From Acidimicrobiia bacterium UBA5794 (GTDB lineage: Bacteria; Actinomycetota; Acidimicrobiia; Spongiisociales; UBA5794): DNA of 64,000 nucleotides. This document shows positions 1 to 64,000 of this stretch, one piece after another. The DNA is taken from contig DIDS01000014.1 in NCBI GenBank assembly GCA_002418265.1, forward strand, positions 146,503 through 210,502, given 5' to 3'. Every line of letters starts with the position of its first letter. The first letter of the stretch is position 1. A program made the translations under genes and the position numbers. The notes under the pieces were generated by a model that had not been told where the DNA came from, did no database searches, and saw only the letters and a list, made by a program, of their open reading frames with translations.

Positions 1-776
1 TCATTCAGAACGAGGAAGGCGCGATCCTCGCCAAGGTCGTTGAACCCACCGGGTTCCGCCTCCGCGAGGTCGCACGTCAGGTCTACAACGAAGCGCTTGA
101 GAGCGCAGGTCTTGATGAAAGCGACGTTACCTATGTGATTGCGACCGGCGCTGGACGCCATCAGGTCGACTTCAAGGACATCCACGTCACGGACCTGACG
201 GCGAGTGCACGGGGTGCGTGCTTCCTCTTCCCTGGCACCCGCACGATCCTCGACATCGGTGGTCAGACAATGAAGGCATCCAGGGTCGATGAGAAGGCTC
301 AGGTTCAGTCCTTCCGCCTGAACGACAAATGTGCAGCGGGGACCGGTGCCTTCCTTGAGAAGACAGCACGGTACATGGGATACACAACGGTGGAAATCGG
401 TGCCCTGATGACCACGTCGAAAGATCCGGTCCCGATCTCGGGTGTGTGCGCCGTGTTCGCGGAGTCCGAGGTGATCAACCACCTGTCAATTGGAACACCG
501 CCTGCCGACATCATGCAAGGTGCGATGGAGTCACTCACCGGACGTTCTGTGCAGCTCATGAAGCGTGTCAGAGCAGAGCCGGAATACACCCTCATCGGAG
601 GAATCCTTCGATTCGAGACGATGGGCAAATCGGTCAGCAAAGCGCTCGAAGCCGAGGTCAACGTACCGGACCCCGAGATGGTGCAGTTCGTTGCAGCTCT
701 CGGATGCGCGATTCTCGGTCGTCGACGCCTCGAAAAGCTGGCGAAGGAGAAGGACAAAGAGGCGGTCCCTGCATGA
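1..776 (+). CDS. BadF/BadG/BcrA/BcrD-type ATPase (activase of CoA-dependent radical enzymes, or benzoyl-CoA reductase ATPase-like subunit); 5' end lies outside the window
   Basis: Frame 3 is open from base 3 to TGA 774-776. It has DKCAAGTGAFLE and GVCAVFAESEVI segments, which carry the Cys pair that bridges the [4Fe-4S] cluster in HgdC/BcrAD-type ATPases. Confidence 0.85.
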   Translation, partial: IQNEEGAILAKVVEPTGFRLREVARQVYNEALESAGLDESDVTYVIATGAGRHQVDFKDIHVTDLTASARGACFLFPGTRTILDIGGQTMKASRVDEKAQVQSFRLNDKCAAGTGAFLEKTARYMGYTTVEIGALMTTSKDPVPISGVCAVFAESEVINHLSIGTPPADIMQGAMESLTGRSVQLMKRVRAEPEYTLIGGILRFETMGKSVSKALEAEVNVPDPEMVQFVAALGCAILGRRRLEKLAKEKDKEAVPA

Positions 777-1060
777 CGGACATGCTCGAGTCCTCGGTTG
801 GAGAGCCATCGCTCACCACTGCGGTCTACTGCGCCACGGAGGTTGTCGTGCTCAACGAGGACGAACTCCTCGCTGCGGGGTGGATGCAACGCACCGTGAC
901 CGATCCGAACCGAATCGGTGAACTTGAGGAGCTCTATCAGAGCGTCGGCTTTGAGACCACTGTCGTGCCGCTTGATCCCGATAGCTTCGGGGACAGCTGC
1001 AACGACTGTGCGGTGACCGCCTGTGCCGAGTACCTCGCGCTCTTCACCCGCAAACGGTAA
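773..1060 (+). CDS. hypothetical 95-aa Cys-containing protein, translationally coupled to the ATPase gene
   Basis: ATG 773-775 overlaps the upstream TGA (ATGA). I trimmed ORF-track ORF 446..1060 to this start. It has SCNDCAVTAC (C-x2-C-x5-C) near the C-terminus. No family recognised. Confidence 0.5.
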   Translation: MTDMLESSVGEPSLTTAVYCATEVVVLNEDELLAAGWMQRTVTDPNRIGELEELYQSVGFETTVVPLDPDSFGDSCNDCAVTACAEYLALFTRKR

Positions 1061-1077
1061 CCCCGACCGCCCGTTGT

Positions 1078-1131
1078 CGCGTACCCAGGGTAGATGGACC
1101 TCCTGGGTGGGGGTCTGGAGCCCACAGAATG
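1078..1131 (+). repeat. copy 1 of a ~54-nt conserved hairpin element (CGCGTACCCAGGGTAGAYGGACCYCC-loop-GGGGGTCTGGAGCCCRCAGAA)
   Basis: Near-identical to 2590-2643 (+) and 3636-3687 (-). The stem CGGACCYCC/GGGGGTCTG is kept while the loop varies. It starts 18 nt after the stop codon at 1058-1060. Confidence 0.85.
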
Positions 1132-1142
1132 TCGCTCATCGT

Positions 1143-1186
1143 GTAGGCCATCCCTACGTAACAAACGTGTCGTAGGGATGGCCTAC
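1143..1186. repeat. perfect 16-bp inverted repeat (GTAGGCCATCCCTACG, 12-nt spacer, CGTAGGGATGGCCTAC)
   Basis: Read directly from the sequence: arms at 1143-1158 and 1171-1186. The right arm covers the ATG at 1178. Confidence 0.9.
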
Positions 1187-1189
1187 GGT

Positions 1190-1681
1190 ATGAGCATGAC
1201 CGATCTACCCGTGAAAATCATCCGCAGCGCAAGACGAAAAAGAACGATCCAGGCGTCGGTTATCAGTGGATCCATCGAGGTCCGGGTGCCAGCCGGTCTG
1301 GAACCATCCGAGGAAGCGAAGCTGGTCGATGAGATCACAAAACGTGTCCTGCGCAAGATGTCCTCCAAGGAAGTCAACCTGACCATACGTGCCGCTGAAT
1401 TGGCCCGTCAGTACGGTCTGCGCACACCGTCGAGCGTCGAGTGGTCCAGCCGGCAGATGAAGAGGTGGGGTTCGTGCACACCGGTCGACGGAACTATCAG
1501 AATCTCGAACCGGTTGGCATCAATGCCGGACTGGGTTCTCGACTCGGTATTGGTGCACGAGCTTGCACATCTTGAGGTCCCCGACCATGGTCCGCAGTTT
1601 GAGGAACTGGTAGGTCGCTACGAGTTCATCGAGCGGGCGAGAGGCTATCTCCTCGCAAAGAGCGGACAGACCTTCGACTGA
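1190..1681 (+). CDS. M48/DUF45 (YgjP-like) zinc metallopeptidase
   Basis: It has the HELAHLEVPDHG (HExxH) motif and the N-terminal IRSARRKRT pattern typical of DUF45. The ORF is open from 1094, with ATGs at 1178, 1190 and 1196. I chose 1190 because 1171-1186 is a hairpin arm. Confidence 0.8.
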   Translation: MSMTDLPVKIIRSARRKRTIQASVISGSIEVRVPAGLEPSEEAKLVDEITKRVLRKMSSKEVNLTIRAAELARQYGLRTPSSVEWSSRQMKRWGSCTPVDGTIRISNRLASMPDWVLDSVLVHELAHLEVPDHGPQFEELVGRYEFIERARGYLLAKSGQTFD

Positions 1682-1700
1682 ACCGCCGAACTCCCATTCA

Positions 1701-1878
1701 TTACATGAGCGCCCGCATACCAGTCCGTGTCAGGAAATTGCTCCCGCATATCACACGTTGACGGAATGGATCTGTGAGCATGGCCACGAGATGACGGGTC
1801 CACCGCGTGAGATCTACCTCAACGATCCCTCAGGCCGCTGCTGAAGAAGAACCCGTCACAACAGTCGTTCCCAATTGA
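1701..1878 (+). pseudogene. relic of the C-terminal part of a GyrI-like (AraC/MerR effector-binding) domain, truncated and frameshifted
   Basis: The frame from 1734 reads EIAPAYHTLTEWICEHGHEMTGPPREIYLNDP and then hits a stop at 1842. The +1 frame continues AAAEEEPVTTVVPN*. The N-terminal two thirds of the domain are absent. Confidence 0.45.
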
Positions 1879-1981
1879 TTCGGGTGCGAGCTGAACGTCG
1901 AGTTGTTGGTCGCGTTAGACGCAGATGCAGGGCGCATAGCCGCCACTGGCCATTGGAGCAGCCGGATGCGAACATGAGGGG

Positions 1982-2572
1982 ATGAAGCGTTCGACCGCGA
2001 TCGGGCACCTTGTAGAGATGGGCACCGTGGCCACGGAATCGATCGCGCTCCGCGAGATGCAAAACGGTTGGCCACTGGTGGAGATCTGGCTCACCGGTGA
2101 GTTGCTCGAACCCGGTGGTGATCTCGATGCCGGAAGCGTGATTCTGATGCTCGATACCGTGCCGGCCGAGACGACCTGGCTGGCAATGCATCCGGATGGA
2201 GAGTGGGTGGGTGATCGGCTTCGGTTGGGGAAACGCCCGATGCTTTGGTGTTATCGGCCCTCGACCTGGCCACCGTGGAACGCTCGGTATCAGCGGGTGG
2301 CACGCATCTGGTCCGATGCGAGCGGTCTCGATGGGCCCGCCATCGACCTACTTCGTAGCAATCGGAGCCCGCAGATCATCCAACCAAGCGCGGATGAGTT
2401 TCGCAAGCAGCTCGTCGAAGAGCGGCGAGCTTCCTTTGAGCACCTTCGTAAGATCGTCGACGGTTATTGGGAACCACAGCACCGCCGACGAGGAGCTGAT
2501 CGTCATGCAGGCGAGAATCACCTGTGGCGAGCCGCAGCCGGATTGATTGAGATCGAAGATGCCCTCACGTGA
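1982..2572 (+). CDS. hypothetical protein (196 aa)
   Basis: It is the only long ORF filling this interval. No family motif recognised. Start codon not verified. Confidence 0.5.
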   Translation: MKRSTAIGHLVEMGTVATESIALREMQNGWPLVEIWLTGELLEPGGDLDAGSVILMLDTVPAETTWLAMHPDGEWVGDRLRLGKRPMLWCYRPSTWPPWNARYQRVARIWSDASGLDGPAIDLLRSNRSPQIIQPSADEFRKQLVEERRASFEHLRKIVDGYWEPQHRRRGADRHAGENHLWRAAAGLIEIEDALT

Positions 2573-2589
2573 CCCAATGGTGCCATCTT

Positions 2590-2643
2590 CGCGTACCCAG
2601 GGTAGACGGACCCCCTATATGGGGGTCTGGAGCCCGCAGAATG
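2590..2643 (+). repeat. copy 2 of the ~54-nt conserved hairpin element
   Basis: CGCGTACCCAGGGTAGACGGACCCCCTATATGGGGGTCTGGAGCCCGCAGAATG. It starts 18 nt after the stop at 2570-2572. Confidence 0.85.
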
Positions 2644-2665
2644 CCGCTGTCGCCCATCGCTAGGG

Positions 2666-3580
2666 CTAGGTGCTGGATCGGTGGTCATCGGTGAGCACAT
2701 TGCGAACCGTCCATAGAACATGCGTGGGTCGATCGTGAACATCAGACCAAGTGAATCTCAGCACTCGCCATCCGTTGACCACGGCTGCGCGGTCACGCTC
2801 ACGGTCGACCTCAAAGGCCTCGATATGGGTGTGCCATCGGCGTGAGTCCCATTCGATCGCTACCCGATGCTCGGGAAAGGCGACATCGAATCGACGACGA
2901 GGAGACCACGGTATGGGGTACTCCGATTGATACCCGGTGATGCCGCCTTGGTCGAGGATGCGGCATCCCTTCTGTTCGAGAACTGATCGCGAGTAGTCGT
3001 TTCCGGCTCGCTCTTCGAGCAAGGAGCGAAGTACCCGAACACCCGGTTTCCCCTTGCGTGCCACTTCAGCGAGCACTGCTGCCACGCCGTCGACCGTTTC
3101 TCGCTGGGAGCTCAGTACCTCGTCGAGGCAGATCGCAAGCTCCCCCATCGGTAGGCGAGCCGCAAGATCGATGATCGTGCGGGCAGGTGTCGTGACCCGT
3201 AGGTGGTCGCACTCGGTCACGTGATGATCCTGCAGATCGTGGCAACGGATGACCGACACACCCGGGAACACATGTGTGGTTGTGGTGTGGACGAGCACGG
3301 TCGCTGGACCGGGAGGCACCCGGTCGATGCCGTGTAGCTCCGCCGCGGAGAAATGTGACACGACGGCACCGGGGAGGACGGCAATAGCGGCCCGTACCCG
3401 GTCCATCGGGTCGCGTTCTTCGAAGATTGAGTACGCCCCGCGGGCGTACGGATTCCACCAACCCGATGCCAGCCGCCTTTCGATCTGCTTTTCCGACACG
3501 CCAAGCTGGTAGAGCTGTTGGCGGGTGATGACGCCACCCTGGCGGGCCGCAATGTGATTGATTGCGGATTCGATGTGCAT
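2666..3580 (-). CDS. DUF559 (Vsr-like endonuclease fold) protein with AbiEi_4-type N-terminal HTH
   Basis: The N-terminus reads AARQGGVITRQQLYQLGVSEKQIERRLASGWW. The C-terminus reads FDVAFPEHRVAIEWDSRRWH...RDRAAVVNGWRVLRFTW. Both are typical of this multi-copy actinobacterial family. Confidence 0.85.
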   Translation of the reverse strand: MHIESAINHIAARQGGVITRQQLYQLGVSEKQIERRLASGWWNPYARGAYSIFEERDPMDRVRAAIAVLPGAVVSHFSAAELHGIDRVPPGPATVLVHTTTTHVFPGVSVIRCHDLQDHHVTECDHLRVTTPARTIIDLAARLPMGELAICLDEVLSSQRETVDGVAAVLAEVARKGKPGVRVLRSLLEERAGNDYSRSVLEQKGCRILDQGGITGYQSEYPIPWSPRRRFDVAFPEHRVAIEWDSRRWHTHIEAFEVDRERDRAAVVNGWRVLRFTWSDVHDRPTHVLWTVRNVLTDDHRSST

Positions 3581-3635
3581 GCTGGGAGGATCTCAGGCAC
3601 GGGCGAAGAAGTCGATACCCCCGTTTTGAACATGC

Positions 3636-3687
3636 TTCTGCGGGCTCCAGACCCCCACCAGGGGGGTCCGTATACCCTGGGTACGCG
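3636..3687 (-). repeat. copy 3 of the ~54-nt conserved hairpin element (inverted relative to copies 1 and 2)
   Basis: The reverse complement reads CGCGTACCCAGGGTATACGGACCCCCCTGGTGGGGGTCTGGAGCCCGCAGAA. It lies 4 nt after the minus-strand stop codon at 3692-3694. Confidence 0.85.
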
Positions 3688-3691
3688 GCTT

Positions 3692-4459
3692 CTAGGCGTT
3701 TTTCCAGGCTGGTGAACGTTTGTCGATGAATGCCTGGATGCCTTCGACGCCGTCATGGGTTGGAAGCAGTTCCTCGATGTACACGCGCTCGGCTTCGGTG
3801 AGCCTGGCATCGACATCGGCCGCATATGAGTCGCGAATTGCCGCGGTTGCGATCCGCAGCGACGACGCTGAGCGCGGAACAAAATGACGCTCCACATAGG
3901 CATCGACTGTGGCACCAAGCTCACCATCAGGGGCGACCACGTTGACGAGCCCCATCGCCAACGCCTCGTTGGTTCGTACCGTGCGACCGGTCAGCAAAAT
4001 GTCCTCGGCGATTCGGCTCTTTCCCTGAGCACCCAAGAGTGCCGTAGCTGCGGGCGGGATGACGCCAAGCTGGATCTCGGGACACGCGAGCTTTGCCGAT
4101 TCCTCGGCAATCACGATGCCACATCCGAGGACGAGTTCGAGCCCTCCCCCGAGACAGTTTCCCTGAACACCGACCAACGTCGGATAGGGGAATCGAACCA
4201 GGGCACGGATGACCGCACCAAGTGCAGCGAGCATCTCGGGTGCAGTTTCAGGAAGATGCTCTTCGACACTTGCACCGAACGAGAAGTTGCTCCCTGCCGC
4301 ACGCATGACCAGGACCTTCCCACCCGTGGCGTCCGCCGCCGTTGCAATTGCGTCTTCCAACTCACCGCACATCGCGATGTCGATCACGTTCCCCGGTGGC
4401 TGGTCAATCGTGATCGTGTGAACAGCCCCGTCGTCGGAGACATCGTGGCGAACCGTCAT
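3692..4459 (-). CDS. dch: enoyl-CoA hydratase (crotonase) family, cyclohexa-1,5-dienecarbonyl-CoA hydratase-like
   Basis: It has the crotonase fold (GGGLELVLGCG oxyanion segment) and is 255 aa. It is ATGA-coupled to the oah-like gene, giving the classical had-oah-dch neighbourhood. Confidence 0.7.
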   Translation of the reverse strand: MTVRHDVSDDGAVHTITIDQPPGNVIDIAMCGELEDAIATAADATGGKVLVMRAAGSNFSFGASVEEHLPETAPEMLAALGAVIRALVRFPYPTLVGVQGNCLGGGLELVLGCGIVIAEESAKLACPEIQLGVIPPAATALLGAQGKSRIAEDILLTGRTVRTNEALAMGLVNVVAPDGELGATVDAYVERHFVPRSASSLRIATAAIRDSYAADVDARLTEAERVYIEELLPTHDGVEGIQAFIDKRSPAWKNA

Positions 4460-5583
4460 GCATCTGCCTTGTACTGGGGAGATACAGCCTCTATCAGCTC
4501 ATCACCCCATGTCTCGCCTTGGGCGATCCTGCGCCGCAAGTCGATGTAGTCAACCTCGCGACCAACCTCACGGTCACCGCGGTGGAATGCCTGGAACCCT
4601 GCCCTGGCCTCCGTCATCATGTTGAGCGAGAGCCATGCACGGTTCGACTCTTTGTTCTTGTCCCAGTGCTCCAGCTTCTTCTTGCGGACGGACTCGATCG
4701 TCTTGATCGTGCAATCAGGCATGGTGTAGAGGATCTTGGTGATCATCTCATCAACACCCGCATCAAGCATCGAGAGATCCAAGGTCGCTGACTTGACCAC
4801 ATCCTTGGCTGCCGCGAGTTCGTCGCCCTCCTTCGACTTGCCGTGGATGATCTTGCCCCACTCGTCGAGGTAGCGATCGGTCACGACGAGCGGGTTCGGG
4901 ATGAACGCACCGTCAACCTTCAGCACCGGATAGATGTCGTTGACCAACCCGAGGCGGAGGGCCTCGTGGGCGCTCCACGGGTCACACAGCACACAGCTCG
5001 CCATGGCTTGGGTGAATCCGACATAGAGATCGAGGAAGTCCGTCGAGCCACCGTCGGGCGCGGAGCCGTGCTTCGGGCCTGCCTGCCCGAATCGGGCCAT
5101 GTCAGATGCAAGCGTAAAGTCACACGCCATCCCGATTTCTTGACCGCCACCGATCCTCATCCCGTTGACCCGATTGATGACCGGCTTGTCGCACATCAAG
5201 ATGGCGGAGACCATGTCGTTGAACAGACGCATGTACTGGCGATACTCCAGGGGTCGACCCGCGTAATACTCGGAATACTCCTCCGTGTTGCCACCCGTGC
5301 AGAATGAACGGTCACCAACCGCCGTAAAGACCACGGCGACCGCCGCCCTGTCAACCGACGCACGACGGAATGCGAGGATGACCTCCTTCACCGATGCCGT
5401 CGTATATGAGTTGAGTTGCTCAGGATTGTTGAGCGTGATCCACACTGCGTGAAGGCCGTCAACCGCTTCACCTGCGGTGTCAAGCACAGGGCGCTTCTCA
5501 TAGAGCACCTCGTTGAACGTCACACCGGAGACAAGTTCGTGGTCAACGAACTCAAAACTATCTACTGGAGCCATGGATTCCAC
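4456..5583 (-). CDS. oah: 6-oxocyclohex-1-ene-1-carbonyl-CoA hydrolase (ring-cleaving; Oah/BamA)
   Basis: It is a 375-aa extended crotonase. It has the LNSYTT and GGGQEIGMACD segments and YAGRPLEYRQYMRLFNDMV, which I recall as BamA/Oah-specific. Confidence 0.85.
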   Translation of the reverse strand: MESMAPVDSFEFVDHELVSGVTFNEVLYEKRPVLDTAGEAVDGLHAVWITLNNPEQLNSYTTASVKEVILAFRRASVDRAAVAVVFTAVGDRSFCTGGNTEEYSEYYAGRPLEYRQYMRLFNDMVSAILMCDKPVINRVNGMRIGGGQEIGMACDFTLASDMARFGQAGPKHGSAPDGGSTDFLDLYVGFTQAMASCVLCDPWSAHEALRLGLVNDIYPVLKVDGAFIPNPLVVTDRYLDEWGKIIHGKSKEGDELAAAKDVVKSATLDLSMLDAGVDEMITKILYTMPDCTIKTIESVRKKKLEHWDKNKESNRAWLSLNMMTEARAGFQAFHRGDREVGREVDYIDLRRRIAQGETWGDELIEAVSPQYKADA

Positions 5584-5586
5584 CTT

Positions 5587-6648
5587 TCATGGGATGAGAA
5601 TGGTTCGTCGAGGATCGACACGGTTGTGTGCGTCATCGAGAGCTTGCGCAATGTCCGTCATCGGCACCTTGCGGATGAACGGTGCGAGGTCCACCTTGCC
5701 GGAGGTGACGAGTTCGATCGCCTCCGGGTAGAGCTGCGGTGGGCAGCCCCAGGTGCCAAAGGCCGTGGCGTCGAAGGCCATGAGGTTCGAGAGTCTGACA
5801 GAGATCTTGTCCATGGTGAAACCCACGACCGCAAGCGTTGCCTGTGGGCCAAGCATGCCGTAAGCGGTTTCTTGACCGGGAGCGGTTCCCGAGCACTCAA
5901 AGATCTTCCAACCGGTGGCTGGCTTCCCGAATGTCTTGGCGTGTGCTCGCACAGCGTCGCGGACGTCACGCGGCGACATGCCCCGCGAATTCACGGTTGC
6001 CGAGGCTCCGAAATCCTTGAGCTGGTCGAGTCGTTCGTCGTCGATGTCGACCGCAACGACCGTGCCACCGGAGGCGGCTGCAATCTGGACCGCATACGAA
6101 CCGACGCCGCCGACGCCCACAATGACGACGAAGTCGCCGTCTGACACTCCCGCCCGTCGAACGGCCTGAAGCGGTGTCGTAACGGCGTCTGCGATAACGG
6201 ACAGATCAGCGAGCTCATATCGGTCAGGAAGGCCTTCGATCACCGACAACCCGTTCGTTGGCACGGTGATGTGTGTTGCCCATCCCCCGTCAAGATCGTT
6301 GCCAGGCATCTTCTGGTTGATGCAGGCGTTGCCCTTCCCTGCAAGGCACAGGTCACATATGTCACAGGGAATCACCGCCGGAATGAGCACTGCTTTTTCG
6401 AGCCAGTCCTCAGCTCCCGGTCCAGCCTCGACGACGCGACCACTGATCTCGTGACCCAGGACGATGGGAAGTGGTTGCTTCGTGGCAACGCTTCCGTCAA
6501 GGAATCCAAGGTCCGTGTGGCACACGCCGCATCCGGCGATTTTCACCACAACCTCGCCTTGACCGGGGCGACGCGCAGCATCCTCAACCCGTTCGAGAGG
6601 TTCACCAACCGCGTTGAAACGCCACGAATACCTACCGTCGCTGCTCAT
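5587..6648 (-). CDS. had: Zn-dependent alcohol dehydrogenase family, 6-hydroxycyclohex-1-ene-1-carbonyl-CoA dehydrogenase-like
   Basis: It has the GCGVCHTD and GHEISG Zn-ADH motifs and the GVGGVG Rossmann motif. It lies directly upstream of oah. Confidence 0.7.
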   Translation of the reverse strand: MSSDGRYSWRFNAVGEPLERVEDAARRPGQGEVVVKIAGCGVCHTDLGFLDGSVATKQPLPIVLGHEISGRVVEAGPGAEDWLEKAVLIPAVIPCDICDLCLAGKGNACINQKMPGNDLDGGWATHITVPTNGLSVIEGLPDRYELADLSVIADAVTTPLQAVRRAGVSDGDFVVIVGVGGVGSYAVQIAAASGGTVVAVDIDDERLDQLKDFGASATVNSRGMSPRDVRDAVRAHAKTFGKPATGWKIFECSGTAPGQETAYGMLGPQATLAVVGFTMDKISVRLSNLMAFDATAFGTWGCPPQLYPEAIELVTSGKVDLAPFIRKVPMTDIAQALDDAHNRVDPRRTILIP

Positions 6649-6666
6649 TGCCTGTCTCCCGTCCCT

Positions 6667-7650
6667 TCAAACACGCTCTGTGGCCGCCTCGGTCAGCGCC
6701 TTTGCCACATGCACAGAGATCATCCACTTGCGGTACCGCTGGCCCGTGTCAGTGTTGTCCTGGGCCCGGACGGGCTTGGAAGCGATCTCGGATGCCTCAT
6801 CGATGACCTCGGGTGTGAGCTGTTTCCCGACAAGGAATTCCTCGGCATCGGTTGCACTCACCGGGGCAGAGGCGATGCCACCCACGACGATGCGCGCCGT
6901 GTCGCAACGTCCCTCGGAATCAACGTCGACGGCGCACGCAACGGAGAGCAGAGCAAAGTCGATTGATCCGCGCCGACGCAGCTTTTGGAACGACGTACGT
7001 GCTGTCGTTGCAGGAATCGTGACGTCCACAAGGATCTCATCCGATGTCTTGGTGAGGTAGTTGATTCCATCGCTGCGATACAGCGAGTCGGCGGTCACCA
7101 CCCTCTCACCACGTGAGCTGACCAATCGCACCGATGCGTTGAGGGCTATGACGACCGGGGCGAGATCGGTTGAGCTGATGGCCCAGCAACGGTCGCTCGC
7201 TGGCGCAACCCAACACGTGTCACCGCCATCCTTGAGGCAATGTCCACGGGCTTGTCGCCACGTCAGAGGCATGTCGATGTAGTTGCAGCGCGTATCGACG
7301 CACAGGTTGCCACCGATCGTTGCCGAGTTCCTGATCTGGGGCGAGGCCACGGTTGCTGCAGCAGAAGCCAGCATCGTCGGAACATCAGGTGACGATGCGA
7401 TCTCACTCAGCGTTGTGAGGGCGCCGATGACGCATGCACCGTCATCAGTGATAGCAATACCGTGCATCGCTTCAATGTTGGCGAGCGAGACCAAGGTGAT
7501 CGGAGCTGCCTGGTGACGCTTGAGTTTGGGTACAAGATCGGTGCCTCCTGCAATGAGAACGGCACGATCGTCGGGATCCGAAACAAGCCTCGCAGCTTCT
7601 TCAAGCGTCCCCGCGGACACGAACCCGACCGGTGGCACCTGAATGGTCAC
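6667..7650 (-). CDS. hcrB: FAD-binding medium subunit of an xanthine-dehydrogenase-family molybdoenzyme with a [4Fe-4S]-type Cys insert (4-hydroxybenzoyl-CoA reductase beta-like)
   Basis: It has the AGGTDL FAD motif. The insert is CNYIDMPLTWRQARGHCLKDGGDTCWVAPASDRC, with Cys at residues 122, 138, 146 and 155. The GTG start overlaps the hcrA stop (GTGA). Confidence 0.8.
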   Translation of the reverse strand: MTIQVPPVGFVSAGTLEEAARLVSDPDDRAVLIAGGTDLVPKLKRHQAAPITLVSLANIEAMHGIAITDDGACVIGALTTLSEIASSPDVPTMLASAAATVASPQIRNSATIGGNLCVDTRCNYIDMPLTWRQARGHCLKDGGDTCWVAPASDRCWAISSTDLAPVVIALNASVRLVSSRGERVVTADSLYRSDGINYLTKTSDEILVDVTIPATTARTSFQKLRRRGSIDFALLSVACAVDVDSEGRCDTARIVVGGIASAPVSATDAEEFLVGKQLTPEVIDEASEIASKPVRAQDNTDTGQRYRKWMISVHVAKALTEAATERV

Positions 7651-10037
7651 GAAACACCCACCTCGATGTGTATGCGCCCTGTCGGGAACCCCTCTGGTGG
7701 CTCAACCATGATCAGGGGTGGGAACTCAAATGCGGGTACCTCTTTCGGGCCGAATCTGCCGGGCTTGCCCCTCGCCACATCTCGAAGAGCGGCAACGATC
7801 TTGTCCGGTGTGAAGGGTGTCTGATCCATGCGGATCCCGAGGGCATTCCAGATTGCATTTGCCACAGCTGGAATGACGGGGAGCAGTGGACCTTGCCCTA
7901 CCTCCTTCGCTCCGAAGGGTCCCTCAGGATCGTCGGAATCGATGAGAATGGCCTCCACTGGGGGCATGTCGAGCGATGTGGGCATCTTGTAGTCCAGCAA
8001 TGACGGACCACGGTGCAATGCTCCACGGAAGTCATCGGCCTCAAAGAGTGCCTCCCCCAGCCCCATGTAGACGCCCCCTTCGATCTGGCCCTCGACGAGC
8101 AGCGGGTTGATCGATTGACCGATGTCGTGTGCGAGCCAGACCTTGTCAACGGTGACGATGCCCGTATCGGGGTCACAGTCGACCTCGACGACTGCTGCCG
8201 AATAGCTGTAGGCAGGTGAGATCCCGACTCCGGCACCCTTGTAGGGTCCCGCAAGCTTGGGGGCTCGATAGCTGCCCGATTCGATCAGCGGTCCGCCACT
8301 GGCAATGGCGAGTGCAACGGCCTCGGCCCAGGACACGCCCGTGTCGGGTTCTTCGGCATCTTCTATTCGCCCGTTCTGCGCGACAAGACTCTCGATGGGC
8401 GCTCCGAGCTTGTCGGCGACAGCGGCAAACACACGATCCTTGACGGCCGTTCCTGCTTCGAGCGCAGCGTTGCCTCCCATGAAGGTGACCCGTGATGAGT
8501 AGCTGCCCAGATCGACAGGGGTGAGGTCGGTATCGGCCGTGACCATTGCAATGTCAGACGGCTCAAGTCCGAGGACCTCGGCAACAACCGTTGCGAGCAT
8601 GGTTGTCGATCCCTGCCCGATGTCGGTGGCCATCGAGAACACGGTGACGCCACCTCCACGGTCGACCTTGATCTGGACCTCGGATTGGGGCATCTCGTTG
8701 AAGTAGATGGGAAGCCCAGCTCCACACATGTAGGCGCCCACCGCGATTCCAACACCCTTGCCGGCAGGCAGGTTCTCAAATTTCTCCTTGAATCCTGATG
8801 CCTCGGCGACACGTTCAATACATTCCGAGAGGGCACAACTCGTGATCCTGAGATGGTTCACCGTCATGGAATTCGGCTCTACTGCGTTGATGAGACGAAT
8901 GGCGACAGGGTCGATCCCGAGATCCTCGGCTGCTTTGTCGAGTTGACATTCGAGGGCGAATCTCGGCTGCGGTGTTCCATGACCACGCTTTGGTCCACAG
9001 GGAGGCTTGTTCGTGAAGACCCGCACCCCCTCAAACCGATAGTTCGGAATCTGATAGGTCGATGTCTGGAGGGCGCCCGTGTAATACAACGAGGCGGCTC
9101 CATAGCTTCCGAAGGCACCACCTTCGAGGAAGGTCTTGAAGTGACATGCCGTGATGCGGCCCTCGGTGTCGAAACCGGTCTTGACCCACATCAGAACAGG
9201 GTGACGACCCCGGTGTGCATAGAAGACCTCCTCACGGGTCAGGGTGAACTTGACCGGTCGTCCCGTGACCATTGCAAGCTTCGCTGCAACGATTTCGTGT
9301 GAGAACGGATCGGTTTTGCCACCGAACCCACCCCCGACGGGAGCGGCAACAACCCTGATCTGACCGGCCGGCATTTCCAGCACCTTGGCAAGAGTCCGGT
9401 GCACATAGTGCGGTACCTGCGTCGAAGACCACAGCGTGACCCTGCCACCGGGTTCAGCAGTGGCCAAGGCTGCGTGTAGCTCGAGCGCAGCGTGGGTGTT
9501 TCCTGCGAAATAGAAGACGTCCTCACGAATGTGGTCCGCTGAGGCGAGTCCTTCATCAACATCTCCGAATTCCAGTGCCGCGGTCCGATGGACGTTCAGT
9601 CCCTTGCCTTCCCCGTGGATGAGATCGCGATCTTCGAGCAGTGCCCCATCGATCGAGGCAACCGTGTCGAGCGGCTCATAGGTGGCCTTGATGAGATCGA
9701 CGGCTCGTTCGGCGGTTTCGGCATCGATGGCAGCGACGGCTGCGATGGGTTCCCCCACATGCCTGACCTTGCCGACGGCGAGAGCTGTTTCGTCCTGGCT
9801 GACGGGAAGAATGCCATACGTGATCGGAAGGTCGGTGCCAACAAGCACGGCCTTGACACCGTCGAGGGCTTCAGCCGCCGAAGTGTCAATTGAGATGATC
9901 CGTGCATGGGCCTGCGTGCTTCGTGCGAGACGCCCGATGAGCATCCCGGGAAGGGTCATGTCGTCGGTGTACTTCGTCCGCCCCATGGTCTGTTCCATGC
10001 CATCGATTCGCGGCCCAGCGGTACCAACAGCGTGCAT
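7647..10037 (-). CDS. hcrA: molybdopterin-binding large subunit of an xanthine-dehydrogenase-family enzyme (4-hydroxybenzoyl-CoA reductase alpha-like)
   Basis: It is 796 aa with aldehyde oxidase/XDH a/b-hammerhead and Mo-binding segments (GGGFGGK, GQGSTT). It sits between the 2Fe-2S and FAD subunit genes. Confidence 0.85.
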   Translation of the reverse strand: MHAVGTAGPRIDGMEQTMGRTKYTDDMTLPGMLIGRLARSTQAHARIISIDTSAAEALDGVKAVLVGTDLPITYGILPVSQDETALAVGKVRHVGEPIAAVAAIDAETAERAVDLIKATYEPLDTVASIDGALLEDRDLIHGEGKGLNVHRTAALEFGDVDEGLASADHIREDVFYFAGNTHAALELHAALATAEPGGRVTLWSSTQVPHYVHRTLAKVLEMPAGQIRVVAAPVGGGFGGKTDPFSHEIVAAKLAMVTGRPVKFTLTREEVFYAHRGRHPVLMWVKTGFDTEGRITACHFKTFLEGGAFGSYGAASLYYTGALQTSTYQIPNYRFEGVRVFTNKPPCGPKRGHGTPQPRFALECQLDKAAEDLGIDPVAIRLINAVEPNSMTVNHLRITSCALSECIERVAEASGFKEKFENLPAGKGVGIAVGAYMCGAGLPIYFNEMPQSEVQIKVDRGGGVTVFSMATDIGQGSTTMLATVVAEVLGLEPSDIAMVTADTDLTPVDLGSYSSRVTFMGGNAALEAGTAVKDRVFAAVADKLGAPIESLVAQNGRIEDAEEPDTGVSWAEAVALAIASGGPLIESGSYRAPKLAGPYKGAGVGISPAYSYSAAVVEVDCDPDTGIVTVDKVWLAHDIGQSINPLLVEGQIEGGVYMGLGEALFEADDFRGALHRGPSLLDYKMPTSLDMPPVEAILIDSDDPEGPFGAKEVGQGPLLPVIPAVANAIWNALGIRMDQTPFTPDKIVAALRDVARGKPGRFGPKEVPAFEFPPLIMVEPPEGFPTGRIHIEVGVS

Positions 10038-10520
10038 CTACTCGGCCCTCCCGAGGGTGCGCGTCGCTGCGAGGTGCACCGCGCTGATGATCGCGACATA
10101 TCCGGTGCATCGACAGAGATTCCCTGCCAACGCCTCGTTGATGTCGTCGGTTGTTGGATCCGGATTGGTGTCGAGCAGGGATCTGGAGGACAGGATCATG
10201 CCGGGGGTGCAGTAGCCGCACTGGGCCGCCCCGAGCTCGGAAAAGGCGGTTTGGAGTTCATCGGGAAAAGGACCATCGGACAGACCCTCGATGGTTGTGA
10301 TTTCGCGCCCTTCGACCTGACTCGCGAGCGTGATGCACGACAGCATCGGTTTGGAATCGACAAGGACGGTGCATGCCCCACATTCACCGAGATCACAGCC
10401 GTGCTTGGTGCCGGTCATGTCGAGATCCTTGCGCAGAACTTCAAGGAGTGTCCGATGTGAGGATGTCACCACTGTGTGCAAGGCACCATTGACAGTCAGT
10501 CTGAGAATGGACTCAGTCAT
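10038..10520 (-). CDS. hcrC: [2Fe-2S]-binding small subunit (4-hydroxybenzoyl-CoA reductase gamma-like)
   Basis: It has the CDLGECGACTV and CGYCTPG...CRCTGY cluster motifs. The start is trimmed to ATG 10518-10520, which overlaps the upstream stop (ATGA). Confidence 0.9.
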   Translation of the reverse strand: MTESILRLTVNGALHTVVTSSHRTLLEVLRKDLDMTGTKHGCDLGECGACTVLVDSKPMLSCITLASQVEGREITTIEGLSDGPFPDELQTAFSELGAAQCGYCTPGMILSSRSLLDTNPDPTTDDINEALAGNLCRCTGYVAIISAVHLAATRTLGRAE

Positions 10521-11767
10521 GTGCTCGATCCATCCATGTCTGAGCTGGCCACAAGTGTCGAGGTTCTGATGAAAGCGTTCCCTTCCGCGATTCTGCGGGC
10601 GGTCCGGTGGTAGGTCGCTTCCGAGACATCCCATGGGCCGGCTTCGCCCGTGGCCGACCTCGTGACACTTGCCCTCACGGGCATGACACCCGAGGTATGG
10701 CCGATGATAACTTGGTCTGGCACGGCTCTATCCGGTCGGGCGACGGCGCTGACAGTCGTGCCTTCGATACATGCAGCAACGCCCGTACATGCTGCGAGCG
10801 TCCCCGGATAGGCCTTGTGAAGAACGGGTGGTCTCCCCCCGACGACCCGGGCAACGACATCGACCTGCGAGGCATCGATGCGGTCACCGCTTGCGTAGCT
10901 GGTGTAGGACGCTGGTTCAGAAACGAGCGCAGGAACCGGGATGAGACCGTCATCTGGCATGCCGAGCAGTCGGGCGGATGCGGCCTTGACCTCTGAGACG
11001 GCCGCAAGGTGTTCGTCGGTGAATTCTGCCGGTCCCTCGGTGCCTTTCAGCCCGATCGCGTCGGCTCTGAAGAACACCGTGAGGTTCGCGAGGTCAACAA
11101 TCGTGATCTCCACCGGTCCGAAGGGGGTGTTGACGGTATCTGATTCGTTACCCGTTGGAAGCAGTGACCCGGTGATTCCTCCGGCGGTCTGTGCGAAGTC
11201 GAGCGCAATGCTTGCTCCCGTACCCGGAACGCCGTGGACCATGTAGTCACCCTCGACACCTGCAACACCATCGACGATCGGAACGTGGGCGAGGAGGACT
11301 CGACCTGTGTTGGTGTTGTGGACCCGTACGGTGGTCACCGGCTCCGTGACAGACACGAGTCCTTCATCAATGGCAAAAGCCCCGACGGCTGCCGAGATGT
11401 TTCCACAGTTGATGTCGAAGTCAACGACTGGCTCGGTGATCGAGACTTGGGCAAAGGTGTAGTCGAGATCGGCATCGGGCCTCGTCGATGGTCCGATGAT
11501 CGCCAACTTGGACGTGAGGAGATCTGCGCCACCAAGCCCGTCGATCTGACGCGGATCGGGACTTCCGAACAGCGAGAGGATGAACGCGTCTCGGGCCTGG
11601 TCGCTTGCTGGGAGGACATCGGAGCGGAGGAACAGTGCCTTACTGGTGCCGCCGCGCATCAACACGAAGGGAATCGACACCTGCTCGGGAGCGATGAGTG
11701 TCAGCGAGTCACGATCTGAACGGTGCACGCAGCTCCTTCGATCCCGACTGCTTTCCCTCCTCGACAA
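10517..11767 (-). CDS. PrpF-family isomerase (2-methylaconitate isomerase, methylitaconate isomerase or oxalomesaconate tautomerase family)
   Basis: It has the MRGGTSKALF N-terminal signature, and the DapF-like fold pattern runs throughout. The true start is probably downstream of 11767, which overlaps the thiolase gene by 67 nt. Confidence 0.8.
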   Translation of the reverse strand: MSRRESSRDRRSCVHRSDRDSLTLIAPEQVSIPFVLMRGGTSKALFLRSDVLPASDQARDAFILSLFGSPDPRQIDGLGGADLLTSKLAIIGPSTRPDADLDYTFAQVSITEPVVDFDINCGNISAAVGAFAIDEGLVSVTEPVTTVRVHNTNTGRVLLAHVPIVDGVAGVEGDYMVHGVPGTGASIALDFAQTAGGITGSLLPTGNESDTVNTPFGPVEITIVDLANLTVFFRADAIGLKGTEGPAEFTDEHLAAVSEVKAASARLLGMPDDGLIPVPALVSEPASYTSYASGDRIDASQVDVVARVVGGRPPVLHKAYPGTLAACTGVAACIEGTTVSAVARPDRAVPDQVIIGHTSGVMPVRASVTRSATGEAGPWDVSEATYHRTARRIAEGNAFIRTSTLVASSDMDGSST

Positions 11768-12843
11768 TGAGCGAGTCCAATATTCGCTCCTTCGATCTGA
11801 CGGTCCCCGGCCTCGCCACGGAGCTGACGAACGAGCTCAACAACCTGAGCAACGCCGGTTCCACCGAGTGGGTGACCCTTTCCGATGAGTCCGCCGCTCG
11901 GATTCACCGGGAGCCGTCCATCGATGTTCGCTTCGCCACGCTCAACTGCCCGTGGATAGCTTCCCTGCTCAAAGAGGCCGAGCCCTTCAACTCTGAGAAC
12001 CTCGGCGATGGAGAAGCAGTCATGCACCTCGGCGAAGTCAACGTCTTCGGGGCCGATCCCTGCCTTCTCGTAGGCATCCAGTGCCGTTGCCCACGTCAAG
12101 GGCTCGTACGTCATCGAGGTTGGTTCGACATCGACGGAACCTGAACGCAGCGACGATGCCGCAAGCTTCACGCCACGACCGTTTGCATATTTGGCTGCTG
12201 CCCGGTCGCTCATCATGATGACAGCGGCCGCACCGTCGGTGACGGGCGAGCAGTCATGAAGTCGTAGCGGATCTGCAACGGCACGTGACTCGAGGACATC
12301 TTCGACGGTGATCGCCTTACGAAAATGTGCAAGAGGGTTTTGGGCAGCATTTGCCTTGTTCTTGACGGGAATCAATGCGAGCTGCTCACGAGTCATGCCG
12401 TGGTCTGCCATGTACCTTGTGGCCCGCATTGCGTAGATGCCTGGCATCGTTGCACCGATGGCTGCCTCAGGGTCGGACGGATCCGGTGTGAGAGCACCGG
12501 CGAATTGGGAGGTGAGGTGCTCCGTTCCGACCGCAACGACAACATCATTTTCACCGGCACGGATGGCAAGCGAAGCTTCCCGGATGGCGGTTGCACCGCT
12601 GCTACAGGCATTCTCGACATTGACGAGCGGCAATCCTGCAAGCCCCACCTGTGCAAGGATGCGCTGGCCCATCACCATGCCCTGGAAGACGTGGCCGACG
12701 TAGGCAGACTCGATGAGTCTCGCGTCGATCCCGGCGTCTGCTATGGCTTCGAGGAGGGCTGCTGCACCAAGATCCGTGGCGTCGCTGTCGGGGTGCTTAC
12801 CAAATCGGGTCATCCCGACTCCGGTGATGTGAACTTGGGTCAT
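11701..12843 (-). CDS. thiolase-like protein (SCP-x/BbsB type, partner of a DUF35 protein)
   Basis: It has the VGMTRFGKH start and the NACSSGATA active-site Cys segment. It is 380 aa and overlaps the DUF35 gene by 4 nt. Confidence 0.85.
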   Translation of the reverse strand: MTQVHITGVGMTRFGKHPDSDATDLGAAALLEAIADAGIDARLIESAYVGHVFQGMVMGQRILAQVGLAGLPLVNVENACSSGATAIREASLAIRAGENDVVVAVGTEHLTSQFAGALTPDPSDPEAAIGATMPGIYAMRATRYMADHGMTREQLALIPVKNKANAAQNPLAHFRKAITVEDVLESRAVADPLRLHDCSPVTDGAAAVIMMSDRAAAKYANGRGVKLAASSLRSGSVDVEPTSMTYEPLTWATALDAYEKAGIGPEDVDFAEVHDCFSIAEVLRVEGLGLFEQGSYPRAVERGEANIDGRLPVNPSGGLIGKGHPLGGTGVAQVVELVRQLRGEAGDRQIEGANIGLAHCRGGKAVGIEGAACTVQIVTR

Positions 12844-13259
12844 TTTGTTACCTCGCTCGGTCGAAATCGGTAACCGGTGAGGGGATGGCCTTCGTCGTCT
12901 TCACCAAAGGGTTCGAGCGAGAGCTCCATCGGCATTCCGATCCTGATGTCCTCGAAGTCTATGCCAGAAATCTGACCCATGATCCGAACACCCTCGGGGA
13001 AATCGACATATCCGAGTGCGTATGGCACCTCAAAGGCAGGGGTTGACTGGCGGACAATGGAGTACGTGTAGAGGACTCCCTCGGTGGAGAACGGGATCGT
13101 TTCGAGATCCTGGCTCAGGCACCCAGCGCAGGCTTCGCGAACTGGGAAAAAACTCGCCCCGCAGGCTCGGCAGCGACTTCCCATGAGGTTTCCGGTTCCG
13201 TCGGATCGCACCTCGAGCTCGCCTGGCCGGAACGATGCACCCATCACAGATGTAGTCAA
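12840..13259 (-). CDS. DUF35 OB-fold / Zn-ribbon protein (thiolase partner, BbsA-like)
   Basis: It has a CRACGASFFP...CAGC zinc ribbon followed by an OB-fold segment. Confidence 0.85.
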   Translation of the reverse strand: MTTSVMGASFRPGELEVRSDGTGNLMGSRCRACGASFFPVREACAGCLSQDLETIPFSTEGVLYTYSIVRQSTPAFEVPYALGYVDFPEGVRIMGQISGIDFEDIRIGMPMELSLEPFGEDDEGHPLTGYRFRPSEVTK

Positions 13260-13418
13260 TGATCCTCCTCCATATGCAACCTTCCGTCCGGTCGGTCGAC
13301 TTCGTCGAGTGTCTCCATCACACCTCGCTGCGTCAATGGGCTACCAACGCCATTTGTATGGTACAAAGACCTCACGAGTGAAGAACCGAACAACGATGAC
13401 CGATGACCGATGTCGACC

Positions 13419-13475
13419 CTTCTTCCCGTCCTCCCCCCTGTCTTCTTCCCGTCCTCCCGCTTGCGGGGGGACGGG
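13419..13475 (+). repeat. duplicated C-rich arm (CTTCTTCCCGTCCTCCC at 13419-13435 and 13444-13460) plus a G6ACGG hairpin (13448-13475)
   Basis: The direct repeat and an 11-12 bp stem, CCCGTCCTCCC(gcttgc)GGGGGGACGGG, were read from the sequence. It is homologous to hairpins at 35454-35481 and 35501-35527. Confidence 0.8.
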
Positions 13476-13522
13476 TTTGAACCGACTCTGACATCCGACG
13501 TCCGAGTTCTCGCCTAATGCAA

Positions 13523-13544
13523 ATGCATCATGTAAATGATGCAT
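13523..13544. promoter_or_regulatory. candidate operator: perfect 9-bp inverted repeat ATGCATCAT-gtaa-ATGATGCAT in an AT-rich patch
   Basis: It lies 44 nt upstream of the ATG at 13588, in the divergent region between the two catabolic operons. Extra AATGCA half-site repeats precede it at 13516-13528. Confidence 0.55.
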
Positions 13545-13587
13545 CGCGCGGATTGCGGTGAAGGCATCGGGTTGAGACTCTATCCTC

Positions 13588-14889
13588 ATGCCAACCGACC
13601 GGCCGGAAGGCTACGATCATCAAGGAGGCAGCGTGGTGCAAGCGGACAACACCAGCAATCGGGAACAGGAACTGCTCTACGACTGGAACACGATCGGTGG
13701 GGAATCCATCCCAGCACCCAGCGTTGTTGAACTCGACGACGAGTCACTTCGAGATGGCCTTCAGAGCCCTTCGGTGCGCCAACCGAACCTCGACGAAAAG
13801 CTCGACATCCTCCACCGCATGGAAGGTCTCGGCATCCATGCAGCCGACCTCGGGTATCCGGGAGCCGATCCGGTTGTTCTCGACCATGTGGTCGCCCTCG
13901 CCGAGGAGATCCGCAACGAGGGCTTCAAGATCGAGCCCAACTGCGCAGGCCGCACGCATCCCGCTGACATTTTCCCCATCGCAGAGGCCCAGCAGCGTTC
14001 CGGTCTTCCGATCGAAGCGTCCCTCTTCATCGGCATGAGCCCCATCCGCCAGTTTGTTGAAGGCTGGGACGTCGACTTCCTCCTCAAGACCACGGTCGAT
14101 GCCGTGACCCTTGCCCGCAAGGAAGATCTTGAGGTCATGTACGTGACCGAGGACACCACACGGGCACGGCCCGAGATCCTCCGCAAGGTCTATACGGCCG
14201 CCATTGAGGCCGGCGCACGTCGCATCTGCATCGCCGACACCGTCGGACACGCAACACCATGGGGAGTCAAGGCACTCATCAAGTTCGCAGTCGAGATCGT
14301 GAAGGACTCCGGCGAGGACGTCAAGATCGACTGGCACGGGCACCGGGATCGGAACCTGTCGGTCATCAACTCCATCGAAGCGCTCTCCGCCGGCGCACAC
14401 CGCGTCCACGGGTGCGGTGGAGGGATCGGCGAACGTGCCGGGAACACCCCGATGGAGATGTTGCTTGTCAACCTCAAGCTCATGGGATGGCTCGATCACG
14501 ATCTGACAACGCTGCCCGCCTACTGCGAGGCCATCTCGAAAGCAACGGACACACCGATTCCGAACAATTGGCCAGCCATCGGTCAGGATGCCTTTGCTAC
14601 GAGCACCGGCGTGCACGCAGCCGCGGTGCTCAAAGCGATCAACACTGGTGATACGTGGCTCGCAAACCGGATCTACAGCGGCGTGCCCGCCGATGTTCTC
14701 GGTCGGGAACAGGAGATCACTGTCGGACCGATGAGCGGAAAGGCCAATGCCATTGCGTGGCTCACCAAACGGGGCCACGACCCCGACGAACCAACCGTGG
14801 ACAAGATCCTTGCCGCAGCAAAGGCATCGGATCACGTCCTGCTTGAGAATGAGATTCTTGAGCTTCTCTCAACGGCAAACACACCATGA
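13588..14889 (+). CDS. HMGL-like (DRE-TIM) 2-isopropylmalate / homocitrate / citramalate synthase family protein
   Basis: It has the DESLRDGLQSP and HGHRDRNLSV...GIGERAGNTPME motifs. It is 433 aa and lacks a LeuA regulatory domain. The start may be internal. Confidence 0.8.
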   Translation: MPTDRPEGYDHQGGSVVQADNTSNREQELLYDWNTIGGESIPAPSVVELDDESLRDGLQSPSVRQPNLDEKLDILHRMEGLGIHAADLGYPGADPVVLDHVVALAEEIRNEGFKIEPNCAGRTHPADIFPIAEAQQRSGLPIEASLFIGMSPIRQFVEGWDVDFLLKTTVDAVTLARKEDLEVMYVTEDTTRARPEILRKVYTAAIEAGARRICIADTVGHATPWGVKALIKFAVEIVKDSGEDVKIDWHGHRDRNLSVINSIEALSAGAHRVHGCGGGIGERAGNTPMEMLLVNLKLMGWLDHDLTTLPAYCEAISKATDTPIPNNWPAIGQDAFATSTGVHAAAVLKAINTGDTWLANRIYSGVPADVLGREQEITVGPMSGKANAIAWLTKRGHDPDEPTVDKILAAAKASDHVLLENEILELLSTANTP

Positions 14890-16697
14890 CTGTCGACATC
14901 GAACCTCGTAGCGAGACCGGTACCACCGTTCTCCTTTCCGGAAACGAAGCCATTGCCCGTGGTGCGGTGGAGGCCGGAGCCCTTGTGGCAGTCGGCTACC
15001 CCGGTACGCCAAGCACTGAGATTTTGGAATCCATCGCGCACCGCACTGAAATGCAGGTGCGATGGTCACCAAACGAAAAGGTTGCACTCGATGTTGCCCT
15101 CGGAGCGTCCCTTGGTGGAGTTCGGACCCTCTGCACGATGAAGCACGTCGGTCTCAACGTTGCAGCAGACACCTTCATGACCATGGCCTACACCGGAGTC
15201 GGCGCAGGTCTGGTCATCGTCGTTGCAGACGATCCTGGCATGCACAGCTCCCAAAACGAGCAGGACACAAGGGCCTATGCACGCATGGGCGGCGTACCGC
15301 TGCTCGAACCAAGCAACAGCAAAGAAGCAAAAGCATTCACTGCCCTCGCCTTTGAGATCTCAGAGCAATTCGACACACCGGTTCTCGTTCGTACAACGAC
15401 ACGAGTTTCGCACAACCGAGGCGTCGTTGAGCTTGGAGACCGTATGGACAAGCCAGTCGTCGGCTTCGAGCGCAACCCGCAGAAGTACGTCATGATTCCA
15501 GGTCACGCCCGAGGGCGACGGCCGGCTCTCCTGCGGCGCCTCAAGGAACTCGCCGAATATGCCGAAACGAGTCCACTCACCAAGGAATCGGGGACGGGCG
15601 ATTCTTTCGGGGTTGTGACCTCCGGGATCGTACACAACTACCTGCGTGAGGTTCTGCCGGACGCCAAGGCACTCAAACTCGGGATGAGCCATCCCCTCCC
15701 GATCGGGAGAATCAGGGAGTTTTCCAAGACCGTTGACCGCTTGTTCGTGCTTGAAGAGCTCGACCCCATCGTGGAGAACGATCTGCGCGCCGCGGGTATC
15801 GCCGTCGAAGGAAAGGAGTTCTTCCCCCAAGTCGGTGAGCTCAGCCCCGATGCGGTACGACGAGGGTTTGCCGCTGCAGGCATCCTCCCCGAGTACCTCT
15901 CGATCGAGCCAGCACCGGGCACCGTTGCGCGACCCCCGCTCCTGTGCCCCGGGTGTCCCCACACACCTCCGTACCTCGCCCTCAAGCGACTGGGAGCAGT
16001 TGTCACCGGAGACATCGGTTGCTACACCCTTGCGGCGCTTGAGCCGCTCTCGTCGATGGATACCTGTATTGCAATGGGTTCCAGCATTGGGATGGCAGTC
16101 GGTATGGCAGCATCAGGCGGTGCGGGTGCACCGGTTGTTGCGACCATTGGAGACTCGACCTTCCTGCACGGTGGTATTGCAGGACTTGCAGATGCCGTCT
16201 ATGCAGACGCAAACATCACGGTGATCATCCTCGACAACGGAACAACAGCCATGACCGGCGGGCAGGAACATCCCGGCACCGGGACCACACTCCAAGGGGC
16301 GGAAGCAAAAGCTGTCGACCTGGTAGGACTATGTGAGGCTCTCGGTGTCAGGGACGTCCGGGTGATCGACCCCTACGACATGGGTGCAACCTACAGCGCC
16401 ATCGAGGGTGCGGTCGCACACATCGGTCCATCCGTTGTCATCACAAACCGTCCATGTGTCGAGGCGCCGGTCAAGGTCAGGGATACACCCTTCAAGGTGA
16501 TTGCCGAGGCATGTACCGCTTGTCAGCTCTGCATGACTGCGGGTTGTCCTTCAATCGTGTGGTCAGAAGAGACATTCGAAGGTCGCCGCAAGGTCGTCAT
16601 CGATCCGGTCACCTGCACTGGTTGCACCATCTGTGCCCAGCTCTGCCCCCCACTGGCGATCATCCCGATCACCTCAGAAGCGGAGGCAGCACGATGA
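14886..16697 (+). CDS. iorA: indolepyruvate/arylpyruvate:ferredoxin oxidoreductase alpha subunit
   Basis: It has GNEAIARGAVEAG, GYPGTPSTEI and a TPP-binding GDSTF..GG segment. The C-terminal Cys clusters are CTACQLCMTAGCP and CTGCTICAQLCP. ATGA overlap with the upstream gene. Confidence 0.85.
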   Translation: MTVDIEPRSETGTTVLLSGNEAIARGAVEAGALVAVGYPGTPSTEILESIAHRTEMQVRWSPNEKVALDVALGASLGGVRTLCTMKHVGLNVAADTFMTMAYTGVGAGLVIVVADDPGMHSSQNEQDTRAYARMGGVPLLEPSNSKEAKAFTALAFEISEQFDTPVLVRTTTRVSHNRGVVELGDRMDKPVVGFERNPQKYVMIPGHARGRRPALLRRLKELAEYAETSPLTKESGTGDSFGVVTSGIVHNYLREVLPDAKALKLGMSHPLPIGRIREFSKTVDRLFVLEELDPIVENDLRAAGIAVEGKEFFPQVGELSPDAVRRGFAAAGILPEYLSIEPAPGTVARPPLLCPGCPHTPPYLALKRLGAVVTGDIGCYTLAALEPLSSMDTCIAMGSSIGMAVGMAASGGAGAPVVATIGDSTFLHGGIAGLADAVYADANITVIILDNGTTAMTGGQEHPGTGTTLQGAEAKAVDLVGLCEALGVRDVRVIDPYDMGATYSAIEGAVAHIGPSVVITNRPCVEAPVKVRDTPFKVIAEACTACQLCMTAGCPSIVWSEETFEGRRKVVIDPVTCTGCTICAQLCPPLAIIPITSEAEAAR

Positions 16698-17566
16698 GTG
16701 ACAACTCAAAAGGACTGCTCTTAGCAGGCGTCGGTGGACAGGGTGTCATTCTCGCAAGCATGATCATCGCCGATGCACTCATGCGTGCCGGGTTCGATGT
16801 CAAACAAAGCGAAGTCCACGGCATGGCTCAGCGTGGCGGATCAGTGGTGAGCCACATCCGTTGGGGCAAAGAAGTGGCAAGTCCCCTTGTGGAGAAGGGC
16901 TCTGCCGAGGTACTCGCAGCCTTCGAGTGGGCTGAGGCGATCCGCTGGGTCGATTACGTGCGCAACGAAGGAGCCGTCGTCACCGACATCAAGACCATCG
17001 TTCCCCCCGGTGCATGCAACGACACCCACGCATGGTCGACTGCCTATCCGCGATTCGAGATCGACCTGTTCCGAAGCAGGCTCATCGAAACGCGGTTCGT
17101 TGACGCCACAGCAAACGCAGTACAGCTCGGGAACGTCCGGGCCGCCAACAGCGTGATTCTCGGGTCGGTCGCCGCGTTCGTTGGTATCGATCTCATCCAT
17201 TGGGAGGAGGCGATCGCAAGTCTCGTCCCGAAGGGAACCGAAGAGATCAACCTCGCCGCGTTCCACGCCGGAATGAATGCACCTATGGCGCAAATTCCGG
17301 CGCCTCCAGCGGAACCAGCGGAGTACCTGGGACCGCATCTGATCGATATCCAGCAGGATTGGTGCAAGAGCTGCGACATCTGTCCCAGGGTCTGCCCCGA
17401 GCACTGCCTCAAACTCGACACGGACGGGACCCTGCTCGTGATCAATGCCGATGCCTGCACCGGTTGCCGACTCTGCGAGATGCTCTGCCCCGACTTTGCC
17501 ATAACGATCCGACCACCCGCAGCCGCGGAACACCACGAACCAGCCATTTCGGGGAGGAAGATGTGA
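16694..17566 (+). CDS. iorB: IorB-type (gamma-like) subunit fused to a 2x[4Fe-4S] ferredoxin (delta-like) domain
   Basis: The N-terminus reads GVGGQGVILAS...HGMAQRGGSVVSH. The C-terminus has CKSCDICPRVCP and CTGCRLCEMLCP. ATG 16694 overlaps the iorA stop. Confidence 0.8.
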   Translation: MSDNSKGLLLAGVGGQGVILASMIIADALMRAGFDVKQSEVHGMAQRGGSVVSHIRWGKEVASPLVEKGSAEVLAAFEWAEAIRWVDYVRNEGAVVTDIKTIVPPGACNDTHAWSTAYPRFEIDLFRSRLIETRFVDATANAVQLGNVRAANSVILGSVAAFVGIDLIHWEEAIASLVPKGTEEINLAAFHAGMNAPMAQIPAPPAEPAEYLGPHLIDIQQDWCKSCDICPRVCPEHCLKLDTDGTLLVINADACTGCRLCEMLCPDFAITIRPPAAAEHHEPAISGRKM

Positions 17567-18717
17567 CAATCCAAATCACGATGCCCGGGGAGAAACTCAT
17601 CCAGGGAAATGAGGCGTGCGTCATGGGCGCCATTGCTTCGGGGTGCAACTTCTACGGCGGCTATCCGATTACACCGTCAAGCGAGATCGCCGAGCACATG
17701 GTGCGGCGGATGCCCAAGGTCGGTGGCGTATCAATCCAGATGGAAGACGAGATCTCAGCGCTTGCGTCAATCATCGGGGCATCCCTCGCCGGATCCAAGG
17801 CGATGACGGCAACGTCGGGTCCGGGGTTCTCGCTCATGCAGGAGCATATTGGATTCGCCGCCATGGCCGAAGTGCCCTGTGTGATCGTCAACGTCATGCG
17901 CGGAGGTCCGAGCACCGGAATGCCGACCTCACCATCGCAGGGCGACGTGATGCAGGCGCGCTGGGGAACCCACGGAGATCACCCTGCGATTGTGCTTGCA
18001 CCGGCTTCCGTCGGCGAGGTTTTCGACCTCACCGTGAAGGCCTTCAACCTGGCAGAACGGTTCCGTACACCCGTCATCCTGCTCTATGACGAGATCATCG
18101 GTCATACTCGTGAAAGTGTCTCACTACCCGAATCCGTCACGGTCATTGACAGGGTGACACCCGATGACGCCCTCGAGGAATTCTGGCCCAAGGAGGCAGA
18201 TCCCGACGGAGTCCCCGCCATGTCCCCGTTCGGAGATGGCCGCCGTTTCCATGTGACCGGTCTCGCCCACGACCACCGGGGATTCCCAACCAACGACACG
18301 GCTGTCGCCGAGGCACTGATCAACAGGCTCCACCGCAAGATTGACGCCCACCTTGATGAGGTCATCGAGGTCGAGGAGTATCTGCTGGACGACGCTGACG
18401 TTGCGATCTTTGCATACGGCATCGTCGGGCGGTCAGCCAAGCTCGCTGTCGAACGTGCCCGCCTGAACGGCATCAAGGCCGGCCTCATCAGGCCGCTGAC
18501 CCTGTGGCCGTTCCCGACGGCGCAGGTCGCTGAGGTTGCCCGCAAGGTCGACACGATCGTCGTTGCAGAAATGAATCTCGGACAACTCGTCGGTGAGGTC
18601 GAGCGCGCCGCAAAGGGACAAGCAGAGGTGGTTTCACATCTGCGCACGGGAGGCGAGCCGGTGACACCAACCGCACTTGAAGAGGTGCTTGCCAAGATCG
18701 ATGGAGGAAACGCATGA
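17563..18717 (+). CDS. korA: 2-oxoacid:ferredoxin oxidoreductase alpha subunit (KorA/OorA type)
   Basis: It has the GNEACVMGAIASGCNFYGGYPITPSSEI motif. GTG 17563 overlaps the upstream stop. An alternative ATG lies at 17581. Confidence 0.85.
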   Translation: MTIQITMPGEKLIQGNEACVMGAIASGCNFYGGYPITPSSEIAEHMVRRMPKVGGVSIQMEDEISALASIIGASLAGSKAMTATSGPGFSLMQEHIGFAAMAEVPCVIVNVMRGGPSTGMPTSPSQGDVMQARWGTHGDHPAIVLAPASVGEVFDLTVKAFNLAERFRTPVILLYDEIIGHTRESVSLPESVTVIDRVTPDDALEEFWPKEADPDGVPAMSPFGDGRRFHVTGLAHDHRGFPTNDTAVAEALINRLHRKIDAHLDEVIEVEEYLLDDADVAIFAYGIVGRSAKLAVERARLNGIKAGLIRPLTLWPFPTAQVAEVARKVDTIVVAEMNLGQLVGEVERAAKGQAEVVSHLRTGGEPVTPTALEEVLAKIDGGNA

Positions 18718-19598
18718 CCGATGTCAAGATCGACATCCAGCCAGATATGACGACAGAGGTCACAGCAACCGAAAGAGCAGACGTCAGGTCGTATCTGCGT
18801 CAATGGGCAATGCCTCACGTGCTGTGCCCCGGATGCGCCCACGGCATCGTCTTGCGATCCTTTCTTGAAGCCGTCGATCAGCTCCAACTCGATCAGGACA
18901 AGATCGCGATGGTTGCCGGTATCGGCTGTAGCTCGCGACTCGCGGGATACGTCGACTTCTGCACCCTTCACGGAACCCATGGAAGAGCGCCAGCGTTCGC
19001 TACGGGTCTCAAACTCGCTCGGCCTGACCTCAACGTTGTCGTGGTGACAGGCGATGGCGATGGTCTCGCAATCGGTGGGAACCATCTCATCCATGCGGCA
19101 CGGCGCAACATCGACATGACGGTTCTGCTCCTCAACAATTCGATCTACGGAATGACCGGTGGTCAGGCAGCTCCCACAACGCCGGAAGGCGCCATTGCAT
19201 CGACAGCACCCCAAGGTCACATCGAGCCGGGATTTGACGCCTGCAAGTTGCTCATGGGGGCCGGGGCCAGCTACGTTGCCCGTGTGTTTGCCGCCAACCC
19301 GATCGAAATGACCAAAGTCATGATGGATGGACTCTCACATCCGGGATTCGCATTCATCGAATTGGTCAGTGACTGCCCCGAATATTTCGGGAGGTACAAC
19401 AAGATCGGTGGCGGACCCGAGATGCTCAACTGGATCGCTGTGCGCGATGAGGGTATTGCAGGGCCACTGTCCGAGAAGCGCTTCGTTGAGCATATTCCGG
19501 TCAAGCCTCCGGCCATCGGCGTCAAGTCCGGTGTCCTCCAGCGAGAGATCAGGCCGGTCTACGCAGGTGTCCGTGCAGCAGAGGGCCAGCACACATGA
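18714..19598 (+). CDS. korB: 2-oxoacid:ferredoxin oxidoreductase beta (TPP-binding) subunit
   Basis: It has CPGCAHG, GIGCS and GDGD..AIGGNH TPP motifs. ATGA overlap with korA. Confidence 0.9.
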   Translation: MTDVKIDIQPDMTTEVTATERADVRSYLRQWAMPHVLCPGCAHGIVLRSFLEAVDQLQLDQDKIAMVAGIGCSSRLAGYVDFCTLHGTHGRAPAFATGLKLARPDLNVVVVTGDGDGLAIGGNHLIHAARRNIDMTVLLLNNSIYGMTGGQAAPTTPEGAIASTAPQGHIEPGFDACKLLMGAGASYVARVFAANPIEMTKVMMDGLSHPGFAFIELVSDCPEYFGRYNKIGGGPEMLNWIAVRDEGIAGPLSEKRFVEHIPVKPPAIGVKSGVLQREIRPVYAGVRAAEGQHT

Positions 19599-20134
19599 CA
19601 CGGCGTGAGATCCGTATCGCAGGTGCCGGTGGGCAAGGCGTTGTCACCGCTGGTCGGATCCTTGCTGAGGCTGCGATCCTGTCGGGGAAGAAGGCAACCC
19701 ACAGCCAGCTCTACGGTCCACAGGCTCGAGGAGGATCGAGTCGCTCCGATGTCATCATCGCCCCCGACACGGTCGGATTTCCCCTCGCAGACAACATCGA
19801 TACGCTCTTGGCCCTGTCACAGAAGGCATTCGACAAGTATGTACCCGAGCTTGCCGTGGGAAGCCTGCTCATCGTTGATACACAATGCAAATCGGACACG
19901 CCCCCCGAAGGTGCGCTCTATTTCCCCATCGTCGACACGGCACGACTCGCCACCGGAGGCGAGCTTGCCACCGGCTTGGTTGCACTCGCCGTGCTCCAGG
20001 CACACACCGGTCTCATAGACGCAGACGCGCTCAGGAAGGCGGTTTCGGGCCGGATTCCCCAACAGCATCTCAAGTCGAGCCTTGAGGCCTTGGAAGCAGG
20101 GATGGAGCTTGCCCCCCAGGGTGCCTTGACGTGA
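19595..20134 (+). CDS. 2-oxoacid:ferredoxin oxidoreductase gamma subunit
   Basis: It has the IAGAGGQGVVTAGRILA and YGPQARGG motifs. ATGA overlap with korB. Confidence 0.85.
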   Translation: MTRREIRIAGAGGQGVVTAGRILAEAAILSGKKATHSQLYGPQARGGSSRSDVIIAPDTVGFPLADNIDTLLALSQKAFDKYVPELAVGSLLIVDTQCKSDTPPEGALYFPIVDTARLATGGELATGLVALAVLQAHTGLIDADALRKAVSGRIPQQHLKSSLEALEAGMELAPQGALT

Positions 20135-20730
20135 CCAACGTCCCTGATACGAGGGATCGCATTCGGCTTGAGGGTGCGGCACTGTTCTCTCGTAAGGGGT
20201 TCAATGGTACGTCAATGTCGGAACTCGCCGAGGCTGTCGGCATCACGAAATCGAGCCTGTACCACCACTTTCCCTCAAAGCAGGCCCTGTTGTCTGAGAT
20301 CATTGAACGGACGGTGAACCGGGTCACTCCCCTCGTACAAGAGGTCGCAGACATGGACGCTCCGGCTTCTGAACGGCTCCGGAGAGCGACGATCCTCCAT
20401 ACGTTGGGCGCCATCGAGGATCGAGACGCCGTTGCATGCTTCACGGATGAAGGCAGGTACCTCTCCCCCGAATTCATGGCCGACCACGTCAAGAAACGCG
20501 ACGCATACGAGCAGGTATTCCGCGAGCTGTTCGAAGACGGCTATGCGAGCGGAGAGTTCGTCGATCAGGACTTCGGCGTCGCTGTCAAGGCGGTACTCGG
20601 CATGTGCAATTCAGTCATTCGGTGGTATCGACCAGATGGTCCACGCAGTGCCGAGGAAATCGCAGAAGAGTTCGCACGATTCGCCGTTCGTGGGGCCTCG
20701 ATTCCGACACCTGCGAGAGCAACGGTATGA
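20131..20730 (+). CDS. TetR-family transcriptional regulator embedded in the operon
   Basis: It has the HTH segment FSRKGFNGTSMSELAEAVGITKSSLYHHFPSK. The GTG start overlaps the upstream stop (GTGA), and its own stop overlaps the next ATG (ATGA). Confidence 0.9.
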   Translation: MTNVPDTRDRIRLEGAALFSRKGFNGTSMSELAEAVGITKSSLYHHFPSKQALLSEIIERTVNRVTPLVQEVADMDAPASERLRRATILHTLGAIEDRDAVACFTDEGRYLSPEFMADHVKKRDAYEQVFRELFEDGYASGEFVDQDFGVAVKAVLGMCNSVIRWYRPDGPRSAEEIAEEFARFAVRGASIPTPARATV

Positions 20731-21986
20731 GTGGTGCGCTCAACGGCATCACGGTACTTGACCTTTCCCAGGGCGCTGCAGGACCAACGTGTGGGATGTA
20801 TCTCGCCGACCTGGGAGCCGACGTACTCAAGGTCGAGCCACCGGGTGGCGAATGGGGGCGACGGCTGGGCCCACCCTTCGTGGGAGGGGTCGCTGCTGCG
20901 TACCTGGGAATGAATCGCAACAAGCGGAGCATCGTCGTTGACCTCAAGCACGAGGAGGGATCCGAGGTGGTGCTTCGTCTCGCCGAGCAGTGCGATGTGG
21001 CACTTGAGAGCTTTCGTCCCGGAGTGGCTGATCGCCTTGGCATCGGATACGACGCCATGCACGCCCGCAATCCACGGCTCATCTACGCGGCGATTTCAGC
21101 TTTCGGGCAGAGTGGTCCCTGGAGAGATCGTCCCGGTGTCGATGGAGTCGCCCAGGCAATGGGTGGCATCATGAGCGTCACGGGCACTGACGGTGGGCCG
21201 CCGGTGAAGGTTGGTGTCCCCGCAGCCGACATGGCTGGCGGCGTATTTGCGTCCCAGGCAATCCTGGCTGCCCTCTTTGCAAGGGAACGCACCGGTACCG
21301 GCCAGCGTGTTGACGTCTCCCTCCTTGATGCGCTCCTGTCATTCCAGGTCGTCCCGCTTTCGATGTATCTCGCCAGTGGGGTATCACCGAAGCGTCTCGG
21401 AAGCGCAGCGCCTTACGCTGCACCCAATGAGGCTTTTCCCACCAAGGACGGCCACGTGATGGTCGCTGCCTACACGGAAAAGCGTTGGCCAGCTCTGTGC
21501 AAAGTTCTCGGCCATCCCGAGCTTGCCACCGATCCAAGGTTCGACACGAACGACAAACGTGTCCGTGGAAGAAGCGAACTACAGGAGGTCCTCGGTCCCC
21601 TCTTCGCGGAACGAACCACAGCGGAGTGGATCGAACTCCTCGACGACGCTGATGTGCTGTGTGGACCGATCCTCGACTACCAGCACCTCACCAACGAAGA
21701 ACACGTCCGCCTCAGCGAATCGATCACCACGGTCGAACACCCCGCCACAGGCGCGGTTCGCTCCCCAAGGCTTCCTGCCAGATTCTCGGACACGACCGGA
21801 GATTTCCGAATCTCGGCACCACCGATTGCAGGTGAGCATTCTTTGGTGGTTCTGCGCGACTACGGTTTCACCGAAACCGAGATCTCCATCCTGATCGACG
21901 AGGGAGTCGTGGCTGCGTCAGAGGTGGCTGGGACAGATACTGAGTCAGACAATCATCAAGCAGTAGGAGGTTCAAGTGTCCGTTGA
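20727..21986 (+). CDS. family III CoA-transferase (CaiB/BaiF/Frc family)
   Basis: It has the [33 protein letters not shown] start and the ESFRPGV segment. It is 419 aa. Confidence 0.9.
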
Positions 21987-22800
21987 CAGCAAAGAGGCCG
22001 AGCAGGCCGAAACCACCGAGGACTTGGTCCTGTACGAACGCAAAGGAGCCGTTGGCGTTCTGACCCTGAACCGACCGCAGGCTCTCAATGCAATGACCGT
22101 CGCGATGCTTGAGACGATCGGTGAACTGCTCGACGAGATCGAGAACGATCCCGATACCCGTGCCCTCGTACTTACCGGTGCGGGGGAAAAGGCGTTCTGT
22201 GTCGGGGCAGATCTCAAGAGTCGCGGCACACAGTTCGAGGCAGGCCTCATCCATGACCCGCTCGGTCTGCTGGTGCGGAGCGTCTTTGGAAGGTTTGAGA
22301 GCCTGCATGTTCCCGTGATCGCAGCCATCCGCGGCTACGCCCTTGGTGGCGGACTTGAGATGGCACTCGCCTGCGACCTCCGGGTGGCAACCGAGGGTGC
22401 ACGTCTCGGGTTTCCCGAGGCCAAGGTCGGGAGCCTTCCTGGTGCCGGTGGGACGCAGCGGGCAACCCGTCTCATCGGTCCTGGCTTTGCAAAGGAATTG
22501 ATGTTCACTGCCGACCACGTCAGCGCAGCCGACGCGTACCGGATGGGTCTTGTGAACCGGGTCGTCCCCGACGACGATCTCATGGAAGAAACGATGAAGC
22601 TCGCCGAACGGATCGCATCGCGGGCTCCGCTCTCCCACGACCGGGTCAAGGAACTCATCAACCGGGCCACCGAAACGGATCTTGAAACCGGTCTTGAGCT
22701 TGAATCAACAAGCCACGCCGTTCTTCGTGCAAGTGAAGATCGTGATGAGGGAATCAAGGCATTCGTCGAAAAGCGGCCACCCGAATTCAAAGGGCGCTAA
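21976..22800 (+). CDS. enoyl-CoA hydratase/isomerase (crotonase) family protein
   Basis: It has [16 protein letters not shown] and [15 protein letters not shown] segments. GTG 21976 follows an AGGAGG RBS at 21965-21970. Confidence 0.9.
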
Positions 22801-22842
22801 TCCGCTCGAAGAGGACGGGAGCCGCCTCCGAAAGGACCAAAC

Positions 22843-23589
22843 GTGAACGTGAAGGACAGAGTTGCAATTGTCACAGGCTCCGGCCAGGGCATCGGACGTG
22901 GCATTGCTGAAGCACTGGCCGGCGCCGGTGCCAAGGTTGTCGTCAATGACCTCGTAGCGGAGCGGGTTGACGAAACCGTTGCCGATTTCAAAGAAGCCGG
23001 CTACACGGTGATTGGCCATGCGACCAATGTCGCTTCTGCGGAGGGAGCCGAAGGCTTGGTTGCGGCGGCGATCGAGGCCTTCGGGCGGGTCGACATCCTT
23101 GTCAACAACGTCGGCATGGCGAGAGACGGATACCTCGCCAAGATGTCGGAAGAGGACTGGGATACGGTCATCACCGTCAACCTCAAGTCGCAGTTCCTGA
23201 TGTGTCGAGCAGTTGCTCCCCACTTCATGGAGCAGAACTCGGGACGCATCATCAACATATCGTCTCGGGCATGGCTCGGTGGTCCCGGCCAGGCAAACTA
23301 CGCCGCGTCGAAAGGTGCCGTGATCTCCCTGACCCGCACCCTTGCCCTTGAGATGGCACGGTTCGGCGTCACTGCAAACGTGATTGCCCCCGCTCTCGTT
23401 GATACGCCATTGTTCCGTGGCCTCAACGAAGAGGTTCAAGAGCGGCTCATCAAGACGATCCCGGCTCGCAGAATCGGGACACCCGCTGACATCGGCAACG
23501 CCGCGCTGTTCCTCGCAGCAGACGAGTCGTCATATGTGACGGGCCAGACGCTCTATGTCTGTGGCGGCCGTAGCCTCGGAGCTGGATGA
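22843..23589 (+). CDS. short-chain dehydrogenase/reductase (FabG-like 3-oxoacyl/3-hydroxyacyl reductase)
   Basis: It has the TGSGQGIGRGIA cofactor motif, NNVG, and the YAASKGAV catalytic Tyr/Lys. Confidence 0.9.
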   Translation: MNVKDRVAIVTGSGQGIGRGIAEALAGAGAKVVVNDLVAERVDETVADFKEAGYTVIGHATNVASAEGAEGLVAAAIEAFGRVDILVNNVGMARDGYLAKMSEEDWDTVITVNLKSQFLMCRAVAPHFMEQNSGRIINISSRAWLGGPGQANYAASKGAVISLTRTLALEMARFGVTANVIAPALVDTPLFRGLNEEVQERLIKTIPARRIGTPADIGNAALFLAADESSYVTGQTLYVCGGRSLGAG

Positions 23590-23602
23590 TGGGATCAACG
23601 CC

Positions 23603-24874
23603 ATGGGCATGACGCACGCCGAACGTATCTTCGCTCAAGCAGCCGGCGGCGAGTCGGTCAGCGCGGGAGAGTTCGTTGTCGCAGATATCGATCTTGCGAT
23701 GCTTCATGACATCTTTGCTGCCCAGGTCTTCGACATGCTCCAAGAGGTTGAGGGTGACAAGATCTTCGACCGAGCAAAGGTGGCGGTCGTGATCGATCAC
23801 CTCGTTCCTGCACCCTCGGCTGAGGCTGCAGCCCTGCACAAACGAATCAGGGAACACGTTGCGCGGCTCGGAATCGAAACCTTCTATGACGCCGGGGCGG
23901 GCATCTGCCACCAGCTCCTTCCCGAGGGTGGCCATGTGCGCCCGGGAATGCTGATCGTGGGAACGGACTCGCACACGACTACGTATGGAGCACTCGGTGC
24001 CGGTGGAACCGGTATCGGCACATCTGACATGGTTTATGCCCTCTCGACCGGGAGGCTGTGGTTCCGAGTGCCAGAGACGATTCGGTTTGAAATGTTTGGC
24101 GATCTCCAACCCGGGGTCACGTGGAAGGACGTCATCTTGCACCTCGCAGGCCGCTACGGCACGGACGGCGCCCAATACAAGGCGATGGAGTTCGGCGGCC
24201 CTGCGGTCAAGCATGCCGACATGCCTTCGCGACTGACGGTGGCGAACATGGCCGTCGAGATGGGAGCAAAGTTTGGCCTGTTCGCAGCAGACGAGGTCAC
24301 AGACGAATACCTCATCGCGCAAACCGGTGAAGGAACCGACCGGTATGGCCCAGATCCTGACGCCACATACGAGGCGGTCCACGAGATCACCTTGACCGAT
24401 CTCGATCCTCAGGTCGCACGGCCCCATGAGGTTGACAACGTCGGTTCCGTGACCGAAGTTGAAGGCATCACGATCGACCAGGCATTCATCGGATCGTGCA
24501 CGAATGGGCGTATTGAGGATCTCCGTGCCGCTGCTGCCGTGCTTGACGGTAAGCACATTGCTTCAGGGGTCAGGCTCATCGTCGCACCCGCATCGCAATC
24601 GGTGATAAAGGAAGCCACCGACAGCGGTGTTCTCGCAACCCTTGTGGATGCAGGTGCCACCGTTCTGGCACCGGGGTGCGGTCCGTGCTTTGGTGGCCAC
24701 GGCGGTCTCCTCGCGCAGGGTGAACGCTGTATTGGGACCCACAATCGGAACTTCACCGGTCGTATGGGCCACGCTGCTGCCGAGATCTACCTTGGCTCAC
24801 CAGCAACGGTCGCTGCATCGGCCATTGCTGGGTCCATCGCCGATCCCCGCACCGTGGAAGTGGCACATGTCTGA
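23603..24874 (+). CDS. aconitase-family dehydratase large subunit (LeuC/HacA type)
   Basis: It has GTDSHTTTYGALGA, IGSCTNGR and CGPCFG cluster-binding segments. The start is trimmed to ATG 23603, after the SDR stop. Confidence 0.9.
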   Translation: MGMTHAERIFAQAAGGESVSAGEFVVADIDLAMLHDIFAAQVFDMLQEVEGDKIFDRAKVAVVIDHLVPAPSAEAAALHKRIREHVARLGIETFYDAGAGICHQLLPEGGHVRPGMLIVGTDSHTTTYGALGAGGTGIGTSDMVYALSTGRLWFRVPETIRFEMFGDLQPGVTWKDVILHLAGRYGTDGAQYKAMEFGGPAVKHADMPSRLTVANMAVEMGAKFGLFAADEVTDEYLIAQTGEGTDRYGPDPDATYEAVHEITLTDLDPQVARPHEVDNVGSVTEVEGITIDQAFIGSCTNGRIEDLRAAAAVLDGKHIASGVRLIVAPASQSVIKEATDSGVLATLVDAGATVLAPGCGPCFGGHGGLLAQGERCIGTHNRNFTGRMGHAAAEIYLGSPATVAASAIAGSIADPRTVEVAHV

Positions 24875-25379
24875 AACCGCTTTGGAACACGACCACATGA
24901 CGGGGCGCGTCTGGAAATTTGACAGCGACATCAGCACAGACGTGCTGTCACCTGGCCAGTATGCCGTCGATCCGGTGGAAGTTCGGAAGCTCCACGTGCT
25001 CGAATCGGTCAACCCCGAGTTTGCACCGAACGTCCAACCCGGCGACATCGTCGTGGCAGGATCAAACTTCGGATGCGGATCGAGCAGAGAGACGGCCGCC
25101 GAAAACCTCAGAGCGCTCGGCGTCGCCTGCGTCGTTGCCGAGTCATTCGCTCGGATCTTCATGCGGAACGCGGTTGCCGTCGGCCTTCCGGTCATCGTAT
25201 GCAAAGGAGTCCACGACTCGTTCTCCGACGGTGATACGGCCAAGGTGGTCCTCTCGGAGGGAAGCGTAACCAACATCGACACCGGGACTTCTCTCGTTGG
25301 AGACTCCCTACCGGCGGAGATGCGGGACATCCTTGCCGCGGGAGGGATTCTCAACGTGCTCCAATCACAGTCGGAGTGA
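24867..25379 (+). CDS. aconitase-family dehydratase small subunit (LeuD/HacB type)
   Basis: It has the GSNFGCGSSRETAAENL motif and is 170 aa. ATG 24867 overlaps the large-subunit gene by 8 nt. Confidence 0.9.
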   Translation: MSETALEHDHMTGRVWKFDSDISTDVLSPGQYAVDPVEVRKLHVLESVNPEFAPNVQPGDIVVAGSNFGCGSSRETAAENLRALGVACVVAESFARIFMRNAVAVGLPVIVCKGVHDSFSDGDTAKVVLSEGSVTNIDTGTSLVGDSLPAEMRDILAAGGILNVLQSQSE

Positions 25380-25417
25380 CAAATCACGTCGTCTAGGCTT
25401 GAGATCCATCACATACC

Positions 25418-26098
25418 GTGAGGCGACTCATGAACCGAACCACAACCATCGACAGCACCGTTGCTGATCCGCTCGCCCAGATGCTTGAGGTGCTCGGCAG
25501 AACCGGTGACGCGATGGTGGCAATGGACGGTTCAATGGAGATCATTGCTTGGAACGATGCTGCGACTGAACTGCTCGGCTATAGCGCAGAGGAGGTGCTT
25601 GGACGGCCATGTTCCGAGGTGTTGTGCTGGCGAGACCGATGTGGGGATTCGGTGTGTGGCCCGACGTGTCCAGCGTCAGAACTCGGCGATCCAGACGAGA
25701 TCATGGGGCCGCGGGAGGTCCTCGGTCGGTCCTCGAAGAACCAAACGCTTTGGCTGAGTGCATCAACGATCATCCCACCGGTCGAGATGCGTGAGGAATG
25801 TCGCATTGTGCACCTGATCCGTGAGATTGCTCTTCCGCCTGAGCTTGAGCGGCTCATCGTTGAACGCCTCGACGGATGGAGCGTCGGTACCGAGGTCCGC
25901 GACGATCGACTTGATGTGCTCACCCCACGCGAACGTGAGGTGCTTCAGCTCCTGACGGAGGGGCTCGACGGGACTGCCATTGCCGAGAAACTCTACGTGT
26001 CACCAGCGACGGTTCGTAACCACATCCAACACATTCTCACCAAGCTCAATGTCCATAGCCGAGTCGAGGCCGTCGCCTTCGCGCTTCGTCGTAACTGA
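25418..26098 (+). CDS. PAS-domain / LuxR-type HTH one-component regulator with a Cys-rich PAS insert
   Basis: The C-terminus reads LTPREREVLQLLTEGLDGTAIAEKLYVSPATVRNHIQHILTKL. The N-terminal PAS segment has AWNDAATELLGYSAEEVLG followed by 5 Cys. An alternative ATG lies at 25430. Confidence 0.85.
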   Translation: MRRLMNRTTTIDSTVADPLAQMLEVLGRTGDAMVAMDGSMEIIAWNDAATELLGYSAEEVLGRPCSEVLCWRDRCGDSVCGPTCPASELGDPDEIMGPREVLGRSSKNQTLWLSASTIIPPVEMREECRIVHLIREIALPPELERLIVERLDGWSVGTEVRDDRLDVLTPREREVLQLLTEGLDGTAIAEKLYVSPATVRNHIQHILTKLNVHSRVEAVAFALRRN

Positions 26099-26109
26099 CA
26101 CACCGACCT

Positions 26110-26643
26110 CTAAACAAGGTCGCGGACCGAGAGCACGGATCGAAGGTTTCGACCGGTTGCAGTGTTTCCGAGAATCTCCGGGAGCTTTGCGGCCAGCTTG
26201 CTTCTGCCAATCCCTGCGGGAGTATGCAGATAGAAAACGCCGTCGCTGAGCGCGAACTCCTCGTCTTTGGCGGCCAACTCGCTCGCGGCAGCGAGATCGA
26301 TGCCATCGGCGGTGTCATTGCGGAAGAAGAAATGCACACTTTTGGCATCGCTGATGCTCGTCTGAAACGGATTCGCAGAGATCGCAGCTTCCAGTTCGGA
26401 CGGGTTCAGGACAACAACGACAGGCTGGAAACCGTGTCGAGTTTTGATCACGTCACCAATCTGGGCGGCGACGGCCGACCGGTCAAGGGCAGGATCAGCT
26501 TCGAGAACGACATTGCCACTCTGGATGTATGTCCGGACATTGACGAATCCGTCATCGGCGAGGCTTGCGCGGAGGTCTGCCATCGACATCCGGTTGGCAC
26601 GTCCGACATTGACTCCCCGCAGGAACGCAATCCAGGTGTTCAT
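26110..26643 (-). CDS. DUF1697 family protein
   Basis: The N-terminus IAFLRGVNVGRANRMSMADLR is typical of DUF1697. Confidence 0.8.
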   Translation of the reverse strand: MNTWIAFLRGVNVGRANRMSMADLRASLADDGFVNVRTYIQSGNVVLEADPALDRSAVAAQIGDVIKTRHGFQPVVVVLNPSELEAAISANPFQTSISDAKSVHFFFRNDTADGIDLAAASELAAKDEEFALSDGVFYLHTPAGIGRSKLAAKLPEILGNTATGRNLRSVLSVRDLV

Positions 26644-26699
26644 GGCACTACAAGGTAGCCGTCATCGCTGCCAGGATGGCGGGAGGCTACCCTCGGTAG

Positions 26700-27092
26700 A
26701 TGACTCGTGCATACCTGCCCCCATCGTGGATCATGAAGGAGGTTGCCAACCGCGTCACGCGCCTCCTTGGCAACCCCATCCTCGACGTGAAGGGCCGCCA
26801 CAGTGGGCGTCTCCAATCAATCCCGATCAATGTTCTCCACCACGATGGGGAGCGATATCTGGTCGCACCACGTGGCGAGACTGACTGGGCCCGCAACGTT
26901 CGTGCCGCAGAATCGGCCCGATTGAGGACACGACGCAACGTCGAGGAGATTCGTCTCGTAGAGTTGGATACAGACGCCAAGCCAGAACTCATCACCGCCT
27001 ATCGGAAGCTCTGGGACCGCCCCACCAAGGTCCAGTGGATGGCATTACCCGACCCGGCCGACCACCCGATCTTCCGGATCGAGGACACATAG
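26700..27092 (+). CDS. deazaflavin (F420)-dependent nitroreductase-family protein (Ddn/DUF385-like)
   Basis: It is 130 aa with GRHSGRLQSIPINVLHHDGERYLVAPRGETDWARNV, a pattern typical of the family. Confidence 0.75.
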   Translation: MTRAYLPPSWIMKEVANRVTRLLGNPILDVKGRHSGRLQSIPINVLHHDGERYLVAPRGETDWARNVRAAESARLRTRRNVEEIRLVELDTDAKPELITAYRKLWDRPTKVQWMALPDPADHPIFRIEDT

Positions 27093-27094
27093 GT

Positions 27095-27133
27095 CCGTCC
27101 CCCGCTGGAAGAGGGAGCTAGCAGGGGGGCTCC
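27095..27133 (+). terminator. weak C-rich/G-rich hairpin directly after the stop codon; degenerate relative of the G6ACGG hairpins
   Basis: CCGTCCCCCGC...GCAGGGGGGC forms an imperfect stem with no T-tract. Confidence 0.3.
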
Positions 27134-27189
27134 TGACTTCGGATACTCGGCCTCGTCGGGTCGTCCCGTCCGGACCTAGAGTCCTGGGC

Positions 27190-28572
27190 GTGAATGTTCT
27201 TTTGATTTCTACGTACGAACTGGGTCGGCAACCGGTACATGTCGCAAGTCCGGCAGCGGCACTTGAGGCATCGGGCCACACCGTCAAGGCAATCGACCTT
27301 GCGGTTCAACAATGGGATCCCGCCCTCGTCGACTGGGCAGACACCGTTGCCATCTCGACGCCGATGCACACCGCCATGCGTCTCGCGATTTCCGTGTGTC
27401 GAAGGATCAAAGATCGTCGGCCGGATCTTCCGGTCGCCGCATACGGTCTCTATGCCGGCATGATGAACGAAGAGGAGTCGGACCTTTTCGACCGGGCAAT
27501 CGTCGGCGAGTACGAGAACACTCTGGTGCAATGGGTTGCTGGCCAACATTCGGATGAACCGGTGACGGTCCACCTCGACCGAGGTGGGTTCCGGAACCCG
27601 GACCGAAGCATCCTCCCCTCACTCGACCACTATGCACATCTGTCAGTCAACGGCGAAGAGCGGCTTGTAGGGGCCGTCGAGGCATCGCATGGGTGTGTTC
27701 ATCTGTGTCGTCACTGTCCGATTCCCGTTGTCTACAACGGCACGCTACGGATCGTCGATGCGGAAACCGTGCTTGCCGATATCGATCAGCAGGTCGCATC
27801 GGGTGCCCGACACATCACGTTCGGGGACCCGGATTTCCTGAATGGCCCTGCCCATTCTCTTCGGATCATTCGAGCAATGCACGAACGGCACCCCGACGTC
27901 ACGTTCGACTGCACGGTCAAGGTGGAGCACATCCTCGCTCATGCCGACATTTGGGACGAGTTCGCATCTGCAGGTTGTCTGTTCGTGGTGTCGGCATTCG
28001 AATCAATGAACGACGACGTGCTCATCAAACTCGACAAGGGACATACGGCTGAAGACGCGGCACGAGCCGTTCATCTTCTCCGAGACGCAGGCATCGACAT
28101 CAGGCCATCGTGGCTCCCATTCACCCCGTGGACGACACGGGAAGACATCGACGCGATGTTCCGTTTCATCAGCAGTCACGATCTGATCGAGTCGACCGAT
28201 CCGGTCCAAATGGGGATACGCCTCCTCATTCCCGCTGGGTCGCTCGTGCTTGACATCGACGGAATCGACAGGTTCATCGGCCAATACGACAGCATTGCCC
28301 TCACCCACGAGTGGACGAGTGATGACCCGGCCATGGATGCGTTGTCGGAAACCCTCATGAACATCGCGGAACAAGCATCGACCGATGGACTGTCGACAAC
28401 CGACACATTCATGCAACAGTGGCTGGCTGTCACGGATGGCACCGATCTCGAAGCCCCAACCGTGGCCATTGACCAGGGAGCGACGCTTGGCCGACCCAAG
28501 CTGACCGAATCCTGGTTCTGCTGAGCTGAGCCAACCGCGAGCCAGTTGGGCTCGCTCGATTCCCCAGACTGA
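27190..28572 (+). CDS. B12-binding-domain radical SAM protein with a C-U-A-E-P tail (probable selenoprotein; TGA 28522-28524 read as Sec)
   Basis: It has the CVHLCRHC (Cx3Cx2C) radical SAM motif. The ORF-track stop is preceded by TGC and followed in frame by GCT GAG CCA. The frame stays open to TGA 28570-28572. A hairpin lies right after the UGA. Confidence 0.75.
28525..28555 (+). other. candidate bacterial SECIS hairpin
   Basis: GCuGAGCC-AAC / GUUgGGCUC-GC pairing gives about 10 bp with two single-nt bulges and a 9-nt loop (CGCGAGCCA). It begins 1 nt after the UGA. Confidence 0.5.
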
Positions 28573-28592
28573 GGACTCTCCCCGTCCTCTCT

Positions 28593-29270
28593 TCAGGAAC
28601 CACCGTGTCGTCTTTCGACAACCCGGTGAACGAGGATTGCGGCACCAATCGCGATGGCAGCCCCCATCGCGGCTCCACCAGCCGCGTCGGAGAACCAGTG
28701 GGCTCGGAGATATACGCGACTCAGGGCCATGACGAACGCAAACACACCTGCGATGATTTCCAAGTTGCGTCGCTCGGGACCGGCGGGCACCAGGACGATG
28801 ACGAGGGCAATCGCAACGGCGGCACTGGCAACGGAATGACCAGACGGAAACGAGTAGCCGGTGGTGGCAACAAGGGACATCGGGGGCCGTGGTCTTGCGT
28901 ACAGCGCCTTCACCGGACCGATGAACAGCTGTGACACCACCATGGCGAGCCCCCAAAAGGCAAGGCCCTCCCAACGTTTGCGGACAATGAGGTACACGGC
29001 GACTCCCACCATGATCGGTGCAACGATGATGGTGCTTCCGATGAAGTCCAAGACTTTGGCAAGCATCACAAGGACTGAGGATTCTGCATCAACTGCCAGT
29101 TGCCAGATCCAGTCGTCGATACCTTGGAGCCATTCCTTCATCGGCAGTACGGCGAGAGCAATGAATGTGAAACCCCCTATGGCCCACAAGATGAGAGACA
29201 CCCTCAACGTGGCGGGATGGTTCGCCAGCAGTGGGTGACGTATGAGTCGTTTCTGGGAGTTGGAGGTCAC
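28593..29270 (-). CDS. PAP2-family phosphatase (membrane)
   Basis: It has the YARPRPP, SFPSGHS and SRVYLRAHWFSD motifs. The GTG start overlaps the upstream stop (GTGA). Confidence 0.9.
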   Translation of the reverse strand: MTSNSQKRLIRHPLLANHPATLRVSLILWAIGGFTFIALAVLPMKEWLQGIDDWIWQLAVDAESSVLVMLAKVLDFIGSTIIVAPIMVGVAVYLIVRKRWEGLAFWGLAMVVSQLFIGPVKALYARPRPPMSLVATTGYSFPSGHSVASAAVAIALVIVLVPAGPERRNLEIIAGVFAFVMALSRVYLRAHWFSDAAGGAAMGAAIAIGAAILVHRVVERRHGGS

Positions 29271-31792
29271 AGCAGCCCATCACTTTCGAGTCGTCTCAAA
29301 GCGAACACGCCCGGAAGAATCGGTAGCCAGAAGGTCGCGATGCGATAGAGAAAGGTCGCAGAAACGGCAGTTGTCGCATCGAGGCCGAGAGCCGTCATTG
29401 CCGCAATCATTGCAGCTTCTGTTGCTCCGATGCCGCCAGGTATGGGAGCCAGATTCCCGAGCGCCTGGCCGCCCAGAAAGGTGAGCGCAACCCCAGCGAT
29501 ACTCAACCCGCCACCGAACGCCTCAAGGCTGAGCCACAGCGCGCCAATGGAAGCGATGATGATTGTGAAGGATCCACCGAAGAGCATCAGGATCTTCTCG
29601 GGTGAGGTCGCCACCCGTCCGAGGCTTCGACCGGAAGACTTGATCGCTGGCCATACCTTGGCAACGAAGAGCTTTCGGCTGAGTGGGAGAAACAGGACGA
29701 GGCTTGACAATGTGAAGACAGCCACCAGACCCACCAGCACCGTGTTCTCGGACGGAAGCTTGATGAAGTCATCGGCATTTCGTCCGAGCGTGATCACCGT
29801 GAAGAGCAGCAGTGCCATGTGAACTGCCATGGTGACCACGTTGGCGAGTCCAACCCCAGCGGCAGCTGATGTGAGGTCGATGCCGCTCTTTTGGAGGTAG
29901 CGGACGTTCGTGGCCATTCCTCCGATCTTCACGGGCGTGATTCGGTTGACGAAGGTTCCGGCGAACTGGGCGAGAATGGATGGAGCGAGCTGGATCCGTT
30001 CTGACACAGATCCCATGATGTTGAGGGCGGCGCCAACATATGTGGCGAACGCTGCCAAAAGAATCGCAGGTGTCCACTCCCAATCGGCATCAAGCACGGC
30101 ACGGAAGTCGGTTTTTGCAAGCTCGGGAATCAGGAAGTACATCGCAAGGGCGAAACCGAAAATCATGAGCACGGTCCGAGTCCCGACACGTTCGAGATTC
30201 TCGAGCGGTGTCTCCTCGACACCGGTTTGGGCCTCGATCTGTTCCCGGATGACTTCGTCGAGCCCTCTTTGCTGCTTGAGCGCCCCCCGGGTCGCACGCG
30301 TGAGCGCTGAGGGTTGAATCCTCGAGGACGCATCGGCGACTGGTTCGGGTCCGAGCACAGCAATGGCGCAGGCGACCGCTCGACGGGCACCAACGGCGGG
30401 CGCCGTTGAGGCGATCAACTCTGCAACATCAGATCGGAGTTCTCCCTCGGTGGCGGCCAGTTCTGAGAATCCAAAGTCGATGAGCCATGGTTTTCCGTCA
30501 GATGAAAACAAGACATTGGCGAGCCTGAGATCCCGGTGGGCGGTGCGATGATCGCGGAGAATCGCGACTTGCTTCCAGATGCTGCACAGCAATTCGTCCG
30601 TTATTGAGTCGGGTGCCACCGTATCGAGTGATCTGCCGTCGACCTGGTCATATGCCATCATCATCGATGTTGGTGGAATATCCGCTATCGCCTGCAGCTG
30701 TGGTGTCATGACGCCATCCTTGGAGGCCATCAGCGAGGCGACCGCCTCGTGCTCGACAGCGCGCTTGAGCGAGAGAAAGGGGATTTCGTCCCCAACATCT
30801 CTGAGGCGGAACATTCGCACAACTCTGAACATGATGTCGGAGTCGCGATCATCGTGTGTGAGTACCTTGATGAAGAGCCGCTTGCCATCCGACCGTATCC
30901 CGAAGTACGGCATCGATCCACGAGCGTCTACACCCGCCCGTTGGAGGAATGCAAGTCGTAGCCCTACTCGTTCGAGTCCTTCTGCAACGTCGAAACCTCG
31001 GGGACGACGGTCGGGTTCACCGAACATGAGCAAGACTGCGGCACCCATTGCATATGCAATGCCGATCGCAAGAAGTTCATCCACCGGTGCGTCGAGGTAC
31101 AAGATCACGCGGGTGGTGGCGAACAGGGCTATGGCGATCCATGCGTATCGTTTCCAGCGGTGGGTGAGGTGTGGAGCAATCGTAGAGAAGAACGCAGTGA
31201 GCGACACCAAAGAACCAAAGCGGAGTAACGGGTTGGACAGTGGTGGAACGACGATGCAATCAAGGAGTCCTCGACTCGCTCGGTCAGGACCACAGATCCA
31301 CGCGGGCTGGGTGGACAGAAGGTTCGGAGTAGAGAACGTCGACACCAGATATGTCTTCACCAACCAGAGGATTGCCAGTGACGCGATGACCGCAATGCCG
31401 GCCAGTGCGAGGCTTCTCCACCGTTTGTGCCCGACGAAGTACCACACGACGACGAAGGGAAGAATGGCACCAGCCGCTGATGTCAGAAGGAGAAGGACCA
31501 CCATCACCGCGCTCGGGACGTTGTCGAGAGTATCGACAACTTGGACGGTGATCGCTTCTGAAACCTGGTTGATCATCGTCGCCAGGGAGAACCCGACAAC
31601 GGTCACGATGACGGCTACCAGCAAGCGCAGGAGATCGGTTGGATGACGTCGATTGTGCTGTCGGGGCGGTTCATCGATCACCACCTCAGGTGGCGATGAC
31701 ACCGCCGTGGTGCGTCGGTGGTCCCCCACACCCTCATGGCCCATCGTTGTACTCAGGTCGTCAGCAGAAATGCGAGGGTCTGAGGGTTCCAC
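29267..31792 (-). CDS. multi-domain membrane protein: N-terminal TM region, protein-kinase-like domain and a C-terminal MprF-type flippase-like (UPF0104) domain
   Basis: It has HRDLRLANVLF...LIDFGFSE kinase-like motifs. The C-terminus reads GGQALGNLAPIPGGIGATEAAM. The start (GTG 31790-31792) abuts the upstream TAA. An alternative ATG lies at 31744. Confidence 0.75.
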   Translation of the reverse strand: MEPSDPRISADDLSTTMGHEGVGDHRRTTAVSSPPEVVIDEPPRQHNRRHPTDLLRLLVAVIVTVVGFSLATMINQVSEAITVQVVDTLDNVPSAVMVVLLLLTSAAGAILPFVVVWYFVGHKRWRSLALAGIAVIASLAILWLVKTYLVSTFSTPNLLSTQPAWICGPDRASRGLLDCIVVPPLSNPLLRFGSLVSLTAFFSTIAPHLTHRWKRYAWIAIALFATTRVILYLDAPVDELLAIGIAYAMGAAVLLMFGEPDRRPRGFDVAEGLERVGLRLAFLQRAGVDARGSMPYFGIRSDGKRLFIKVLTHDDRDSDIMFRVVRMFRLRDVGDEIPFLSLKRAVEHEAVASLMASKDGVMTPQLQAIADIPPTSMMMAYDQVDGRSLDTVAPDSITDELLCSIWKQVAILRDHRTAHRDLRLANVLFSSDGKPWLIDFGFSELAATEGELRSDVAELIASTAPAVGARRAVACAIAVLGPEPVADASSRIQPSALTRATRGALKQQRGLDEVIREQIEAQTGVEETPLENLERVGTRTVLMIFGFALAMYFLIPELAKTDFRAVLDADWEWTPAILLAAFATYVGAALNIMGSVSERIQLAPSILAQFAGTFVNRITPVKIGGMATNVRYLQKSGIDLTSAAAGVGLANVVTMAVHMALLLFTVITLGRNADDFIKLPSENTVLVGLVAVFTLSSLVLFLPLSRKLFVAKVWPAIKSSGRSLGRVATSPEKILMLFGGSFTIIIASIGALWLSLEAFGGGLSIAGVALTFLGGQALGNLAPIPGGIGATEAAMIAAMTALGLDATTAVSATFLYRIATFWLPILPGVFALRRLESDGLL

Positions 31793-33577
31793 TTACAGCG
31801 ACTGTCGATATCCGAAGAACTCGTGGTCCTCGTTGTAGCCGCCAAAACCTCCCCCGATGTTCGAGAAATCCTCAACGAACTCCAGCCCTTGAATCCATTT
31901 GACCTGCTTGAAACCGAGTTGGACCTCGTTGCGCAGACGCAACGGCGCACCGTGTCCATACGAGAGCGGTTCACCGTTCATGTCGTAGGCGAGCATGGTG
32001 AGGTGGTATCCCATCTGTTCAATCGGATGGGCATCGTAGTAAAGGCCTTCGTCCGGTCCATCTCCGAGTGAATAGAAGACGACCCACTTGGTCTCGGCTC
32101 GAGGACGAACGAGATCAACGATCGTTTGCATCGATACGCCTCCCCATTTGGCAACACCAGACCATCCCTGAATGCAGAAATGCTGGGTGATCTGTTCGTG
32201 GCGCGGCAAGGCCCGCAACTGGGAGAGACTGAGCTCAACGGGATTGTCGACGCATCCAGAAATCTGGAGCCGATAGTCCTCAAAGTCGTTGTCGAACAGC
32301 TCTCGATATCGAGTTGATGTCGGATACTTTCCGTTGTGCCAGAAATACTCCGATATGTCAGATTCGCTGTATTCCCCGGGTGTTGCATCGACATGTTCGA
32401 ACAGGCGTTGTATCGGGCCGATCAGCGCGTACCCCACTCGTTGAACCACACGGGGCTTACGCAAGGTGAAGGGTGTGGCAGCAACCCATCCTATGACGAC
32501 AACAACCATCGACAGGGAAAACACCGTGAATCCGATCCAAGAATCGTCGTTACGAAACGCATACATGTGATTGAGGTTGCGCAACAAACCGGTCATGAAC
32601 ACCATTGAGACGTGCATCACGATGAACAAGAGAAACCAAACGAGAACGAAGAAGTGCAAGGATCGCGCCACTTGAATGCTGAGCAGTTTGCTCAGTCGTT
32701 TGAAGCGAGTCGACAACGCCGGTGACATACCGAGACCTGTGACGAGGGCTAGAGGCGCCGCCACGAACACCGTGACGAAGTAGGAAAGGAGCTGAAGGCT
32801 GTTGTAGGCAACCCACCCGTGTTCGGCTGGCCAGTCAAGGGATAGATATTGGATCAGTACCGATACTGCATTCGGGAACACCGCCCACGACGTGGGTACG
32901 AGGCGCATCCAGTGGCCTGTCGCGAAGAGCAGTACATAGAACACGAGACCGTTGGCGAGCCAGATCACATCGACACCGAGATGCCACCACCGAGCCAGTC
33001 CGATGGAATGGCGAATTCCGGGAAGTCCCACCTGTTGGGGTAGCCCGACCGAATCCTCCTTTGCGGTCCACAGGGGATCCTCAGGAACCGGCTCTTGAAA
33101 GCGGAACCAGTCGCGTCCCGGGGTGCTGTGGCGCGTCCAATACAGCCGGGGATGGTCGGCAAGAATCTGGATTCCTGACCGGATGATGAAGATCATCAAG
33201 AACAGATTGAGGAAATGCTGAATCCCGACAAAGACGGGGAATCCTGCGTCCTGGAGGGCATTCGGTGGCTCCACCGTGCCCGGATATCGTGCGATGAAGT
33301 CCTGCGCCCAGGACATGTTTCGGAGTCCCTGTGCGGCTGCAACGGCACCGATGAGCAGCACAAAACCAATCGGAAGAAGCCACAGCAGGTTGAACCAGCG
33401 GCTCCGACCGATGCGAATGCGTGGCGCAATTCCCCCGGACTGGGGCATCGAACCAGCCCACGTCTGGGGATCAACGACACTGCCACCAACGGTGAGCTGC
33501 TCTTGAAGGGAAGCGCCCTCGATCGGATGGTTCGCATGCGCCGCTGCGGGCTCCTCGTTGCCGACGCTGCTGGTCAT
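31793..33577 (-). CDS. molybdopterin-dependent oxidoreductase (sulfite-oxidase/YedY-like domain) fused to an N-terminal polytopic, cytochrome b-like membrane domain
   Basis: The C-terminus has QHFCIQGWSGVAKWGGV and GAPLRLRNEVQLGFKQVKW (SUOX-family Moco domain). The N-terminal ~370 aa has multiple TM helices. Confidence 0.8.
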   Translation of the reverse strand: MTSSVGNEEPAAAHANHPIEGASLQEQLTVGGSVVDPQTWAGSMPQSGGIAPRIRIGRSRWFNLLWLLPIGFVLLIGAVAAAQGLRNMSWAQDFIARYPGTVEPPNALQDAGFPVFVGIQHFLNLFLMIFIIRSGIQILADHPRLYWTRHSTPGRDWFRFQEPVPEDPLWTAKEDSVGLPQQVGLPGIRHSIGLARWWHLGVDVIWLANGLVFYVLLFATGHWMRLVPTSWAVFPNAVSVLIQYLSLDWPAEHGWVAYNSLQLLSYFVTVFVAAPLALVTGLGMSPALSTRFKRLSKLLSIQVARSLHFFVLVWFLLFIVMHVSMVFMTGLLRNLNHMYAFRNDDSWIGFTVFSLSMVVVVIGWVAATPFTLRKPRVVQRVGYALIGPIQRLFEHVDATPGEYSESDISEYFWHNGKYPTSTRYRELFDNDFEDYRLQISGCVDNPVELSLSQLRALPRHEQITQHFCIQGWSGVAKWGGVSMQTIVDLVRPRAETKWVVFYSLGDGPDEGLYYDAHPIEQMGYHLTMLAYDMNGEPLSYGHGAPLRLRNEVQLGFKQVKWIQGLEFVEDFSNIGGGFGGYNEDHEFFGYRQSL

Positions 33578-33755
33578 ATGCCAAGATTATCCTCGTATCA
33601 CGCTGGGTTCGACGGATCGACAGCACATTCGGTGGGAGGGTTCCCGTATTCGTTCTCAGCAGCCAGAAGAGTCGATTCCCATGAGTGATTGAGGTGTTCG
33701 AGGACTCCTGCCATGTGTGATCCCCTGCCATTCCTCAACACCTAGTCTGATCTTC

Positions 33756-35408
33756 GTGACTGAATCAGCAACTGCGCCGCTACGCATCAAGTGGTATCGG
33801 GCCATCTGGATCGCGGCCATGTTTTCAAACATCGGATCGTTCCTCCAGGCGGTTGCAGGGGCCTGGCTGATGAAAGAGCTCACGGACTCTTCAGCAACAT
33901 GGGTTGCACTGATGGTCGTGTCGAACATTTTGCCGGTTCTCTTCCTGTCGCTGCTCGCCGGTGTGGTGGCGGACATGTTTTCAAAGGCGAGGGTGATGCT
34001 TTGGTCGCAAATCCTCATGGGATTCTCGGCCGCGGCCATGGCCGCCACCACTTACCTCGACGTGATCACACCCGGTCTCCTGCTCGGTCTCGGACTGCTC
34101 CTCGGGGTCGGAATGGCGTTCAACCTTCCCGCGTGGCAGTCGATCGTTCCCGAGCTTGTCCCCCGCGGCATGGTTGCAAGCGCTGTTGCCCTCAACTCAG
34201 CCAGTTTCAACGTCGCACGGGCGGTCGGTCCTGCCCTCGGTGGTTTGATTCTCGCCGTGTCGGGTCCGGCAATGGCATTCGGTCTCAACACGTTGAGCTA
34301 TCTCGGCGTGATTGTTGTTGTGGCAGCGCTTGCCCGATCCTGGGAAAAGCAGTCCGACGAGCAAGCCTCCGTCGGTTTGATCGTCAGTTCCATTGGCCTC
34401 TCCGTCCGGTATGCACGGTATTCGCCGGTCTTTCGACGGGTGCTGGGGCTTGTTGCATTGTTCGGTATCACGACTGCCGTGATCCAGGCAGTCCTGCCGA
34501 ACCGGACCTCGGAACTCGACGGAAGCGAGGCCGTCTACGGACTGCTTCTCGGCGCCATGGGGGTCGGTGCCCTGATCGCTGCGTTCGGACGGACCCGATT
34601 CGAACCGATCAGGACAGGCAAAGCGCTCCCATACACGATCATCACCTTCGGTATTGCCGGAATCGTGATCGGGATTACCGCGAATCTGGTGGTTGCGCTC
34701 GTCGGGATGCTTGTTGTTGGTGCCTGCTGGATTCTCACACTCACCGTCTTGAACGCTACGACCCAACTGATGACACCAGGATGGATCCGTGGCAGGGTGA
34801 TGAGCCTCTACCTCCTCGCCTTCACCGGAATCATGCCGCTCGGCTCGATCGCTTCGGGTGCGCTGGCTGACCGGATCGGGGCCGGGAGCGCGATGATCTG
34901 GTTCTCGGTAGGGACCGTCGCCCTCGGACTGATCGCACCGTTGTTCAGAATTCCTCGACTCGACGAGGTTCGGACGCCCGAGTTCGAGCGCCAGCGTCGC
35001 ATGCCCAGACACGCAGCCGACGAGGGAGGACCCGTCCTGATTGCCAACACCTGGCAGCTCGATCCCGACAGCATCGATGACTTCCTCGAACTCCTCGAGC
35101 GAGTCCGTCGGATCCGACTGCGCAACGGGGCATACTCGTGGCGGCTGTATCGCAACACCGACGACCCGTACCGGTTGACCGAAATGTATCTGTACACATC
35201 GTGGGAGGAACATCTTGCTCAGCACACCAGGACGGACGATGCTGCTGCCGCCCTGCTGAGAGACGCCATGCAATTCGATACGAACAACGGCCCTACCAAC
35301 CGACGCCTCATCGCTGTCAACCTGCACCACCCTCCGAACTGGGACGAGTTGGTAACAAACCTCCACACCGACCAAGAAGAAACAGGCGAGTTGTATCTGA
35401 CCGACTGA
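33756..35408 (+). CDS. MFS transporter (EntS/MFS_3-like) with a C-terminal soluble ABM-like extension
   Basis: It has 12 predicted TM segments, and the NVARAVGPALGG motif is typical of this MFS clade. The C-terminal ~110 aa are hydrophilic. The ORF is open from GTG 33717. I chose GTG 33756. Confidence 0.8.
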   Translation: MTESATAPLRIKWYRAIWIAAMFSNIGSFLQAVAGAWLMKELTDSSATWVALMVVSNILPVLFLSLLAGVVADMFSKARVMLWSQILMGFSAAAMAATTYLDVITPGLLLGLGLLLGVGMAFNLPAWQSIVPELVPRGMVASAVALNSASFNVARAVGPALGGLILAVSGPAMAFGLNTLSYLGVIVVVAALARSWEKQSDEQASVGLIVSSIGLSVRYARYSPVFRRVLGLVALFGITTAVIQAVLPNRTSELDGSEAVYGLLLGAMGVGALIAAFGRTRFEPIRTGKALPYTIITFGIAGIVIGITANLVVALVGMLVVGACWILTLTVLNATTQLMTPGWIRGRVMSLYLLAFTGIMPLGSIASGALADRIGAGSAMIWFSVGTVALGLIAPLFRIPRLDEVRTPEFERQRRMPRHAADEGGPVLIANTWQLDPDSIDDFLELLERVRRIRLRNGAYSWRLYRNTDDPYRLTEMYLYTSWEEHLAQHTRTDDAAAALLRDAMQFDTNNGPTNRRLIAVNLHHPPNWDELVTNLHTDQEETGELYLTD

Positions 35409-35428
35409 CCGACTGACCGACTGACCGA
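35397..35428 (+). repeat. tandem octamer (CTGACCGA)x4 spanning the MFS stop codon
   Basis: Read directly from the sequence. The TGA recurs every 8 nt, so stops fall in all three plus-strand frames. Confidence 0.9.
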
Positions 35429-35453
35429 CTTCAGACGTCAGAAGCGGACCAAA

Positions 35454-35481
35454 CCGTCCCCCCGGTCTACCGGGGGGACGG
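35454..35481 (+). terminator. perfect 12-bp GC hairpin (CCGTCCCCCCGG tcta CCGGGGGGACGG) between convergent genes
   Basis: Read directly from the sequence. It lies 46 nt after the MFS stop. It has no T-tract, which fits the actinobacterial I-shaped terminator type. Confidence 0.6.
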
Positions 35482-35500
35482 GTGTGAAAGACACCAAGCA

Positions 35501-35527
35501 CCATCCCCCCGCTCCGCGGGAGGACGG
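35501..35527 (-). terminator. G6A(T/C)GG-family hairpin 17 nt after the hemerythrin gene stop
   Basis: The minus-strand sequence reads CTTCTTTCCGTCCTCCCGC gga GCGGGGGGATGG. It is homologous to 13444-13475. Confidence 0.5.
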
Positions 35528-35543
35528 AAAGAAGAAGGACGGT

Positions 35544-36101
35544 CTAGATGATTGCTTCGGCGAGGCGTTCGAGGTCTGCCTTGGTCTTTCCTTCGAATTT
35601 GCTCGCACACACGTCGTCATATCGGGAACACAGTGTCGAACAGGCCGATCCGGTGATCATGTTGTCTGCCATGTCGAAGAGAATCCCGTCTTCCCGTGAG
35701 ATGTGGTCGACAATCAGGTCAACGTATGCGCGTGCGGCATCTCGCACGGCTCGTCCCGCCTGTGCATCACCGGCCCTCGCTTCCTCAAGGCTTGCCACCA
35801 TGTCAGCGACATACACCCGACCCTGTGCATGGTCTTCAAGGAATGCGGCGATCGGACCCGAGTCCGATGGGAGCCCTTCCTCCTCCAAACCCGGAAACAG
35901 GAGATCCTCTTCCTTGCCGTGGTGGAACGCATCGGTGAACAGTCTGAAGAACGTGATGCACGATTCAAGTGTGTCGAATTGCAGTTCCTCGCCACGTTCC
36001 TCATCGGTGAGCATTTCGTCGAGCCGTCCGGCGACCTTGAGAATCAGCTGATGCTCCTCGCGCAGTACGGCAGTTGGTGTTTGTTCGTTTCCTGTCATCA
36101 T
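35544..36101 (-). CDS. hemerythrin (HHE cation-binding) domain protein
   Basis: It has LREEHQLI, FHHGKEEDLLFP and LEDHAQG His/Glu ligand patterns. Confidence 0.8.
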   Translation of the reverse strand: MMTGNEQTPTAVLREEHQLILKVAGRLDEMLTDEERGEELQFDTLESCITFFRLFTDAFHHGKEEDLLFPGLEEEGLPSDSGPIAAFLEDHAQGRVYVADMVASLEEARAGDAQAGRAVRDAARAYVDLIVDHISREDGILFDMADNMITGSACSTLCSRYDDVCASKFEGKTKADLERLAEAII

Positions 36102-36192
36102 TGCGCCAAGCTACTGCACATTTCCGGTGGTGCAAAATCGGCCCAAGCTCGTATCCGATACCGGGGTTTCGTCCGCTGAAAGAACCGTCGCT

Positions 36193-37941
36193 ATGGTGCA
36201 CGGGATGAGAATCCAGCGCTTTGTCGGTGCCGCATCAATCTCATTCGCCTTTTTGCTGTTCGTTTCGCTGTTCGTCGTGTCGTGCACGTCGTCGGGAACC
36301 GATACGACCATCGTTGCGCCACCGTCGTCGACTTCGTCCACCGTCACAACCAGCACGTCGCTGACGACGTCGACCACCGCGCCGCCGGCACCTCCACAGG
36401 AGCATTGGATCAGCATCGAGGGTGACTCGTTTGTCGACACCCGGACCGAAAGCCCGTTCGTACCGATCGGCGTAAACCTCCTGCTCAAGGTGGGTGGTGG
36501 CGGCGGGGATCGGATGTTCGCGTTGTACGACCCCGAGTGGGTCGATACGCAGCTCGACGGCATCGTCTCACTCGGCATGAACACCGTGCGGTTCTTCCTC
36601 GACATGTGCATGGAATGTACGACGACGAACAGTGGGATCAGGCCCGAGTATCTCGACAACCTCGCCGATCTTCTGACACGTCTCGAAGCGCACGGACTCG
36701 TTGCCCTCCCAACGAGCAACGACGTTCCTGATCCCGGATTCTCCAACCGCTTGCCGTGCTGTGAGCCCTTTGGCGGCTACCGGAACTCTCTGTACCTCGC
36801 CCCCGAGGGGCAACAAATTGCAATCGAATATTGGACCCAGCTCATTGAAGGTGTCAAGGAGCGAGGGGCGCCAACTCATCACATCCTCGGATGGCAGCTG
36901 GCGAACGAACAGTTCTATCTGCGCGATGTTCCCCCGATCTCGACAACGACGGGTTCGGTTACCACTGCAGACGGTGAAACCTACGACCTTGCAGACGATT
37001 CGGCTGTCGATTCCATGGTCGTCAACAACCTCCGTTCGTATGTAACCAACGTCGGGAATGCAATCCGTGAAGTGGACGAGGGGGCACTCATCACGATGGG
37101 TTTCTTCTCGGCTGAGGACCCCGAATCGGGGCGTGTCGGTCTCGACAATCGGTGGGTCATCCCTGATGACATCCTCGCCGACTCAACACTCGACTTCGTC
37201 GACCTCCATGCCTACCCCGGGCTTGGCGGCGAGTGGGATGCAATAGCGTCGTCATACGGCATCGCTGATGAGGAACCACCATCTCCCATTCTTTTGGGTG
37301 AATTCGGCGCCTTTGAATCCGCGTATGTCACGCCCTCCGAGGGCGCCGCAGCAATGGCTCGATGGCAGTCGGCGTCATGCGAGTACGGGTTCGACGGGTG
37401 GCTGCTGTGGTTCTGGGGTGCCGACAAGGACGACGAGGTCATACCGGTCGACGTGGATGACGCAGCAATCGCTCGCGCCATTTCACCAGCCGTGAGGCCC
37501 GATCCGTGCGATGTGGGCCCGTTTGAGAGCAGCAACCTTGCGCTTGGCCGCCCGACCACGGCATCCGCCCAAGAGAGCGACACCTACGGGTCGAACAAGG
37601 TGACAGATGGTTCCGATGCCACGTGGTGGAGCGCCGGTGCGGGTCCTCCCCAGTGGGTTGAGATCGATCTGGAGGAAGGCCGCACCGTTGGACGTGTCGA
37701 GATCCTCATCGGACATGTGTCACCCCCGGGCCCACAGACCCACCGGGTGTATCTCAGAGGTCCAGACCAATCAGGGAAGGGGGAACTTGCTGGAGAAATC
37801 CAGGCCAACGCCGCCCAAGGAGACGTCCTGACGATCACGTTTGAACCCGCCACCGATATCCGGTACGTACGGGTCGAGACCACCCGCATGGACGGATGGG
37901 TGATCCTCCACGAGATCCGCGTGTTTGCAGACGAGCAGTGA
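36193..37941 (+). CDS. secreted lipoprotein: clan GH-A (GH5-like) glycoside hydrolase with a C-terminal F5/8 type C (discoidin) domain
   Basis: It has an LFVVSC lipobox and a Ser/Thr/Pro linker. WQLANEQF carries the acid/base Glu and LLGEFGAF the nucleophile Glu. The C-terminus has DGSDATWWSAG..PQWVEIDL. Confidence 0.75.
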   Translation: MVHGMRIQRFVGAASISFAFLLFVSLFVVSCTSSGTDTTIVAPPSSTSSTVTTSTSLTTSTTAPPAPPQEHWISIEGDSFVDTRTESPFVPIGVNLLLKVGGGGGDRMFALYDPEWVDTQLDGIVSLGMNTVRFFLDMCMECTTTNSGIRPEYLDNLADLLTRLEAHGLVALPTSNDVPDPGFSNRLPCCEPFGGYRNSLYLAPEGQQIAIEYWTQLIEGVKERGAPTHHILGWQLANEQFYLRDVPPISTTTGSVTTADGETYDLADDSAVDSMVVNNLRSYVTNVGNAIREVDEGALITMGFFSAEDPESGRVGLDNRWVIPDDILADSTLDFVDLHAYPGLGGEWDAIASSYGIADEEPPSPILLGEFGAFESAYVTPSEGAAAMARWQSASCEYGFDGWLLWFWGADKDDEVIPVDVDDAAIARAISPAVRPDPCDVGPFESSNLALGRPTTASAQESDTYGSNKVTDGSDATWWSAGAGPPQWVEIDLEEGRTVGRVEILIGHVSPPGPQTHRVYLRGPDQSGKGELAGEIQANAAQGDVLTITFEPATDIRYVRVETTRMDGWVILHEIRVFADEQ

Positions 37942-37960
37942 CAACTGGCGAAAGAAGCAG

Positions 37961-38800
37961 ATGAAGGCCAAGGAAACACGGGAGGTCATCCGGCTGTTCC
38001 CAACCCCCAGTACCCGGGTTTCTCTACATGGGCTGTATCTCGCACACGACCTACGTAGCCAAACCCGCAACGATCAGGTGTTCTGCTTCAGCAACTTCGT
38101 GGTCAGCCTTGATGGGAGAGTATCGGTCTCCGATTCGCCTGATGAACCGCCTTCGGGAGTTCCGCCAAGCCTGACCAGTCCGGAGGACTGGAGGTTGTTT
38201 CAAGAACTTGTCGCCCAGGCAGATGCAGTTCTCGTGAGCGGCAGGTATGTCCACGATGTGGGCACCGGTCGGGCGCAGCCACTCGTCCAACTCGACCGGC
38301 CGGGTATGGCAGATCTCGGAGACTGGCGCCGCGACGCGGGCCTGTCACCGGCACCGAGTGTGGTCGTGGTCTCCTCAAGCCTTGACTTCGAGCCTGAGGC
38401 TGCCCTCCGCCTCGGTTCACGGGTGCTCGTTGTCACCGATGACGACGCACCGCGCGAGCGGTCGGCTGCCTTGACTGCCAGCGGTATCGCGGTCGTCAGT
38501 GCCGGCACGAGAGGCGTTGAGGGGTCGCGTCTCGCCGATGCGCTCGCCGAATCAGGCCATCACACGATCTTTGCAACGGCAGGCCCGGTGATTCTGCATT
38601 TGCTGGTCGCAGCAGGGCTTCTGGACCGCCTGTTCATCACCTCGGTCGGCCGTCTGCTTGGGGGACATCACTTTTCGACCTTGTCCGAAGGAGAGCTGTT
38701 TGTCCCACCCGCCGGGTTCCAGCTCGAGGCGTTGTATCTGGATCCGGAAAGCCACAGACCCGAGTCGCAGCTGTTTGCGCTCTACACAACCAACACCTGA
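37961..38800 (+). CDS. RibD C-terminal domain (dihydrofolate-reductase-like) family protein
   Basis: It has NFVVSLDGRVS and LLDRLFITSVGRLLGG patterns. The start is set at ATG 37961, after the upstream stop. Confidence 0.7.
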   Translation: MKAKETREVIRLFPTPSTRVSLHGLYLAHDLRSQTRNDQVFCFSNFVVSLDGRVSVSDSPDEPPSGVPPSLTSPEDWRLFQELVAQADAVLVSGRYVHDVGTGRAQPLVQLDRPGMADLGDWRRDAGLSPAPSVVVVSSSLDFEPEAALRLGSRVLVVTDDDAPRERSAALTASGIAVVSAGTRGVEGSRLADALAESGHHTIFATAGPVILHLLVAAGLLDRLFITSVGRLLGGHHFSTLSEGELFVPPAGFQLEALYLDPESHRPESQLFALYTTNT

Positions 38801-38956
38801 TCATTTCCACATTGCCGGTGCGCACAGGCCCTCTGTCGTGAGCCCTCTGGTGCGTCCTCCTCGGGCGGTAGCGTGGTTCCGTGCGGTTGGCCATTGACAC
38901 ACCGATCGTTCCGGCGTTGAATTGCAGCAACAGGGCCGACCAAGAGGGGTGTACGA

Positions 38957-39520
38957 ATGAAACGACTCACGGCAATCGCGTTCGCTCTCGTAATGTCGGC
39001 TGCGGCGTGCAGTGGTACAGATGCGAACGACACTCCGACAACCGGTGCACCACCTGACGACGCCACGACATCGACATCGCAAGCTGGCTCTGGTACCACC
39101 TCAACGGTGGCATCAAGCTCCACCTCCAACGTGTCACTGGATGACCCATGCGCCATTGTCGATAACGAGTCGGTAAGCGCCATGCTCGGCAAGGGGGTGA
39201 CCGGCGAGAAGCTGAGTACGGGACTCTGCGCGTATGTACCCACCGATGGAAGTGGGGGCGTTGAGCTGTTGATCGAGGATGTGTCGGCGATTGGATGTGA
39301 CGTGGTCTTCAGCGCTGGTGGATTCAACGACGATGAACCTGCAGAAGGCATCGGCACCTATGCAAAGTACAAGGCCGACGGAAGCGGAGGCACACAACAG
39401 ATGGCTGTGTGTTTCGATGAACAGTATTCGCTCGTCGCGGTGCTGTACGCGGACAATTCGGCTCCCAAAGAAACGCTCACCGACATCGCGGACGCGGTCG
39501 GAAGCGGTTTGGGCTACTAG
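38957..39520 (+). CDS. secreted lipoprotein (DUF3558-like)
   Basis: It has an MSAAAC lipobox, a Thr/Ser-rich linker and conserved Cys pairs. Confidence 0.65.
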   Translation: MKRLTAIAFALVMSAAACSGTDANDTPTTGAPPDDATTSTSQAGSGTTSTVASSSTSNVSLDDPCAIVDNESVSAMLGKGVTGEKLSTGLCAYVPTDGSGGVELLIEDVSAIGCDVVFSAGGFNDDEPAEGIGTYAKYKADGSGGTQQMAVCFDEQYSLVAVLYADNSAPKETLTDIADAVGSGLGY

Positions 39521-39593
39521 TTCGAAATCGCCTTCTTGGCTCGTGTGACCCACTCAACCTGTCCAAACGTCGCCCATCGTTAGAGTTCTGTCG

Positions 39594-40097
39594 ATGAAAC
39601 AATGGCTGACTGATCATTGGTCAACCGCGGGAGCCGTACTCGTGGCGGGTGTACTCACCGCTGCCTTCGGCAACATTGCGTTCCAGTCGCTCCTCGACTG
39701 GATCGATCCAAGCAGAATCGATGACGACTTCGCACGTGGTGCTCTCGGATTCGGCGGAGGAGCCGACCCTGGCCAGACGGCACTGAACACCACGGCGATC
39801 ATCACGGTGCTTTTTGGCTCCGTCGTGATCGTCTGTGCGGTTCTCGTCATTGGACTGGCCCTTCGCAAGATTTGGGCTCGCGAGGGTGCATTCTTTGTCT
39901 TCGGACTGCTCGGGTTGGTGTCGGTCGGTGCATCCCTTGCCGGTTTCGCCGCGGATCCACCAGCTCCTTCAGCCTCGGTCGGGATGGCGACCGGGATCGC
40001 CAACTTCGTTGTTGTTGCGCTGCTTCTGATGCCAGCGACGCGGCTCGACTTCGACCCCTTCGCCGGCTACCACCGCGACGCTGTTCGCTCTCAGTGA
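39594..40097 (+). CDS. hypothetical membrane protein (4 predicted TM helices)
   Basis: It has hydrophobic segments throughout. No family recognised. Confidence 0.55.
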   Translation: MKQWLTDHWSTAGAVLVAGVLTAAFGNIAFQSLLDWIDPSRIDDDFARGALGFGGGADPGQTALNTTAIITVLFGSVVIVCAVLVIGLALRKIWAREGAFFVFGLLGLVSVGASLAGFAADPPAPSASVGMATGIANFVVVALLLMPATRLDFDPFAGYHRDAVRSQ

Positions 40098-40106
40098 TGG
40101 GGCGTA

Positions 40107-40487
40107 TCAGCCCGATGGCTGTGCGAACGCCAGGACGTGACCATCGGGATCAAGGGAGTAGGCAGCCTCGTCACCCCAGTCCCGTGGTGCCAATGCGTCA
40201 AGCTCGGTCGCACCCGAGTCGAGTGCACGACCATGGAATGATCCCGGATCGTCCACGACAAGGTAGAGCTCGCAACGCGGCGTATCGTCCTCCCCACCAC
40301 GTGGAAGTGTGGGGAGCAGGCGCCTAATCGCTTCGAACGGCATGAGACCGAGCGTCGCTCCGCCCGGGAGCAGGAACTGGGTCATCCCCGGTACGTCCAG
40401 GACGGGTTCACAGCCCAGAACGGCACGATAGAACGCCGTCGATCGACTCTGGTCCGCCACATAGAGAACGATCAGTGTGGATTCCAC
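40107..40487 (-). CDS. VOC (glyoxalase/bleomycin resistance) family protein
   Basis: It is 126 aa with the VLYVADQSRSTAFY start and a DPDGHVLAF C-terminal pattern. Confidence 0.8.
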   Translation of the reverse strand: MESTLIVLYVADQSRSTAFYRAVLGCEPVLDVPGMTQFLLPGGATLGLMPFEAIRRLLPTLPRGGEDDTPRCELYLVVDDPGSFHGRALDSGATELDALAPRDWGDEAAYSLDPDGHVLAFAQPSG

Positions 40488-40589
40488 GACACCTCACACC
40501 GCCACATCCCTATCGCCAGGTTCGACCCTGCCGCGGCGTCCCACAGGTTGCATCGGTGAGGACCGCAACACGTCGTCACCGGTGGTGTG

Positions 40590-40919
40590 CTACGCATCAC
40601 AATTCACTGCAACGGCGAGCGCCAAGCAGATCTCACGCATTCGCTGATCGGCAAGCCGACCGAGTCGGTGCGTGAGCCTCGCAAGTGAGACATTCTCGAC
40701 CGAGTCAAGATTGACGGCAGATCGCAATGGGATCGGATCGTCTCCCGGCTCGAGTTGGACCTCACTTGCCAAACCTCTGATGGTGGTCGTGCAGGGGGCG
40801 ACGAGTGCACGACCAAGCCGTGGGATGGCAGCATCACGCGACAACACAACGACCGGTCGGCGTGAGACCTCTGGCAATTCGCACCACCACACCTCACCTC
40901 TGTGCGGAACATCCTTCAC
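40590..40919 (-). CDS. mazF: MazF/PemK-family endoribonuclease toxin
   Basis: It has the [10 protein letters not shown]....RPVVVLS pattern and is 109 aa. GTGA overlap with the antitoxin gene. Confidence 0.85.
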
Positions 40920-41155
40920 TCGACACCAGCAGCAGCGTCATGAAAGGAGTCCAGACCACCCCATGCATCGGGGTCAGAGAGGGGCTGATCGTCATAAGCC
41001 GAGTAGCTTGTATCGATCTCAGCACCCCGTTGAGTCGCCAGCAGTGACGCAAGTGCCTCATCGAGGAGCGCGGCGTCGTTGAGTTCGGAGCGTGACCGTC
41101 TCGCTGCGGTGATCAGGGTTTCGTCAACCGTTGTACTAACCCGAATGCGTGGCAT
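40916..41155 (-). CDS. mazE: MazE-like antitoxin
   Basis: It is 79 aa and lies upstream of and overlapping mazF. It has an acidic C-terminus. Confidence 0.75.
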
Positions 41156-41183
41156 GCCACAACTATGCCATCTTCATGGCATA
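41149..41183. promoter_or_regulatory. candidate mazEF operator: four ATGCCA/TGGCAT half-sites
   Basis: The 12-bp palindrome GTGGCATGCCAC (41149-41160) covers the mazE start codon. A second inverted repeat, TATGCCAT-cttc-ATGGCATA, lies at 41164-41183. Confidence 0.6.
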
Positions 41184-41233
41184 TCGTCAAGAAGCGTCTT
41201 TCTTCCGCCCTCACGCCCCGGTGAGTGACAACG

Positions 41234-42016
41234 TCATTGTGGTTCGGGTCCATCCTGCCTGGTGTCAAAGATGGGGGGTACCGGTTCCGTGGCGCGCTCG
41301 CTCTGGCGTTGACCGACCAGGAGACCAACGATCATGCTGACGAAGGTGATCAGATACACCTGACCAAGAATGGTTTCGAACATTGAAAGCAGTCGGCCAA
41401 ACGCTGAGGTCGTGGTGAGGTCGCCGTAGCCAAGCGTTGCAATGGTCACGAAGCTGTAATACATGAAGCTCGTCGTGGGCTCAGCTGAACCGAAGAAGGC
41501 ACCGTCGATGGCCGAATCGGTCAGGAGGAACATGAAGTCGAACGTCAGGGCTATCAGCAGGTAGGCAGCCACCGCACCGAGCAACGTGCTGAGCGTTGCT
41601 CGACGATGCTTCATGAGGCGTCTCACCAAAACGATGGGGGCAAGCGCCGAAAGGATCACCCACGCAAGTGACGGTGTGAAGGACGAGACACGAGATCCGC
41701 CGTCGCCGGTGAGGATGTCGACAGCAAAGATCACAAGCGTTGCGCTGACACCGATCCCGATTGCGATATCGGCCACAAGCAAAAACCGCGTTCCAACGCC
41801 AGACGCACGAAGCGCGAGCAGGAGCGTTGCCCCGACGATCAACGTGACAAACACAATCCCGATCTCGGAAATGATGCTGTCCGAATCCGAGCTCAGATCG
41901 ACAAGAGACAGCGTCACGACAGCCACCACAATCACGACCAGAAGTAAGCCGAAACGGTCGACGTACTTCGACTCGTCCTCGAACAACCTCCATCTGCTCT
42001 GTTGCGATGTACTCAT
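41234..42016 (-). CDS. potassium channel family protein
   Basis: It has the selectivity filter TLGYGD in YYSFVTIATLGYGDLT, preceded by TM helices. Confidence 0.85.
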   Translation of the reverse strand: MSTSQQSRWRLFEDESKYVDRFGLLLVVIVVAVVTLSLVDLSSDSDSIISEIGIVFVTLIVGATLLLALRASGVGTRFLLVADIAIGIGVSATLVIFAVDILTGDGGSRVSSFTPSLAWVILSALAPIVLVRRLMKHRRATLSTLLGAVAAYLLIALTFDFMFLLTDSAIDGAFFGSAEPTTSFMYYSFVTIATLGYGDLTTTSAFGRLLSMFETILGQVYLITFVSMIVGLLVGQRQSERATEPVPPIFDTRQDGPEPQ

Positions 42017-42095
42017 GTGTCATCCGTATCCATGGGAGCGCCGATGGTAGATACCTCAACCGTGGCAAGGGGGTATCCATGGCGGCATCTGCTCT

Positions 42096-43397
42096 TCAGC
42101 TGCAGTTGCCATTCTCTTGAGCAAAACGCACCAAAGCACCATCGAGAGCTTCGAGGGCCTGGCTTGCATCTGCCTCACTGAACACCAAGGGTGGTCGGAT
42201 CTTGATGATGTTGTGATGCGGACCGTTGGTCCCCGTCAGGACACCATGGTCGCAAAGGTCGCTGACGATGCCATTCACCCGTGACTCGGACATCGGTTCC
42301 TTCGTTTCGCGGTCGCCGACAAGCTCAACACCCCAAAAGAGCCCCTTCCCGTGAATGGTCCCGATGATGTCATGAGTCCGGGAAAGCTGTTCGAGTCCAT
42401 CTCGCAAGACCGCGCCAACGATGTCAACGTTGTCAAGGAGCTGCTCATCGTCGATCACGTCAATGACTGCAAGGGCCACCTCACACGACACCGGATTTCC
42501 ACCAAACGTGTTGAAGTACGAGTCCGCTTCTGCAAACGAACGGGCGATCTCGGGTGTCGTGATCACCGCCGCAACCGGATGTCCCGCACCCATCGGTTTA
42601 CCAAGCGTGACAATGTCGGGAACGATGTCGTAGTCCTCAAATCCCCACCATGTTTCCCCCGTGCGACAGTATCCGGCCTGCACCTCGTCCGCTATGACAA
42701 GACCGCCGAGATCGCGAACATGTCGAGCGGCGAGACTGAGATAGTCCTTCGGAGCGTTGAGGAATCCGTTGGCATCCCACGTGCTGTCGACAAGGAAGGC
42801 TGCGACACCCACACCGGAGTCCCTCAGCCGGATTCCCGCACGCCGAACGTCACCGGCGTAGTGGACGCCAGCGCCGCCGCCTGTGTGCGTCCCGCGGTAG
42901 GTGTTGGGAGCCTCCGCGACCCCGATCCAGTCGGGAACCCTGTCTCCGGGACGCCGATGTGACAACGAGAGTTGATCGATGAGGGTGGAGTTGCCGTGGT
43001 ACGAGTGGTCGTTGACAATCACACCGTTGTGTCCGGTCACGTTGCGTGCAATCCGGACGGCAAGATCGTTCGCTTCGCTGCCGGTACACACGAAAAAGGC
43101 CGACGACAGGTCTCCACCAAGCTTGACTTCAAGGCGCTCAGCGAGGTCCACCACGCTGTGGTGAAGATATCGAGTGTGCGTGTTGAGGGTGCTCGCCTGT
43201 CTCGTCAACGCCTCGACAACACGCGGGTGGCTGTGCCCAACCGACGCCACGTTGTTGTAACAGTCGAGGTACTCCTTACCGTTGGCGTCGTAGAGGTGAA
43301 CGCCCTTTCCTCGGACGATCTCGATCGGGTCGTCGTAGAACAGCTCGTAGCTCGGCGCAAGCGCCGACTGTCTGCGTCCAAGAAGATCATCGGTCAC
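42096..43397 (-). CDS. class III (PLP) aminotransferase family, AGXT2L-type (possible phospho-lyase)
   Basis: It has DEVQAGYCRTGETWWGFEDYDIVPDIVTLGKPMGAGHP (PLP Lys). The GTG start overlaps the kinase stop (GTGA). Confidence 0.85.
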   Translation of the reverse strand: MTDDLLGRRQSALAPSYELFYDDPIEIVRGKGVHLYDANGKEYLDCYNNVASVGHSHPRVVEALTRQASTLNTHTRYLHHSVVDLAERLEVKLGGDLSSAFFVCTGSEANDLAVRIARNVTGHNGVIVNDHSYHGNSTLIDQLSLSHRRPGDRVPDWIGVAEAPNTYRGTHTGGGAGVHYAGDVRRAGIRLRDSGVGVAAFLVDSTWDANGFLNAPKDYLSLAARHVRDLGGLVIADEVQAGYCRTGETWWGFEDYDIVPDIVTLGKPMGAGHPVAAVITTPEIARSFAEADSYFNTFGGNPVSCEVALAVIDVIDDEQLLDNVDIVGAVLRDGLEQLSRTHDIIGTIHGKGLFWGVELVGDRETKEPMSESRVNGIVSDLCDHGVLTGTNGPHHNIIKIRPPLVFSEADASQALEALDGALVRFAQENGNCS

Positions 43398-44542
43398 GTT
43401 CGGCCTCCCGCGAGTACCGCATGGAGTCGGTGTGTCAACTGATCCGGGTCAAGCGTGAGCCATCTCGCCAACCCAGCAAGGGCTTCGGGGCGTTCTCGCA
43501 TGATGTTCGTCGTGTGGCCGGACTCCTTGGCGATCATGAAGTCGAAGAGGAGCAGCCCCAACACCAATCTGGCGAGAATGAGGTCGAAGAGCGCATCCAC
43601 TTCTTCGTCTTGCAGCGGGAATACCGAGTTGAACCCGGTGGCGAGCGACTCGACCGAGGTGATCGGGTCGTCGCTGGCTCTCACAAAACTCGATGCAGAC
43701 ACGGCGAGATCGTCGACGAGCGGAGCCTTGACCATGTCACCGAAGTCGATCACGCCTGTCAGACCATGGCTCGACTCGTTGGCTCGGAGGAGGTTCCCTC
43801 GATGGGCGTCGTTGTGAATGACCTGTCGGCGCAAACCGTCGAACCTTGCAGATACCACATCGGTGAGGTATCCCCTTTGGTCTCCGACAACGGCGATCAC
43901 GTCAGCCTGGGCGTGGCGCCACAGCTGGTCACTTTGGATCAACCCATTCGAGATGTCCCACGGCATGAAGTGGTCAGCACCGGCGTGATCAAATCCGCTG
44001 AGGGCGCGACACATCCTGGCCTGAACGCGCCCAATTGCTTGGAGTGCCGATGCTGGCACGTTGCGTGCCGCATCGAACGTGACCCCGGGAAGGTACGTGA
44101 CAAGGCGCATCTGGTGAGTCGATCCGGAACGATCCACAATCACACCGACTGCCTTGCCGTCGACCTGGTCGATGACCCGCGGCACCGGTAGCTCCGGAAC
44201 TGATGCCTCAAGGTGCTTGAGGACTGACACCTGGAGGTCAACGACCAGGGGATCCTCACCTTGACCGGCAATCTTGAGGACAAAATCGCCGTCACTCGTC
44301 TCGATCCGCACGTTCTGATCCCGCTCCCCCGACAGTTGTGTCATCCGCCCAGACAGACCGTACAAATGCCGCGCGGCGCTTTCCACATCGTCAAGCGAGA
44401 TGGTCGGCGGGTTGAATCTGAAATCTTCGAGCGTGAGTTCTCTTGTTGGCACCCACCCAGTGTGTGGCCTTGCCAGTGAGATCGCAAATGCTGTGGATCC
44501 ACACGGCGAGTGCATGGTCCACAGGCAGCGTACCTGGTTCAC
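43394..44542 (-). CDS. aminoglycoside-phosphotransferase-fold kinase (hydroxylysine-kinase-like)
   Basis: It has the HNDAHRGNLL catalytic loop and the IDFGD motif. The start may be internal (for example ATG 44515). Confidence 0.8.
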   Translation of the reverse strand: MNQVRCLWTMHSPCGSTAFAISLARPHTGWVPTRELTLEDFRFNPPTISLDDVESAARHLYGLSGRMTQLSGERDQNVRIETSDGDFVLKIAGQGEDPLVVDLQVSVLKHLEASVPELPVPRVIDQVDGKAVGVIVDRSGSTHQMRLVTYLPGVTFDAARNVPASALQAIGRVQARMCRALSGFDHAGADHFMPWDISNGLIQSDQLWRHAQADVIAVVGDQRGYLTDVVSARFDGLRRQVIHNDAHRGNLLRANESSHGLTGVIDFGDMVKAPLVDDLAVSASSFVRASDDPITSVESLATGFNSVFPLQDEEVDALFDLILARLVLGLLLFDFMIAKESGHTTNIMRERPEALAGLARWLTLDPDQLTHRLHAVLAGGRT

Positions 44543-44676
44543 GTGTGCGAAGACGGTGGGAATAGCGCGCTGGAGGCGACCGTTGACCGATATGTATCGA
44601 GAATCAAGGGATGAGACGGCAGCGGTGCCGTCTCAGACTGCCTTCTCGCGACCGAACACCGAACCAGGAGCTGATC

Positions 44677-45390
44677 ATGACCACCACGGGATCCCCGAGC
44701 ACACCCATTGTCGACATCGCGGTGGATCGCGAGTTCATCTATGTCGGTGACCCGATGTGCTCGTGGTGTCACGGCTTCGCACCTGTCGTGAAGAGAGTTG
44801 GGACTGAATTCGGTCTCCCCGTACGGGTCAAGGTTGGAGGGCTTCGTGCCTTCGAGAACTCCGAGCCTCTTGGAGAGAGACTCAAGGGGTTCCTCTCCGC
44901 CGAGTGGGCCAGAATTGGGGAAGTCACCGGTCAACCGTTCTCGACAACTGCCCTTGAGCGCGAGGGATGGGTCTATGACACGGGGCCAGCAGACCAAGCG
45001 GTCGTAGCCGCTCGCAACCTCGAAGAAACCTCGGCACTCGATTATTTCACAGCGCTCCAGCATGCGTTCTACGCCGAAGGCCGCGACATCACCCAACGAG
45101 AGGTGCTCTTGGACGTTGCAGAGGAATCCGGGTTTGATCGTGCAGAGTTTGGGACCGCTTTCGACACCGCCCATGACGATACGCTGCGTGACTTTGCCGA
45201 AACACGGTCGTGGGGCGTAACCGGCTACCCGACTCTGCTGATACGAACCGGCGATGAACTGGTGCGAGCTGCAGCGGGATACGTGTCGTTCGACAACCTG
45301 AAGCCACAGCTCTCGGCCTGGTTCGACAAGCACGCTGTGGCGGATCAGGCACCCGCAATGATGTGCGATGTCGAGACAGGGCTGTGCTGA
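44677..45390 (+). CDS. DsbA-family thioredoxin-fold protein
   Basis: It has the CSWC active site in YVGDPMCSWCHGF. ATG 44677 follows an AGGAG RBS. Confidence 0.8.
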   Translation: MTTTGSPSTPIVDIAVDREFIYVGDPMCSWCHGFAPVVKRVGTEFGLPVRVKVGGLRAFENSEPLGERLKGFLSAEWARIGEVTGQPFSTTALEREGWVYDTGPADQAVVAARNLEETSALDYFTALQHAFYAEGRDITQREVLLDVAEESGFDRAEFGTAFDTAHDDTLRDFAETRSWGVTGYPTLLIRTGDELVRAAAGYVSFDNLKPQLSAWFDKHAVADQAPAMMCDVETGLC

Positions 45391-45403
45391 TCGCTACGGA
45401 GAT

Positions 45404-45871
45404 CTAGCCGTTCGCGACCTCATAGACGTCCTCGGCGAGGGCTGTGATCGAATCGAGATCGTCACCCATTCCTGTCGTTGTCACCGAGTACCACGTTCCA
45501 CCGCTGACAAAATCAGCGCCCGATTGCGCTGGTGAGGTCCACGCGAAACCATCATCGGCAAACGTGAGATCCACACACTGATCACAGTCCTTGAAACGAT
45601 GCACGTCGGTGCCAGCTCTGATCTGGATCAGAAGGCTGTTGGCGTTGTCGTTCGTCCACCTGCAGGTGACCAACGGTCCGACCGAGCCGGGTTCGGGTTC
45701 GACTGGCTGGGCGAAGTACGAGTCCAGAACCACGTCGCTAACCAACCTGCACGGATCGGGGAGGTCCGAGCTGCTCCCACCATCAGATGATGGTCCACCA
45801 TTGGAATCCGCAGCGCCCCCACAGGCCGTTACCAATAGCGCTATAACGATCGCCAAAGAAGCCCTTCTCAT
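45404..45871 (-). CDS. secreted lipoprotein (DUF3558-like)
   Basis: It has an LVTAC lipobox, a Gly/Ser linker and conserved Cys residues. Its architecture resembles 38957..39520. Confidence 0.65.
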   Translation of the reverse strand: MRRASLAIVIALLVTACGGAADSNGGPSSDGGSSSDLPDPCRLVSDVVLDSYFAQPVEPEPGSVGPLVTCRWTNDNANSLLIQIRAGTDVHRFKDCDQCVDLTFADDGFAWTSPAQSGADFVSGGTWYSVTTTGMGDDLDSITALAEDVYEVANG

Positions 45872-46089
45872 GGTTCCACCTTTCTGGATGGACCAAACTT
45901 ACACGGTGAGACAACGCGATTCGTAGGGGTTCCAGGCACGCTGCTGACAGAGTATCCGTGGGACAACATGGGACAGGGCACTCCTACTCGACTGACTACT
46001 CGTGCCGAGTGGCCCTGTACATTCATATTGCCCTCGCGTGTAAGCTCATGGATAGTCCGAGAATCTTGGAGCTTCTGTAGTGAGATTCC

Positions 46090-46311
46090 ATGCCGAGACC
46101 AAAGCACTCGCGTCCAGAGCTAGAGGCGGTGTTGAAAGATGCTGAGCGTCAAGGATGGCGGGTTGATGGCGGTGGAAACTCGTACTTCAAGATGACGTGT
46201 CCCTGTTCCGAAAAGCACATAAAGATGGTCCATTTAACGCCAAACAAGAACTACACCAAGAGACTCCTGCGTTGGTTAGAACGTAGGACATGCTGGGAGA
46301 ACGAATCGTGA
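46090..46311 (+). CDS. hypothetical 73-aa basic protein in a low-GC island (weak HicA-like pattern)
   Basis: The ORF sits in a segment of about 50% GC. The LKDAERQGWRVDGGGNSYFKM pattern resembles the HicA GW...GSH region but lacks the His. Confidence 0.5.
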   Translation: MPRPKHSRPELEAVLKDAERQGWRVDGGGNSYFKMTCPCSEKHIKMVHLTPNKNYTKRLLRWLERRTCWENES

Positions 46312-46667
46312 CATACTCATTCAGCTTCACATTCTTCGTAACCAGCGGCACTGGTCGCCGTGTTGGGGTCGCGAATCTAGAGAATCTCGCCGACGAACTC
46401 ATGCACGCCATGACCGAACGAGAGACAGATATGGTATTCGATTCGTCGGTTGGCGGTGTTCTTACGGCGGGTGAGATCGATGTTGAAGTAACCGTGGAGG
46501 CTGCGAGCGAAGGACCTGCTGCCGCTATTGCACGAGACTTCATTATCGAATCCATTAAGGCGACAGGTGGCACTCCAATGGGCATCTTTGTTTTTCCACC
46601 AAAGCGACCGCGAAAGATGCCTCGTCAAGAATGGCACGAACGACGGGCAGAACTCACCAACGCCTAA
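46308..46667 (+). CDS. hypothetical 119-aa protein, GTGA-coupled to the preceding small gene
   Basis: GTG 46308 overlaps TGA 46309-46311. No family recognised. The C-terminal tail is basic. Confidence 0.5.
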   Translation: MTYSFSFTFFVTSGTGRRVGVANLENLADELMHAMTERETDMVFDSSVGGVLTAGEIDVEVTVEAASEGPAAAIARDFIIESIKATGGTPMGIFVFPPKRPRKMPRQEWHERRAELTNA

Positions 46668-46762
46668 GACTTCAGGTAGCCGGCGACGCTCGTTCACGTC
46701 ACGGTTGAGACTGGCCCACTACCCACGGATGCTGCGCCGATGATGTCCTCTAACCTTGCGGG

Positions 46763-48682
46763 ATGCAACGATTACGCCTGTTCTTTGAGACACGCGAGGG
46801 AAAAGTCGCGGTCGGTTCGATCGTCGCCATCGCCGCCTCGCTGATTCTCGGAGCATTCGGCACATCCCACCTGGTCTCAATCCTTCCCCTTGTCGTGATC
46901 GTCATCATCGGAGGGGTTCCTCTGGTATGGTCGATCGTCAAGGACTTGATCGCCTGGACACCCGGCGCCGACCTGCTGGCTGCCATTGCCATCGTCACCG
47001 CGGTCCTCCTCGGCGAGTGGCTTGTCGCTGGGATCATCGTGCTGATGCTCTCTGGGGGCGAGGCTCTTGAAGAAGCGGCAACGTCCCTTGCTTCAAAGAC
47101 CCTTGACGCACTCGCCAAACGAGCACCAACAATTGCTCACCGTCTGGACCCGGGCTCGGAGCAAACGGTTGACGTGCCCGTTGATGAGATCGAAATCGGC
47201 GACCACTTGGTTGTGTTCCCTCACGAGCTATGCCCAGTCGACGGTGAGGTTGTCAGGGGTCACGGCACCATGGACGAGTCGTTCCTCACCGGCGAGCCGT
47301 ACTCCATCACCAAATCGGTTGGCTCTGCCGTCCTGTCGGGTGCCGTCAACGGTGACGACGCCCTCGTGGTGGAAGCGACAAAGATCGCTGCTGACTCCCG
47401 GTATGCCCAGATCGTGGGAATCCTTGCTGAGGCCGAGGCAAATCGGCCCCGAATGAGGCGGATGGCCGATCGTCTCGGCGCTTGGTACACGGTTCTTGCC
47501 CTTGCAATGGGCATCTTGGGATGGGTGATATCGGGCGACCCGGACCGATTCCTCGCCGTCATGGTCATCGCCACGCCTTGCCCGCTGCTCATAGCGGTTC
47601 CCGTCGCGATTGTCGGTGCCATCTCACTGTCGGCCCGTTCGGGAATCATCATCAGGGACCCAATGGTCCTTGAACGGATTTCGACCACCACAACCGTCAT
47701 GTTCGACAAAACGGGCACCCTCACCTACGGACGCCCGACCGTCACCGAGATACACAAGGCTCCCGGCGTCGACCGTGCAGAGGTACTGCGGCTCTCGGCG
47801 GCTCTTGAACACTATTCACGCCACCCGCTCGCCTCGGCGGTCGTTGCCGCCGCCGAAGAAGAACTCGGCACGGAGGCGACCGGTGATGTAACGGCGGTTT
47901 CGGAGCGACCAGGCCAGGGCCTGGTTGGCACGGTAGATGGACACCAAGTCATCATCACCAGCCGCTCCAAGGCGTTGGAGATACTTGGCCACGACGATCA
48001 ACACATTCCTGAGAAGTCAGCAGGGATGGAAGCAGTGGTGCTTATCGACGACCGCTATGCAGCCACCTTTCGATTCCATGATGAGCCGCGGCTTGGGTCG
48101 TGGGAGTTTGTCCAACATCTCAAACCGCGTCACGGCGTGACCCACACCATGCTCATTTCGGGGGATAGTTCCAACGAAGTCGAATACTTGGCGGCCAAGG
48201 TCGGGATCACCGACGTTCATGCCGGCATGTCGCCCGAGGACAAATTGGAGATTGTCCGCGAAGTCGGCAAGACGAGCTCAACTCTGTTCCTTGGCGACGG
48301 TATCAACGACGCCCCGGCAATGGCAGCAGCAGACGTCGGGATCGCGTTCGGGGAAGGCAGCGACATCACCTCCGAAGCTGCTGGGGCTGTCGTCCTCGAC
48401 TCGTCCCTTGAACGCCTCGACGAACTGTTCCACATCGGAGAGCGGATGCGTCGCATCGCTCTCCAGAGCGCCCTGGGTGGTATCGGGTTGTCGATGATTG
48501 GAATGGTGCTCGCAGTCATGGGTCTGCTCACCCCCATTGTTGGGGCAGTCGCTCAGGAGGTGATCGATCTATTGGCGATTCTCAATGCAGCCCGGGTTGC
48601 CATCCGACGCAAGCCGATGGCCGACTATCACGACTATGCACTCCCCGAACCCAAGGAATTGGTCACGACGCATTCCGGCTGA
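46763..48682 (+). CDS. P1B-type heavy-metal-translocating ATPase with a TPCP transmembrane motif (P1B-5-like), no N-terminal metal-binding domain
   Basis: It has DKTGTLT, GDGINDAP and TGE(P) motifs. The TM segment reads VIATPCPLLIAVP. Confidence 0.85.
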   Translation: MQRLRLFFETREGKVAVGSIVAIAASLILGAFGTSHLVSILPLVVIVIIGGVPLVWSIVKDLIAWTPGADLLAAIAIVTAVLLGEWLVAGIIVLMLSGGEALEEAATSLASKTLDALAKRAPTIAHRLDPGSEQTVDVPVDEIEIGDHLVVFPHELCPVDGEVVRGHGTMDESFLTGEPYSITKSVGSAVLSGAVNGDDALVVEATKIAADSRYAQIVGILAEAEANRPRMRRMADRLGAWYTVLALAMGILGWVISGDPDRFLAVMVIATPCPLLIAVPVAIVGAISLSARSGIIIRDPMVLERISTTTTVMFDKTGTLTYGRPTVTEIHKAPGVDRAEVLRLSAALEHYSRHPLASAVVAAAEEELGTEATGDVTAVSERPGQGLVGTVDGHQVIITSRSKALEILGHDDQHIPEKSAGMEAVVLIDDRYAATFRFHDEPRLGSWEFVQHLKPRHGVTHTMLISGDSSNEVEYLAAKVGITDVHAGMSPEDKLEIVREVGKTSSTLFLGDGINDAPAMAAADVGIAFGEGSDITSEAAGAVVLDSSLERLDELFHIGERMRRIALQSALGGIGLSMIGMVLAVMGLLTPIVGAVAQEVIDLLAILNAARVAIRRKPMADYHDYALPEPKELVTTHSG

Positions 48683-48697
48683 CCACGGTCGATCTGG

Positions 48698-49333
48698 TCA
48701 GCGTGCTGCCTGGTCAAGGAGGGCGATGACCTCGTCGTCCGTCGTCTGGGCGAAGTCCACATAGAACTGACCGATGGCGTAGAACGGATCGGGCTGATCA
48801 ACCACAATGACCTCGTCTGCATCGCCTGCGAGTCGATCGGCTGTAGCCGTGGGAGCGACAGGTGCGGCCACCACGACACGGTCAGCACCGAGACCGCGAG
48901 CAACCTGTATCGCTGCTTTGGTGGTCGAACCCGTGGCGATTCCGTCATCGACGATCACGGCTGTCTTGCCATCAAGCGAAACACGAGAGCGACCACTGCG
49001 GAACACTTCTGCTCTTCGTGCCAACTCGGCGCGTTCCCTTCGCTCCACCGCTTCAAGATCCTGCTGGGAGACGCCCATCGAAGCCACCGTTTTGGCATCG
49101 ACAAGGCGCACGCCGTCCTCGCCGATGGCCCCCATCGCAAACTCTGGATGGGAAGGAAGCCCAAGCTTGCGAACCACGATCACATCGAGGGGCACGTTGA
49201 GACGTGCAGCAACCTCCCAGGCGACGGGAACGCCGCCGCGGGGAAGCCCAAGCACGACCACATCGTCCCGATCCTCGAAATGAGCCAGATGCTCGGCCAA
49301 TCGGCGACCGGCCTCTCGTCGATCACTGAACAT
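48698..49333 (-). CDS. phosphoribosyltransferase-family protein
   Basis: It has DRREAGRRLA..VVLGLPRGGVPVA and the VIVDDGIATGST PRPP loop. Confidence 0.85.
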   Translation of the reverse strand: MFSDRREAGRRLAEHLAHFEDRDDVVVLGLPRGGVPVAWEVAARLNVPLDVIVVRKLGLPSHPEFAMGAIGEDGVRLVDAKTVASMGVSQQDLEAVERRERAELARRAEVFRSGRSRVSLDGKTAVIVDDGIATGSTTKAAIQVARGLGADRVVVAAPVAPTATADRLAGDADEVIVVDQPDPFYAIGQFYVDFAQTTDDEVIALLDQAAR

Positions 49334-49377
49334 GCCAATCCCTCCCGCATCCTCAGTCGGCGCCCAACCGCATCCGA

Positions 49378-49716
49378 TCAGGCTTTCTCGATCGTCGCGA
49401 GAAGTTCATGGTCGACAAGGCTGTCGTACTCGGGGTGTCGTTTGATCCATGCCCTGACAAAGGGACACAGCGGCACCACGGTGCCGCCGTCGGCGGCGAC
49501 CTCATCCAGGGCGGCCTTGATCAGCTTGGAGCCAAGACCTTGTTTCTCAAAGCTCGGGTCGATCTCGGTGTGGACGAACAGATGACGTCCCCCTCGGATG
49601 TGGTACACGGCAAACCCTGCCACCTTCCCCTCCACTTCGATCACGAAGCGATGGTGGTCGACATCGTTGAAGATCTTGATGTGGTCCGGCTCAACGGTTT
49701 CGGTCTCGTCGGTCAT
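49378..49716 (-). CDS. GNAT-like N-acetyltransferase (YjdJ type)
   Basis: It is 112 aa with a HTEIDPSFEKQGLGSKL...PLCPFV pattern. Confidence 0.75.
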   Translation of the reverse strand: MTDETETVEPDHIKIFNDVDHHRFVIEVEGKVAGFAVYHIRGGRHLFVHTEIDPSFEKQGLGSKLIKAALDEVAADGGTVVPLCPFVRAWIKRHPEYDSLVDHELLATIEKA

Positions 49717-50669
49717 AGCACGTCCGCTGGGATCGATCCGAGCTTGCCGCGTTGGTAATCATCGAAAGCCTGGGCAAGTTCGGCGTGTGTGTTCATGACG
49801 AACGGCCCCATCCAAGCAACGGTCTCACCGATGGGTAGACCCCCGAGGATCAACACGTCCATCGACGGGCTGCGGGATTCCTGCTTCGGGTCAGCGGTCA
49901 CGGTGAGGGTCTCCCCCGGCCCGAAGAGCGCGAGCTGGCCCGATGTGATGGGTCGCCGTTGCTGACCCACGGTTCCCTGTCCGTTCAGGACATAGGCCAG
50001 AGCGTTGAAGTCCTGGCGCCATGGCAGTTGCAACCTGGCGTCTGGTGCCAACGTGGCATGGATCATCGTGATCGGGGTATGGGTGCTGCCCGGTCCGGTA
50101 TGGTCGCCGAGGTCGCCAGCGATCAGTCGAATGAGGGTGCCTCCATCGGCGGAGCCGAGCAGAACGACGTCGTCCCCCCGAAGATCTTGGTAGGCCGGTG
50201 GTATGAACTTGTCGGATGCGGGAAGGTTGACCCACAGCTGGAATCCGTGAAACAGGCCACCGGACATCACCAGCTGCTCTGGAGGGGTCTCAATATGAAG
50301 AATCCCTGCTCCTGCGGTCATCCACTGGGTGTCCCCGTTGGTGATCAGCCCACCCCCGCCTTGGGAGTCGCGGTGGGCAAACTCACCGTCGATCATGTAG
50401 GTGACGGTCTCAAAGCCGCGATGAGGATGCCATGGGGTCCCCTTCGGTTCACCGGGCGCGTATTCGACTTCGCCCATCTGGTCGAGGTGAATGAACGGAT
50501 CGAGATCCGCAAGGTCGACGCCAGCGAAGGCACGACGCACGGGAAAACCTTCCCCCTCGAACCCTCGTGGTGCCGTCGTGATGGACCGCACCGGCCGGTC
50601 GATTGCCGTCGAGTGCGGGGCTTCGACCGCGGGGAGAGTGAGAATGTTGGACACGGTTACTGCGGGCAT
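49713..50669 (-). CDS. pirin-family protein
   Basis: It has the HPHRGFETVTYMIDGEFAHRDS cupin metal site. Confidence 0.9.
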   Translation of the reverse strand: MPAVTVSNILTLPAVEAPHSTAIDRPVRSITTAPRGFEGEGFPVRRAFAGVDLADLDPFIHLDQMGEVEYAPGEPKGTPWHPHRGFETVTYMIDGEFAHRDSQGGGGLITNGDTQWMTAGAGILHIETPPEQLVMSGGLFHGFQLWVNLPASDKFIPPAYQDLRGDDVVLLGSADGGTLIRLIAGDLGDHTGPGSTHTPITMIHATLAPDARLQLPWRQDFNALAYVLNGQGTVGQQRRPITSGQLALFGPGETLTVTADPKQESRSPSMDVLILGGLPIGETVAWMGPFVMNTHAELAQAFDDYQRGKLGSIPADVL

Positions 50670-50750
50670 TGGTTGCTCCAGACGAGACGCTGTCCCTTAG
50701 TCAACACCTTGGGCGAGCAAAGTCTTCCGTCATCGACCCCGGACGCTGCC

Positions 50751-51653
50751 TCAACCGTGAACGGACCGCTCACCATGGAGATGTCGGTCGAGGAAGTCGG
50801 TGATCTCATCGACGTGAGCTTCAAAGGGTGCCAAGTCGCTGTGGCCCGCGTCTGCAACCACCAGAGTCTCGGCCTTGGGATTGGCAGCCGCCAGCTCGTG
50901 GAGATTGCTCACGGGGACCACCTGATCGGCCGCGCCGTGAACGAGCATGATGGGCACCGTGACATCGGGAATGCGGTTGCGGGGTGCGAAATCGTCGAAT
51001 CGGTGACCGATTGTCCGTTGGATCGTCCAGAGAATGAAGTTTCGAAACGGTCCGGGGATACTCGCCATCTGCCCACGCATCATGTCTCCGGGGTGGGCCG
51101 GCGCAGACACGGCAACGACCGCATCAAGGAAATCGTTTCTCGACGCGCTGTAGATGGCGGCGCCTGCACCAACCGAGTGGCCGATGACACCCACCGCTGT
51201 CACCTCCGGACGATGACGAGCCCACTCAGCGGCGACTTCCAGGTCTTCGGCAAACCGTGGCATGGAGGTGAATCGATCGTGTTCTGAGAGTCCGTGGTTG
51301 CGGGCATCGAGAAAAAGGGCGTGATACCCAGCTTTGTGCAGGTGGGGACCCAGAGGGAGCATCAGCGCAGCATTGCCGCCCCAACCGTGGAGGACGATCA
51401 CCAAGGGGGCTCGGTGTTGTACCGGGATGAACCATGCGTGCAGCCTCTTTCCACTGGTGCTGTCGAGCCACACCGATTCCTCAGGTAATCCGAGGTCAGC
51501 GGGCGTCTGACTGGCATCTCGTTGTGGTGGTGCGAACCTGCGTGCCAGAATTCGAGGAGCAACGAAAAAGCCACTGGCCACAACCGCGATCGGAAGCCAG
51601 ATCCATCGAAACACCGTCCGGACGCGTCTGCAGAACGCGTTGGTGTTGCTCAT
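50751..51653 (-). CDS. alpha/beta hydrolase
   Basis: It has the GHSVGAG nucleophile elbow, an HGW oxyanion region and an N-terminal TM/signal segment. It overlaps the TetR gene by 4 nt. Confidence 0.85.
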   Translation of the reverse strand: MSNTNAFCRRVRTVFRWIWLPIAVVASGFFVAPRILARRFAPPQRDASQTPADLGLPEESVWLDSTSGKRLHAWFIPVQHRAPLVIVLHGWGGNAALMLPLGPHLHKAGYHALFLDARNHGLSEHDRFTSMPRFAEDLEVAAEWARHRPEVTAVGVIGHSVGAGAAIYSASRNDFLDAVVAVSAPAHPGDMMRGQMASIPGPFRNFILWTIQRTIGHRFDDFAPRNRIPDVTVPIMLVHGAADQVVPVSNLHELAAANPKAETLVVADAGHSDLAPFEAHVDEITDFLDRHLHGERSVHG

Positions 51654-52279
51654 GATTGACGAACGATCTGTCCGAGCCCGTCTTCGACCAGGTCGAAGCA
51701 GTACGTGATGTGGTCTGGGAGACGAGAGCGTCCATTGTCGGCAAGCCAGTAACCGAGAGAGGCGCGCATCGCCGACAGGGCGGCACCAGCAACGAGTCTG
51801 GGACGGATGTCAGTACTCGAGTCGACATTGAGCCATTCAGAGACGGCGTCCGTCACGGCATCTTCCCAGCTTGCCTGAAGCAAAAGATTTCGGGCAGCCA
51901 CGGACGGTGTCGACTGGATGATGCGGAAACGTCGCAACAGCTGTTCACGTTCGGATTCATAATCGGCCGCAACCGTGAGGAAAGCACCCCGAAGTGCGTG
52001 CCAGGGTGCCAGACCGCTCGGGCCGGTCTTGAGCGCAGCGACGATCTTGTGCAGCCGTGTCGCGTAGTCGGCGAGGAGCACATCTTCTTTGGACGGAAAG
52101 TAGTGAAAAAACGTTCTCGGAGAGATGTCGGCCGCCGCAGCGATCTCGTCGATCGTCGTCCCATCAAAGCCCTGCACTTCGAACAGGTCAAGGGCGGCGC
52201 GCTCAATTGCGAGTCTGGTGCGTCGTTTCTTGCTTTCTCGCAGCCCAGGTGATTTGCCAGCCATTGATGTATCAGCCAT
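51650..52279 (-). CDS. TetR-family transcriptional regulator
   Basis: It has the HTH segment LFEVQGFDGTTIDEIAAAADISPRTFFHYFPSK. The start is set at ATG 52279 because the longer ORF (to 52315) would run into the operator palindrome. Confidence 0.85.
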   Translation of the reverse strand: MADTSMAGKSPGLRESKKRRTRLAIERAALDLFEVQGFDGTTIDEIAAAADISPRTFFHYFPSKEDVLLADYATRLHKIVAALKTGPSGLAPWHALRGAFLTVAADYESEREQLLRRFRIIQSTPSVAARNLLLQASWEDAVTDAVSEWLNVDSSTDIRPRLVAGAALSAMRASLGYWLADNGRSRLPDHITYCFDLVEDGLGQIVRQS

Positions 52280-52299
52280 GCGCATGAGTATGACAGATG

Positions 52300-52333
52300 T
52301 TTGCGTATAGTGCAAACTTGCATTACACGCAAA
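52300..52333. promoter_or_regulatory. candidate TetR operator: 16-bp imperfect inverted repeat TTTGCGTATAGTGCAA-ac-TTGCATTACACGCAAA
   Basis: 14 of 16 positions are complementary. It sits centrally in the divergent TetR/MMPL intergenic region. Confidence 0.65.
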
Positions 52334-52375
52334 AATGCGTAGACTGCATCTGAATCACACTCCATCGGAGGACCC

Positions 52376-54715
52376 ATGCTCACCAAACTCGCCCGATCCG
52401 CCGCCGCCCATCCGTGGCGCTATCTCGCCACATGGCTTGTGGCCGTAGCAATCCTTGCAGGTGCCGTGATCAGTGTCGGATCCGCCTTCACGTCCAATAT
52501 CACCGCACCCTCATCGGAGAGCAGCACGGGCATCGACCTTCTCGCGGCCGAGTTCCCAGCCGCCGGTGGAGACTCCGCAACGATTGTGTTCAAAGCGGAC
52601 ATGGGTGTCGAAGATCCTGCCGTCAAGGAGGCGATGACGGGACTCTTCGAGGCCACGATGGATATTGACGGCGTCGTCAACGTCATCAGCCCTTACTCCC
52701 CCATCGGATCCAGCCAGATCTCCACAACGGGAGTGGACGCAGGGCGGGTGGCCTTCGCCCAACTGGTGCTCGAACCCGGCACCACCACCACCGATGGAGC
52801 TCGCATCGCAGACGAGATCATCGCGTCGTCCCCGGACATCGACGGTCTCACGATTGCTCTCGGCGGAGACATGTTCCGCCATCGTGAGCCACCCAACTCC
52901 GAAATGCTCGGAATTGCATTCGCCATCTTCGTATTGATTCTCTCCTTCGGCTCCGTTCTTGCCATGGGGCTACCGATCGCTACAGCACTCGCCGGTGTTG
53001 GCACCGGTGTGCTTGTGACCGTGCTGTTGAGCAACGTCGTGGAAATGCCGGACTTCGCCGCGACGATCGGGATCATGATCGGTCTCGGTGTGGGCATCGA
53101 CTACGCACTCTTCATCGTGACGAGGTACCAAGAGCACCTCAACAAGGGCGAGCCTGTCGGTGATTCGGTTGCTGCATCACTAGACACGGCCGGTCGTGCG
53201 GTCCTCTTCGCCGGTGTCACGGTGGTGGTGTCACTTCTTGGCATGCTTCTCATGGGCGTCACGTTCGTCACCGGGCTGGCGATTGCCGCCGCCACGACCG
53301 TGCTGCTCACCATGGTGGCCTCGGTAACCCTGCTCCCCGCCCTGATCGGCCTCGCCGGTCGACACATCCAGATCACCCGTCGCAGCGGACTCGTTGGCTC
53401 ACTCCTCGCCGCGATCGCCCTCGTCGGTGTCGCCCTCGACCTGGGCGTGTTGCGGTTCGCCCTGATACCCGCGATTGTCGTGCTCATTGCTGGCCGTTTC
53501 CCGGGACGACCACCCAACAAGACGATCAAACTGAAATCGGACAAGCCGCTTGAGGAAACAGCTTGGTACCGGTGGAGCCGAATGGTGCAGCGGCGCGCTG
53601 CCCTCATCACGATCTTGGCAACGTTGGCTCTCATGGTTGTGGCCATCCCACTCCTGTCAATCCAGCTCGGGTTCGCCGACGCAGGAAACGACCCGGAAGG
53701 AACGACGACCAGGCAGGCGTATGACCTTCTTGAAGAAGGATTCGGTCCGGGCGCCAACGGACCCCTGATTCTTGTGACGGAACTCGGTCCTGACACCACG
53801 CCCATGGACATTCAGGCGACCACAGCAACCCTCCAACAGGTCGAAGGACTCGCTCAGGTGTCACCGGGCATCCCGAATGATCCACAGCAACCAACCGCAG
53901 TGCTGTGGCATTTGATACCAGAGACTTCCCCCCAGGATGAGGCGACGGTCGAGCTCCTCCACACCCTGCGTGACGATGTTGTTCCCCAGATCGACGATGA
54001 ACTCGGGACTGAGATCCTGGTCACTGGCCCGGTTGCAGCGAACATCGACTTCTCCGATTACCTCTCGGAACGGATCTGGTACTTCTACGGCGCCGTGCTG
54101 ATCATCTCATTCCTGTTCCTGATGACCGTGTTCCGCTCAATCCTGGTGCCGCTCAAGGCCGTTGCGATGAACCTGCTCGCCATCGGCGCGGCGTATGGCA
54201 TTGTGGTTGCGGTGTTCCAGTGGGGATGGGCCGGACCCCTCCTTGGAATCGAACCTGGACCAATCGAACCGTTCATCCCCATGATGCTGTTTGCCATCGT
54301 GTTCGGACTCTCGATGGACTATGAGGTGTTTCTTCTCACACGAATCCGTGAGGAGTACGACCGAACCGGTGACAACACACGAGCTGTCACGGACGGCCTG
54401 GCGGCAACCGCGCGAGTGATCACTGCGGCCGCCCTCATCATGGTGTTCATCTTCGGTAGCTTCCTGCTCGAAGATCTCAGGACGATCAAGGTCCTCGGAT
54501 TGGGTCTCGCTGTGGCGGTAGCGATCGACGCGACCGTGATACGGATGTTGCTGGTTCCAGCAACCATGGAGCTGTTGGGCGACAGGAACTGGTGGCTCCC
54601 GCGCTGGCTCAACCGCATCCTTCCGAATCTCGTTGTTGAGCCGAGCCATCCGACCACTCAGGAGCTGACTTCAGAAACTCCGAATCCGCAGATTCCGAGC
54701 GGAAGTCCCGTGTGA
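52376..54715 (+). CDS. MMPL-family (RND superfamily) transporter
   Basis: It is 779 aa with two 6-TM bundles, GVGIDYALFIV and GLSMDYEVFLL motifs, and a duplicated architecture. Confidence 0.9.
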   Translation: MLTKLARSAAAHPWRYLATWLVAVAILAGAVISVGSAFTSNITAPSSESSTGIDLLAAEFPAAGGDSATIVFKADMGVEDPAVKEAMTGLFEATMDIDGVVNVISPYSPIGSSQISTTGVDAGRVAFAQLVLEPGTTTTDGARIADEIIASSPDIDGLTIALGGDMFRHREPPNSEMLGIAFAIFVLILSFGSVLAMGLPIATALAGVGTGVLVTVLLSNVVEMPDFAATIGIMIGLGVGIDYALFIVTRYQEHLNKGEPVGDSVAASLDTAGRAVLFAGVTVVVSLLGMLLMGVTFVTGLAIAAATTVLLTMVASVTLLPALIGLAGRHIQITRRSGLVGSLLAAIALVGVALDLGVLRFALIPAIVVLIAGRFPGRPPNKTIKLKSDKPLEETAWYRWSRMVQRRAALITILATLALMVVAIPLLSIQLGFADAGNDPEGTTTRQAYDLLEEGFGPGANGPLILVTELGPDTTPMDIQATTATLQQVEGLAQVSPGIPNDPQQPTAVLWHLIPETSPQDEATVELLHTLRDDVVPQIDDELGTEILVTGPVAANIDFSDYLSERIWYFYGAVLIISFLFLMTVFRSILVPLKAVAMNLLAIGAAYGIVVAVFQWGWAGPLLGIEPGPIEPFIPMMLFAIVFGLSMDYEVFLLTRIREEYDRTGDNTRAVTDGLAATARVITAAALIMVFIFGSFLLEDLRTIKVLGLGLAVAVAIDATVIRMLLVPATMELLGDRNWWLPRWLNRILPNLVVEPSHPTTQELTSETPNPQIPSGSPV

Positions 54716-54890
54716 GAAGCTCACAGGGCTTTGGGCTTCGAGGACGAATCTGGCTGGTGGGTGCACGACGCGACCGACTCAACAGTCACGGGCCCCATAC
54801 CAAACTCTCGATGATCCTATCAATGGTGAGGAGGGGCGCTGCCAGGTGTTCGCGGTAGTCGCTCCGCACACGCGCGACCCGTATGTCGTT

Positions 54891-57179
54891 TCAACAGCGA
54901 TCCGCCCAGTTCGCAACCGCATCGTGGATCACCAGACCATCGCTGGCCACGAACGTCCGACGGCTCATTTCCTGGCAGGCCGCGTCTCTTTCCACCGTGT
55001 CCCACTCACCGCGCGTATAGGTGTACGCGATGACGGAATTGCGTGGAAGGAGCATCGTGACCGATTGAACCGGTTGATCGGTGGGGAGGACAAGGACGGA
55101 CCAAGGGTTCCACACCGGAATACCTGCACCGAACGCCCCCGGGACGAATACCTCTCCCGAACCGGATGGCACCTCAACTTCGATGGTCACCTCCACCAGA
55201 TCGAGACGGGGACCGTCAACGACGGGGAGATCAGGGCAGAGATCCGCGGTGGCGAGAATCCAACGATCACCCGGCAACCGCAGCCACTGCGGATCACCCA
55301 AGTAGCGAGCCTCGACCAGTGCCGTCACATCCTTGGTGCCGGCAACTGTCGCCGCCTCGTTGCTCGGTGCGACACGAATCGGACCGCCATCGACGAGGCA
55401 CGCCGAACCAGTCGAAGCTGCCGAGATGACTTCTATTTCTCGCCATGACACCCACGACGTGCTTGCAAGCGTTTCGACCCTGACCGAGACGACATCAGTG
55501 AGGCCCGGATTGAGTTCTGTCCCGATGAGCATCTCCGGGCCGGTGAATCGTTCGATATCTGCGACGAGGACTTCGCGGCCGTCGGACAGGGTCGCCCACA
55601 CCTGATGGTGGCTGATGCCGGGTGGCCACTGGTCCACGCCCAGACCGATCTCAACGACCGTGGACGGCTGGTCAAAATCGATGGCGATCCACTGCGGCGG
55701 ATAGTCGCCAGAGCCCCAGCCCTCGAGGGAGTCATCAACCGCGTACTTGGCCGGTCGCGTGAGTTCAGATCGTGAGACCCGCGGAGTGGTTCCGGTCGTG
55801 AGGTCGAATGGCGCATCGGGCGGTACCACGCAAGGATCCGGCTGTGCGTTTGGCGAGAATGCCTCAAGGAGGAGACCGTCGGAATCGAGGAAGGCCCATG
55901 CCGGACCCGGCTGGTCATCTGGCCAGACGTAGTATCCCCAGTTGAGCCAGCCATCCCACCCCGCCTCGCATGATTCCGCGATGAAACGGTAACCCCGTCC
56001 GAGGGCTGCTCGGGCTGATGGCACTGTTGCCTTCCCGGATCCGGTCTCACCCATCAGCACAGGCTTCTCTTGGTGGCCGGGCATTCCGAAGTTCTCTGCA
56101 TGTTCAGGTACGGTCAGGTCGGTGTCGTAGTAGGCATGGAAGTCGAAAAAGTCGAGGTTCGCCTCGGTGAGCAGGGGTGCGGTGTCGACGTACCAGTCAC
56201 CACCGATGTAGGTCTGGTGCGGGAACTGCGGCGTGAAGAAGCCCATGGTGACCAACGTGTCGGGATCATATGCGTCGATGACCTCGCGGATACGATCGAT
56301 GAAGTACACGACACCATCCACCACCATCCGGCGCTTTTGTTCTGCGTCGGCCATGTCATAGGTACGACCGTTGGCGGTTTCCACGACACCCGATGTGAGT
56401 GACAGCGGTTCGAAGTTCTTGTGAAGCCAGAACTCGTTGGTGAGCTGCCATCCGAGGAGAACCTCAAAGGGCGCGCCTCGGTCGACGAGTCCCGACAACA
56501 AGCCGTCCCACAAGACCGCCTTCGCCTCGACGCCGCCGGTGTGGAGCCAATCGGCATTTTCTCGCCCGTCAAACCCTTCGTGGCCCTGGTTGTAGTACGA
56601 GTCAAAGATCTGCCAGTAGCCGCCGACATCGGGGAGGGAGTTGGCGGTCAGCAGGAGCCAGATCCCCTCCTCACCGGCGATGTGCATCACCTCTGCGATG
56701 TTGTCGAGATACTCGTCGTTGAGGCCCTGACCGGAATAGTTCGCAATGCATTCTGGCTGGGCACCGCAGGTGTCGACGAAGATGCGGGCCGTGTTGTATC
56801 CGTTCGTGGCCAGCGTCCGAAACGCCTCGCGCACCCGCTCAGCGTCGTAGGTGTTCGTGGCAAACACCCGGTCCTCGTACCCACCAGCGGGGTTGGGTTG
56901 AAAGTCCACATAGTTGACACCGCGAGGCACGAACCGCTCGGCCGTCACCGTGTCATAGAACTCCCCCACACCGTCAACAATTCTGGTACCAATTCGGTGT
57001 GCAAGCGGTGGAAGGGTTGTCGTGGTCTGGGCAACCGTCGTCTCCGGAGTTGGGGCCGTTGTCGTGGAGGCGTCCGGCGACGTCGCAGTTGTCGGCGACG
57101 TGCGACCACCGGTGCACGCAGAAGTCACCACGATCAGAGCAACAAGCAACAGCAATCGTGGATGCAGGGAAAGCTTCAT
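54891..57179 (-). CDS. secreted lipoprotein: clan GH-A (GH5-like) glycoside hydrolase, discoidin domain and a C-terminal beta-sandwich (CBM-like) domain
   Basis: It has a VTSAC lipobox, WQLTNEFW (acid/base) and LMGETGSG (nucleophile). It is a paralog of 36193..37941 with an added C-terminal ~200 aa. Confidence 0.75.
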   Translation of the reverse strand: MKLSLHPRLLLLVALIVVTSACTGGRTSPTTATSPDASTTTAPTPETTVAQTTTTLPPLAHRIGTRIVDGVGEFYDTVTAERFVPRGVNYVDFQPNPAGGYEDRVFATNTYDAERVREAFRTLATNGYNTARIFVDTCGAQPECIANYSGQGLNDEYLDNIAEVMHIAGEEGIWLLLTANSLPDVGGYWQIFDSYYNQGHEGFDGRENADWLHTGGVEAKAVLWDGLLSGLVDRGAPFEVLLGWQLTNEFWLHKNFEPLSLTSGVVETANGRTYDMADAEQKRRMVVDGVVYFIDRIREVIDAYDPDTLVTMGFFTPQFPHQTYIGGDWYVDTAPLLTEANLDFFDFHAYYDTDLTVPEHAENFGMPGHQEKPVLMGETGSGKATVPSARAALGRGYRFIAESCEAGWDGWLNWGYYVWPDDQPGPAWAFLDSDGLLLEAFSPNAQPDPCVVPPDAPFDLTTGTTPRVSRSELTRPAKYAVDDSLEGWGSGDYPPQWIAIDFDQPSTVVEIGLGVDQWPPGISHHQVWATLSDGREVLVADIERFTGPEMLIGTELNPGLTDVVSVRVETLASTSWVSWREIEVISAASTGSACLVDGGPIRVAPSNEAATVAGTKDVTALVEARYLGDPQWLRLPGDRWILATADLCPDLPVVDGPRLDLVEVTIEVEVPSGSGEVFVPGAFGAGIPVWNPWSVLVLPTDQPVQSVTMLLPRNSVIAYTYTRGEWDTVERDAACQEMSRRTFVASDGLVIHDAVANWADRC

Positions 57180-57213
57180 GCGAGGCTACGAATCGTCGGG
57201 ATATCCAAGGGTG

Positions 57214-60105
57214 TCATTTCGTTGGAATGTCGGCAGGGGTCGTGTAGTGGAGATCCTGTGGTGCGGTCTTGGTGTACTCACGGCCACAGACGTTTGCGAT
57301 CATCGTGAAGTTTGTGTCCGGATCGGTGAAGAGGGCCTTCGATCTCAGCTTGTCCGAATCGGGGCTGTACCCGAGTTGTGGATGAGCGTCTGGGAGGTAC
57401 TGCGTACGTTCGAAGTCGAGTCCCGAGACGCCGACGACAAGAGCATCGCCGACCTTCAGCTCGGAAAGATCGGCTTCAACGCTTTCCGTGGCGAACACCA
57501 CGCCCTCCACGGGATCGTTCTCGTGATGGATCCCGTGCTTGTCGGTCCACCTCAGCAATCCTGATCCGCGCGTCACAAGACTCACCGAGCATGACTTGGG
57601 AGCAGCTGGGCTTTCGAGATCGACCCCAGGCTTGGGGTGGAACGTCACGTTGACAGCGCCGGGGAAGAGCTGACCGGCGGGTTCCGGAACCACCACAATC
57701 TCGGGGTTCAGATAGAGATACCAACCACCGTTGCCGTTGATGTTGCTCACGGTCATCTTCGAGAAATGCGTCTCGATGTCCTTGATCGCATCCTCGACGA
57801 ACGTCTTGGCCCAATCAGCACATGGGATCGGCCCGCATGTGTCACCGACCAACTGGTCGGCAAGCGCAGCGGCGATATTGCCCTTTGCAGCCTCGACAAA
57901 CTCGCTGAAGCTCGGCAGGGTCGGGGGCACCCCGACCGCGGCCAGCCCGGCATCCGCTAAGGCCTTCAACGCCGCCACGCAGGTCTCTTTCGGCTCGCAT
58001 CCGACAATGTCAACAATGCCCTCAATGATGCCGTTCTTCACCATGTCGACGATGTTCTTGAACGTGTCCCACACCTCGGCGATGAACGAGATCGCCGCTT
58101 CAATGAAGTCGAAGAGACCGGGATCGGGTGGATCTTTGTGAAGGGCACAGGACGTTGCCCCGGGGACCAAGCCGGTCAGGTGTTTGCCCTGAGCGTCCCA
58201 CACACCGGCGTTGTCGCGGAACTTCCTGTACTCAGCCTCCCAATGCGACACCCAATATGAGGCCATTGGTGCGTCTTTGAAGTCGTTCAGCATCTCACTA
58301 GGGACTGGATTCTCCTTGCCGAAGGGATTCTCAATGACGCGTACACAGCGCGAGAACGGGTCAGGGGTGCCGTGAACCGGAGGCGTGAAGCTGACGACGA
58401 GGTCGTAGTAGTCCTCGATCCGGCCCGGCCCCGTATCGATGACGATCTCCTCGCCTTCCTGGAACTGGTACATGACCGTGTTGCTCGTTCCAGCGATCGG
58501 CTGCGAATCCGATAGGGGTACGACCCGCACCCAGAGACGGTCGTGCGGGGCCCCACTCCACCAGTCGCCGTGGATCGGCTCTGTCATGCGGCGCGAAGTA
58601 CCGGACAGCGATGCCTCCAGCTTTTCGAGATCGGTTTGCAGCGTCCGGTAGTCGCCATAGTCGAGTTTGACGCCACCGGAAGGTGGGCCAGCGGCGCGGG
58701 CTTCATTCGACAACCACGATCCATTGCGGATGTCGTCAAGAGGAAGTTCGATGTCTCGTTGTTGGTCGTCACCCATCAATACGTCGACGGCCCAAAGGAG
58801 GCCCGGGAAGTCGAGCGCCGCATCTTTCGGTGGTGGTTGGCTCGAGACCTGCACCATCCCGGCCTTGGCTCCCAGGATGCCTTTGTTCCAACGCACAATG
58901 TGCGGGGCCATGCCTCCCCCACCCGGGCAATAGGTGGCGGCCCCGGAAGAGCCTTCCGCACACACGGTCTGTTCGTTGAGCAGGATCTCCACCAAGCTCG
59001 AGAGATCAGCACCGGATGTGACATGATCGACGATCTTCAGGTCGGAGAACGGCGTGACCGGCTGCGCAAGACCGAACGTGCCTTCGATCGGTCCATCATC
59101 TGTGGTCGTGAATCGACCTCTGCCCAGGCCGACAAGGCCTCCATCCTTGCGACCCCACGCCTCAACCTCAAGATGCTCTCCCGCACCGACCGCGGGAAGC
59201 AGACCGGAGAAATCGAAGCCTCCCGGACCACGCGGTGCGAAACCGGACTCGGGGATCCGCCACCACGTCGCATCATCTTCGGTCACATATGCATAGGCAG
59301 CATCGAGGTCCTCGCCACCAACCAGCAGGGCGCCGTCGAACGCAACGGCGCCCTCCCAGGCACCGGACGCACACTCGGGCGACCCTGGAACCACGACCTG
59401 TGACTCGGGTGTTGCGACCGCTTCGTCATAGGAGACAACGGATACCAGTGTGGGCGAGGACGTCACCTCGAAGACGACCTCACCGCCGTCGGCCGACACG
59501 ACGCCGATGGCACGGTTGTCTGCGACGCCGAACATCGACCCGACCACATACTGGCCGAGCCGGTTCGAAACCGCCGGAACGGTGAGCGTCGCTTCACACG
59601 ACGAAACATCGACGGCCACCGTCGCTGCGGACGAGGATTCCGGCAAACCGGTACGCACCTCACCGGTGACCACGTCGGTTCCTGGTTCGACCCGCAGCCA
59701 CGAGGGGAAGGAATCCGCGCTCGCACCCGACTCGTCGTACGCCCTGACGACCATCGCATGCATTCCGACGCTCGCCGGCGTCCATTCCCATGCAAACGGT
59801 GGATCGGTCACGGGATCGTCGAAGTCGACCGAGTCCACAATTTCGCCATTCGCCAGCAATTCGAGACGGGTGACCGGCTTGTCCGATATCACCTGGCTGG
59901 TGAAAAACTGCAGGTTTCCGTATACAGCATCTGTATCACTCCCTGTGCTCAGGAGAGGAATGATCTCGGGCGGCGACGGTGGCCCGACTTCCGGGATCGA
60001 GGTCGTTGTCGTCTCGACGGTTTCGTCAGACGGTGTGCAGGAGGCTGCGATCAACGAAAGCACGACGATCACCACAGCGATCTGAGTTCTGCGCCCCATC
60101 AGCAA
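57214..60105 (-). CDS. 963-aa secreted lipoprotein of unknown function with an N-terminal Ig-like domain
   Basis: It has an IAASC lipobox. One Ig-like segment (LELLANGEIV...FAWEWTPASVGMHAMVVRAYD) is shared with the upstream gene. The remaining ~800 aa have no recognised family. Confidence 0.7.
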   Translation of the reverse strand: MLMGRRTQIAVVIVVLSLIAASCTPSDETVETTTTSIPEVGPPSPPEIIPLLSTGSDTDAVYGNLQFFTSQVISDKPVTRLELLANGEIVDSVDFDDPVTDPPFAWEWTPASVGMHAMVVRAYDESGASADSFPSWLRVEPGTDVVTGEVRTGLPESSSAATVAVDVSSCEATLTVPAVSNRLGQYVVGSMFGVADNRAIGVVSADGGEVVFEVTSSPTLVSVVSYDEAVATPESQVVVPGSPECASGAWEGAVAFDGALLVGGEDLDAAYAYVTEDDATWWRIPESGFAPRGPGGFDFSGLLPAVGAGEHLEVEAWGRKDGGLVGLGRGRFTTTDDGPIEGTFGLAQPVTPFSDLKIVDHVTSGADLSSLVEILLNEQTVCAEGSSGAATYCPGGGGMAPHIVRWNKGILGAKAGMVQVSSQPPPKDAALDFPGLLWAVDVLMGDDQQRDIELPLDDIRNGSWLSNEARAAGPPSGGVKLDYGDYRTLQTDLEKLEASLSGTSRRMTEPIHGDWWSGAPHDRLWVRVVPLSDSQPIAGTSNTVMYQFQEGEEIVIDTGPGRIEDYYDLVVSFTPPVHGTPDPFSRCVRVIENPFGKENPVPSEMLNDFKDAPMASYWVSHWEAEYRKFRDNAGVWDAQGKHLTGLVPGATSCALHKDPPDPGLFDFIEAAISFIAEVWDTFKNIVDMVKNGIIEGIVDIVGCEPKETCVAALKALADAGLAAVGVPPTLPSFSEFVEAAKGNIAAALADQLVGDTCGPIPCADWAKTFVEDAIKDIETHFSKMTVSNINGNGGWYLYLNPEIVVVPEPAGQLFPGAVNVTFHPKPGVDLESPAAPKSCSVSLVTRGSGLLRWTDKHGIHHENDPVEGVVFATESVEADLSELKVGDALVVGVSGLDFERTQYLPDAHPQLGYSPDSDKLRSKALFTDPDTNFTMIANVCGREYTKTAPQDLHYTTPADIPTK

Positions 60106-60908
60106 CTACCGGTGTCGAGGATGAAGGAGAAGGGTTCCGACCATTCGCTCTCAACGGGTTCGACGACTCGGACCCTCCACCAATAGTCGCCACACGCCAA
60201 CGGGGGTGTCGTCCAATCTGTGGTCGTGACGGCCTTCGAGTACAGCGGCAACGGAACGAACTCGGGATCGTCTCCCACGTGGACGTGGAACGTGAGGCCC
60301 TCTGGGTTGCAACCGTCATAGGACCATGAGAGAGGTACGGGATACCCGCCATCGATCGAGACGGTCAGGTCGGCGTTGTCGGGCGGGCTGACCAGCACCG
60401 GGACCTCGTAGGAGCAGGCGATTGTCGTCGTCGGCGGCGGGATCGTCGTGGTCGTCTCCTCGATGGGACCGCCGACATTGACCGAAGCAAGTGCCGGACC
60501 GATCCAGTCTCCGGTTGCAGGCTTCGCCCACAACGTGACCACATGGATGCCGTGGCTGGTCGGTGCCCATTCGAATTGCACGGTGGCGAGGGTTCCGGGC
60601 TCGACTGGTGTGTCCGACATCGCTACTTCGACGCCATCAACGTCGAGCCGGACCGATTGAAGCCCGTCGACATGGTTCACATGTCCCACAACCGCCACCG
60701 GCATACCGGCGATCACGGCTGCCCCGTCGAGTGGCTCATCAATCCACAACTGGGGAGCCGCCGGTGAAAGTGCCCGCGAAACCCCGAAGGCGGCGAGAAT
60801 CGTGGCGAAGACGATCGCGATGACCGCTACGACACGCGCATTTCTGCGTGACCGCCAAACACGTCCCACCCTCGTCACGCCGTCTCCCCGCGCTGTGATG
60901 AATGTCAT
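60099..60908 (-). CDS. membrane-anchored protein with an Ig-like domain and a Cys-containing FN3-like C-terminal domain
   Basis: It has an N-terminal TM helix (VVAVIAIVFATILAAFGV). The Ig-like segment reads VRLDVDGVEV...FEWAPTSHGIHVVTLWA. It overlaps the downstream gene by 7 nt. Confidence 0.65.
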   Translation of the reverse strand: MTFITARGDGVTRVGRVWRSRRNARVVAVIAIVFATILAAFGVSRALSPAAPQLWIDEPLDGAAVIAGMPVAVVGHVNHVDGLQSVRLDVDGVEVAMSDTPVEPGTLATVQFEWAPTSHGIHVVTLWAKPATGDWIGPALASVNVGGPIEETTTTIPPPTTTIACSYEVPVLVSPPDNADLTVSIDGGYPVPLSWSYDGCNPEGLTFHVHVGDDPEFVPLPLYSKAVTTTDWTTPPLACGDYWWRVRVVEPVESEWSEPFSFILDTGSC

Positions 60909-61122
60909 TGTCGTGGCCGCTCTGTGTGAGCGGACGTCCAGAAAATTCTAGCTACCAAGATTTGGCCGGCAATGGAAATGCCCAAAAAGAATCTCAGGTC
61001 CATGGCAGCGCATCTTTGGGCGAGGCCGTTATTACCCGAACCATTCGGTGGCGTCTGGGAGCCTTGGATGGTGGGCATCCGGTACAATGGCGGCAGTCAT
61101 GAATTGGCGAGTGGGGTGAACG

Positions 61123-62043
61123 ATGGGCACGGCTGACGACCTTCGTCGATGGGTTGAGGCTGGCCTGATCGACGAGGACACCGCCGCACGAATCGGCGAA
61201 CACGAATCGCGCCGCAAGGGCGGCGAGCGTGTCGGACGCGGAACCGAGGCGGTTGCCTATCTCGGTGCGGTCTTGGTGCTTGTGGCACTGGCCATCCTCA
61301 CCGCCGAATTCTGGGATCGCATTGAGCCATGGGGACGGTTCGCCGTCAGTGCCATCGTGACCGGTGTACTCATTGGGGTCGGTTGGCTTCTCGGGCGGAG
61401 CACAGAACCAGCCGTCAACCGGGCCCAGACGTTCGCCTGGTTTCTCGCCGTGGGCGCCGTGGCTCTCACGGCAGGGGTCTTTTTTGATGGCATCGTCAAG
61501 ACTGACGCCCAAGACTCCTTCCTGTGGGTTTCGCTGATTTCTTTGGTCGCGACGATTGCGCTGTGGATTGCCCGCCCCTCAACCCTTGCGATCGTCGCCA
61601 TGGCCTTTGCGGCTTGGGCGGCCACGATCGCGATCATCTCCCGATTCGATACCGTGCCTGATTGGACGTTCGGACTTGCCTTTGCGGGTCTTGGGACTGC
61701 GTGGTTCCTCCTCACCTGGGGCGGGATCTTGCGACCGACAACGGCGAGCTACGCCATTTCAGCGATTGGAATTCTGTTTATCGCCTTTCCTGAGGGGAGT
61801 CACATGCCATGGCCGCTCCTTGGACTTGCCGGTGCCCTGGCACTCATGGCGTTGTCGGTACGCCTCAACCAAACCGTGCTGCTCGGCTTCGGGGTTGTTG
61901 GTCTGTTCGTGTACATCCCCATGACGATCTTCGAGCTCTTTGAGGAGAGCCTCGGGGTACCGGTCGCCCTTCTCATCACCGGCGTTGCACTTTTGGGAGT
62001 CGTCGTCGGTACGGTACGTTTCCGTAAGGAAGTCCAGACATGA
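61123..62043 (+). CDS. polytopic membrane protein (DUF2157-like)
   Basis: It has an N-terminal soluble LRRWVEAGLIDEDTAARI segment followed by ~8 TM helices. Confidence 0.6.
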   Translation: MGTADDLRRWVEAGLIDEDTAARIGEHESRRKGGERVGRGTEAVAYLGAVLVLVALAILTAEFWDRIEPWGRFAVSAIVTGVLIGVGWLLGRSTEPAVNRAQTFAWFLAVGAVALTAGVFFDGIVKTDAQDSFLWVSLISLVATIALWIARPSTLAIVAMAFAAWAATIAIISRFDTVPDWTFGLAFAGLGTAWFLLTWGGILRPTTASYAISAIGILFIAFPEGSHMPWPLLGLAGALALMALSVRLNQTVLLGFGVVGLFVYIPMTIFELFEESLGVPVALLITGVALLGVVVGTVRFRKEVQT

Positions 62044-62663
62044 CCCGACAGGCGTGGAGCGCCGTTGCAGGTGCCATTGCGGTCATGGTCGCGGTCGTGG
62101 TGATCATCGTCGTTGCGTCGGTGCCACTCCCCGAGTTCCCTCCGATCACTCCTGGTCAGTTCGATGCATCGCTTGCCTACGTGGCAGAGACCAACTGTGT
62201 TCGAGCCGTCGATCTCGCCGATGCGGAAGTACGCGAACTCCATTGTGTTTCAGAACGAGACTGGATCGACAATGTGGTTTGGACCGAAGCCGGGATCGAA
62301 GTCGGCGTCGAAGGTTTCCAATCAACGATCGTGGTGCTCGATCCTGAGACGGGAGACGTCATCGAAACGCGCAACCGCGACGGTGCCTACCCGGGCGACT
62401 GGCCGCTACGAGACCAGGATCTGTTCATCGACATACCTTCCGACGGGACGATCGTCATCCGCGACGAGCACAACCAGGTCCTCATCACGTTGGTAGGGCC
62501 CGAGATGTACGGAATCGACACACTTGTCGGGGCATCGGATCGTCAGATGGTCGCCCTCGTCGACTCCTCGCAACGCCTCGCCGTGTTCGACCGCGATGTC
62601 GGACAGCCATACCTCATCGACACCGACGCGCGACCGTACCCTCCACCGGCATGGAAACCTTGA
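62040..62663 (+). CDS. hypothetical membrane-anchored protein
   Basis: ATGA overlap with the upstream gene. It has a single N-terminal TM helix. No family recognised. Confidence 0.55.
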   Translation: MTRQAWSAVAGAIAVMVAVVVIIVVASVPLPEFPPITPGQFDASLAYVAETNCVRAVDLADAEVRELHCVSERDWIDNVVWTEAGIEVGVEGFQSTIVVLDPETGDVIETRNRDGAYPGDWPLRDQDLFIDIPSDGTIVIRDEHNQVLITLVGPEMYGIDTLVGASDRQMVALVDSSQRLAVFDRDVGQPYLIDTDARPYPPPAWKP

Positions 62664-62747
62664 GACTGTTCCGGCGGTCCACGGGCCTTTCGGTGATTAT
62701 GTGATCCGAGATGACAGAATCACACCCATGCCGGACACAGACCCAGC

Positions 62748-63299
62748 GTGAGCATCGAGATCGACCGGAAACGCCGGTTCGAAACTGTCGCTGCCGAGGT
62801 TTCGGACCCCGTGCAGCGGTACCTGCGTCGCCGCGCCACGGCGGACGACGCAGATGACGCGTATTCTGAAACGCTCCTGACCATCTGGCGCAGACTCGAT
62901 GATGTTCCGCCAAATGCAGCCCTTCCGTGGGCATACGGCATAGCGCGCAAGGTGCTCGCCAACCAGCACCGAGCGACCAGACGACGCCTCCGCCTGATCG
63001 ATCGGGTCGGTACGTCGGCACCGGAACGACCGATTCTCGGTCCTGGGGAAGCGGACGACTTCCCTGAGGTACGGGAGGCCCTTTCACGACTTTCAGAAGC
63101 GGATCAGGAAGTTTTGACCCTGTGGGCATGGGAAGAACTTGAACCCCGCGAGATTGCAGCTGTCCTCGATACGACACCCAACGCCGTAAGTCTTCGCCTG
63201 ACGCGGGCGAAGACAAAGCTGGCACACGAGCTTGAACGACAGAGTGGAACCGATGCCGGACATGAACCGATTGAGACGAAGGAGGATCATCAATCATGA
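62748..63299 (+). CDS. ECF-type sigma-70 family RNA polymerase sigma factor
   Basis: Region 2 reads DADDAYSETLLTIWRR. Region 4 reads DQEVLTLWAWEELEPREIAAVLDTTPNAVSLRLTRAKTKL. GTG start. Confidence 0.85.
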   Translation: MSIEIDRKRRFETVAAEVSDPVQRYLRRRATADDADDAYSETLLTIWRRLDDVPPNAALPWAYGIARKVLANQHRATRRRLRLIDRVGTSAPERPILGPGEADDFPEVREALSRLSEADQEVLTLWAWEELEPREIAAVLDTTPNAVSLRLTRAKTKLAHELERQSGTDAGHEPIETKEDHQS

Positions 63300-63892
63300 A
63301 CGATGACCTGAGAGCCATATTGCGATCGGTCGACCCGATGCCTTCCGACGTCCCAACCGAATCCGTGACGAGCCCCCAAGGTCGTCACCGACTGGAGGAC
63401 ATCATGTCTACTCACATCAGTGAACAGAAAACCAACACCAACCGTTCACGGACACCGTGGTTCGCAGCCGCTGCGGCCGTCGCGGCCGCGATCGTGGCGG
63501 TCAGCGTGATCGCCGTAGGCCCCAAGGGTGAACAGCCGGTAGCAAGCACTCCTCTTGCACTGACAGCTGGCGAATCGAACACCCTCGCTTCGTGCATCAT
63601 GATGACACCCGAGATCATTGCTGAATCCGAGGTCGCATTTGCCGGTATCGTGACGGCGATCGACGGAGAGACCGTGACGCTCGAGGTCACCAAATGGTAT
63701 GCCGGTGGCGACAACGCCACCGTGATCGTGACCGCTCCCGCCGGCTTCGAGGCGCTGATCGGAAACGTTCCGTTTGCCGAAGGAGGAAACTTCCTGGTAT
63801 CAGCAACGGACGGTGTTGTGAACTACTGCGGCATGAGCGGCGAGGCCACAGCTGAGCTGCAGGCCCTGTACGACGCGGCGTTCCCCGAATAA
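63296..63892 (+). CDS. candidate anti-sigma factor (single-pass membrane protein)
   Basis: ATGA overlap with the sigma gene. It has a short cytoplasmic N-terminus, one TM helix (WFAAAAAVAAAIVAVSVIAV) and an extracytoplasmic domain. Confidence 0.6.
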   Translation: MNDDLRAILRSVDPMPSDVPTESVTSPQGRHRLEDIMSTHISEQKTNTNRSRTPWFAAAAAVAAAIVAVSVIAVGPKGEQPVASTPLALTAGESNTLASCIMMTPEIIAESEVAFAGIVTAIDGETVTLEVTKWYAGGDNATVIVTAPAGFEALIGNVPFAEGGNFLVSATDGVVNYCGMSGEATAELQALYDAAFPE

Positions 63893-63919
63893 CGACACGC
63901 TCCGCTCGCCAAACGGAAG

Positions 63920-63945
63920 AGAGCCCTGGCTGCCGCCAGGGCTCT
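63920..63945 (+). terminator. perfect 11-bp hairpin AGAGCCCTGGC-tgcc-GCCAGGGCTCT after the anti-sigma gene
   Basis: Read directly from the sequence. It lies 28 nt after the stop. It has no T-tract. Confidence 0.55.
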
Positions 63946-64000
63946 GCTCATGTGCCGTCACCGTGTTCGGATCAGCAAGGTCGCCGATCTCATGATCGAT

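Follow-up and report, generated by a model that had tools for sequence, protein, structure and literature searches.

What function is served by an operon that places a leucine-type synthase and dehydratase among ferredoxin-dependent oxidoreductases and CoA-ester enzymes is the question raised by a locus of the Acidimicrobiia bacterium UBA5794, analyzed here within a 64,000-nucleotide stretch of contig DIDS01000014.1 (hereafter the window). All twelve open reading frames of the families named in a preliminary description were found on the + strand at positions 13588-25379, in the order LeuA-like, IorA, IorB, the alpha, beta and gamma subunits of a 2-oxoacid:ferredoxin oxidoreductase (OFOR), TetR, family III CoA-transferase, crotonase, SDR, LeuC-like and LeuD-like. 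The junctions were likewise as described: seven 4-nt start/stop overlaps follow one another in an unbroken series, at 14886 (ATGA), 16694 (ATGA), 17563 (GTGA), 18714 (ATGA), 19595 (ATGA), 20131 (GTGA) and 20727 (ATGA), the CoA-transferase/crotonase and LeuC/LeuD genes overlap by 11 and 8 nt, respectively, and the SDR gene is flanked by gaps of 42 nt and ~13 nt. Two of the seven rest on GTG starts: that at 17563 has a GGAGG Shine-Dalgarno sequence directly 5', the public annotation of the same-species contig placing the start of OFOR alpha at ATG 17581 instead, while the start at 20131 was adopted because the TetR helix-turn-helix is otherwise not intact. The cluster lacks a LeuB-type dehydrogenase, as had been observed in arguing that this is not a leucine operon, a conclusion upheld here; genes for a benzoyl-CoA reductase, an aminotransferase and a PaaK-type ligase are likewise missing from the cluster within this window.

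The hcr/had/oah/dch operon from which the twelve genes had been said to diverge is present on the - strand at 3692-10520. It encodes a 4-hydroxybenzoyl-CoA reductase-type molybdenum enzyme (6667-10520; HcrC 10038-10520, HcrA 7647-10037, HcrB 6667-7650), Had (5587-6648), Oah/BamA (4456-5583) and a Dch-like hydratase (3692-4459). Had and Oah exceed the cut-offs of TIGR03201 (456 bits versus 339) and TIGR03200 (575 bits versus 464), whereas the top match of the Dch-like hydratase, TIGR03189, falls under its cut-off (209 bits versus 292). Hcr alpha, beta and gamma are the nearest NCBIfam models of the molybdenum enzyme (861, 223 and 179 bits, all under the equivalog cut-offs), and HcrB carries a Cys-rich insertion (C117, C122, C138, C146 and C155). 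The link to the anaerobic benzoyl-CoA pathway proposed earlier is thus sustained by co-operonic or divergent had, oah and dch-like genes and by an Hcr-type reductase with an extra Fe-S loop.

Three further genes on the - strand (10517-13259), between hcr/had/oah/dch and the intergenic region, had been overlooked, and these complete the module. The first encodes a DUF35 protein (12840-13259) with zinc ribbon and OB fold (zf-ChsH2, OB_ChsH2_C), a BbsA-like thiolase partner whose sole NCBIfam match is BbsA (84.6 bits, under cut-off) and whose nearest solved relative is BbsA (7pxp_A). The SCP2-type, BbsB-like thiolase (11701-12843) is nearest, among solved structures, to benzoylsuccinyl-CoA thiolase (7pxp_C; 283.5 bits, E=2.7e-83) and is 63-89% identical between phyla; both proteins score far under the BbsB and BbsA equivalog cut-offs. 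The third protein, a PrpF-superfamily isomerase (10517-11728), is nearest to 3-methylitaconate Delta-isomerase (Mii; 3g7k, 341 bits versus 208 bits for PrpF) and retains the Lys (TSK) and Cys (NCGN) motifs; its gene lies directly 3' of the thiolase gene in all complete variants. Thiolase and isomerase genes are translationally packed with hcrCAB-had-oah-dch. The divergent control region (13260-13587) holds a GC hairpin (13448-13475) and a perfect palindrome (13524-13543), TGCATCAT-GTAA-ATGATGCA; other Acidimicrobiia loci keep a related motif (TGATGCAnnTGCATCA ... AAATGA ... GGATTG) 5' of their LeuA-like genes. The TetR-family regulator (20131-20730, +; TetR_N and TetR_C_24) keeps its position in most variants, and a PAS-LuxR regulator (25418-26098, +; GerE and PAS domains) lies 38 nt 3' of LeuD, with homologues adjoining the module in loci L014, L021 and L023 and weaker matches in L054 and L063.

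The LeuA-like 2-alkylmalate synthase (13588-14889, +) consists of the HMGL-like domain alone, without a LeuA_dimer domain; its top NCBIfam model is IPMS (177 bits versus a cut-off of 517), and matches to solved structures reach at most ~113 bits. Its pocket is lined by Met184, Val186 and Cys214, and Ala120 aligns with the gatekeeper Ala73 of the benzylmalate synthase HphA, a position occupied by Leu in IPMS and His in HCS (PMC12961565). Homocitrate synthases differ in carrying Arg/Thr in place of the hydrophobic Met184/Val186 pair (PMC12961565). A sister clade of mostly stand-alone genes in housekeeping contexts possesses identical pocket residues, so these alone do not single out aromatic substrates. 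The LeuC-like (23603-24874, +) and LeuD-like (24867-25379, +) proteins clear the subfamily models PRK00402 (564 bits) and LEUD_arch 'LeuD/DmdB' (164 bits), respectively, and failed every equivalog model; the nearest solved relative is M. jannaschii IPMI, and the pair fits the archaeal IPMI/DmdAB subfamily. The recognition loop of the LeuD-like protein reads YAV-D and is two residues shorter; the homoaconitase loop, in contrast, reads YLRT, whose Arg is missing from the YAV found here.

Two 2-oxoacid oxidoreductases are encoded. IorA (14886-16697, +), an indolepyruvate/arylpyruvate:ferredoxin oxidoreductase alpha subunit, passes the TIGR03336 equivalog model (671.8 bits versus a cut-off of 650.9). 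IorB (16694-17566, +; POR and Fer4 domains) is fused at its C terminus to an OorD/KorD-like 2x[4Fe-4S] domain, with OorD and OGOR_delta matches at residues 215-275; this fusion is rare among IorB relatives and is kept in L085 and L087. The three-subunit OFOR (17563-20134, +; alpha 17563-18717, beta 18714-19598, gamma 19595-20134) has no separate delta subunit. Its alpha subunit exceeds the cut-off of PRK08659 (562 bits versus 411) and scores just 99 bits with the model for PadG (phenylglyoxylate dehydrogenase), and 2-oxoglutarate/2-oxoacid OFORs are the nearest models of beta and gamma. This enzyme probably acts on 2-oxoglutarate. An OFOR regenerates ferredoxin in Thauera, and the earlier suggestion that one serves here as a low-potential electron supplier is plausible. 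Of the remaining enzymes, the family III CoA-transferase (20727-21986, +; CoA_transf_3, 444 bits) has succinate-hydroxymethylglutarate CoA-transferase as nearest solved relative (274 bits, against 159 bits for BbsF) and succinate-glutarate CoA-transferase as top NCBIfam match. The crotonase (21976-22800, +) matches ECH_1 with 228 bits, and the SDR (22843-23589, +) matches adh_short and adh_short_C2. Bbs models are absent among the top NCBIfam matches of these three proteins.

The genes LeuA-like, LeuCD-like, Mii-like, CoA-transferase, crotonase, SDR and DUF35-thiolase were found to recur as a set, in shuffled order, in Acidimicrobiia, Thermoleophilia, Gaiellaceae, Acidobacteria/Acidobacteriota, Sulfobacillus and other Bacillota, and Armatimonadota. 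As the same genes occur in no fewer than five lineages of phylum rank, in differing orders, the arrangement is far beyond chance. Within the cluster-associated LeuA-like clade, nearly all loci with enough contig carry LeuA, LeuCD, CoA-transferase, crotonase, SDR, DUF35 and thiolase, and a PrpF-like gene is present wherever the contig extends beyond the thiolase. In Sulfobacillus-type loci this gene, initially missing, was predicted directly 3' of the thiolase and was confirmed there in L085/L086, L087 and L088. Frequent companions are IorAB, the three-subunit oxidoreductase, a PaaK-type arylacetate-CoA ligase (directly 5' of the LeuA-like gene in L054, L063, L027, L025, L032, L024 and L050) and 4-hydroxybenzoyl-CoA reductase; the Hcr-type enzyme with Cys-rich Fe-S insertion occurs here, in Bacillota L054 and L063, and in L011, L013, L016 and L018, and the Sulfobacillus cluster holds a benzoate-CoA-ligase-family gene. 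The core is retained without IOR or second OFOR in L016, L018, L021, L022 and L023, and the minimal variants L021, L022 and L023 show no aromatic-specific gene within 10 kb. No variant contains LeuB, an ICL-type lyase or a conserved acyl-CoA dehydrogenase. In other phyla the module is also found apart from had/oah/dch.

From family chemistry and gene content, the most likely reading, to which we give about even odds, is that this multi-phylum cluster encodes an O2-free route from Phe/Tyr-derived keto acids (or arylacetates) to benzoyl-CoA. On this reading, the twelve genes and the divergent DUF35-thiolase-isomerase genes belong to one larger conserved catabolic module that would convert arylpyruvate to aroyl-CoA and succinyl-CoA. 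Phenylpyruvate or 4-hydroxyphenylpyruvate, supplied by Phe or Tyr transamination, would be joined to acetyl-CoA by the LeuA-like synthase to give 2-(hydroxy)benzylmalate (the HphA reaction); the LeuCD-like dehydratase would remove water from 2-benzylmalate to yield benzylmaleate, and the Mii-like isomerase would move the double bond to form phenylitaconate (benzylidenesuccinate). The CoA-transferase, with succinyl-CoA as donor, is predicted to produce phenylitaconyl-CoA, which the crotonase (a putative BbsH analogue) would hydrate and the SDR (a putative BbsCD analogue, 2-(hydroxy(aryl)methyl)succinyl-CoA dehydrogenase) would then oxidize, the BbsAB-like thiolase finally splitting (4-hydroxy)benzoylsuccinyl-CoA into (4-hydroxy)benzoyl-CoA and succinyl-CoA. 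With entry of the substrate as an enoyl compound, an acyl-CoA dehydrogenase would be dispensable, and so would LeuB, since the intermediate would leave the leucine-type sequence once the maleate has formed. Downstream, Hcr would strip the 4-hydroxyl group, and Dch, Had and Oah would process the ring once dearomatized by a reductase encoded outside the window, while both reduced ferredoxin and succinyl-CoA may come from the three-subunit OFOR. Where a PaaK-type ligase gene adjoins the LeuA-like gene, as in some lineages, arylacetate could be activated to arylacetyl-CoA and then reductively carboxylated to arylpyruvate by IOR. The nearest characterized relatives of thiolase/DUF35, isomerase, CoA-transferase and LeuCD agree with the respective proposed steps. 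On the other side, if the IOR of this operon worked oxidatively, it would draw arylpyruvate away from the route. As the preliminary description had already remarked of this gene composition, no published description of such a pathway was found in the literature.

The same chemistry might instead act on a non-aromatic 2-oxoacid, R-CH2-CO-COOH and acetyl-CoA giving R-CO-CoA and succinate with an aliphatic R, as in an 'ethylmalate cycle' from 2-oxobutyrate to acetyl-CoA and succinate, the aromatic genes being neighbors of convenience. The substrates of Mii are small, stand-alone homologues in non-aromatic contexts share the pocket residues of the LeuA-like protein, and L021, L022 and L023 carry the core without IOR, Hcr or PaaK. 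We nevertheless regard this as unlikely: oxidative decarboxylation and ordinary beta-oxidation already cover aliphatic 2-oxoacids, the thiolase-DUF35 pair is nearest to BbsAB, in several phyla the module has as repeated neighbors a PaaK-type ligase, IorA, a benzoate-CoA-ligase-family gene and Hcr with Fe-S loop, and here it shares an operon with hcr/had/oah/dch. Slightly less probable again is that there is no single pathway, with CoA-transferase, crotonase, SDR and thiolase serving the lower benzoyl-CoA pathway (from 3-hydroxypimelyl-CoA via glutaryl-CoA to acetyl-CoA), both OFORs renewing ferredoxin for Hcr and benzoyl-CoA reductase, and LeuA/LeuCD being biosynthetic (leucine or citramalate-type isoleucine) and co-located only. 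Oah forms 3-hydroxypimelyl-CoA, whose next steps require a dehydrogenase and a thiolase, and both the succinate-glutarate match of the CoA-transferase and the renewal of ferredoxin by OFOR in Thauera accord with such a division. However, LeuA, LeuCD and the Mii-like gene remain with the CoA genes across phyla and orders even without had/oah/dch nearby, the LeuB-less variants and the failure of LeuA-like and LeuCD-like proteins at every biosynthetic equivalog model speak against biosynthesis, and neither a thiolase dependent on DUF35 nor an isomerase of Mii type has a place in straight-chain dicarboxyl-CoA oxidation.

Those two proteins also bear on the remaining alternatives. AcnD and PrpF act jointly in the methylcitrate cycle, and a comparable alpha-oxidation of arylacetyl-CoA could be assembled from the PaaK-type ligase, aconitase-family dehydratase, PrpF-family isomerase and OFOR, all of which are present: the LeuA-like protein would join arylacetyl-CoA to oxaloacetate or glyoxylate, the LeuCD-like and PrpF-like proteins would rearrange the product, and one OFOR would convert arylglyoxylate to aroyl-CoA. 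The isomerase is, however, much nearer to Mii than to PrpF, the weak PadG match of OFOR alpha does not favor arylglyoxylate, a PrpB/ICL-type lyase is absent, acetyl-CoA is to our knowledge the nucleophile for all characterized LeuA-family synthases, and the most tightly conserved partners (CoA-transferase, crotonase, SDR and DUF35-thiolase) are left unexplained, rendering this scheme improbable. Finally, the preliminary description had envisaged conversion of pimelyl- or glutaryl-CoA to 2-oxoglutarate through OFOR carboxylation and a homocitrate-type LeuA/LeuCD module run catabolically, for which it could draw on the adjoining had/oah/dch genes and two OFORs. This reading is disfavored and hardly tenable: the distal-carboxylate-binding residues are missing (HCS Arg replaced by Met184, homoaconitase YLRT by YAV), LeuA-type Claisen condensations are effectively irreversible, HICDH and LeuB are absent, the module occurs away from had/oah/dch elsewhere, and the conserved partners have upstream, peripheral-pathway functions (PaaK-type ligase, IOR, Hcr, BbsAB-like thiolase and Mii-like isomerase), of which the last two would go unused.

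The arylpyruvate route has counterparts in known systems. The 1,3-allylic shift proposed for the Mii-like isomerase is the same as that of the dimethylmaleate/methylitaconate system, and the predicted crotonase/SDR/thiolase sequence matches the final three steps of benzylsuccinate beta-oxidation. The crotonase, SDR and CoA-transferase are distant from BbsH, BbsCD and BbsEF, the CoA-transferase resembling dicarboxylate:succinyl-CoA transferases. With middling confidence, the design would be one in which leucine-type chain-extension enzymes lead into toluene-type beta-oxidation enzymes.

The genes of the operon at 13588-25379 were defined by ORF listing and start-codon inspection, and their families were assigned with Pfam and NCBIfam. 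All twelve genes are located on the + strand, and both databases agree with the gene families given for them in the preliminary description. The first gene encodes a LeuA-like synthase (13588-14889, +; 433 aa) which contains an HMGL-like domain only. The operon furthermore encodes IorA and IorB, i.e., the two subunits of an indolepyruvate/arylpyruvate-type 2-oxoacid:ferredoxin oxidoreductase (OFOR), here referred to as the IOR; IorA scores 671.8 bits against the TIGR03336 equivalog cut-off of 650.9, while IorB, at 200 bits, is below its cut-off of 230 and carries an extra ferredoxin domain in the form of a C-terminal 2x[4Fe-4S] addition. A second OFOR consists of alpha, beta and gamma subunits, of which alpha passes the model PRK08659, and the remaining products are a TetR regulator, a family III CoA-transferase, a crotonase, an SDR and LeuC-like and LeuD-like proteins. 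The overlaps reported earlier are likewise present: 4-nt overlaps (ATGA or GTGA) occur at each of the first seven junctions, the CoA-transferase and crotonase genes overlap by 11 nt, and the LeuC and LeuD genes by 8 nt. Two of the 4-nt overlaps hinge on GTG starts, at 17563, with GGAGG close upstream, and at 20131, which is required for an intact TetR helix-turn-helix; in a contig of the same species, the public annotation picked later ATGs. No LeuB-type (Iso_dh-family) gene was found in the window cluster or in any variant examined, and the LeuA-like protein is below the isopropylmalate synthase (IPMS) cut-offs, which upholds the view that this is not a leucine operon.

The hcr/had/oah/dch operon was correctly described as divergent from this one, yet hcr is not its first gene, as three genes that had been overlooked precede it on the - strand. 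These encode, in order, a DUF35 protein (12840-13259), an SCP2-type thiolase (11701-12843) and a PrpF-superfamily isomerase (10517-11728), and are followed in the window by hcrC, hcrA, hcrB-like, had, oah and dch-like genes. The divergent operon is as tightly packed, with 4-nt overlaps between the DUF35 and thiolase genes, hcrA and hcrB, oah and dch, and, if hcrC starts at the ATG at 10520, between the isomerase gene and hcrC. The Hcr alpha, beta and gamma models are the top NCBIfam matches of the respective subunits, all of which score below the cut-offs (861 versus 995, 223 versus 405 and 179 versus 258 bits). The HcrB-like protein contains a conserved Cys-rich insertion (C117, C122, C138, C146 and C155) that is absent from ordinary xanthine-dehydrogenase-type FAD subunits, and which we take, with regard also to the positions of its cluster ligands, to be the extra [4Fe-4S] loop of the Thauera 4-hydroxybenzoyl-CoA reductase. 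Had and Oah are above their equivalog cut-offs (TIGR03201, 456 versus 339 bits; TIGR03200, 575 versus 464 bits), and the Dch-like protein has TIGR03189 as its top match, at 209 bits below the cut-off of 292.

One genome per GTDB species was searched with an alignment of LeuA-like homologues, and the window proteins were mapped onto the 80 loci returned (homologous loci from other genomes carry L numbers). In a midpoint-rooted NJ tree the LeuA-like proteins fall into two clades, the first of which comprises the window and every locus with the module, i.e., the set of genes for the LeuA-like and LeuCD-like enzymes, isomerase, CoA-transferase, crotonase, SDR, DUF35 protein and thiolase. Clade 1 loci with a long enough contig carry the LeuA, LeuCD, CoA-transferase, crotonase, SDR, DUF35 and thiolase genes, L068 being the only solitary LeuA-like gene among those with a full-length fetch, and gene order varies between the lineages. 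Acidimicrobiia share the window's pair of divergent operons, and close homologues carry names that point to an uncultured Acidimicrobiia bacterium as the source of the window; L016, L018 and L023 have a window-like layout without IOR or second OFOR; the Thermoleophilia locus L021 is arranged as leuDC-sdr-ech-coaT divergent from duf35-thl-prpF; and an Acidobacteria MAG (L022) shows the order leuA-coaT-ech-sdr-leuCD. Bacillota (including Sulfobacillus) and Armatimonadota carry one long co-linear operon consisting of hcrCAB, leuC, leuD, a paaK-type ligase gene, leuA, iorAB, the OFOR alpha, beta and gamma genes, in some cases tetR, then coaT, ech, sdr, duf35 and thl. Clade 2 is composed of Acidobacteriota, Planctomycetota and Gemmatimonadota (L026-L084, e.g., L029 9989-11200), whose sister LeuA-like proteins are 54-59% identical and have the same pocket residues; these genes are mostly solitary in a housekeeping context (citrate synthase, M28 peptidase, rhomboid protease), with the exception of L037 and L076, which adjoin had/oah/dch and Mo-hydroxylase genes. 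For the unexplained ORFs beside the minimal variants (L021, L022 and L023), mostly no Pfam or NCBIfam match was obtained; these ORFs are probably spurious high-GC frames, and these lineages offered no independent clue to the substrate. A look-up of cluster members for a cultured carrier yielded MAG-derived entries only.

The fetched Sulfobacillus-type loci ended at the thiolase gene and contained no PrpF-like gene. If the isomerase is an integral step, such a gene is expected just past the thiolase, and fetching around the thiolase orthologue confirmed this prediction in three cases, a PrpF-like gene being located directly downstream of the thiolase gene in Sulfobacillus benefaciens (L085/L086), an Armatimonadota MAG (L087) and Ca. 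Thermofontivivens (L088, which lies on the contig of L025). Farther along, the Sulfobacillus cluster encodes an MFS transporter, a TrxR-like flavoprotein and a ligase whose 548 bits exceed the cut-off of the benzoate-CoA-ligase family model (375). In Ca. Thermofontivivens primus (L025 and L088) two ABC transport systems break up the module, one with a branched-chain-amino-acid-type SBP, permeases and ATPases and the other with an NMT1-type SBP, and genes for an acyl-CoA ligase of 525 aa and for an acyl-CoA dehydrogenase are located ahead of it; the NMT1-type SBP gene lies between the SDR and DUF35 genes, as it also does in L027 and L087.

The LeuA-like protein lacks a C-terminal regulatory domain, and it is related to the best solved structure at approximately 113 bits and scores far below every NCBIfam cut-off, the best IPMS model yielding 177 bits against 517. 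Its pocket was read by alignment to 6ktq and 3rmj at the five specificity positions named in a study of HphA (PMC12961565). Ala120, which is invariant in 78 homologues and shared by clade 2, occupies the gatekeeper site, where HphA has Ala73, IPMS (3rmj) Leu and homocitrate synthase (HCS; 6ktq) His; the Arg and Thr of HCS correspond to Met184 and Val186 (positions from PMC12961565), and Cys214 is found where IPMS has Asn. As clade 2 has the same pocket residues, these are compatible with an aromatic substrate and not diagnostic of one. The LeuC-like and LeuD-like proteins belong to the archaeal IPMI/HacAB/DmdAB subfamily, passing the subfamily models and failing all equivalog models, and the LeuD-like recognition loop reads YAV-D, two residues shorter than YLVY of IPMI and YLRT of homoaconitase (2pkp). 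Of the features of a homocitrate-type system, the distal-carboxylate Arg/Thr of the synthase and the YLRT Arg of the small dehydratase subunit are both absent.

BbsB (7pxp, 283 bits) is the best solved relative of the thiolase, with archaeal acetoacetyl-CoA thiolases ranking after it, and BbsA (70 bits) is that of the DUF35 protein; both proteins are well below the respective equivalog cut-offs (311.7 versus 750 for BbsB and 84.6 versus 250 for BbsA). The isomerase is nearest to Mii (3g7k, 341 bits, versus 208 for PrpF and approximately 174 for LigU), with which its TSK Lys and NCGN Cys align; these residues presumably have the catalytic roles that they are assigned in the Mii structure. The CoA-transferase is nearest to succinate-hydroxymethylglutarate and other succinyl-CoA:dicarboxylate transferases (BbsF, 159 bits; BbsE, 130 bits), and both it and the SDR are products of single genes and not of two-subunit pairs such as BbsEF and BbsCD. 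No BbsG-type acyl-CoA dehydrogenase was found within window positions 3692-26098 or in the L085 and L087 clusters, acyl-CoA dehydrogenases near the module being found only in L025 and L023, and no glycyl-radical enzyme was found in the window.

From these families we infer a route in which each would perform its own archetypal chemistry. The LeuA-like enzyme would condense arylpyruvate with acetyl-CoA to 2-benzylmalate (the HphA reaction), which the LeuCD-like enzyme would dehydrate to benzylmaleate; the Mii-like isomerase would then yield phenylitaconate by a 1,3-allylic shift, as Mii does on dimethylmaleate/methylitaconate. Phenylitaconate would be activated to phenylitaconyl-CoA by the CoA-transferase, with succinyl-CoA as donor, and converted to aroyl-CoA and succinyl-CoA through hydration by the crotonase (BbsH analogue), oxidation by the SDR (BbsCD analogue) and thiolysis by the BbsAB analogue. 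A tyrosine-derived substrate would give 4-hydroxybenzoyl-CoA, the Hcr substrate, and Dch, Had and Oah would act after ring reduction by an enzyme encoded outside the window. This scheme employs every conserved module gene and also accounts for the absence of a lyase; LeuB is dispensable because the intermediate exits at the maleate stage, and no acyl-CoA dehydrogenase is required for a substrate that enters at the enoyl level. The aromatic context is provided by IorA, which matches an NCBIfam arylpyruvate OFOR equivalog; by a ligase of approximately 433 aa, with an AMP-binding_C_2 domain and PaaK as best match (480 bits), whose gene immediately precedes the LeuA-like one in seven loci; by the Hcr-type enzymes with Fe-S loop that accompany the module in Acidimicrobiia and Bacillota loci; and by the benzoate-CoA-ligase-family gene beside the module in Sulfobacillus. 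We interpret the module as a peripheral anaerobic aromatic pathway; the core mechanism, from arylpyruvate to aroyl-CoA and succinyl-CoA, is given an even chance of being correct, and the aromatic nature of the substrate, taken alone, is held with somewhat higher confidence.

The preliminary description had proposed a homocitrate-type module run in reverse, linking pimelyl-CoA or glutaryl-CoA to 2-oxoglutarate. The link to benzoyl-CoA metabolism on which it drew stands, but the reverse route itself is contradicted by the absent carboxylate-binding residues, by the irreversibility of the synthase step, by conserved partners that are peripheral-pathway enzymes, and by the fact that it leaves the isomerase and the BbsAB-like thiolase without a role. 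Assignment of the LeuA-like protein as a Re-citrate or homocitrate synthase is similarly disfavoured by its hydrophobic pocket, which is devoid of the polar HCS residues. Judged from its sequence, the protein may alternatively be a citramalate synthase.

For the arylpyruvate route, the origin of the substrate and the flow of electrons may be considered together. The presence of a PaaK-type ligase and the IOR beside the LeuA-like gene fits activation of an arylacetate followed by reductive carboxylation to arylpyruvate. Reductive carboxylation of the arylacetyl-CoA type occurs in methanogens and rumen bacteria, where it serves aromatic amino acid synthesis. By stoichiometric calculation, conversion of phenylacetate, CO2 and acetate to benzoate and succinate is redox-neutral. 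No PaaK-type ligase was found in the window, where the IOR may run in either direction and may simply help to supply reduced ferredoxin for Hcr. The earlier idea of ferredoxin recycling stands. Two Acidimicrobiia MAGs (L006 764-2035 and L015 2439-3704) encode distant PaaK-family ligases, 31-35% identical to those of Bacillota and Armatimonadota, at a distance of approximately 7-9 kb upstream from the LeuA-like gene.

The second OFOR is without a delta subunit, and a delta-like 2x[4Fe-4S] domain is instead located on IorB, directly upstream of the alpha gene. This fusion of IorB to an OorD/KorD-like 2x[4Fe-4S] domain (window 16694-17566; L085 3350-4225; L087 1550-2386) is rare, as approximately five of the best 150 IorB representatives (50% identity) align past residue 215, and it is kept in the module across phyla. 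It suggests, speculatively, electron transfer between the IOR and the second OFOR. If the two enzymes were coupled, 2-oxoglutarate oxidation would directly drive the reductive carboxylation of arylacetyl-CoA, with the net conversion of arylacetyl-CoA and 2-oxoglutarate to arylpyruvate and succinyl-CoA, and phenylacetate would be converted to benzoyl-CoA and succinate in a redox-neutral manner; our confidence in this coupling is low. The most inclusive reading is a widespread, previously unrecognised anaerobic pathway that shortens aromatic amino acid or arylacetate side chains to benzoyl-CoA through leucine-type elongation, methylitaconate-type isomerization and toluene-type beta-oxidation, with the IOR and second OFOR physically coupled by the IorB-ferredoxin fusion; in its entirety this is considered improbable.

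The 328-nt divergent region contains a perfect palindrome, TGCATCAT-GTAA-ATGATGCA, at 13524-13543, which is a candidate operator for the TetR or PAS-LuxR regulator. Exact matches to it were returned only from same-species contigs, but a relaxed comparison showed that other Acidimicrobiia keep a related motif ahead of the LeuA-like gene. The operator-like motif, TGATGCAnnTGCATCA, is followed by AAATGA and GGATTG in the window (13524-13543) and in the equivalent intergenic regions of L006-L020, and a second conserved box, CCATTTGnGTGATGCAA, is located nearer the DUF35 gene in several loci. Searches for sigma-70 promoters and terminators around the divergent region and after LeuD/LuxR yielded nothing above shuffled sequences, and a scan of the whole window detected no Rfam elements. 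At 112 nt past the dch-like gene lies a gene (2666-3580, -) whose product combines an AbiEi_4 antitoxin-type HTH with an MTES_1575 restriction-endonuclease-like domain, and which may represent the border of the aromatic island. No aromatic-pathway genes, benzoyl-CoA reductase or PaaK-type ligase were found at 26-64 kb. Just past the PAS-LuxR gene are a DUF1697 gene (26110-26643, -) and a B12-binding radical SAM gene (27190-28524, +) with no evident link to the cluster. Further along, an 841-aa fusion of a lysyl-phosphatidylglycerol-synthase TM region with a partial protein-kinase domain (29267-31792, -), a 594-aa protein in which a cytochrome b561-like membrane domain is joined to a sulfite-oxidase-type molybdopterin domain (31793-33577, -) and three consecutive large ORFs of 762, 963 and 269 aa without a Pfam match at E<=1e-5 (54891-57179, 57214-60105 and 60099-60908, -) were observed.

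Full-text literature searches found no described pathway of the module's composition; the enzyme families are all known, and what is undescribed is the way in which they are combined, the route proposed for them and the fusion of IorB with a ferredoxin domain. To our knowledge, anaerobic conversion of Phe, Tyr or phenylacetate to benzoyl-CoA is known only via PadBCD and the phenylglyoxylate route in a few denitrifiers. The present proposal, if true, would place beside it a second, carbon-conserving solution that yields succinate rather than CO2 and dispenses with a molybdenum alpha-oxidase or high-potential acceptor, in carriers that, besides Sulfobacillus, include Acidimicrobiia, Thermoleophilia, Armatimonadota and Acidobacteriota, i.e., uncultured lineages that are abundant in sediments and the subsurface. 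Phenylitaconate or building blocks of the benzylsuccinate type would also become accessible from arylpyruvates by new biocatalysis. Finally, an Acidimicrobiia MAG paper took bbsA/bbsB-like genes as indicative of toluene degradation (PMC12008989), and such MAG annotations would need correcting.

Like the cyanobacterial homophenylalanine pathway (HphA/HphCD/HphB) and leucine biosynthesis (LeuA/LeuCD/LeuB), the module pairs a LeuA-family synthase with a LeuCD-family dehydratase; it has the gatekeeper Ala in common with HphA (Ala73; PMC12961565), and 2-benzylmalate and benzylmaleate, with which the proposed route begins, are also the intermediates of HphA/HphCD. It differs in the lack of an HphB/LeuB dehydrogenase, in a proposed flux that exits at the maleate stage via an isomerase, in its proposed catabolic rather than biosynthetic role, and in the low similarity of its LeuA-like protein to any characterised LeuA-family enzyme (approximately 113 bits at best among solved structures). 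The pairing of a Mii-type isomerase with a LeuCD/DmdAB-subfamily hydro-lyase is also found in nicotinate fermentation by Eubacterium barkeri (Mii, the dimethylmalate dehydratase DmdAB and the lyase Dml), and both systems would interconvert substituted itaconate, maleate and malate; however, the module would run in the opposite direction, from malate via maleate to itaconate, with a proposed aryl substituent and with a LeuA-type synthase in place of the lyase, and it contains neither a mutase nor other nicotinate genes.

The Bbs system of anaerobic toluene degradation (BbsEF, BbsG, BbsH, BbsCD and BbsAB) likewise comprises a family III CoA-transferase, a crotonase, an SDR and a DUF35-dependent SCP2-type thiolase, and the proposed last three reactions of the module and their products, aroyl-CoA and succinyl-CoA, are identical. 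In contrast, the module is without benzylsuccinate synthase and the BbsG acyl-CoA dehydrogenase, has one CoA-transferase and one SDR gene where Bbs has two of each, and encodes proteins that all score below the Bbs equivalog cut-offs; its enoyl intermediate is proposed to arise from a 2-oxoacid, whereas that of Bbs arises from toluene and fumarate. With the Hcr of Thauera aromatica, which is supplied with electrons by a 2-oxoglutarate:ferredoxin oxidoreductase, the window shares HcrCAB-like genes with the Cys-rich insertion in the beta subunit and an OFOR encoded alongside them, although its Hcr subunits are below the equivalog cut-offs and its OFOR is of the alpha/beta/gamma type, with the presumed delta domain fused to IorB. 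The Pad route, consisting of PaaK/PadJ, the phenylacetyl-CoA:acceptor oxidoreductase PadBCD and the phenylglyoxylate oxidoreductase PadEFGHI, has the same start and end as the proposal, from Phe or phenylacetate to benzoyl-CoA, and has a PaaK-type ligase and OFOR-family enzymes in common with it. The module is, however, without a PadBCD-type molybdenum enzyme, and the PadG model gives only 99 bits for its OFOR alpha subunit; the module would keep the side-chain carbons as succinate where the Pad route loses CO2, and its arylacetate version is, by stoichiometric calculation, redox-neutral overall.

Follow-up and report, generated by a model that had tools for sequence, protein, structure and literature searches.

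The locus described here lies in a window of 64,000 nt (the whole stretch of DNA that was analysed, 60% G+C) and centers on a radical SAM gene. In the ORF list, this gene spans 27190..28524 and encodes 444 aa, ending at the TGA at 28522-28524. The reading frame around and beyond this codon is TCC TGG TTC TGC TGA GCT GAG CCA ACC GCG AGC CAG TTG GGC TCG CTC GAT TCC CCA GAC TGA. Here, TGC TGA GCT GAG CCA at 28519-28533 matches the motif C-[U/C]-A-E-P, in which the UGA would be read as selenocysteine (Sec), and after A-E-P the frame continues through 12 sense codons (T A S Q L G S L D S P D) to a second TGA at 28570-28572. Between this codon and the stop of the convergent PAP2 ORF (28593..29270) lie 20 nt (28573-28592). 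The original prediction had described the in-frame UGA, the C-U-A-E-P reading, the further codons, the second stop and the gap to PAP2, and each of these codon-level statements was correct. Besides PAP2, the neighbors in the window are a DUF1697 protein, a deazaflavin-type nitroreductase-family protein, an MprF-like fusion, an MsrP-like fusion and an MFS transporter. The features of the gene are listed in Table 1.

Table 1. Features of the radical SAM gene and its predicted selenocysteine-encoding 3' end (window coordinates).
Feature	Position	Strand	Details and evidence
Radical SAM coding sequence up to the predicted Sec codon	27190..28521	+	444 codons, GTG start; ORF list, Pfam, NCBIfam NF040546
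CxxxCxxC motif, C169-V-H-L-C173-R-H-C176	27694..27717	+	[4Fe-4S] cluster ligands of radical SAM; translation
TGC, Cys444, first residue of the predicted C-U dipeptide	28519..28521	+	Cys in 117 of 120 typed loci, TGA in 3 UU-variant loci
In-frame UGA, predicted selenocysteine codon U445	28522..28524	+	Aligned with TGA in 81 loci and with TGC/TGT in 36
Predicted C-terminal tail AEPTASQLGSLDSPD, 15 codons	28525..28569	+	+21 bits on NF040546; kept in frame in Sec-type and Cys-type loci
Putative SECIS hairpin	5' arm GCGAGCC 28537-28543, loop AGUUG 28544-28548, 3' arm GGCUCGC 28549-28555	+	MFE fold, covariation, consensus
Predicted true stop TGA of the extended 460-residue protein	28570..28572	+	Similarity to the 87%-identical orthologue collapses directly after

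NCBIfam contains an equivalog model, NF040546.1 (rSAM_CUAEP, "CUAEP/CCAEP-tail radical SAM (seleno)protein"), whose cutoff is 500 bits; the truncated protein reached 537.2 bits against it, with the match ending at profile position 457 of 468. When the tail was included, with U written as C, the score increased to 558.2 bits and the alignment covered profile positions 1-467 of 468. The family which the original prediction had named exists under this accession, and the extended protein aligns to it over nearly its full length. Pfam matches were obtained for an N-terminal B12-binding-like domain (PF02310, 35.1 bits) and for the radical SAM core (PF04055, 55.5 bits). For the three cluster cysteines, C169, C173 and C176, an alignment of 50 sequences (A3) shows full conservation of two and at least 90% conservation of the third. 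With a full-model score above the trusted cutoff, the same B12-binding-like and radical SAM architecture, the C[U/C]AEP tail and a matching Sec position, the window protein differs in nothing from NF040546 and is a plain member of this family. The Haft preprint devotes one sentence to the family, in which this radical SAM protein is described as uncharacterised and as carrying a rare CU motif (bioRxiv 10.1101/2022.07.06.499078); a 2026 review of prokaryotic selenoproteomes contains the family neither by accession nor by name. The selenoprotein call is correct but, for an ordinary member of this curated family, already known, and it holds no surprise for a specialist. What may be new is a defined covarying SECIS, conserved ligase and NfuA partners, and a clade with tandem UGA-UGA codons; descriptions of these three were not found in the literature searched.

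An open frame beyond a TGA carries little weight here. TGA terminates 47 of the 59 long ORFs in the window, and behind 35 of these 47 stop codons the frame remains open for 15 codons or more, so that the open frame is uninformative on its own and the significance of the proposed read-through is derived wholly from homology and comparative data. A scan of the window's TGA-terminated ORFs for other selenoprotein candidates yielded nothing convincing. The identical sequence is present in at least six independent assemblies, including GCA_027494075.1 (contig JAOSJN010000001.1, 2.73 Mb), the JGI metagenome 3300029304 and several Logan assemblies; therefore, the TGA at 28522-28524 is not a sequencing error.

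Among the best 120 database matches, the roughly 45 closest (65-87% identical) all stop at ...TE[SP]WFC or ...ESWF, while more distant ones run on as ...WFCCAEPTxxQ[LF]G.L. The DNA of 125 non-redundant related loci was fetched, and 120 of these could be typed at the Sec position: the codons read C-TGA-AEP in 81 loci, C-Cys-AEP in 36 and TGA-TGA-AEP in 3. In all typed loci the tail AEP[TN]xxQ[LFV]xx[LFI] follows in frame. The more than 100 distinct family loci come from Acidimicrobiia and other Actinomycetota, Chloroflexota/Dehalococcoidia, Acidobacteriota and Proteobacteria, and genes of the CU type were found in Acidimicrobiia, Chloroflexota/Dehalococcoidia and Acidobacteriota. The genomes nearest to the window gene are Acidimicrobiia MAGs.

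Comparison with the 87%-identical orthologue (locus L007) showed that 1126 of 1332 nt (84.5%) of the coding sequence before the UGA are identical, with differences distributed as 38/24/144 over the three codon positions and thus mostly at third positions. From the UGA through the tail to the second stop, 50 of 51 nt are identical (98% identity over the 48 nt that follow the UGA), while in the 60 nt following the second stop only 23 of 60 positions (38%) match. Conservation after the UGA is therefore higher than in the coding sequence and ends at the second stop, a pattern expected where coding sequence and a functional RNA structure overlap. The locus thus shows what is typical of a bacterial selenoprotein gene, an in-frame UGA whose homologous codon is Cys or UGA and behind which the coding sequence is conserved.

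Downstream of the UGA, a short hairpin (28537-28555) with a 7-bp stem and an AGUUG loop starts 12 nt after the codon and represents the MFE fold of the 28525-28555 stretch (-13.0 to -14.1 kcal/mol). In an alignment of 82 distinct Sec-type sequences (A2), 87.6% of the cells are paired, and double-sided changes occur at 6 of the 7 pairs in 114 cells, which was reached by none of 500 shuffles; in slid controls, at most 58% of the cells were paired. In the same columns, 87.3% of the cells are paired in Sec-type genes compared with 42.0% in Cys-type genes. Likewise, the central hairpin is present in 68 of 80 Sec-type but only 4 of 35 Cys-type genes, and the mean MFE is -12.7 versus -7.0 kcal/mol (Mann-Whitney p = 1.3e-9). 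The 75%-identical Cys-type homologue P0003 retains 6 of the 7 stem pairs. All but 2 of the 82 sequences carry the loop A-G-[U/G]-U-N. Leu in the loop is encoded by TTR in 37 of 37 Sec-type genes versus 4 of 16 Cys-type genes, and Gln by CAG in 79/80 versus 27/35; this codon choice shows selection at the RNA level.

The bacterial SECIS consensus quoted in PMC13188914 comprises a loop of 3-9 nt, a stem of 4-16 bp, an early-loop G followed by G/U and a distance of 16-37 nt from the UGA, with an MFE of -7.5 or lower. The short hairpin satisfies all four consensus rules (5-nt loop, 7 bp, G-U at loop positions 2-3, 19 nt from the UGA to the loop) together with the MFE. Like the E. coli fdhF-type SECIS it is a short stem-loop within the coding sequence; its loop has 5 nt with G-U at positions 2-3 and its stem 7 bp, but it lacks an evident bulged U. 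The hairpin sequence is family-specific because it doubles as the codons of T-x-x-Q-[LFV]-x-x-L. A covariance-model scan of 28300-28800 against Rfam (E <= 10), whose SECIS coverage of bacterial elements is uncertain, returned no SECIS match and only a chance snoRNA-like hit.

The A-E-P codons GCNGAGCC and the T-x-x-Q codons are both complementary to 28549-28555, and therefore two mutually exclusive hairpins can be drawn. The original prediction had placed a long bulged hairpin of about 10 bp with a 9-nt loop at 28525-28555, starting 1 nt after the UGA; a structure of this kind can be drawn with 10 pairs and two bulges. The presence of a hairpin downstream of the UGA was confirmed, while this particular form was rejected as the SECIS. 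Its cells are paired at 66-71%, which equals the shuffle mean, and double-sided change was seen in 2 cells at 2 of 11 pairs. It also folds at -9.2 kcal/mol compared with -13.0 kcal/mol for the short hairpin, and its 5' arm would be expected to sit inside the ribosome with the UGA in the A site. Ensemble folding depended on the context: when the bases next to the UGA are left free, the long hairpin is a competitor and is favoured in some contexts, and when these bases are removed, as would presumably be the case for a ribosome sitting on the UGA, the probability of the short hairpin is about 1.0.

The comparative data show a signature expected of recoding, and a mechanism can be proposed for it from established bacterial Sec biology. 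When the ribosome reaches the UGA at 28522-28524, the first ~12 nt downstream would lie within the mRNA channel and the 7-bp hairpin at 28537-28555 just outside it, whereby the AGUUG loop would set G-U 23-24 nt from the U of the UGA. This arrangement matches the geometry known from E. coli fdhF-type SECIS elements, and the hairpin would recruit SelB-GTP-Sec-tRNA(Sec), so that Sec is inserted and translation proceeds through AEPTASQLGSLDSPD to the TGA at 28570-28572.

Regarding the decoding machinery, the 64,000-nt window contains no tRNA genes, and no SelA, SelB or SelD Pfam domain was found among the called genes from ~10 kb before to ~10 kb after it (~84 kb). ARAGORN, applied to the 1.33 Mb of fetched DNA, identified one tRNA-Sec (anticodon UCA), which is the same locus in two assemblies (L048 and L049); Rfam RF01852 confirmed it at 69.1 bits, above the gathering score of 47. 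This tRNA gene is located 2.6 kb downstream of the CU-type orthologue P0004, which is 75% identical to the window protein, so Sec decoding is present in the clade; from this we infer that the window's own genome decodes Sec as well. A tblastn search of the same 1.33 Mb with an E. coli SelD sequence gave no match, a negative that is uninformative.

We consider it very probable that 27190..28572 encodes a 460-residue NF040546 radical SAM enzyme with selenocysteine at residue 445. The predicted reading of the UGA as Sec and of the listed ORF as truncated is backed by the gain on the family HMM, the alignment of TGA with Cys, the conservation downstream and the covarying hairpin. Accordingly, the gene annotation ought to be extended to 28572 with Sec at 445. 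Truncation by gene callers affects dozens of relatives besides this gene, among them NCBI records to which the family name is already attached.

It is very unlikely that the selenoprotein signature has been kept while Sec decoding was lost in this genome, which would leave a 444-residue protein without the tail. Switches from Sec to Cys and losses are indeed frequent in the family, as exemplified by P0003 with its residual stem pairs. However, the UGA, the tail and the hairpin are intact here and nearly identical to those of the 87%-identical orthologue, whereas quick decay would be expected without selection, and a 75%-identical relative has tRNA-Sec beside its copy. It is even more improbable that the UGA is a genuine stop, with the protein ending at Cys444 and the hairpin being a terminator or a chance structure. 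The frequent use of TGA and the common open extensions in the window, the ends chosen by gene callers and some NCBI records, and the ~84 kb devoid of sel genes would all suit such a stop, but the amino acids of the tail are conserved over several phyla in alignment with the Cys-type tail, and conservation drops off at the second stop rather than at the first. In addition, the hairpin is tied to the TGA codon and largely absent from Cys-type genes; as a transcription terminator it was rejected, given that it has no U-tract and that no terminator-like site was called there. The least probable reading, in which the UGA is decoded by a route other than Sec (a reassigned code giving Trp or Gly, or near-cognate suppression with Cys or Trp), can draw on NCBI record P0019 (MGI9584602.1) with W at this position (...WFCWAGP...), but UGA is not reassigned here because it ends most long ORFs in the window. 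In addition, the SECIS-type hairpin goes specifically with TGA-type genes, and homologues carry at this residue Cys, the amino acid with which Sec is usually paired.

Returning to the predicted Sec-containing enzyme, the neighborhoods of its homologues were compared. In 60 of the 125 loci, an L-amino-acid-ligase-type ATP-grasp gene is located no more than 4 kb away, often directly adjacent and on the same strand; its product carries the domains PF13535, PF18603 (LAL_C2) and PF18130 and shows weak similarity to BacD and DdaF. An NfuA-like Fe-S carrier was found within 4 kb in 48 of the 125 loci and a DUF169 protein in 16, and all of these counts are minimum values, given the shortness of many contigs. 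The window itself contains no L-amino-acid ligase, NfuA-like, DUF169 or ars genes. Reading a function from the local context was therefore rejected, as these partners are absent from the window and neighborhoods vary even within its own Acidimicrobiia clade.

The second-best family for the window protein is ArsL (NF040542; 263.4 bits, E = 4e-78), with residues 3-394 matching profile positions 1-412 of 423, i.e., the whole core up to ArsL's own RCCLKC tail. ArsL, an enzyme of arsinothricin biosynthesis, splits SAM into methylthioadenosine and a 3-amino-3-carboxypropyl species and forms the C-As bond of hydroxyarsinothricin; its tail binds As(III) and is needed for C-As bond formation, which is why deletion of the tail abolishes the product while SAM cleavage is kept (bioRxiv 10.1101/2024.02.01.577332; 10.64898/2026.04.29.721666). 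The two proteins are homologous over nearly the whole core and share a short Cys-rich motif at the extreme C-terminus. In contrast to ArsL with its RCCLKC motif and three Cys, the window protein ends in CUAEPTASQLGSLDSPD, where C-U-A-E-P would offer two chalcogen ligands; moreover, its score stays below the ArsL membership cutoff of 450 bits, and the linkage to arsM or an ars operon that characterises ArsL is missing near the window gene.

In the AlphaFold model of the Cys-type homologue P0003, the core is confident (pLDDT 89.8, pTM 0.90) and residues 421-459, which include the tail, are of low confidence, consistent with a mobile arm. The best structural matches found by Foldseek were AprD4 (6fd2; E = 8e-19, TM 0.68), OxsB (5ul3) and TsrM (6wte). 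These class B-like radical SAM enzymes have the same two-domain fold at 15-18% sequence identity, but they lack a Cys/Sec tail. A sequence search of the PDB gave nothing closer than AprD4 at E = 1e-5, and thus no solved structure of a close relative.

The homology to ArsL together with the ligase and NfuA neighbors suggests, but does not show, an ArsL-like reaction, and the role of the ArsL tail and the modelled tail of P0003 are further reasons for proposing it. Tentatively, the flexible Cys-Sec pair may serve as a soft-ligand arm that binds a metalloid, metal or chalcogen substrate. This arm would present the substrate to the [4Fe-4S]/SAM site for formation of a carbon-heteroatom bond, giving an unusual amino acid, which in most other lineages the adjacent L-amino-acid ligase could join to another amino acid.

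The GCUG tail of mammalian thioredoxin reductase is a redox-active arm and provides a comparison for the Cys-Sec tail. As the main rival to the ArsL-like reaction, and equally tentatively, the tail may act as a redox-active selenenylsulfide arm or as an H-atom donor for a canonical 5'-deoxyadenosyl radical reaction instead of holding a metalloid. The low model confidence would also fit a mobile C-terminal segment of this kind, the structural neighbors are canonical class-B-like radical SAM enzymes, and the window provides no ars or metal-resistance context. On the other hand, the closest sequence family, ArsL, uses its Cys-rich extreme C-terminus to bind substrate, the Haft preprint ties CU motifs to heavy-metal chemistry (bioRxiv 10.1101/2022.07.06.499078), and the L-amino-acid-ligase neighbor fits an amino-acid product.

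The family is widespread, and its nearest characterised relative forms a C-As bond by unusual radical SAM chemistry. Going beyond the ArsL-like reaction with a soft-ligand arm, it can be speculated, with correspondingly lower confidence, that the CUAEP proteins form a second ArsL-like branch of carbon-heteroatom chemistry, in which the Cys-Sec arm would hold As, Sb, Se or Te, the 3-amino-3-carboxypropyl group of SAM would be attached to it, and the ligase would build a dipeptide-type product; a sub-clade with W-F-U-U-A-E-P would decode its tandem UGA with one SECIS. The present analysis supplies experimental handles in the form of the defined SECIS, the natural Cys-type controls, the L-amino-acid-ligase and NfuA-like partners and the UU variant. 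A literature search for adjacent Sec-Sec in bacteria returned nothing relevant. The clade with tandem UGA-UGA codons was seen in at least five metagenomes.

A sub-clade of the family with 66–71% identity to the window protein (P0018, P0034, P0035, P0036, P0040 and P0042) carries two neighbouring in-frame UGA codons, followed by the usual tail of the CUAEP/CCAEP family and a single SECIS hairpin. Their codons read TGG TTC TGA TGA GCN GAR CCA, corresponding to W-F-U-U-A-E-P, and this tandem variant is present in five separate metagenomes. A bacterial protein with adjacent Sec-Sec residues was not found described in the literature searched. On one of the tandem-UGA contigs (L136), a UbiE/Methyltransf_11-type SAM methyltransferase gene lies convergently about 100 nt downstream of the radical SAM gene, a pair that resembles arsL-arsM in this one case.

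The Cys-type protein P0003 (GCA_964505525.1, 75% identity) reads CCAEPTANQLGSLD, and its gene still has 6 of the 7 stem pairs of the SECIS, with a minimum free energy of only −6.1. Because these stem pairs are retained in a Cys-type gene, P0003 looks like a recent Sec-to-Cys replacement. Two NCBI protein records of homologues were noted, MDA2979795.1 (P0033) and MGI9584602.1 (P0019). In the record of P0019, which reads ...WFCWAGPTAVQFGSL... and extends beyond the usual C-terminal end of the family, W takes the place of the expected Sec or Cys.

A tRNA-Sec gene with anticodon UCA (Rfam RF01852, 69.1 bits) was located 2.6 kb downstream of P0004, a C-TGA-AEP orthologue sharing 75% identity with the window protein, at a locus represented by two assemblies (L048 and L049).

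Outside the clade of the window, the family gene is linked to three partners, frequently adjacent and on the same strand: an L-amino-acid-ligase type ATP-grasp gene within 4 kb (at least 60 of 125 loci), an NfuA-like Fe-S carrier gene (at least 48) and a DUF169 gene (at least 16). The window contains none of these three gene types.

Coordinates of the features discussed (L-numbers, fetched DNA loci)
Feature	Sequence	Position (nt)	Strand
Tandem UGA motif	L050	3882-3896	
Tandem UGA motif	L051	3847	
Tandem UGA motif	L052	2224	
Tandem UGA motif	L136	~1618-1632	
Tandem UGA motif	L137	~2823-2837	
SAM methyltransferase	L136	1725-2648	-
P0003 tail	L133	~4327-4380	
tRNA-Sec	L048, L049	9925-10019	-
Partner-gene example	L015	11371-12618	
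Partner-gene example	L021	7574-8836	
Partner-gene example	L041	11387-12640	
Partner-gene example	L023	15086-16309	-
Partner-gene example	L038	9325-9966	
PAP2-adjacent fusion ORF	window	29267-31792	-
PAP2-adjacent fusion ORF	window	31793-33577	-
Large gene, 762 aa	window	54891-57179	-
Large gene, 961 aa	window	57214-60105	-
Large gene, 269 aa	window	60099-60908	-
Anaerobic markers	window	13588-20134	+
Anaerobic markers	L134 (~5.4-1.2 kb upstream of window start)	4592-8795	

Elsewhere in the window, two unusual fusion ORFs adjoin the PAP2 gene. In one of them, an MprF-type flippase-like membrane domain is fused with a Bud32/kinase-like region; the other combines a molybdopterin domain of the MsrP/sulfite-oxidase type with a cytochrome b (Ni_hydr_CYTB) domain. 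Three large genes in a row have no Pfam matches on record. Marker genes of anaerobic metabolism in and near the window comprise two 2-oxoacid:ferredoxin oxidoreductase sets as well as HGD-D and BcrAD/BadFG genes of the 2-hydroxyacyl-CoA dehydratase or benzoyl-CoA reductase type.
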